Assembly: GCA_002104905.1 (NCBI GenBank)
Contig: MCFE01000819.1
Coordinates: 1 to 33,515 of the forward strand
Length of the DNA stretch: 33,515 nucleotides
Direction: 5' to 3'
Origin: Basidiobolus meristosporus CBS 931.73
Lineage: Eukaryota > Fungi > Basidiobolomycota
Part shown: positions 1-33,515 of the stretch, piece by piece
Numbering within the stretch: position 1 is the stretch's first letter
Layout of the letters: each line of letters begins with the position of its first letter
Translations under genes and position numbers: made by a program
Notes under the pieces: generated by a model
What the model saw: the letters and a program-made list of their open reading frames with translations, nothing else
Told to the model about the DNA's origin: nothing
Database searches by the model: none

Positions 1-759
1 ACACAGTCAACAGGCTTGTATATAATAAGAGCTTGTGAACTCCAGATTGCATGATAATACTCTTAGGACTTGATATCAATGTGCAAAGTAAATAATTTGA
101 TATCATCACAGTTTCAAAAAAGTACTTTACTTTGATTCTAGGCAGGCCCATTCTTATGTTCTTTGTTCCTAGAAAGTATTCTCATTACCAAATAACACTT
201 CGAGAGCAGTATACACAAGCAGACATATACACATGTATTAAGGGAAATCTTGCTTGAAATCAGCAAATTAGAAGGGTACAGGATTGCAAACTTCACAGCA
301 TTATATCATGGTTATGATCAAAGTCAAGAAACCTAATACAATACTAGTAAACCTGCAAATCTGCGGTTGGTGAGATTGCAGCCAGCATGAGGCTTGTCTT
401 ATATAGCAGCTTCAATCTTATACAATTGGTTGTAGATTTTGCTGATGCTGACGAAACAATATAGAATGAAAGTCGGGTATTTTGAGTGGCTATGAATTAT
501 GCGAATTGACTCTCAGAGTCAGAAATTGAAATGACTGGTTGCGGCATTGTCTCATTCCTGGCGAATCAGTAGAGAAACGATATCGAGCATTTTTGTGGCT
601 GTGCGATTGATCGATTGATTTCGAGTGGACTCTTTAAAAGGTATTTGCGGGGATATGCAGGTTGATGAATGGCCAGAATGTACATCGAACACATGATCCA
701 TATCTGGTTCAATTTGAAACACAGCAAATGCAGCCATCATCTTATACAAGACAAACGAA

Positions 760-1449
760 GCGCTCCAGTCATGTGATGCATCAATATATCTTCCCATAAA
801 TGCTCACTGATCTACACTACTAAGGTATTTTCTCCCCTTGGCACTAGACTCGGAGGTTTCCGTTTGTAGTTTCAACAGAACAGATATGCATAAATGGAAA
901 CAGCACGAAATCAATGGTTCAATCAAGCAGCACTTTCTCCAAGATAGGCAATGCAGTAATGAGTGTGCCAAGTGTGTTTGTGGGGCTTATTTTCCCATCA
1001 TACAGAATAGCCTGATATCTATCATTCCCCAAGTCCATATATTAGCCACCATTCTATTTGGACAGGTTAGAATTTATGACAACTCCTATCCTAGCATGCA
1101 ATACCAGAGCAGAACAGATTGGCATTGAATGCTAACCCAGTCTCCTTTGTTCAGTGTTCCTACCTGCGGGTAGCCTATTCCTGCGCCTGAGCGGACTCTC
1201 CCTCCGTCATCGTGGATCTGCCTCAGAACACCTTGGCACGCCAGCAATGGAATCGGTTGCGACCTTCGTATACTTGTCGATTACCCACTTGCCATCCGAA
1301 AATTTGCCCCAAATGTTGTATCCCTCAGCTGATTGTCCAAAATCCTGACATACAACCTCCACATAAGCACCGGCCTTTAAAGATCCCACAACGGCGTAGG
1401 TGGTCCGAGGACCAAATCGCGGATTCACTCCATCATTGAGAGGGAACAA
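760..1449 (-). pseudogene. Decayed gene with tandem bacterial-type SH3 (SH3b) repeats
   Basis: ORF 1449-1207 reads GVNPRFGPRTTYAVVGSLKAGAYVEVVCQ...GYNIWGKFSDGKWVIDKYTK...VPRC, the SH3b pattern (NxRxGP...YxVVGxL...VxxxCQ...IWxKxxDGxWV) of fungal and actinobacterial cell-wall-binding proteins. A second repeat (RVRSGAGIGYPQVGTLNKGDWVSIQCQ) follows in a shifted frame at about 1210-1110, and a third trace (VETTNGNLRV*CQGEKI) lies near 875-820. Stops and frameshifts; no ATG found. Confidence 0.55.
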
Positions 1450-3483
1450 CTTGGCAAATAAGATAGAAGGGACAGCTACTTATCACTAAACCTCTGACGG
1501 AAATAAACTCGTATTCGGTTCTCACGATGACGTAAATCAACCCTCGCTCAGTTAGCTATACCATTTAGTTTTCCCATACTGCACAGTCTTGCATGAGTCT
1601 GTTTCTTTCACTCTCTTATCCTCTTGTTCTACCTGGAACCCAAGAAAGATGGAAAGGCTGTACACGTAGAGGGCAGTGCTGGATCGTGAGTGAACGAATA
1701 CATGGTATCCAATGTGAGAAATTTGCGATCATGAATCAGCAAACTGTACCAGCTATACAACCCTTTGTCAAGTATCCCACTATCTTGGAATGACTGTTCA
1801 TAGATATGTAATTCCACACAAACTAACAACACTTCCAACATTTTCCGTGTGATCCAATATATACCGCTCTACTATGTAATTCTCATCATCTTTGGTTGCA
1901 ATTTCTCCAATCGCCTTCCACACCTGAATACCTATCATGGGTCGAGTACGATCGATCTTACTTGATTCTACTTCCCGATAAACACTCATTTAGTCAAGAG
2001 ATACGAGCGCTGACGTCCACTGAAGCACTAGAAATGCCTTCTGTGTGGCAAGTTGATCAGAACTGGTCCAACCCTCCAAGGTTACCCAACCGTCATCTAC
2101 CTGGATTGATATGTTTCGAATGCAACCGGATTGAAGTACAGCCCCAGCTCGTTCAACCCAACCAAGATTTCGTGTAACATTTGGCAACTGATGGAAACCA
2201 TAGCACATGTCACCGCCCCATCCATAGATGCGATTGGAGAAAACAGGAGAATGGATCTGTCTGCTGACAAAAAACCTCGATAATGGGAAATTCATGTTGA
2301 TGTATATCTGGTCGTTTGACATTCATTATCTCTGGATTTCTATCCAATAACGAGATCTGGATCTGGGTAAAAATGGATTCTGAACTAGTTACACATGAAT
2401 CCCGATACGATTTCCGCTTGTCTCATTAAACTATAAGTCTCCCATTGCTCAAGTGAAATCTGCTCGATCTCCACTCTATGTATCTCGGGCACAACCTGGT
2501 TGTGTTGTGACTACTGAGAGAACATCCGAATCTCCGTACGTGTAAGGGGGTTTCTGGCGCTTTGGTATTGCTAGCAACAATATAGAAATTAAGCTATTTC
2601 AGGACCACGTCGTATTGTATATACCCTATTGCTCCTCCTAGTCCCAGAAGTAGATGCCATTCACATTGTTCTAGTAGCATTCTGTGATAAGCATCAATTC
2701 ACTGGGCATGGATTTGGTCATTAACCCGATTGGAGACCGCGACAACTCAATCTGGATTGCTTGTAACACACGTCCTCGGTATTTTCAATTTGTTACAGCT
2801 GCTCTCTGCTGATTCATGACGAGGCTGAAACGTACTGAAGGTAGCTTTATTAGAACGATAACAAATAGTCATTAGTGACTGGAGGGAAATCTCTTGGTTG
2901 ATCCAAATGATCCTCGGTACGGTGTACTACGGGTAAGTAATGTGTGTTATGGTTGAGTAGCGTAACTTCAATATTCCAACAGCCTCTCACCTCACTTGGA
3001 GCTTATTTTACACACTTTGCATCGTGAGAACTCCCCTATATTAAACATGATTCCTACATCAACCAAGAGATGCTAGCGGATGGTCACGATGGGAATATGT
3101 GTCAGATGGATAGAAACAGCGGAGGATAGCTGCGATAACCCTAAATTGAGCATGTAACCCATAGAGATGTGATGGTGCAAGTAGCCGTGTCTGTCAGGCG
3201 TAAGTCGAGGATACGTCACTTGACTCTGCCGGCCAATAAGATAGAGTTGGCAGGGAGGTGAGGGTACAAGACCAGTGATACTAGTGAGTGCATAAGTAAC
3301 TGATGGCATAAGCAACCGATATAGTGATAGGGCTGGCTTCTGAGGACACATTGAGAGCACCAAGAACCGATAGAGCTTGCCTTGAAGGATATATTTAGAG
3401 TGGCAAGAGCCGATATAGAGTTTCAAGGAGCACCAACTTCCATGGGGGTGTGACATGCGTTGGATTGTGCCCTGGTACCTCTA

Positions 3484-3624
3484 AGTAAGCTGCAGAGTTA
3501 AATCTTATTTTCTTCACTGACATATTTGGGGCCAGAGGCTGGGTTTTCTTCGATGACATATTTGGGACCAGAAGGCTGCAGGTTGCATTTTCTTCACTGA
3601 CCTATTTGGAGCAGTAAGCTGCGG
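3484..3624. repeat. Degenerate minisatellite, three ~36-44 bp units
   Basis: Core TTTTCTTC(A/G)(C/A)TGAC(A/C)TATTTGG starts near 3508, 3544 and 3588; AGTAAGCTGC occurs at 3484 and 3613. Confidence 0.7.
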
Positions 3625-4109
3625 CGCTGTTAGGAATGTAAATGCTACGGCCTATTTCGCCACTACAGCACGGTAGAAAGCAGACCAGAGCTCAAGATTA
3701 CGTGCATTACCCTTATAGTGCGCCATCCGCCATCACCAACTACTTGCTCGGCTCTGTCAAAACAGACCGGTCTAGCTCAATTGGGAAGATCCGTTTAAAA
3801 CCGGACTGATCACGGGATTTGGGTTGTCAAACAACTTGGTCGATTTGTTTGACCGCCATCCGCCTGTACCACTACCCATTTTGGAGGACAGGATAAACGC
3901 CAGACCACACTCCAATTAAGTTTATTGCCAAAACTAGGAGCAATCTCGGCGATTTCCGAATTCGGAGTCTTTCCATGCTCTAGCATTCAGGTATGGGGAG
4001 CTTGAAATTTTGTACTACGCCGCTTTGCGAGTGAGACTGACTTTGACCAGCTGGTTTTTGAGAAATGGTTTAGAGATCAGGGTTAGGCTCTCCCCTCCAT
4101 CGAAAACTG

Positions 4110-4117
4110 TATATAAG
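4110..4117 (+). promoter_or_regulatory. Putative TATA box of the GT2 gene
   Basis: TATATAAG about 55 bp upstream of the ATG at 4168. Confidence 0.4.
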
Positions 4118-4167
4118 GGGCGGCTAGGATCACACAAGGGCACAGTACTTTGCTCAGAATTCACACA

Positions 4168-6006
4168 ATGGAGTGGATGTTGGACTTGCACTCGGCTTTT
4201 GCCGCGTTCGCGTTGATCGTGCTCACTCTCGGAGGTTTGTATAGTGGTATTGTCGCACCATTGGGAAACTACGTCTTCAAGATGCGATTCTTCCGAGAGG
4301 GGTATGCACACAAATCAAGGTTCTTGACCATCTGTCTGTCAATCGTCATGGGAGTGGGGATTCCGACTGCCTTCCTTGTATATTATGCAGTAGACGGGGG
4401 ATTCCATGACCCCGACCCCAAGGCTTTCTTCCGCTATGTATGGCGATTCTGCGACTACTGGCGCAGCTACCAAAACTTCCGTGTAGATGGACTCCTGTTC
4501 TGCTACATCTACTTCTTCCTATGTTTCGGCCTCGTCCTGAACTCAGCCTTCGGGATATTCTCCCGCTGGAAGCCCCTCCCTGAGCCAGAGACTGAGCCGG
4601 CTTCAGAGCGCCACCTGTTCCTTATTGTTGCACACAACAGCTCCGACAAACTGAGAGAGACGGTGCTTGCCATATTCAACCACGTTGCCCCACACCAGGT
4701 CTTTGTGGCTGATAACGGCTCCTCAAGTGAGGAGATCAAGGCTACCGACGAGATGTGCTTTCAGCTGTCGCTGGATTACTACGCCTCCAGAGGACTGGAG
4801 TTTAGCAGCCAGATCAACGTATCCCATATCCAGTACGGGAATAAGACCCTGGCACAATTTCACGCCGTACACAGTCTGCATAGCCGTTACCACGAAGGGA
4901 AGTCACCAATTGATATCATCACCATCCTGGATGATGATGTGCTTGTACCGAAGAACTGGCCGTCGAAATCTATCGAAGCGCAGTTCGACGACCCCTCGAA
5001 GATCGTGCTGGGCTATCCTCTGTGTGCGGAAAACAACAGCGCCACCCTGATGGCCACGCTACAAGACTGCGAATACCTTAGCGGCAATGTTGGCCGCTAC
5101 GTGCAGTCCATGCTTGGGACCCAGCTGTTTGCTTCGGGGGCCATTGCCACCTGGCGTTTGGATCAGCTTAAAGAGGTGTTGAGTAGACACTGCACCATCT
5201 TCAATGGCGAGGACCTGGAGATGGGCTACTTGGTTCACAAACTGTCAGGTCGAGATGGAGCCAAGTTGGGGACCGAGCACCCCACCAGAATTGGCTATGT
5301 GAGAGACTGCGTTGTGCCCACCATTGTGCCATATTGTGCGTTCCACTGGTACGACGTGCTTCCAAACCCTATCAAGAAAAAGCTTCGTCCCACCCCATGT
5401 AAATGCGAGGAGCACTCCTTCTTGAATCAACGTCTACGCTCATGGGATCCCGCCGGTCACATGTTTCTGGTGAAATGGATCAAGGTGCTCTTCTCGCCAG
5501 GCGGTCGATCATACAGCCCGAAATGGTTCGTACGGGTAATCTGCATGTGGAAGATAATAAGCGCTCTCCGAGAGCTCTCCCAGATTGTAGGCATCTTCGT
5601 CTCGTTCGGACAGCTCCGGACACTGGAATCGTTTAAAAGTTTGATGGTTTTCTACGCCGACTCGATAGTGATCAGCTGGTCAGTGATAGTCTTTTATTCG
5701 CTCTTCCAATCCCACAGCTGTGGCCGGCTTGGAATGTCGTGGCGGCCAGACATCATTGTGTGGTACCCTATCCTCTACGAGATCCCCTACACCCTAATCA
5801 TCCGCACCATCACCTGTTTGTATACCATATTTTATTACCTAATAGTCCAACGCTTTCCCGACGATGTCCGTACCCAATTAGAGAAGGACGGCGAGAAATC
5901 CAAGGAGATTCTCACCAGTCAGCTTAAGGAGTTTTCCATCGCAGACCTTGAGAGAGCCCACCTGAAACGCTCGTCTTCCGAGGAATTACTCATCGCTAAT
6001 AAATAG
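4168..6006 (+). CDS. Intronless family-2 (GT2) processive membrane glycosyltransferase, 612 aa
   Basis: Long ORF; first ATG at 4168 (the track starts at TTG 4150). N-terminal TM helices, then LIVAHN, VADNGSS, GNKTLAQ, ILDDD (DxD), FASGAIATWR, GEDLEMG (catalytic ED) and NQRLRSW (QxxRW-like), followed by C-terminal TM helices. Confidence 0.85.
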   Translation: MEWMLDLHSAFAAFALIVLTLGGLYSGIVAPLGNYVFKMRFFREGYAHKSRFLTICLSIVMGVGIPTAFLVYYAVDGGFHDPDPKAFFRYVWRFCDYWRSYQNFRVDGLLFCYIYFFLCFGLVLNSAFGIFSRWKPLPEPETEPASERHLFLIVAHNSSDKLRETVLAIFNHVAPHQVFVADNGSSSEEIKATDEMCFQLSLDYYASRGLEFSSQINVSHIQYGNKTLAQFHAVHSLHSRYHEGKSPIDIITILDDDVLVPKNWPSKSIEAQFDDPSKIVLGYPLCAENNSATLMATLQDCEYLSGNVGRYVQSMLGTQLFASGAIATWRLDQLKEVLSRHCTIFNGEDLEMGYLVHKLSGRDGAKLGTEHPTRIGYVRDCVVPTIVPYCAFHWYDVLPNPIKKKLRPTPCKCEEHSFLNQRLRSWDPAGHMFLVKWIKVLFSPGGRSYSPKWFVRVICMWKIISALRELSQIVGIFVSFGQLRTLESFKSLMVFYADSIVISWSVIVFYSLFQSHSCGRLGMSWRPDIIVWYPILYEIPYTLIIRTITCLYTIFYYLIVQRFPDDVRTQLEKDGEKSKEILTSQLKEFSIADLERAHLKRSSSEELLIANK

Positions 6007-6903
6007 CTTCGTCACATGTTTCTTTTCCAATGTCCTTAGCGCGCTTCATTGATGGTCTAATTATATCGTAATCGGGCGTGACACAAGAACACGAATTCCC
6101 TTTACTGGCCATTTCCTCTTTTGCTCATCCATATATGGATCACCATGGATACCGATTGCCTAGGTGGGATATTAAGGATTTGCTTGGCCCACCAATAATC
6201 CTATTATGGCCGACTGATTTTGACTCCAAGTGTAAGCAGCGTTTGCCTTCCTTATTTGCCAGAGCGAGTGGAGTAAACTGTCTTGGATCACCTGGCTATC
6301 ACACAGATCCTACGGGTGATACATGCTTGAAACAGCATAGCTGATCCAAACAAAGGCAAGACCGAGCACTTCGCTAAACAGCAGCAGTTGATCAGTAGGA
6401 GAGTTATTGATATTACACAGCCTTGATCCAGGTAACCGTCCTCACGCTTAGCCTTATGATCAGGTGCGATAGTAAAGATGGTGAAAAATTTCGCAGAACT
6501 GAGGACAGTGGTCTCGCATGCTGAACGTCCAAATCCCTTATCCCATAGTCAGTGGTATTGTCGATACTGGTGGCCAACAACCATTCAAATCACCCGCCGT
6601 CTAACCGTGATATAACCTTTGCATGCAAGTGAACGGAGATTAAAGTGAAATAAAATTGGTTTGGAATCCGATTTGGGCGGAAAATAAACCAACCCAACAA
6701 CCCATGGATTTTTGCTGATAATCGATAAGCTTGATTAAAATAGCCATATGGTGGCCAATAGCCATTGGGATTGGCTCTGACAACCCCAATTTGGAGTTGT
6801 ATTGGGTATTCCAACTAAAGTCGATCATTAGTTAACAAGTCGCTTAACTATGTGAGGATGCTGAGCACCCTGGGTTAGTAAACCGCCCCTTCACAACGAC
6901 GAC

Positions 6904-7644
6904 ATGTCTTCGAAAGAGCTTGCCAACCTAACTTCCGTGACGATCTCAAGTCGCAGGTTCGAAGCTATCAAGGAGGAAATCCGCACTCTAAGACAGCTTC
7001 AAAGCCACATATTCACCGACATTAACGCACAGAGAAAGAGCGAGGTCAAGAAAGAGCGGGATTCCCTTTTGGAGAAGGTACTCAGCGGAATCGATGCCAC
7101 CGACACACTCATTCCCACTGGAGATGAGATGGCCAGAGAGGAGAGAAAGCAGCTCTTGAAGGACTTGCAGAGCTCCCAGATGAAGGCCCAGATTGACCTC
7201 AAGAGTATGTTGGAGCAATTGGTAGGAGAACGTACAGAGCAACTGCCGTGATCTTTATACTAAGTGGTTGACTCATCCCTTTAGTACCAATCGCTTAAGC
7301 CGGACGCATATGATACCCAAATTTATGAAGCGGTTCGCGGCAACGACGAAATCATCGTGGGGGATTTACGCACCCAATATGCCAGCAATCCGAGGGATTC
7401 TCCGGTGCTGGTTCAGATTGAGCTGGCTAGACAAGAGCTCCACAAGCTGGATGAAAGCCTGAACGCGGTGCGCGAGCTCAACTCTAAGTACTATCGGTTG
7501 GATAAGGCGGAGAACAGGATAGAGGAGTTCAAGGTGGAGCTCCCCTCGCGTAAGAGAAGCAAACGTACCAAGATCATGTTCGCCGGGACAGTTATCGTCA
7601 CTCTGGGCCTGATGATTGGGTTGATCGTCACCCAGGTACACTAG
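6904..7644 (+). CDS. Divergent syntaxin-like (Sso/Qa-like) tail-anchored protein, 225 aa
   Basis: Exons 6904-7221 and 7285-7644 (GTAGGA...TTTAG, phase 0) join in frame. Coiled-coil N-terminus, YQSLKPDA linker resembling the Sso YxIVxPDA motif, ARQELHKLDESL resembling the start of the SNARE motif, basic RKRSKRTK, then a C-terminal TM helix. Confidence 0.6.
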
Positions 7645-7901
7645 TGACTCAGAATCAACATTTTATGTAGCATATTATTGTCCTATATTCGAATATACCA
7701 ACAAGTATACACGCATCAGCATGTAGTAGAGTACAGATAAGCATACATGCATCAGCATTTAGTCAAGAACAAGTATGACATTTAGTAAAGGATTGATCTG
7801 TATCAGCATCGATGTATTTATTTGAGATGCGCAGCTCCAACGGATTATACACGAATAAAAGTATGCAGATGGTTAAATATTAGGGGAGGTAAGATTATGA
7901 C

Positions 7902-9237
7902 TCAAAGGACTACTACGAAGATCAAAAAGAAAACCACGATAATTGCAAAAATCTTGGCCATCAGCCAGCGGTTGGATGAGATGTGCGCGTAGTATTTTAG
8001 TAGCTCTTTTTGCGCCCCACTGACATTCATCTCGATATCATCCACGTTGGCGTCAATTCTACGAAGAGTGGTTGAGTCTTCGGGAGGATTGGTGTGCGGT
8101 GGTTAGACTAACGTACCTTTGTACCGCTTCTCTCTGCTCCGCAACCATGTGCGCCAAGCTGTTGGAAGATGTTCCCTAGCTCGGCGATGGTGGATTCAAT
8201 GGTTTCAATGGCATTAGCTCTCTCATCGATGTATGTGTTCTGGAAGATGTCACGTTAACCCCAAGGCTGAAAGTAATTGCTGATGGAATGGCAATACCTG
8301 TTGCTCTACAAGTTGAAGCTGTTGAGCTGATTGTGTGGAGAAATCCAAAGCAACAAATTCTCCATTGGTTGGGTCCTCCTGTTTCCGCTCAAAGTGAAAT
8401 AACGGGGAGTCCGCTGGCGAAGATAATATGGTTAAAATCGATACGTTCTACCGGATTGATGGTGCTTGGGGTACATACTAGAGGGGCCGATTGATAGTGG
8501 CGCCGAAGATTCCATGAACTGCTCTTTACGATCTTTGGTGGCTTTCATATTCTGGTGAATTGAAGGGAAGGGTTAGCTGTTTGTGCACCGCGCATAGAAC
8601 ATCAAAGGAACATACACTCGTGCGCATCTCCAAGACGTCTTTGAAGCTAAGCGAGGCGTTCATTAATTTCGACTGCAGCATCACGACGACATTGTTGTTG
8701 TGCTCTTCGATTTGTTTGGCATTCTTACGTCCACTCTTATTCTCCCGTACGTTCCTTTGTAAATTGGCGATCTGTTGATTCAGTCTGGCGATGTCTTGTT
8801 TGATAACATAAGTCAATTCCTATCAATGAAAAGGAGTCAGCTGTTCATCCAGACAATACAGTGCTAGCTCCGCCCCACGAGACACAGAGGTAAGACTCAC
8901 GCTGATTTCTGTGGGCTTGTCATCGAACAATGTTTTGCGCTTCGCCACTGGAATGAAAGGCTATTTCAGTACCCGTACAAGATGACCCGAGGAAAAAGCT
9001 CTAGAAGAAAAGAAGCTTACGTTTGGTCAATTTCTGCAGCTTGGCTGCAGTGCTGTTTATGTCACGACCGATGGCGCCTGCCATGTGAGAGAATTCCGTT
9101 TTACTCGGTATTCCATTGTGTGATTCAGGTCGAATGAGGGCATTCTTTTCCGTGCCGTTGCGAGAGGGCCGTGAGGATCTGGACCTCAGCGAATCGACGG
9201 CAGCTTGAAATTCAAAAGTTCTATTTTTGATGGACAT
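7902..9237 (-). CDS. SED5: cis-Golgi syntaxin Sed5/syntaxin-5, with an apparent 1-bp insertion at 8154-8155
   Basis: N-peptide MSIKNRTFEF; LAKRKTLFDDKPTEISELTYVIKQD; HNNNVVVMLQSKL; IESTIAELGNIFQQL; IDANV; NRWLMAKIF plus TM helix. Exons 9237-9021, 8947-8901, 8819-8616, 8551-8479, 8413-8298, 8239-8117, 8058-7902. Confidence 0.92.
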
Positions 9238-9533
9238 GGTAAGGGATTATGAGGAACTAGAAAAATGAAGTGCAAAAGCCAAAGAGTTATAGGAAAATTC
9301 CAGCGACTGTAACAATCATCAGCCAGCCCAGCATCCCAATCCAATGTGTATCATTTTGTTTGGATCGCAGTAACTCTCGATCTATTCTAGAATTCTTGAA
9401 ATTCAATCAAAACTCGACCAATTCACCGTCGCAACGTGGCTGCTGGATGGGCACTGACTACACTTGCAAACATACAACTAGCGCTGGATTTAGAATACGA
9501 ATGTTTATTGATTTCAAACCAAAAAGCGGCCGT

Positions 9534-10016
9534 TTAGATCAAAGTTTCGTAGGCAATAGGGTAGATGGTGGTGGGAGCATTGTCCTTGGTGGAGACATGA
9601 CGAGCCTCGCGGGGTTGGACAGGTTGACGCTTAAGATGGATGGATTGGCCAGCAGCCTTGGCTTCCTTCTTCTTTTGAGCGTTTTCCTTGACACGACGCA
9701 AGAAGTCATCACGGCACTTGGAGTGCTTGATGTGCTCAATACGGATGTTGACACGCTTCTCCATGTAACGGTTGCCGACACGCTTGTTCACGATGACACC
9801 GACGGAGGTCTTGGTGACGTTGTAGACAATACCGGTTCTGCCGTGGTAGAACTTGTGGGGCATACCCTTTTGGATGGAGGCGTTGGCCTTGATATCAACG
9901 ATATCACCAACCTTGTAGGTCTTCAAGTAAGTGGAAAGCTTGACGGGGCCATGTTCACGGAACTTCTGGGAGAACAAGTGACGGGTACGAGCACGATAAC
10001 CAAAAGAGTGAGGCAT
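9534..10016 (-). CDS. RPL21: 60S ribosomal protein eL21
   Basis: 160-aa ORF MPHSFGYRARTRHLFS...GDIVDIKANASIQKGMPHKFYHGRTG...RIEHIKHSKCR, typical of eL21. Confidence 0.98.
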   Translation of the reverse strand: MPHSFGYRARTRHLFSQKFREHGPVKLSTYLKTYKVGDIVDIKANASIQKGMPHKFYHGRTGIVYNVTKTSVGVIVNKRVGNRYMEKRVNIRIEHIKHSKCRDDFLRRVKENAQKKKEAKAAGQSIHLKRQPVQPREARHVSTKDNAPTTIYPIAYETLI

Positions 10017-10025
10017 TGTTGCTTA

Positions 10026-10148
10026 CTACGGATATCCAATGAAACTTGATATTAGTAAAGTCATAACCCAGCATGAACAAACAACACATTCGCTTGTCGA
10101 CTTCAAATTCCGCACTAATCTATCAACGAATATGCATACAACTCGTAC
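10026..10148 (-). other. Predicted 5'UTR intron of RPL21
   Basis: On the minus strand: GTACGA donor at 10148, TACTAAT branch-like site, CCGTAG acceptor ending at 10026, 9 nt before the ATG. Confidence 0.6.
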
Positions 10149-10400
10149 CTACAAGAGTTTCCACTAGGCTCGTGAAGGAGAAAAGGAAGTTTCTGTGTTT
10201 GTCAGAGTGCTTACTTTTGTTGACGCCAGGCCAGAAAAAAAAATCCCCCTTAAGCAGGGGTTGGATTTTTCGGGGCCTGCCGGGTGATTGGCCGGGGCCG
10301 GGGCGCATTGGAATTTTCACCCAAAGCTCGGGTCAGTTAAAAGTGTGTATTTTCGCCTGGAAACCTCCTTTCCTCTGGTCGGATTCAACAGCGGCGTAAC

Positions 10401-11139
10401 ATGGCACCCCCAAGAAATTGTATTCCATAGAACAGTATGTGTCCATATATCCTTGGTTTGACTGATTCGTGTTCTGTGGAAGAGACACCTAGCATATTCT
10501 CTGGGCATGAACGAATACTAGGTTGTTTGCTCCAAGTCAACGGAAAGTTGGGTCGCAGCCCGCACTTTACCATCCATTCATCTACTTTTAGGCTCCAAGA
10601 CCTACAAGGTCCCCAGACGTCCCTTCGAGAAGGAGCGTATTGACCAAGAATTGAAGATCATTGGTGAATACGGTCTCCGTAACAAGCGCGAGATCTGGAG
10701 AATTGGCTACACCCTCTCCAACATCCGTCGTGCTGCTCGTGAGCTTCTTACCTTAGACCCCAAGGATACCCGCCGTTTGTTCGAGGGTAACGCCCTCATC
10801 CGTCGTCTTATTCGCATTGGTGTCTTGGACGAGTCCAAGGCCAAGCTCGATTACGTCTTGGGTTTGAAGGTCGAAGATTTCTTGGAGCGCAGACTCCAAA
10901 CCCAGGTCTTCAAGCTTGGATTGGCCAAGTCCATCCATCACGCCCGTGTCCTCATCAAGCAAAGACACATCCGTGTTGGTAAGCAAGTCGTCGACATCCC
11001 CTCCTTCGTTGTTCGTTTGGAATCCCAAAAGCACATCGACTTCGCCTTGACCTCTCCCTATGGTGGTGGTCGCCCTGGCCGTGTCAAGAGAAAGAGAATG
11101 GCCGCTGCCGGTGGTGATGCCGAAGAAGATGAGGAATAA
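10401..11139 (+). CDS. RPS9: 40S ribosomal protein uS4 (S9)
   Basis: Exon 1 10401-10419 and exon 2 10592-11139 give [43 protein letters not shown]...[16 protein letters not shown]...[10 protein letters not shown]. Confidence 0.97.
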
Positions 11140-11341
11140 ATGTTACCGCAAGGACTTCCCTCTCCTTCAGTTTGTCATTATAATAAACAAGCAACATTCA
11201 CACACAGTCCATGATTATTTGTTACATCGTAATCAACACTAGGGTTCCCGCGAGGTTTCCTACGCACACACCAGAACTGTCACTCATTAAGTTTAATTTA
11301 ATTGAATTCATTCGTCTACTTGACACATAATTTACACTGGT

Positions 11342-12312
11342 TCATTTACGTCTACGTTTGGTCTCCCTGGCCTCATCGTCCACTGACCCATCGACCGAGG
11401 ACGAATCAACGCTCTGGAAATTGGACAACGTTAGGAGTGGTGGGAGGTGGGTGGTGGGTGGAACTCATGATCCAGCAGAAAGTCATTTACCTTGGATCTT
11501 CTCTCTTCACGGGCTTTCTGGATTTTTTGGACTACTCGGAGCAGCTCGTCCTCCAGCATTTTAAGCTCATCCTTCTTGGCAATCAAGACGGCCCCAGGCT
11601 AGGATAATAGATGTTAGGTACATGCTTTTGGTACGAAGCCCAACCTCAATTCCTTACGTCTTCAGGCTTGGGAAGCTCTATGCTTCGCCATTCTTCTTCG
11701 GAGATTTCGTAGCTAGCGAATCGTGGGTTACGAACAGCACACTCCCATGAGGACTGACGGACACTTACGTTCGTTTGTGTTCCAGCAATCTACGCTTAAT
11801 CTCCTCGCGTGTAAGTTTACCGCCGGTATTTACGATGCAGTTGTTCTTTCTCTTGATGCCTGGCCCTTGTTTCTTGGAGTTGATTTCTCCAATGACGAAT
11901 GGGTCCAGATGTAAACCAGCAAACTCTAAAATGGCAACCTTGCTTAGTCGGATAGGCCGTGCGAATTGTCCGTTTCCTTCCCATACCTGCGGTACTCTGT
12001 TGACCCAACATGCGCTGAAGCTGCAGGTTCATTTGTGCAATGGTCTTTCCAAATAAACATTGGGATTCGATGATTTTCGCCCAATTACCAATTCCGAACT
12101 TCATCACCGCTTTACGGAGGATGTGTACCTCTGGTTCTGTCCAGCCTAAGCAATAAACCAAAATTATCAACCGTTTTCTGGTGAGATGAGGTGGAAGGGA
12201 GTCTTGCTATACCAGGTGAAAGTGTACAATTCCACAAACTGGCGGAATCGTTAGAGCGCAAGACATTACGTGCTCCAACGGGCATGGAACGTGGCTTATA
12301 TACGTCAGTCAT
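11342..12312 (-). CDS. p1: MTA1c (6mA methyltransferase complex) subunit p1-like Myb/HTH protein, ~216 aa
   Basis: Six exons (12312-12213, 12145-11987, 11925-11769, 11712-11658, 11598-11491, 11413-11342) splice in frame. LWNCTLSPGWTEPEVHILRKAVMKFGIGNWAKIIESQCLFGKTIAQMNLQLQRMLGQQSTAEFAGLHLD matches my recollection of the p1 family signature. Confidence 0.75.
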
Positions 12313-12723
12313 GATTACACAACAAAGGACTTGTTTAGGAGAGGAGTGTGAGAGTGTATCAAAGACGGTCTCTTGCCAGAAGTGAGTTTCGACTGGCAAC
12401 AAGCAATGTTATTTATCAAATGGTGTTTATCCTTAGACTGGTGGAATTTTCCCAACTTAACCTGGCCTTTGTTTACTATTGTGAAAAATCTACTGCGGTC
12501 TCAAGGGTTCAACCAAAGTTAAACATCTCCTAAACGGAAATCGTCAAGTTAAGCATCTGTTTATGCGAGTGAAATCGGACCCTCCGCCATATTTGGATGG
12601 CACTTTTTTTTTCCTTGATTTTGTTTCTCTCACATTCTCTGTGATTAATAACTGTTTAATACAAAGAGAGGTGGAGTAGCTGGTTTGAGAGGCGCTTAGT
12701 TGACCACGAAACCTACCCGCGAC

Positions 12724-14187
12724 ATGGAGGAGCAATTTTTAGAAGTACGGGTTCTCACTGCAGTTTTCCAGAATACTCGTTTAACCGTTTTTCTGTTGCC
12801 CCACTTTGTAGTTAACCACTTTCTTGAACGACCCCAAGGCCGAGGTACGAATTCGATTGTTAGTCTTCTTGTTGTGACCGAACTAAATATCCTTGGGTCG
12901 CTAGGTCCGCCAATTGGCTGTCAAGCACGTATTAAGCTTCACCACCAAGGATTCTGGATATCTACCTCTATTCAAGAAACATGGACCCCAAGTTATTGGC
13001 GATTTAAAGAAATTGTGCAGAGAGCCCACTGTGAGTAGCCTGCACTCAGTAGCCCCAGGAAACCGAAGATTAATATGGGTTCCTCTATTCTCTAGCTTGT
13101 TGCCCACGATGCTCTCTCAGCCTTGATCAATCTTACCAGTGACCAGGAAATCATTGAGTACTTGAATGATATGGGCTTCATCAAGCTGTTGGTCCTAATT
13201 ATCATTGTAAGCAAACGACCCGTCCAATTTCGTAATTCCACTGCAAAGATGCTCATGTGCCTCTGACTCCACCAGATCCCCAAATCCATCCTAGCCGACC
13301 TTGCATGCATGCTTCTCGCCAACATTTCCAAGTCGGAATCTGTGTGCGCAAAGCTGATGGAGGCCACCAGCACCCCAGTTGATTCTTTGACCAAATCGCA
13401 TCGAGTAATTGACCAATTGGCCGAAATCTTTGTGAAAGGATACGAGAGAAAGTACAACACCAATGCGGAATTCCACTTCCTTGCCAGTGTGTTCGCCAAC
13501 ATCACCACCGTACGTAGAGCTGACAGCGCAACCGACGGGTTTCGGGCCATACTAACCGCTTTCTAGATCCCACCAGGCCGCAACTTCTTCATCGACAAGT
13601 CTGAGGCCGACAACGAGGCCCCACTTTCCAAGATCACTTGTTTCACTGAAGACAAGCACGTCATTCGTCGAGGCGGAGTCATCTCCACCATCAAGTATGT
13701 AGCAGCTCAGCACGCAAGCTCAGCACGCTCCTTTGTCTTTCGCATGGATTCTAATGTTTGAGTGTGTAGGAACTGCTGCTTCGCCACCGCCAGACACATG
13801 GAGCTTTTAGATGAAGAGCAAATCAACGTTCTCCCATCGATCCTACTTCCTTTGTGTGGTCCCGAAGAGTTCGATCTGGATGATATGGACGGTATGCCTG
13901 AGGAGGTTCAGCTTCTGCCCGAGTCCAAGAAGAGAGAGGCTGATCCTCATCTTCGACGCATCCTGCTCGAAGCACTGGTGTTGCTGACCACCACTCGTGA
14001 GGGCCGTGACATCCTTAGAGCCAAGAAGGTTTATCCCATTGTCCGAGAGGCCCACTTGGCCGAGCAAGACTCGGAGATCCAGGAAGTGGCCGATAGAATT
14101 GTGCAAATGATTATGCGCGACGAGCCCAAGATCGCGGAGCAAGAGCCAATGGAGGACGATGACGATGACAAGATCATTGAAATGTAA
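12724..14187 (+). CDS. HGH1: Hgh1/FAM203, eEF2 chaperone
   Basis: Spliced product: MEEQFLELTTFLNDPKAEVRQLAV...AHDALSALINL...LADLACMLLANISK...FHFLASVFANIT...FTEDKHVIRRGGVISTIKNCCF...ILLPLCGPEEFDLDDMDGMPEEVQLLPESKKREAD...ILLEALVLL. Confidence 0.92.
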
Positions 14188-14402
14188 GTCGGTGTCAAAT
14201 CGCCAATGTTAATTTAATGTACAAACATTACTTCGCCCATGTCTTGCGTGTTGCCACTTTGTATCTCCGAATAAAACTATAGATATCGCCAAGGAATTTT
14301 CTTCCATCCCATTTGGTTCGCTTTGGTTTGCTTTTTTTTATTGGATTTGATATTTGATCATTTCAATCGGCGTGAGGTCCGTATTTCCTGCGAGTGTATT
14401 GA

Positions 14403-16017
14403 ATGAGCCTCCCTCCAACATATGCACAGCAAGGAGCTGACCAGCCTCCTCACACACCCTATTTCCAACCTCCGGTAAGTTCGAGGCTCCCCTTTGAAGT
14501 GTAGCCCGATAGCTAATGGTACACCCCGTGCAATAGCCATACGCAATACCACCGGAGCATCTCTATCCAAACAACTTCCACAAGTCCATATCAATACGAG
14601 CAATACTATGCACCATACACAGCGGAACCAGCGCCACCGATGGCGATGAATTTAACTGGGGCCACAAATTTAGGTGAACAATGGTTTTTACCTACTCATG
14701 CTGCATACAACCATTCATCGACCCCTTTTAGTTGGTGCAGAAGCAGCCCCAATCTCGGCCGATCAGTCCTGGCTGGAATCCTGGCTAAAGACAAAGGACA
14801 TCTCTTTACCCACTGATAAAGCAGCCAAGAAGGGGGAGAGCTCCTTGCTCGAGGTTCGACGAAAAACCTTTCATTGTATGCAGCTGCAAGCCGAGTTTGA
14901 ACAGAAGATCTCTGACTTGGAGAAGGGTGGTTTGAATGCAGACGCAGACGACTGGGAGAAGAGGAGGCTGGAATTAGAAGAGTTGAAGGTTTGGCTGTCG
15001 TCGCACCCCTCAACCCGATCACCACTAACTGAACAGTCCGAATAGTCACAAATAAGAGAATCCCTGGACTCCTTGACCAGCAGCCCGAAGGAGCTCGAGA
15101 GGTTGAAACAAAAGATCGCGAAGAGAGAACGACACAAGGTGGGATAGCCTTACAATCCAATCATTCTTCGAGAGAGTCCGCTGACTTTATCAATTGGAAA
15201 AGAAATGGCGCAGGAGACACATCAAAAAGCTACAGGCTGTCAGAGATGAGCGACAACGCAAACGCGAGACCCTACACAAGGACATCGATGAATGGAGAGC
15301 CGAGTGGTTAGAGAAGGATAAAGTCACCAAGGAGGTACGCCGTCAGCATCGTATAAGCTAAGCAGCAAGTATCTTTTTCTACCCCAATCTCATAGGAAGC
15401 CGTCCGAAAGCTCAAGGCTGACACCAAAGTGGAGCAAGTCGAGCAGAAGCGGAACAAACACAAAGATCTCACGGAACTGCTGAAAGAGATGCTAAAGCTT
15501 CGCGACCTTCGACGAGAAAAGCTGAAAAAAGAAGGTAAGAGTAGATGGCGACCGTGGACAGCGCCAGTGATTAACATCCGCCCCCCATCCAGGCCATTAC
15601 TTCCCAGAACAAGAGGATCCATTCTTCGATCAGATTCGTCAGCTGGACGAAGCAATCCAACAAGAAGGAAAACAACTCGAGGACGCGACCACCGAAGCAA
15701 ACGAAAGCAAACGTAAAGAGGCGATCGAAGCTAGAATGAAGGAACGCGGCACCGACTCTATATTTGAGTATTATCACCAAGCGAAATTCGACTTGGACAA
15801 CCTTGTTCACATCAGGTACTTAGTCCTAATCCCAGCCCTAACCCCCTCAGCCCCCACGATACCCATCAACTAACCTCACCTTACTGTAAGACGTCAATGG
15901 GACGAATACATTGTTCCGCGAGGAACCTACGGCGCGTCCCGGATTCCCCCACGATACGTGGATCCAGCCCCGCCCGGAAACCATGTCTGGGCATCCTGTC
16001 TTGTCTTTAAGGAATAA
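14403..16017 (+). CDS. PDCD7: PDCD7 / U11-59K-like minor-spliceosome protein (5' end uncertain)
   Basis: Multi-exon coiled-coil protein with MLKLRDLRREKLKKEG, FEYYHQAKFDLDNLVHIRRQWDEYIV and ASRIPPRYVDPAPPGNHVWASCL, the PDCD7-type C-terminus. Start is either 14403 (needs a 1-nt indel in exon 2) or 14640. Confidence 0.72.
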
Positions 16018-16301
16018 ACCCAAACACCAAATTCACCATCAATCAACCAATTTTGATCCCGTTGATATAGTTGCTGATAAAGCGTCTGGGATGTAGCTAA
16101 TATGTAGAGCTGGACCGTAGCCACCATGCTTTTTGGGGGAGATCTGGAAACCAGGAAATCATCTAGATTCAGCTAGCGATTAATCCAGCACCCTGACCCA
16201 TTCATTAACCACGATCCTAATGGATATCGAAATTTTTCTAAATTATCAATGCCACTTCAGCAAGTTCACCTCTGACTGCATATTTCATAAAACTTCTCAC
16301 C

Positions 16302-18379
16302 ATGTACAGGGGAGCACCAAGATTCCTTACCACTATATCCAAGAGCCCCCTCCAAGCCATCCGCGGCGGCCATTGTTCACTAGCTGGCTCCGGCTCTCTT
16401 CGTCAATTTCATTCACAGAGCTCGCTTCTTCAAGCAAGTCCCATGAACGTCCCTTTCTCGGAGGAAGCGAAGGTCGAGAAACAATATGACATCGTGATTC
16501 TGGGCGGCGGCATAGCCGGCTCGTCGTTAGCCTGTGCTCTAGGTAATGGTCTCTGCTCGAATCCACAAGTCAGTTTTCTCACTACGTTTGATGAATAGCG
16601 GGCGCACCTGAGCTTCGCCAGAAGAAGATTGCCTTACTAGATGCTTTCGACCTCGGGAAAGTTCGCGACTGGGTACCTCCGGAAAAAGGCTTCATGAACC
16701 GAGTGGTTTCCTTGACGCCTAGCTCGGTCAAGTTCCTTCGCAGTATGATTTCCTGATATGCACTGCCCTCACCATGTATGCAGACTAAACATATAAAAAC
16801 ATAGGTATTGGTGCCTGGGACAGGGTTCGCGTAGAGCGCTCCATGCCATATCAGCATATGGAGGTAAACCGTTGCGAAGCTAGTCTTGACATGATGACAA
16901 CCCCATTCAACCATAAGTTTTAAACCAGGTCTGGGATGGGCTAGGTGACGGTCGAGTTCAATTCTCTACCGAAATGCTGGATTTCCCTGCCGAAGCCATG
17001 GCATGGATTATCGAGAACAACAACATACAATCGGCTGTGCTCCAGAAGCTGGCCGAATACGACAACGCAGTGGATGTTATCGATAATAGCAAAGTCCAGG
17101 AGATCTTTCACTCTACACCAGCCGAGCAGACATCGCCGGATCAAGCAGACACTTCTGAATGGCCAGTGGTCAGACTAGAAAATGGCACGACGCTTAGGAC
17201 TAGATTACTGGTAGGCTTCGGGTATTCGATCGAGCAGTCTGATGTCATCTAACACCGAGATTAAGGTTGGTGCCGATGGCGTCAATTCACCAGTCCGTAA
17301 ATTTGCTCAGATCGAATCCTACGGGTGGGATTACGACCAGCATGGCATTGTCGCTACTTTACAACACCAGTCCAATGTCGACGAGCCGTCCACTTTGGTG
17401 AACACTACCGCTTGGCAGCGATTCCTTCCAACCGGCCCTATTGCCATGCTCCCGGTAAGTGAATCCCGCCCTCCATACTTGACAACACTGTACTCATTGT
17501 CTTGGCAACCCGCTCAGCTTGACTCCAACCACTCATCTCTGGTGTGGTCAGTGCCCCCAAGCCTTGCTGCCAAGCTTAAGCTGTGCTCCCCAGAATTGTT
17601 TTCGCAACTCATCAATGCGGCCTATCGCCTGGTTCCCGCCGATCTCGACTACCTCTACACCCAAATCGGCGATGATGGCCAGGCCCTTTCAGACATAATG
17701 GGAGATATCGCATGGCGCGAGGAGCAAACTGGGCAAGTGACCAAGCATCACAGCCTACCACCCAAAGTTGTCAATATTCAGGACAAGAGTCGTGCTTCGT
17801 TCCCGTTCAGATTGAGAAACGCAGAAAGATACGTGGAGGAGCGCTTGGCACTAGTCGGGTGAGTCGCAATCGCATCCTCAGTGAAGAGCGGTGTACTAAT
17901 GCGATTGTATTAGCGATGCTGCGCACGCCACTCATCCCCTCGCCGGCCAAGGATTGAACTATGGGTTGGGGGATGTTCAATCGATCTCCAAAGTGATCAT
18001 TGATGGGGTTAGAAATGGCCAGGATATCGGTAGGCATCGGGTAGTGTGTTGGCTCGGATGACTTGCTCATTTGGTTCTTCGCAGGAAACATCAACGTTCT
18101 CACCCAATATTCCGCGGAACGATTTTTCCCCAATGCTGCGATGCTCGGCGCGGTTGACAAATTGAAGCGGCTGTTCGCATTCAATAGCGCGCCCATTGTG
18201 TGGGCCAGATCCTTCGGTTTAGACGCCACCAATGCCATGGGACCACTTAAGGTATGGATAGCAGCATCTGAATGATCCCCACCCACACCCACACCCACAA
18301 ACTGACATATCGCCTCCCCACTTTCCAGACGCAGATCGTGAAGTACGCCATGGGCTTGGAAACCTCGGTGAAACCTTAA
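16302..18379 (+). CDS. COQ6: Ubiquinone biosynthesis FAD monooxygenase Coq6
   Basis: Mitochondrial presequence; YDIVILGGGIAG (FAD GxGxxG); NRVVSLTP; VWDG; LLVGADGVNSPVRK; AWQRFLPTGPIAMLP; LVGDAAHATHPLAGQGLNYG; VDKLKRLF. Confidence 0.94.
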
Positions 18380-19036
18380 TATCCGTAGAAATGATGGTTA
18401 TTCTCAGACGGATGGGTTCGGATTGACCGATTTCTATCGAGGATAGTTTTGATTTTTGATTAAAATTCGCCTAGAAATAGGGTTCCCCACCCGATTCAAA
18501 TGAAGTGTTGTTGGTTCAGATTTAGTTAAATGGGCATTCTATCCACCCTGCTGAGACGCAACCCACATATTCATCCATAGCCCAAGCACGACAATAATCT
18601 CCGTACCGGATCTTTCCTGACGGTGAGCACCACCAGCAGGATCCCACATCAAACAACAACACTGCTCCAAGTGGGTGGGTAACGATCGGCAGGATTGGTG
18701 TGGACGGTGTGGGTGCCAAAAGAAGCTAGCACTTGCGAAACATAGATGGCCTAATCGATGGGATTTGGTTGGTGAAACGCGTGTATAAATCAATGGATTA
18801 CGAACGCGTCTGTGGATCCCACATGACATGTAGTAGGGCCGCGTTTTCGTGATGGCAACCAATTGGATATGCAACTTGACTCTATTTCGATTCTGATAAG
18901 ATGCGCCCTTGCGGAATTCGTATAAATAGCGGGGCCCTCTATGGGTGACAATAGTTCCATCTCTTTTTCAATTTATCTTCTGTATACATCGATCACTCCC
19001 CCTAACCTAGCCCCCCCCCTCCATAATCTAATCAAA

Positions 19037-19294
19037 ATGGCGAAAGAGAAGTCCACCAAAAGATCCGGAGGGAAGAAGCTCTCCCCCTATAATAAGTTCA
19101 TGAAAACCGAGCTTCCAAAGGTGAAGGCCGAAGACCCGTCGATTTCTCACAAAGACGCGTTCAAGGTGGCGGCCGGCAGATGGAAAGCCTCCGCCGAGAA
19201 CCCAGCCAACAAGAAGGAGAGCAAGGAGGTGAAGGAGTCCAAGGAACCAAAGGAATCCAAGGAGTCCAAGACCGAGGAGGAGACGAAAGAGTAA
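19037..19294 (+). CDS. Small YABBY/HMG-box-like protein, 85 aa
   Basis: MAKEK...KKLSPYNKFMKTELPKVKAEDPSISHKDAFKVAAGRWK, the YABBY-type HMG helix pattern, plus a KESKE repeat tail. TATAAATA near 18921. Confidence 0.8.
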   Translation: MAKEKSTKRSGGKKLSPYNKFMKTELPKVKAEDPSISHKDAFKVAAGRWKASAENPANKKESKEVKESKEPKESKESKTEEETKE

Positions 19295-19518
19295 GGGTTG
19301 GCGGTGCTGCGGAAGGCTTTTTTTTCGTGTATAGACTCTAGTGTATATCAGTGAACATTTTCTTCGATTTTTCTGTGAAAATTTAATAAAGTTCCTTGTT
19401 ACAAACGGATGCATAGATTGTCTGGGAGGGGGGATTTGTCATTGGTCGCAATGGGTCAGGGCAGGATGCGGCAAAGTGGCGGTGTGGGATGGGCTGCTGA
19501 GTTGATCGTGATCTTTCG

Positions 19519-20241
19519 CTACAGAGTCGTCCAGAACACCGAAATCACCGACACCAGCAGGATCTCTACGTTGAGGGCGACTGCTTCAACCGCGCTTTCG
19601 ATCGGTGTGCTGCCTGGCTTGATCATTGGGGGAATGATTGTTGGGATGGGCTGGGCTTTGCTTGGAGTGGGAGAAATGGTGCCACTGGCCGCGGTCGTTG
19701 ACTTGCTTGAAGATGGCGTGAGAGTGCCACTGGCTGAAGGTTTCAAATTCACATTCGAGGGTGATGAGCTGGTAGGACTAGGGCTAGGCTAGGGCTGACT
19801 GATGCAGAGCTACCGCTGCTCGTGGTGATGTTGAAAAATGGTGAAAACGAAGTACCCGAGCCCCCGTTGGCACCTAACGCGTATTGGCCAGCGGCGATGT
19901 TGGCTGGGATGGCCCAGTTGTATCTCCCGGTTGATGAGGTGATATTTTCCGCTATCACGCTCACCAGCTTCAAATTGATTGCTGGCCCGTTCAGCAGCTG
20001 TAGATTAATGGAGCTGGGCATAGGGGCGCTGTCGTTGTTGTCCATCCTGTGAAGAAAACATGTCCGTTAGTAGAGGTGGCTTAGGGAAGTCTGATTCGGG
20101 GAGTAATCACCATGTTATCAGGTGGCTGGTCCCTGCTTCCCATGTGGCGGCTATGGGTGCGGTAAATGCCAGGCTAGCTTCAACCGAGGCTTGCTCGCAC
20201 AAGAAGATGGCTAGGATAGATGCGGTGAGGATATTCAACAT
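19519..20241 (-). CDS. GPI-anchored Ser/Thr-rich cell-surface protein (Kre9/Knh1-N-like Ig domain), apparent 1-bp deletion near 19787
   Basis: Signal peptide MLNILTASILAIFLCEQASVEA; FTAP...W..G..ITW; LQLLNG...YNWAIP...GQYAL...FSPFFNI. Exons 20241-20111 and 20046-19519. S/T/P stalk and hydrophobic C-terminus (ILLVSVISVFWTTL). Confidence 0.8.
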
Positions 20242-20653
20242 GTTGATGACTTTGAGGATGTACGGAGCAGTTGTTCATTTAAATACAGCCAGGGTTAGGG
20301 ATCAGTCTCAGCCTTCAGAATAAGAGACAACCATCGTCAACAGTCTAAGCAGCACCATATTTACCAAATATGTCAGCCACCCTATACACTGGATAAGCCC
20401 AAGAATGGCGAATCTTTAAATCAAAGATGCCATAAGCTTATTCCGTATCAGTTAATTTGGCACTTGGTTGACCCGCTGGTAAATCGAATCCACTTGGGAA
20501 TATGAGAACCCGTTAGTAAATTAAATGCCTTGGTATCACCCTACGCAATGATCACGTTTTTCCAATCGAATGATTCATGCCGTTTGTTCGTGGATTCGTT
20601 AAAAGGCTCCATCTGAGATCCCTCCCTTTACCCAGCTCTCCTCCATTGTAAAT

Positions 20654-21106
20654 ATGCTTCCAGCAAAGACCAACAAGGTGGATTTAAGTGTAAGTGTCAA
20701 GAAGCAGTCGACCGCTCCCCATGAAACTCACCTTCGTTCCAGAAGCTTTCCCCAGAGGAATTGAAGATCTTCAAGATGTACGGTCGACTACCAAGCGGCA
20801 AGGATCTCCTAAGTCGCAAACTCAAGGTATGTACGTCGCGAACGAGCCCTATTCGTATTCACCTATACTGATGATACGTAGGACCGTAAGTACTTCGACT
20901 CTGGAGACTATGCCTTACAAAAGGCCGGCAAAACCTCTGATGTTGGGTCCATCCACCCTAGCCCTGACACTATCCCACACCCTCAAAGTCCGACTGTGGT
21001 CCCCTCCACGGGTACCACGACACAACTTCTCCAACCCAAGGAAGATCCGTCGCAATTGGCAACCGAAACTACTGAGGACACTCAAGCCGGTCCCAAAGTG
21101 GCATAA
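20654..21106 (+). CDS. IGO1: Endosulfine/ARPP-19 family (Igo1/2-like), 114 aa
   Basis: Exons 20654-20689, 20743-20826, 20882-21106: LSPEELKIFKMYGRLPSGKDLL...DRKYFDSGDYAL, containing the FDSGDY Greatwall/Rim15 site. Confidence 0.88.
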
Positions 21107-21614
21107 ATCGTAACTGAATTTCTTCTACTCCACCCATTCCAACGCATACTCACACCGATGGTCAACTCAGGTTAGACTGGTAACCCAAAGCCCTGACGCT
21201 CATACATCCAACCCTATATACACCGTCTATACAAAACCCCATAGAGACGAAGCCCAAGCGTAAGGGCGATCGGAAGTCGGATGGGCCGTCGAACGTTTAA
21301 ATATTCACCGCCCTATGCTCTCGACAATCTACATGGTTCCAATTTGCAATATGATGCGCACATTGACAATAAATAGCAGTTCGAGGACATCTATAATCTG
21401 CGTCCAGCATTAGTATGCTGAGGTGATAACGGCTTGATTTGGTCTATCAAGTGTCTACATTAGCATATCCCAAATCGGTCGGGAAGAGGCCAGACTCTGC
21501 TAGCGAAGCTGCGAGATGTTTTTCAGCCAATGACCCGGAAGTGTTTATCGGGGAGTCTAGAATATAAATATCTAGGCTGGCGTCCGGTTATTCGCCACCA
21601 TTGTTTGTTCCAAT

Positions 21615-22094
21615 ATGTCCACTCAGCCAAGCAACTACATGTTTAACCACACCTCGTTACGTGTGAAGGATCCCCAGAGGTCAGTCCAATTTTATACCCA
21701 GGTGCTGGGAATGAAGCTGGTGTACAAAAAGGACTTCGAAAGCGACCAATTCACCCTCTATTTCCTCGCCTACACCAACGAAGAGCTTCCAGAGTCCCCA
21801 GAGGAGCTTTCCGCATGGGTTTTTTCGCGCCCGGGTGTGTTGGAGCTTACACACAACTGGGGCACCGAGAAGGACGATTCGTTCAAGGGATACCACAGCG
21901 GTAACCAGGAGCCACGCGGATACGGTCACATCGCTCTCACCGTGGACAATGTCGAGGAAGCCTGCAAACGTCTTGATACGCTGAACGTGAACTACGTCAA
22001 GCGTCCGGAGGATGGCAAGATGAGAGATATCGCATTCATCACTGACCCAGATGGCTATTGGATTGAGCTCCTCCCACACCGACTTATCCTTTAA
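21615..22094 (+). CDS. GLO1: Glyoxalase I (lactoylglutathione lyase), single VOC-pair, intronless
   Basis: NHTSLRVKDP, FTLYFL, VLELTHNWGTE, YHSGNQEPRGYGHIAL, AFITDPDGYWIEL. TATAAATA about 50 bp upstream. Confidence 0.95.
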   Translation: MSTQPSNYMFNHTSLRVKDPQRSVQFYTQVLGMKLVYKKDFESDQFTLYFLAYTNEELPESPEELSAWVFSRPGVLELTHNWGTEKDDSFKGYHSGNQEPRGYGHIALTVDNVEEACKRLDTLNVNYVKRPEDGKMRDIAFITDPDGYWIELLPHRLIL

Positions 22095-22520
22095 GATAGC
22101 ATAAAGTGACCATAAATTATCCACCTTAATAAACAACTTCCAACCCTCGAAATTTATCCAGTTGCCGAATTGGACTGTCTTGCCAAATTCGGTCTCCCAC
22201 TGTGACTGCAAAGGGAATCGCTGGCCCGTTTAGGTCAGATCCGCCGGTCATTGGCCCAGATAAAGCAGGAATCATACCGAGTTCAATCGAGATCCTGTAT
22301 CTCCCCGCAGTACCACGCCGACGGATTGCCCGAAAAAATTTTTGATCTTAGACGAGATTAAATTTTTGCTATTTCAAAGCATATCCGCCGACACCGCCTC
22401 TTAATCTTCACCCTCTTGTTGATTAAACCCTTGGGATTCCTGCATAGGCTTCGGGAAGACCGCATCTTGTGTTTCGAGTTTACTGGATATCGTCGTGTAG
22501 GCAACCGCGCGTAGAGAATA

Positions 22521-23915
22521 ATGAACATGCTTCAGGAGCAAGTGCAGACCGGTTTGTCCGCTCAGCGGACCGTCCTACTTAGAAGGGTGGTTCAGCCACT
22601 GACCACGTTGGACCCGAAGACCAAACAGGCCTGGTTGCACTTCATCGCCGGAGGGTAGGTATCCTTGCTTCCTTCACCTATCTCGTCTCTGCTCTAAACC
22701 CCTTGTCAACCCACAGTACCGGCGGAATGATCGGCGCCTCCTTGACCTGTCCCCTTGACGTTGTCAAGACAAGACTACAGGTACTTCCCCCGGCGGAACT
22801 CAAAGACGTTTCTCCCTGCTAACCCGTTTTCCTCTCCATCGTAGTCCTCGCTTTACAAGCCTACCGCCACCATGTATAGCCACGCACAGCGTTCCCTAGT
22901 TTCCACGGTGGGGGTGCACGTGGTGGAGACGTTCGGCATCTTGAGGTGAGCCTTTCCTCGGTGGACGGTTTCCACCACCCACCTACTAACCCGTGGCTTC
23001 GTTTCCAGGTCCATTAGATATCACGAAGGGGTGCGCGGGCTGTTTCAGGGTCTTGGCCCCAGCTTGGTGGGTGTCGTCCCCGCGCGAGCCATCAACTTCG
23101 CCGCCTACGGCAATGGGAAACGTATCCTTGTGGAGATGAACGGTGGAAAAGAGTCCTCCGTCATCCATCTGACTGCGGCCGCCACCGCCGGCATCACCAC
23201 CGCCACCATCACCAGTCCGATCTGGCTGGTCAAGACGCGTATGCAATTGCAAGCCATGAGCACCACCGCGCCAGCCCGTTACCGAAATAGCTTGGATTGC
23301 GTGGGACAGGTGATCAGGTCGGAGGGGATTCGGGGGCTGTACCGAGGAGTGAGCGCTTCCTATTTAGGTAAGGGATCAGAAGGATTCGTCCCGGGAGTAT
23401 GTGGAGTTCCCCCTCGGGTACTCAACGGTTCTTGATTTCTAGGGGTCGCGGAAGGAACCTTGCAGTGGGTAGTCTACGAGAAGTTCAAGTCGTGGATCCA
23501 CGAACGTAGACGGGTGAGATACGGGACGGAGCACTGCACCGAGAACAGGTCCGCTTTAGGTAAGTGAAGCGTCCAGGGGGGGGGTGGAACGTCTTGCCAT
23601 CAACCGATCACTTACATCTCTTTAGACTGGTTCGAGTACTTCGCCGCCGCAGGATCGGCCAAACTTTTGGCCGCCGTGGTCACCTACCCGCACGAGGTGA
23701 TCCGTACCAGATTGAGACAGGGTCCATCCGAGAATGGTCTTCACAAGTACACCGGTCTCCGCCAGTGCTTCGGCTTGATCCTCAAGGAGGAGGGTTTCGC
23801 CGCGCTTTACAGTGGCATGACCCCACATCTCATGCGAACCGTCCCCAACGCTGCCATCATGTTTTTCTGTTACGAGGCGATCATGCATTCCTTCGGAGCC
23901 AAGAAATCCGAGTGA
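22521..23915 (+). CDS. RIM2: Mitochondrial pyrimidine-nucleotide carrier (Rim2/SLC25A33/36-like)
   Basis: Three carrier repeats: HFIAGG...TCPLDVVKTRLQ; GLGPSLVGVVPARAINFAAY; TSPIWLVKTRMQLQ; TYPHEVIRTRLRQ; LYSGMTPHLMRTVPNAAIMF. Several introns. Confidence 0.88.
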
Positions 23916-25029
23916 ACACCAGGCAACCCAGCATCCTACTCTTACTCCTACTCCTGCACCACCTCCTCCGCCTCAACCTCAACCTCAACCTTAACTTCAT
24001 CCCCACCTCCTGACACTCCATAGAAACCGAGCTCAGCCACTCACGTGCCCTGCCCGCATTTTAACTCGACTTGCATTTCATGAAAATCCCGCCCCAGTCC
24101 TCGGCACTCCTCACGTCCATCTTCTTTCATCACCTAGTCCCCCCCCGCTCTCCACCTAATCTCCCATTTGTATTTTGTCCCCGTCCCCGTCCCCCTTTTT
24201 TTTACCCTTTTCTGGTAGATGATTTGGTGAACCTCTCACTTCACCAGTCCAAATAGATCCAAGTAAGCTGCGGTCGGTGGCCGCCCCTCCCCCTCCCCTC
24301 ACCCGTCCAAAATCCAATAAACCCAACCAGGTTTCTTCGCAACCACCCGTCCTACGCCAACCCGATCCTCTTTTCGCACAGACCAATCGGCGATCTTCCC
24401 GACTGGATAGACGTCTCTTCTGGTTGGGACCTCGCCCGCCCTCTCCCGTCCCTCAGGGTTGGATCCAAATGGGCTTCACCCGAACCCCATCAGGGAAAGA
24501 TGGCCCGATCTCCGCCCAACTTCCCCAAGGATGGCTCGCGCCGGAGGTCACGTGCTCCGCGCGCGCGGTCCAACAGCTTGAGACGGAGGGTGGTGGAGGG
24601 GGGGGGGAGCGTCCAACCAACCGACCCAACCACGTTTCCACCATGGTCCCCTTTTCTCACATGAAATGGACGTGGAAACAACAGTAAGCGGGAAGAATGG
24701 GGGACGACCAACGTAGGTGCTTAGCTAGTCTATCGGTAACCCGCAGGTACCACGATATCCACTCTGGTGCTCATCCACGCTGCGACCTAGGATGGACTAT
24801 ACCCATGTTCCATTTAGTCCCCGAACCATGCTGTCCCTACTCACTTCGTACCATGGTAATCCACCGGACCCCGTGGGGGAGGGCATATCTACTCGCACGA
24901 CCACGACCCGCCAGTGATTGGAAGAATGGCATATCACACATTCCCATGATCTACCACATATCCCGGAATTGCTTGGGTAATGGTGGTGCTCAGGTAATCT
25001 GGAAGGTTGGCTTGTATTGTGCTTGCCGA

Positions 25030-25378
25030 CCTATTGAGATATTTATCGCGGTGAACCTTGTGTCCACACCTAAACCTCGACATCAACTCAACCACTTGAA
25101 TGCCAGCGTAGGAACATTGTTCCCCGACCGGAACTTCAGCCGAGGTTCGCCTGGATTCTTTTCCCTAGAATAGGATGTCTCTCAAAAATCCCCAGAAGCC
25201 CCTAAAACCTCGTACACATGCTCTGGTGACCGTTTCCAGTACATCCCGCTGGCTTGCCATTCCAATGGCCATGTCGATGTCCATATATCACTGCTACATC
25301 CCATGAATCATCATGCAAATACCAAATCCCCAACCGGCTCTCCCAGTTGCTTCCGACGTCTCCCCCATCTGTGCAACA
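25030..25378 (+). mobile_element. Decayed solo LTR A (retains CpGs)
   Basis: CACCTAAA at 25067, TCTCAAAAATCCCCAGAAGCCCCTAAAAC..TACACATG core and a TGCAACA end, collinear with the LTR at 26699-27048. Start approximate. Confidence 0.45.
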
Positions 25379-25451
25379 CCTACACCTTTGGACTGCCCAT
25401 CAAGTGCTAATCACAAAGATGCATCATGGTAGCGTCCAATTGGATACGGCC

Positions 25452-25798
25452 TGATGTGATTATTTGGTTTACACCTAAACCACGCATATTACGTAAGATG
25501 ATTCTACTTGGCTTTTTGCTAAGTTATGAATCACTTACCTAAGATTTAGCTTGTAAGATACTTTTCCTTGAATTGGTGAAGATCTGGAAGTGATTCGTAT
25601 TCTTGAACCAGTCCGAAAGCCCCCAAATCTTGCACACAGCTTCTTGAGACCTACCTTGAAGCATTTTTATCATTAACCCTAAAATGTTCCCCCAAAAGTG
25701 AATATGCTCTATGCAAGCCCAGTGTAACACCATATGAATATCATGCAACTCTTCCACCTCCCCAAATCACTTCCAACACCCCCTGAAATCTTGCAGTA
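25452..25798 (+). mobile_element. Decayed solo LTR B
   Basis: TGATGTGA start, CACCTAAA at 25472, AGCCCCCAAATCTTGCACACA core, ACTTCCAACAC...TTGCAGTA end; 347 bp. Confidence 0.6.
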
Positions 25799-26062
25799 TG
25801 GCCAAGGTTTCTCTTGACCCTAGAGGGATCTGATGATTGCCAATTTGCATGCCCAATCAGGAGTATGCATGTATACTGATGTCCACAACTGATGGATGAC
25901 TTGTATGAGTCGGCCACTCAATGACAAAGGCCAGTACCTGCAAGACCACTCCAGCTATGGTACAGCTTGCTACATGTGTTATCCTATAATGGGGGGCCTT
26001 TTGGCAGGTTTGACAACTTTTGTTTCATTGGTACCAAATGCTTTAATAGGCAATATCATGTC

Positions 26063-26420
26063 TGTTGCAATATTCTGAGGAGTATTGGAAGTGATGTGGA
26101 GAACTAGAGGATTTACATCTTATTCACTTGTAGATTTACTGATCAAAAGTATGGTATTTATACTTTTGATAAAGCTGAGCAAACAAACGTGTAGAGTTTG
26201 TTAAGAAAGGTCCCAAGAATATGTGGACAAAGTTTGGGGGCTTTTGGACAGCTTTGAGAAAGATCATAATCTGGGTACCTGATAATTTGGTGAAAATATT
26301 CTGAGTAAATCCCAACAAGAAATCTGGTCAGGACAGAATGCTAATCAAAGAGTAGGATCTATGTGCCTAAGTTAGCATCAATATTTAGGTGACAATTTAA
26401 TAATTACAATAATGTTAACA
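26063..26420 (-). mobile_element. Decayed solo LTR C (inverted)
   Basis: Reverse complement aligns by eye along the intact LTR: CACCTAAATATT, CTAACTTAG, AGAATATT, AGGTACCC, TTCTCAAAG.TGTCCAAA, CCCCAAACTTTG, ACTTCCAATA...TGCAACA. Confidence 0.75.
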
Positions 26421-26432
26421 CCTAAACATTGC

Positions 26433-26698
26433 TGATGTAAGAGTGTTGGAGATATTAAAGGGAATTAAGGACATGTTGACAATATAATTCTCACTTGATG
26501 CCTTACCAGATGTAAAAGTAATACTTCAACTTTAATAAGGTCTTGGCAAGATAGACACAGGAAACATGTCCAGCAAGATCCAAAGTGCATGCCCACAAAG
26601 CTGGGGGTCCATAACAGACCAGAGATCTTTCATATTCAGAGCCTTTGATACTTTGGTGGATTATTCCTAGTGAATCTCAAGAAGCAATTTGGGCAGAC
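26433..26698 (-). mobile_element. Decayed solo LTR D (inverted, missing its first ~80 bp)
   Basis: Reverse complement shares TGCCAAGACC, TATTACTTTTACAT and AATATCTCCAA.ACTCTTACA.CA with the intact LTR. The alignment stops where that LTR begins. Confidence 0.7.
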
Positions 26699-27048
26699 TG
26701 TTGTAAAAATTTGTATTTCCACCTAAATATTCACCTAACTTAGTCACTTAGATCATCACCTTCAAATCCTAGAGAATACTGACCAAAATTCCTTGTCGGG
26801 ACTAATTTAGAATATTCTCACTGAAATACCAGGTACCCGGAACATGAAAATTCTCAAAGTTGTCCAAACAGCCCCAAACTTTGCACACATGTTCTTGGGA
26901 TCTTCCTTAACCTATTCTATGTGTTTGTAATGCCAAGACCAGGAAAAAGTATTAATATTACTTTTACATTCAATAAATCATTAAGTGAAAACCACATAAT
27001 CTACTTGTCCTCCCAATGACTTCCAATATCTCCAAGACTCTTACAACA
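26699..27048 (+). mobile_element. 5' LTR of a Ty1/Copia element, 350 bp
   Basis: TGTTGTAA...TTACAACA perfect 8-bp terminal inverted repeat, immediately followed by the PBS; internal AATAAA near 26973. Confidence 0.85.
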
Positions 27049-27060
27049 GGTTATGAGCCC
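27049..27060 (+). promoter_or_regulatory. Primer-binding site, Ty5/copia-type (internal tRNAiMet priming)
   Basis: GGTTATGAGCCC directly abutting the LTR's terminal CA. Confidence 0.8.
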
Positions 27061-29080
27061 CAAGCTGTCACTCTCTGCAATGTCTACTACTGCTATTACT
27101 GGTTGTTGGATGGATCTAACTATCAAGTGTGGAAGGTGAAGATGAAGCAGCTGCTACAAGAAAGAGGCCTTTGGGATATTGTCATGGGAGAAGAATGCCC
27201 TCCTAAAAGTGTGGGAGAGGAAGCCTTGAAGTACCAGAAGAAAGAATAAAGTGCCTTTAACTGCATTTGCCTTAATGTTAATGACAAATTGCTAATTCAA
27301 TGCTCAAGAGCAAAAATGGCAAAGAATGCCTGGAAGGCATTAGAAGATACCTACCAGTCATGTTCAGCTGCCAAGAAAATGTATCTGAGATGAAAATTCT
27401 TTACTACAAAGATGCTGCCAGGAGAAGAAATGAAAAACCTAATCAACAGAATTACCTTGCTGGTGGATGAGATAGAATCTGTGGGCGTACCAACTACTGA
27501 TGAGGATGTGATAGTTACCATCCTGAATAGCCTGACAGACAAGTTTCAGGGCCTTGTATCAGCCCTAGAGTCCAGAACTGAAGATTTGACCTTAAATTAC
27601 GTATATGGAAGGCTCCTGGATGAAGAATTAAGAAAATCAAGTGCAAATAAGAAGGAAGAAGAAAATGCTTTAATAAGCAATGATAACCAACAAAGGAGGT
27701 ACCCAAGACCCTACAAAGGCAACAGCAACCTGTTTTGCAACTAATGCAAAAGGAAAGGACACACATCAGACCGGTGTCTCAAAAAGGAAGATAATCAGCA
27801 AAAGAAGCCTGAATATGGAAATGCTGTAACAACTGAAGATAGACTATTCATATCTGCACTAAATATGACCACAAACAAGGATTCTTAGATGTGGTATATT
27901 GACTCTGGAGCTACTCAACACTTTACACACCAAAAAGAACTTTTTACCCAATATCAAGAAATTCCAATTAAGAGGGTTTTCATGGGTAATGATAGATCAC
28001 TTGATGCAGTGGGAGAAGGAACTATCCAAGTAAACCTTAGAAGCAGTGAAGGAAGCCATACACTGACCTTTGAAGAAGTACTCTATGAACCAGAAATAGC
28101 CAAGAACCTACTCTCTGTAAGCAAGGCCACAGCGGAAGGACTCAGTTTCAGTTTTGACAATTCTGGATGCAGGATCACTGATCAAAATGGTGCCCATATT
28201 GCTTTGGGCATCAGAGATCAGAATCTATACAAGTTGACTTATATTCCATCATATTTGGAAGCCAATATAAGTAACTTAGATGAAGAAACGCCAATGCTTT
28301 GGCACAGGAGATTTGGGCGCATCAATTTTGATTATTTGTGCAAAATGATCAAAGATCAGCTAACTTCTGAAGAAAAAATTGATCCTCCAGCTAATTTGGA
28401 GCACTGTGAAGCCTGCATATATGGGAAACAAGTCAGACAACTGTTCAACAGCTCTGGGTTAATCAAAACTAAGAAAAAATTAGATCTAATTCACTCAGAT
28501 CTGAGTGGACCTATGCAAAATTTATCCTTAGGCAGGATGAAGTATTTAATCACTTTTATTGATGATTATACAAGATACACATGGGTCTACTTCATGGAGT
28601 GAGAGGAAGAAGCTCTGTCAAAGTTTGGGGAGCTTCAAGCCATGTTGGAGAGAGAAACTGGTGAAAAAATCAAGAAAATACGCTCTGACAATGGTGGAGA
28701 ATATACCTCAAAACTCTTCATCCACTTCTGCAAAATTCATGGGATAAAGCAAGAGACTACTGTACCATACTCCCCAAAGCAAAATGGAGTATCAGAACAT
28801 GCTAACAGATCAATAATTGGCATGGCAAGATATATGATCCCTGATCAAAAATTATCCTATGATTTTTGGGCGGAATCAGTTGCCACTGCTGTATACCTTA
28901 AAAATAGAAGTTATAACAGAATACTTCAGGATTCTACTCCATTTGAAGCATGGTATGGATACAGACCAAGTGCAGAACATCAAAGAATATTTGGATGTAC
29001 AGCTTATGTCAAGAAATTGCCTGGATATCAGTCAAAATTTGAGCCAAAAAGCGTAAAATGCATATTTTTGGGCTACTGCA
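27049..29080 (+). mobile_element. Ty1/Copia internal region (gag-PR-integrase), inactivated and truncated before RT
   Basis: One frame: LDGSNYQVWKVKM, UBN2-type gag, CN*CKRKGHTSDRC knuckle, WYIDSGATQHF protease, LWHRRFGRIN...CEACIYGKQ, IHSDLSGP / FIDDYTRY / IRSDNGGEY / QNGVSEHANR, KCIFLGY. In-frame stops at 27247, 27391, 27742, 27886 and 28600. Confidence 0.95.
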
Positions 29081-29217
29081 ATTGCTGCTGTGCTGATGAC
29101 TATGATGACTGCTATGATGATGATTATGATGACTGCTGTGAAGATGACTACTATGATGATTGCTATGATGACTGCTATGATGACTGCTATGATGACTGCT
29201 GTGATGACTGCTGCTAG
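29081..29217 (+). pseudogene. 5'-truncated copy of the Asp/Cys/Tyr peptide ORF, fused in frame to the Copia integrase
   Basis: ...KCIFLGYCN|CCCADDYDDCYDDD...DDCC*; the nucleotide match to the unit starts at 29081. Confidence 0.85.
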
Positions 29218-29342
29218 GCTGGGCTCTCAAAAGCAGATACATATACTTTTTGAGCAGTGTGAAAGTTTTGGCATAGTAAGATATTTTTGAATAAACACAT
29301 TTCAAACCTACTAGTTCTTAAAAGGCTGATTAATCAAGGAAC

Positions 29343-29390
29343 AAGTCCCTGCTTAGGGTCAGCTAAAAAAGTCCCTGCTTAGGGTCAGCT
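29343..29390. repeat. Duplicated 22-mer AAGTCCCTGCTTAGGGTCAGCT (26-bp period), present in every array unit
   Basis: Copies at 29343-29364 and 29369-29390, and at +1059n. Each contains the CCCT-GCTT-AGGG mini-palindrome. Confidence 0.9.
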
Positions 29391-29481
29391 CAAGTCAGTG
29401 CATATTTAAGGGTGACTGGCAAAATATTTGAAAAAAAAATCAAAACCACTGATTATCCCCTCCCATGTATTTTCAGCTATT

Positions 29482-29550
29482 AGCATCAGGTGGGTATTGA
29501 TCCCTGGGCCTGATGAGTGCCCTGCCCAGCCTTAACCACTAGACTATGGC
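29482..29550 (-). ncRNA. tRNA-derived Pol III element (A box + B box), tRNA pseudogene or SINE-head-like
   Basis: A box TAGTCTAGTGG (29546-29536) and B box GATCAATAC (29502-29494), 44 nt apart as in tRNA. D-arm GTCT/AGGC; 3' half resembles tRNA-Gly after CpG decay; T9 run at 29439-29431. No proper cloverleaf. Confidence 0.5.
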
Positions 29551-29793
29551 TATATCTTCAAGGAATCTGACAGAGGTGTGACTTGGATGGTCACTGATTG
29601 CAGCCAGCCTGATGGCATTATTGCTGGAGATTCTCAACCACTCATTCTGAGGTGATTGTGCTCAGCATGGGTTACACTGGTGATGAGTATGATCAAATCA
29701 GTTGCATGCTTGCCAACAACTGATGGACTATCTTGCCATCACTCCTGACTTGTTATATCCTATCATAGACTCAGGCTGAGACCTATGGGGACT

Positions 29794-29802
29794 TCTATAT
29801 AT
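29794..29802 (+). promoter_or_regulatory. Putative TATA box of the array peptide gene (repeated in each unit)
   Basis: CTATATATT about 145 bp before ATG 29944 and followed by a pyrimidine-rich leader; AATAAA lies about 72 bp after each stop. Confidence 0.4.
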
Positions 29803-29943
29803 TGGCAAGATGCTGCTTCCTACCAGCCATCCTCTCAGTCTCCTCTTCTCCCCCTCATAGCAACTGCAACTGCAACCAGGAACTTTGCTCTTGCTGATAC
29901 AAGATCCTTCTCTTTTGCCACACTCAGTCCACCACCTTTCACT

Positions 29944-30276
29944 ATGAGATCCCTTCTAAGCAGAGCCTCCCTTGTGGCCATGGTCAGTGTTCTCCTTCTG
30001 AAGACCAGCTTGGCTTTACCCCAGGTGGAGGTAGCTACCACTGGAAGTGCACTCCAGAAGAGATGGTACAACTCCTATGGATATGGTGATGATTGCTGTG
30101 ATGATTATGATGATGATTGCTATGATGACTGGGAAGATGATTGCTGCTGTGATGATGACTATGATGACTGCTATGATGATGATTATGATGACTGCTGTGA
30201 AGATGACTACTATGATGATTGCTATGATGACTGCTATGATGACTGCTATGATGACTGCTGTGATGACTGCTGCTAG
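29944..30276 (+). CDS. Secreted KR-processed Asp/Cys/Tyr-rich peptide precursor, copy 1 (110 aa)
   Basis: MRSLLSRASLVAMVSVLLLKTSLA (signal-like) | LPQVEVATTGSALQKR (pro-peptide with dibasic site) | WYNSYGYGDDCCDDYDDDCY...DDCC*. The upstream in-frame ATG at 29785 precedes the TATA-like box and is probably not used. Confidence 0.75.
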   Translation: MRSLLSRASLVAMVSVLLLKTSLALPQVEVATTGSALQKRWYNSYGYGDDCCDDYDDDCYDDWEDDCCCDDDYDDCYDDDYDDCCEDDYYDDCYDDCYDDCYDDCCDDCC

Positions 30277-30540
30277 GCTGGGCTCTCAAAAGCAGATACA
30301 TATACTTTTTGAGCAGTGTGAAAGTTTTGGCATAGTAAGATATTTTTGAATAAACACATTTCAAACCTACTAGTTCTTAAAAGGCTGATTAATCAAGGAA
30401 CAAGTCCCTGCTTAGGGTCAGCTAAAAAAGTCCCTGCTTAGGGTCAGCTCAAGTCAGTGCATATTTAAGGGTGACTGGCAAAATATTTGAAAAAAAAATC
30501 AAAACCACTGATTATCCCCTCCCATGTATTTTCAGCTATT

Positions 30541-30609
30541 AGCATCAGGTGGGTATTGATCCCTGGGCCTGATGAGTGCCCTGCCCAGCCTTAACCACTA
30601 GACTATGGC
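30541..30609 (-). ncRNA. tRNA-derived Pol III element, unit 2
   Basis: Identical to 29482-29550. Confidence 0.5.
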
Positions 30610-31002
30610 TATATCTTCAAGGAATCTGACAGAGGTGTGACTTGGATGGTCACTGATTGCAGCCAGCCTGATGGCATTATTGCTGGAGATTCTCAACCAC
30701 TCATTCTGAGGTGATTGTGCTCAGCATGGGTTACACTGGTGATGAGTATGATCAAATCAGTTGCATGCTTGCCAACAACTGATGGACTATCTTGCCATCA
30801 CTCCTGACTTGTTATATCCTATCATAGACTCAGGCTGAGACCTATGGGGACTTCTATATATTGGCAAGATGCTGCTTCCTACCAGCCATCCTCTCAGTCT
30901 CCTCTTCTCCCCCTCATAGCAACTGCAACTGCAACCAGGAACTTTGCTCTTGCTGATACAAGATCCTTCTCTTTTGCCACACTCAGTCCACCACCTTTCA
31001 CT

Positions 31003-31335
31003 ATGAGATCCCTTCTAAGCAGAGCCTCCCTTGTGGCCATGGTCAGTGTTCTCCTTCTGAAGACCAGCTTGGCTTTACCCCAGGTGGAGGTAGCTACCAC
31101 TGGAAGTGCACTCCAGAAGAGATGGTACAACTCCTATGGATATGGTGATGATTGCTGTGATGATTATGATGATGATTGCTATGATGACTGGGAAGATGAT
31201 TGCTGCTGTGATGATGACTATGATGACTGCTATGATGATGATTATGATGACTGCTGTGAAGATGACTACTATGATGATTGCTATGATGACTGCTATGATG
31301 ACTGCTATGATGACTGCTGTGATGACTGCTGCTAG
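31003..31335 (+). CDS. Secreted Asp/Cys/Tyr-rich peptide precursor, copy 2
   Basis: Identical translation to copy 1. Confidence 0.75.
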   Translation: MRSLLSRASLVAMVSVLLLKTSLALPQVEVATTGSALQKRWYNSYGYGDDCCDDYDDDCYDDWEDDCCCDDDYDDCYDDDYDDCCEDDYYDDCYDDCYDDCYDDCCDDCC

Positions 31336-31599
31336 GCTGGGCTCTCAAAAGCAGATACATATACTTTTTGAGCAGTGTGAAAGTTTTGGCATAGTAAGAT
31401 ATTTTTGAATAAACACATTTCAAACCTACTAGTTCTTAAAAGGCTGATTAATCAAGGAACAAGTCCCTGCTTAGGGTCAGCTAAAAAAGTCCCTGCTTAG
31501 GGTCAGCTCAAGTCAGTGCATATTTAAGGGTGACTGGCAAAATATTTGAAAAAAAAATCAAAACCACTGATTATCCCCTCCCATGTATTTTCAGCTATT

Positions 31600-31668
31600 A
31601 GCATCAGGTGGGTATTGATCCCTGGGCCTGATGAGTGCCCTGCCCAGCCTTAACCACTAGACTATGGC
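31600..31668 (-). ncRNA. tRNA-derived Pol III element, unit 3
   Basis: Identical to 29482-29550. Confidence 0.5.
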
Positions 31669-32061
31669 TATATCTTCAAGGAATCTGACAGAGGTGTGAC
31701 TTGGATGGTCACTGATTGCAGCCAGCCTGATGGCATTATTGCTGGAGATTCTCAACCACTCATTCTGAGGTGATTGTGCTCAGCATGGGTTACACTGGTG
31801 ATGAGTATGATCAAATCAGTTGCATGCTTGCCAACAACTGATGGACTATCTTGCCATCACTCCTGACTTGTTATATCCTATCATAGACTCAGGCTGAGAC
31901 CTATGGGGACTTCTATATATTGGCAAGATGCTGCTTCCTACCAGCCATCCTCTCAGTCTCCTCTTCTCCCCCTCATAGCAACTGCAACTGCAACCAGGAA
32001 CTTTGCTCTTGCTGATACAAGATCCTTCTCTTTTGCCACACTCAGTCCACCACCTTTCACT

Positions 32062-32394
32062 ATGAGATCCCTTCTAAGCAGAGCCTCCCTTGTGGCCATG
32101 GTCAGTGTTCTCCTTCTGAAGACCAGCTTGGCTTTACCCCAGGTGGAGGTAGCTACCACTGGAAGTGCACTCCAGAAGAGATGGTACAACTCCTATGGAT
32201 ATGGTGATGATTGCTGTGATGATTATGATGATGATTGCTATGATGACTGGGAAGATGATTGCTGCTGTGATGATGACTATGATGACTGCTATGATGATGA
32301 TTATGATGACTGCTGTGAAGATGACTACTATGATGATTGCTATGATGACTGCTATGATGACTGCTATGATGACTGCTGTGATGACTGCTGCTAG
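32062..32394 (+). CDS. Secreted Asp/Cys/Tyr-rich peptide precursor, copy 3
   Basis: Identical translation to copy 1. Confidence 0.75.
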   Translation: MRSLLSRASLVAMVSVLLLKTSLALPQVEVATTGSALQKRWYNSYGYGDDCCDDYDDDCYDDWEDDCCCDDDYDDCYDDDYDDCCEDDYYDDCYDDCYDDCYDDCCDDCC

Positions 32395-32658
32395 GCTGGG
32401 CTCTCAAAAGCAGATACATATACTTTTTGAGCAGTGTGAAAGTTTTGGCATAGTAAGATATTTTTGAATAAACACATTTCAAACCTACTAGTTCTTAAAA
32501 GGCTGATTAATCAAGGAACAAGTCCCTGCTTAGGGTCAGCTAAAAAAGTCCCTGCTTAGGGTCAGCTCAAGTCAGTGCATATTTAAGGGTGACTGGCAAA
32601 ATATTTGAAAAAAAAATCAAAACCACTGATTATCCCCTCCCATGTATTTTCAGCTATT

Positions 32659-32727
32659 AGCATCAGGTGGGTATTGATCCCTGGGCCTGATGAGTGCCCT
32701 GCCCAGCCTTAACCACTAGACTATGGC
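32659..32727 (-). ncRNA. tRNA-derived Pol III element, unit 4
   Basis: Identical to 29482-29550. Confidence 0.5.
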
Positions 32728-33120
32728 TATATCTTCAAGGAATCTGACAGAGGTGTGACTTGGATGGTCACTGATTGCAGCCAGCCTGATGGCATTATTG
32801 CTGGAGATTCTCAACCACTCATTCTGAGGTGATTGTGCTCAGCATGGGTTACACTGGTGATGAGTATGATCAAATCAGTTGCATGCTTGCCAACAACTGA
32901 TGGACTATCTTGCCATCACTCCTGACTTGTTATATCCTATCATAGACTCAGGCTGAGACCTATGGGGACTTCTATATATTGGCAAGATGCTGCTTCCTAC
33001 CAGCCATCCTCTCAGTCTCCTCTTCTCCCCCTCATAGCAACTGCAACTGCAACCAGGAACTTTGCTCTTGCTGATACAAGATCCTTCTCTTTTGCCACAC
33101 TCAGTCCACCACCTTTCACT

Positions 33121-33453
33121 ATGAGATCCCTTCTAAGCAGAGCCTCCCTTGTGGCCATGGTCAGTGTTCTCCTTCTGAAGACCAGCTTGGCTTTACCCCA
33201 GGTGGAGGTAGCTACCACTGGAAGTGCACTCCAGAAGAGATGGTACAACTCCTATGGATATGGTGATGATTGCTGTGATGATTATGATGATGATTGCTAT
33301 GATGACTGGGAAGATGATTGCTGCTGTGATGATGACTATGATGACTGCTATGATGATGATTATGATGACTGCTGTGAAGATGACTACTATGATGATTGCT
33401 ATGATGACTGCTATGATGACTGCTATGATGACTGCTGTGATGACTGCTGCTAG
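33121..33453 (+). CDS. Secreted Asp/Cys/Tyr-rich peptide precursor, copy 4
   Basis: Identical translation to copy 1. Confidence 0.75.
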   Translation: MRSLLSRASLVAMVSVLLLKTSLALPQVEVATTGSALQKRWYNSYGYGDDCCDDYDDDCYDDWEDDCCCDDDYDDCYDDDYDDCCEDDYYDDCYDDCYDDCYDDCCDDCC

Positions 33454-33515
33454 GCTGGGCTCTCAAAAGCAGATACATATACTTTTTGAGCAGTGTGAAA
33501 GTTTTGGCATAGTAA

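Follow-up and report, generated by a model that had tools for sequence, protein, structure and literature searches.

Kex2-processed repeat proteins (KEPs) are defined by at least three tandem core repeats, each of at least 8 amino acids, located between dibasic sites (PMC7329392). Among 1461 fungal assemblies, the highest number of KEPs, 43, was found in Basidiobolus meristosporus CBS 931.73 (PMC7329392), the strain studied here. The locus analysed in this work has in common with KEPs, such as the yeast alpha-factor precursors, an ER signal peptide, a site of the L-x-K-R type and a small secreted product, the first and last of which are predicted in our case. However, KEPs contain several cores within one protein, whereas the protein encoded here possesses one dibasic site and one core, with the repetition at the gene level, as an earlier note on this DNA had pointed out. 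No counterpart of its 70-aa polyanionic core was found among the described KEP cores. KEP identity was rejected because K39-R40 is the only dibasic site and the 70-aa tail lacks both K and R. A precursor of the ustiloxin/dikaritin type of RiPPs was also rejected, since no DUF3328/UstYa or tailoring gene is called in the 18 kb upstream or in the 9 kb past the other array end, on either side of the unassembled middle, and a single KR with a single 70-aa core is found in place of short repeated KR-flanked cores.

Asp-rich biomineralization matrix proteins include the molluscan Aspein and Asprich and the acid-rich proteins of corals; polyanions are also components of marine coacervate adhesives. 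Like the predicted product of our locus, these proteins combine a signal peptide with a very Asp-rich disordered polyanion, with Tyr and Cys for cross-linking, as in marine cements. They are, however, animal, non-homologous proteins without the regular D-D-C-Y/D-D-C-C pattern; the likeness is purely compositional, and Basidiobolus is not known to mineralize. Metallothioneins and phytochelatin-like binders resemble the peptide in being small and Cys-rich, with CC and C-x-x-x-C spacings. In contrast, metallothioneins are cytosolic, lack a signal peptide and contain almost no aromatic residues, whereas a secretory route is predicted here for a peptide with 19% Tyr and 47% Asp. Assignment to the metallothioneins was rejected on the basis of no Pfam family match, a signal-peptide-like N-terminus, and 13 Tyr plus 2 Trp per 70 residues.

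Basidiobolus meristosporus is a gut-associated, occasionally pathogenic, early-diverging fungus, and the fungal origin supposed in the earlier note agrees with this source. The window, i.e. the whole stretch of DNA that was analysed, is the complete contig MCFE01000819.1 of strain CBS 931.73 (33,515 nucleotides). The tandem array at its end and the genes within it comprise the following features:

29081..33515, + strand: tandem array, 1059-bp unit x 4.19, reaching the contig end (self-comparison at offset 1059; TRF rows every 1059 bp)
29081..29217, + strand: truncated first copy, 3'-terminal 45 codons of the D/C/Y tail, not a gene (in-frame fusion to the copia integrase ORF)
29796..29802, + strand: TATATAT, 148 bp 5' of the ATG, in every unit, putative promoter box (motif match)
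29944..30276, + strand: gene copy 1, 110 aa, single exon, TAG stop (ORF, composition, GenBank model, codon score)
29944-30015, + strand: signal-peptide-like part of copy 1
30016-30063, + strand: pro-region of copy 1, with K39-R40 at 30058-30063
30064-30273, + strand: 70-aa D/C/Y peptide of copy 1
30349..30354, + strand, also 29290-29295: AATAAA, 73 bp 3' of the stop, in every unit, putative polyadenylation signal (motif match)
31003..31335, + strand: gene copy 2, same as copy 1 (ORF, self-comparison, GenBank gene model)
32062..32394, + strand: gene copy 3, same as copy 1 (ORF, self-comparison, GenBank gene model)
33121..33453, + strand: gene copy 4, same as copy 1, 62 bp from the contig end (ORF, self-comparison, GenBank model)

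When each position of the array was compared with that 1059 bp further on, a single mismatch was detected, at 29093, and the copies are 100% identical from 29094 onward; the 4.19 copies match the earlier estimate of at least 4.2. The 110-aa model is called in every copy in the GenBank annotation (GCA_002104905.1), giving four ORFs in this contig. The tandem repetition at the gene level described in the earlier note is thus confirmed. At the left edge, the ORF 28642-29217 begins with integrase and continues as ...GYCNCCCADDYDD...; past 29082, other copia copies go on as GAGAGTAAAGCATAC, as seen in loose ends of read contigs. A second contig, MCFE01000963.1, carries the other array end and the same gene. 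The assembly was generated from PacBio data (PMC7466969), and the ending of two contigs within arrays of the 1059-bp unit fits an array too long for such an assembly to span. The edge copy of the second contig differs from the unit by one synonymous change in 333 coding bases, and by 3 substitutions and 2 indels in ~726 non-coding bases, numbers that are too small as proof of constraint. On balance, the array appears to be very young or homogenized.

The array was further examined in sequencing runs. Runs X1 and X2 are read as DNA because of their even depth across the promoter and ORF; they share their sample with the assembly and so provide a test of it, not of the strain. The tandem joint from 30139 to 29081 is present in contigs of both runs. 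Unit contigs have zero mismatches and a depth of about 4,400-4,900, compared with 85-380 for single diverged copia contigs. The reads also contain tail-length variants of +3, +27, +114 and +117 nt, every one of them in frame, an outcome that slippage would in any case produce in DNA of 3-nt periodicity. The 1059-bp array is thus real and head-to-tail, and the joint, a depth ~20-50 times that of single copia copies and the tail-length variants together indicate that it probably has tens of copies.

Each repeat unit contains one complete gene, consisting of a promoter-like box, an ORF with a signal-peptide-like part and a dibasic site, and an AATAAA; an A occupies position -3 relative to the ATG. 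A manual check of the N-terminus revealed R2 and R7 in the n-region, an h-region A8-L19 in which the Kyte-Doolittle mean over 9 residues reaches 2.99, and the residues S-L-A at -3 to -1, consistent with the signal peptide proposed in the earlier note. The pro-region, said there to end in QKR, indeed terminates in a lone L-Q-K-R, whose K39-R40 immediately precedes the D/C/Y tail. Leu at P4 combined with K-R constitutes a Kex2 site of the alpha-factor type. The counts given earlier for the following 70 residues are exact (D33, C16, Y13, E2, W2, G2, N1 and S1, with a C-terminal CC); Cys accounts for 23% of this peptide, which carries a net charge of about -35, the N-terminus WYNSYGYG and predicted disorder. 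When the first 47 codons were scored in six frames, the annotated frame was the best (0.149 vs -0.05 or lower); the range for the window's real genes is 0.16-0.59.

The spacer and the flanking DNA contain repetitive elements:

27016..29080, + strand: copia-type retrotransposon fragment, degenerate, cut at the array edge (Pfam; ORFs frameshifted)
29300..29556, - strand: piece of a SINE-like dispersed high-copy repeat, in each spacer, ~255 bp (read depth, sequence)
29340-29391: two 26-nt motifs containing TTAGGG, in the SINE-like piece
about 29478-29556, - strand: tRNA-like head of the SINE-like piece, with A-box- and B-box-like motifs

The copia fragment comprises gag, Pol beta-barrel, pre-integrase, integrase core and half of an SH3-like domain, with Pfam matches to Pol_BBD (1.6e-24), gag_pre-integrs (1.4e-12), rve (7e-08) and SH3_retrovirus (positions 1-42 of 73). 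Degenerate copia flanks the array on both sides, and the setting is transposon-rich. The summed depth of the SINE-like piece is 27,000-111,000 vs 5,000-20,000 elsewhere in the unit; ARAGORN and Rfam detected no tRNA in it, and folding gave no significant cloverleaf. The neighbours of the array encode Myb, DUF383/384, PDCD7, a COQ6-like FAD monooxygenase, Ccdc124, Kre9, endosulfine, glyoxalase and a mitochondrial carrier, and the 9 kb past the other array end contain no called genes.

Neither the full-length protein nor its residues 1-50 retrieved a relative from 5.8 billion clustered proteins. Exhaustive phmmer against 1.84 billion representatives, the JGI metagenomes and the PDB yielded none either, and no Pfam family matched the 110-aa protein at E <= 1. 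The earlier note, which recognized no family, is borne out by these protein, metagenome, Pfam and PDB searches. At a 90% threshold, a different strain (run X5) matched the unit only over 90 bp of diverged D/C/Y-like sequence, and the signal-peptide part had no match. We consider it somewhat probable that the gene is specific to the lineage of B. meristosporus CBS 931.73.

The explanation that we favour, with moderate confidence, is that the array amplifies a young gene, restricted to this lineage, whose polyanionic product is secreted and released by Kex2. The first 24 residues would take the chain into the ER and be removed after S-L-A, and a Kex2-type protease would cleave after L-Q-K-R40, setting free the 70-aa peptide beginning with WYNSYGYG. 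Most plausibly, this extracellular polyanion would sequester divalent cations, with Ca2+ bound via carboxylates and softer metals via thiolates; alternatively, its Cys and Tyr residues may serve to cross-link the peptide into an adhesive or the wall. Amplification at the gene level would provide a higher dose. That the gene is transcribed, and that its product is secreted, cut by Kex2 and capable of binding, are predictions from the sequence, as are the metal or mineral binding and the adhesion suggested in the earlier note.

The strongest alternative, possible but clearly less probable, is that the array is a silent satellite-like repeat, in which a 1-kb segment composed of a SINE fragment and (GAT-GAC-TGC-TAT)n was amplified by unequal exchange, and the ORF is a fortuitous ab initio call or a proto-gene from which no peptide is made. 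The earlier note had proposed that a lack of a signal-peptide prediction, of transcripts under any condition and of relatives conserving the architecture would reduce the tail to a microsatellite in satellite DNA. The last two apply in part: the protein, phmmer and metagenome searches revealed no such relatives, and run X3 contains no unit contig. X3, a single library whose kind is guessed, is read as probable poly(A) cDNA because its contigs are short, it shows loose ends of poly(A)/T plus adapter, and it contains 25% of the words; despite the tens of unit copies its depth is zero on 29130-30139, although the neighbouring copia is covered by contigs, and its contigs show presence, not absence. 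No RNA runs are listed for the unit. In addition, the tail DNA is an expanded 12-nt repeat, GAT-GAC-TGC-TAT, which together with these two observations keeps the satellite reading alive. Its codons TAT and GAT are non-preferred (the window genes favour TAC and have no preference between GAT and GAC), and by construction two of the three frames are open on the plus strand, as is one on the minus strand. The head-to-tail, high-copy, homogenized organization with a period of 1059 and a depth excess is that of satellite DNA, the near-perfect identity of the copies leaves no time for selection, and degenerate copia on either flank and a dispersed repeat in the spacer point in the same direction. 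Against a silent repeat, however, each unit carries a good signal-peptide-like N-terminus and an L-x-K-R at the tail junction, the A at -3, TATA-like box and AATAAA all lie at sensible distances, and the annotated frame has the best codon score. The strain is also unusually rich in Kex2-type precursors, and stage-specific expression would be compatible with the result from one culture-grown cDNA library.

An improbable alternative is that the gene is real and its product is a substrate, either a RiPP-like precursor or a block of spore wall or conidial adhesive that is oxidatively cross-linked at Tyr and Cys (dityrosine, disulfide, cysteinyl-Tyr), perhaps with cationic peptides. Adhesive capilliconidia and thick-walled zygospores are formed by Basidiobolus, and stage-specific use would suit a silent vegetative cDNA library. 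Composition, with 13 Tyr and 16 Cys among the 70 residues, is consistent with such a role, as may be an analogy with coccidian oocyst wall proteins; the tyrosine-rich and cysteine-rich proteins of these walls are reported to be cleaved to small Tyr-rich peptides that become cross-linked (PMC4776368). However, no tailoring gene is located near either array end: modifying-enzyme genes were absent from the 29 kb upstream and from the 9 kb past the other end, and Pfam analysis of called genes in 18 kb upstream and the same 9 kb identified no oxidase, tyrosinase, DUF3328/UstYa or other tailoring gene. The RiPP-like substrate suggested in the earlier note thus finds no support in the context. Finally, false expansion of a single-copy gene or homogenization of its copies during long-read assembly or polishing, which would suit the position at the contig end and the 100% copy identity that polishing can exaggerate, is highly unlikely and largely refuted by the unit-to-unit joint in short-read-type contigs of two runs, by the error-free unit contigs at such excess depth and by the second contig terminating in the same unit.

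Returning to the secreted polyanionic peptide, a bolder and rather doubtful extension is that it represents a novel class of extracellular fungal polyanions, namely a disordered peptide of Asp, Cys and Tyr that tens of gene copies supply in large amounts at one life stage. Such a peptide might act as a secreted cation scavenger in the animal gut, or as the anionic partner of cationic peptides in a coacervate that is cross-linked at Cys/Tyr and helps conidia to adhere or spore walls to harden.

If the array is silent, it provides an example of how ab initio annotation makes "hypothetical proteins" from satellite-like repeats. If it is expressed, B. meristosporus, whose stock of processed secreted peptides is known to be unusually large, would produce a secreted peptide of a composition unmatched in the protein collections searched or the literature examined, and the locus would offer a simple test case for how microsatellite expansion behind a signal peptide gives rise to a new secreted product.

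The window is contig MCFE01000819.1 in full. Self-comparison at offset 1059 gives 4.19 copies of the 1059-bp unit from 29081 to the contig end, in agreement with the at least 4.2 copies described in the earlier note. The sole mismatch at that offset is at 29093, the copies are 100% identical from 29094 onwards, and internal repeats of 12, 51 and 63 nt return every 1059 bp in TRF. The 110-aa ORF reported for the unit was found, on reading of the ORFs, in every full unit, and GenBank calls a gene at all four positions.

Features of the contig and of the related locus L005 (on contig MCFE01000963.1)
1 to about 25,000: ordinary genes, encoding RPL21, RPS9, a GT2-like protein, DUF383/384, PDCD7, a COQ6-like monooxygenase, Kre9, endosulfine, glyoxalase I and a mitochondrial carrier
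About 27,016-29,080: degenerate copia-type retrotransposon with gag, Pol beta-barrel, pre-integrase, integrase core and half an SH3-like domain
About 29300-29556 and every 1059 bp thereafter, and L005:480-790, minus strand: SINE-like dispersed repeat, from summed read depth and sequence
29944-30276, plus strand: 110-aa ORF
31003-31335, plus strand: 110-aa ORF
32062-32394, plus strand: 110-aa ORF
33121-33453, plus strand: 110-aa ORF

The composition previously given for the 70-residue D/C/Y tail is exact by residue count (D33, C16, Y13, E2, W2, no K or R), the remaining residues are G2, N1 and S1, and the net charge is about -35. The N-terminus is consistent with the signal peptide proposed earlier, displaying three regions and obeying the -3/-1 rule (S-L-A, then L-P). 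The only dibasic site carries Leu at P4, a trait of alpha-factor-type Kex2 sites, and is located exactly where ordinary sequence switches to the D/C/Y tail. The TATA-like box and AATAAA that had been noted were placed 148 bp upstream of the ATG (TATATAT) and 73 bp downstream of the stop codon, respectively, and the base at -3 relative to the ATG is A. Over the first 47 codons, the annotated frame is the best of six, with a codon score of 0.149 vs -0.05 or lower, at the low end of the window's real genes (0.16-0.59). The Atlas model of the exact 110-aa sequence (pLDDT 0.43, pTM 0.09) predicts disorder. Two alternative readings were rejected: a 163-aa version from an upstream ATG, in which the signal peptide would lie buried and the TATA-like box would be part of the coding sequence, whereas the annotation starts at the 110-aa ATG, and a minus-strand His/Ser-rich ORF (109 aa, TTG start), which arises automatically as the antisense of the 12-nt repeat, lacks a signal peptide and has a poorer codon score.

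On balance, the array is probably, though by no means certainly, a genuine young amplified gene. The main rival, a silent satellite-like repeat bearing an ab initio gene call, appears to us somewhat unlikely. In favor of a gene we counted the signal-peptide regions, the L-x-K-R at the tail border, the A at -3, the codon score, and the retention of the 110-aa model by the annotators. Every length variant of the tail found in sequencing reads is also in frame, and the strain tops 1461 fungal assemblies in Kex2-processed repeat proteins (PMC7329392). Counted against it are the lack of any relative in the searches described below, the nature of the tail, an expanded GAT-GAC-TGC-TAT repeat in which several frames are open by construction, and its codon choice, TAT and GAT, which departs from that of the window's genes, where TAC is preferred and GAT and GAC are equally frequent. 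A look-up for RNA runs listed none. The reads add two further points on this side. Read contigs from four runs were compared with the window: X1 and X2, which are DNA-like, X3, and X5, which is from another strain. Run X3, which looks like cDNA from its poly(A)/T and adapter ends, yielded contigs on copia and none on the unit, in this one library; run X5 yielded only a diverged 90-bp D/C/Y-like match at the 90% threshold. The copies are too similar for a selection test, and the units of the window and of the second contig differ at too few sites.

An assembly artefact behind the array is essentially excluded, being contradicted by the read contigs, in which the unit-to-unit joint is carried in X1 and X2, the pair with the even depth across promoter and ORF expected of DNA, and the mismatch-free unit contigs reach a word depth of about 4,400-4,900 vs 85-380 for individual diverged copia contigs. 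This excess of read depth, together with two contigs ending inside the repeat in an assembly of PacBio origin (PMC7466969), suggests tens of copies in one or more arrays; the figure is rough, because depth of this kind does not translate into a copy number. Variant units with a depth of about 1,600-2,000, roughly 40% of that of the main type, have tails longer by 3 (an extra Glu codon), 27, 114 and 117 nt. These variants are not in the assembly, and the unassembled part of the array is thus heterogeneous in tail length.

The left edge of the array is not a straightforward insertion. The reading frame of the copia integrase continues uninterrupted into the final 45 codons of a D/C/Y tail, whereas past 29082 other copia copies in the read contigs read GAGAGTAAAGCATAC..., coding ESKAYRLYN, the normal integrase continuation; both the copia element and the first unit were therefore truncated by a rearrangement. 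The exact 110-aa product is also encoded on contig MCFE01000963.1, whose end begins inside a unit (L005). This locus has one gene copy with an identical protein and DNA that differs from the window unit by 1 synonymous base, and its spacer carries five copies of a 26-nt motif vs two in the window, along with 3 substitutions and a 1-nt indel. The array halts there at the equivalent of window position 29900, 43 bp short of the next expected ATG, and the approximately 9 kb beyond it contain no called genes and degenerate copia remnants. Since the left and right edges lie in different phases of the unit, at least one of them is secondary.

The spacer of the unit contains a further repeat. At about 29300-29556 the summed depth rises to 27,000-111,000 vs 5,000-20,000 over the rest of the unit, a 5-20x excess, which indicates that this piece belongs to a dispersed high-copy repeat. 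Its minus-strand start forms a tRNA-like head, GCCATAGTCTAGTGGTTAAGG...GGGATCAATACC, with A-box-like and B-box-like motifs, and two copies of the 26-nt motif, which contains TTAGGG, form its end. ARAGORN and Rfam call no tRNA or RNA family in the spacer, and the fold of the head as a tRNA is not significant (z -0.7). The amplified segment therefore consisted of the gene and a SINE fragment, and the amplification postdates the SINE insertion.

The copia copy at 27016-29080 is frameshifted and cut inside the SH3-like integrase domain. Its family is extremely abundant in the genome, with a summed depth of 1-2 million vs a few thousand for the array, and, judging from X3, the probable cDNA run, seems to be transcribed. 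An AT-rich region (25200-27000, GC 0.35-0.40) free of long ORFs separates the mitochondrial-carrier gene from the copia gag; the copia 5' LTR, or debris of other repeats, may lie there. At 90% identity or more, the RPL21 protein (9534-10016, minus strand) clusters with three others from this strain, encoded on contigs of 205-266 kb, a hint that the genome has undergone large-scale duplication or is polyploid.

The earlier statement that no family was recognised held in protein clusters, phmmer, JGI metagenomes, Pfam and PDB. No relative was found for the whole protein or residues 1-50 among 5.8 billion clusters, nor by exhaustive phmmer among 1.84 billion representatives; none of 423 pattern matches in JGI metagenomes was confirmed, and Pfam has no family for the 110-aa protein. 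The query is not itself among the entries of the protein collections, though its gene models are on record, so very low-complexity proteins may be under-represented there and the lack of a relative is weaker than it looks. A PDB match to viperin (20 bits, E 0.003, residues 17-57) was taken as chance, as it spans the signal-peptide end and the pro-region. The best ESM Atlas scores, 0.65 and 0.59, are below the level of shuffled proteins, and the names attached (Phytophthora mating-induced M96, and alpha-factor, lantibiotic and sonorensin precursors) carry no evidential weight. The single phmmer match of the first search, P0001 (E 0.95; 129 aa, on a 1977-bp NCBI contig), has a membrane-anchor-like segment and a C-terminal tail rich in D/E/W/Y/C, DWYDECEEGWYDEEEDWYDD...DDDCYDDYYGYED; its likeness to the query is confined to composition, and it shows no sign of kinship and was set aside as unrelated.

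The predicted working plan of the protein is that of Kex2-type secreted precursors. As had been pointed out, it differs from the classical repeat precursors, which are defined by at least three cores set off by dibasic sites (PMC7329392), a trait it lacks. A metallothionein is ruled out by the signal peptide, the many aromatic residues and the absence of a family profile match; the likeness to animal Asp-rich matrix proteins is in composition only. The suggested role as a RiPP-like substrate was not upheld, as the neighborhood offers nothing for a RiPP pathway. The composition of the peptide is without a counterpart found, and the product is a striking orphan. Each step beyond the DNA, from ER entry and cleavage to export and function, is what we infer from the sequence: the product would pass into the ER, shed a signal peptide of 24 residues and a pro-piece of 16 at K-R40, and be exported from the cell as a 70-residue polyanion. 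Cation sequestration would be the simplest function for its 35 carboxylates and 16 thiols, and Cys/Tyr cross-linking into wall or adhesive material is the main alternative.
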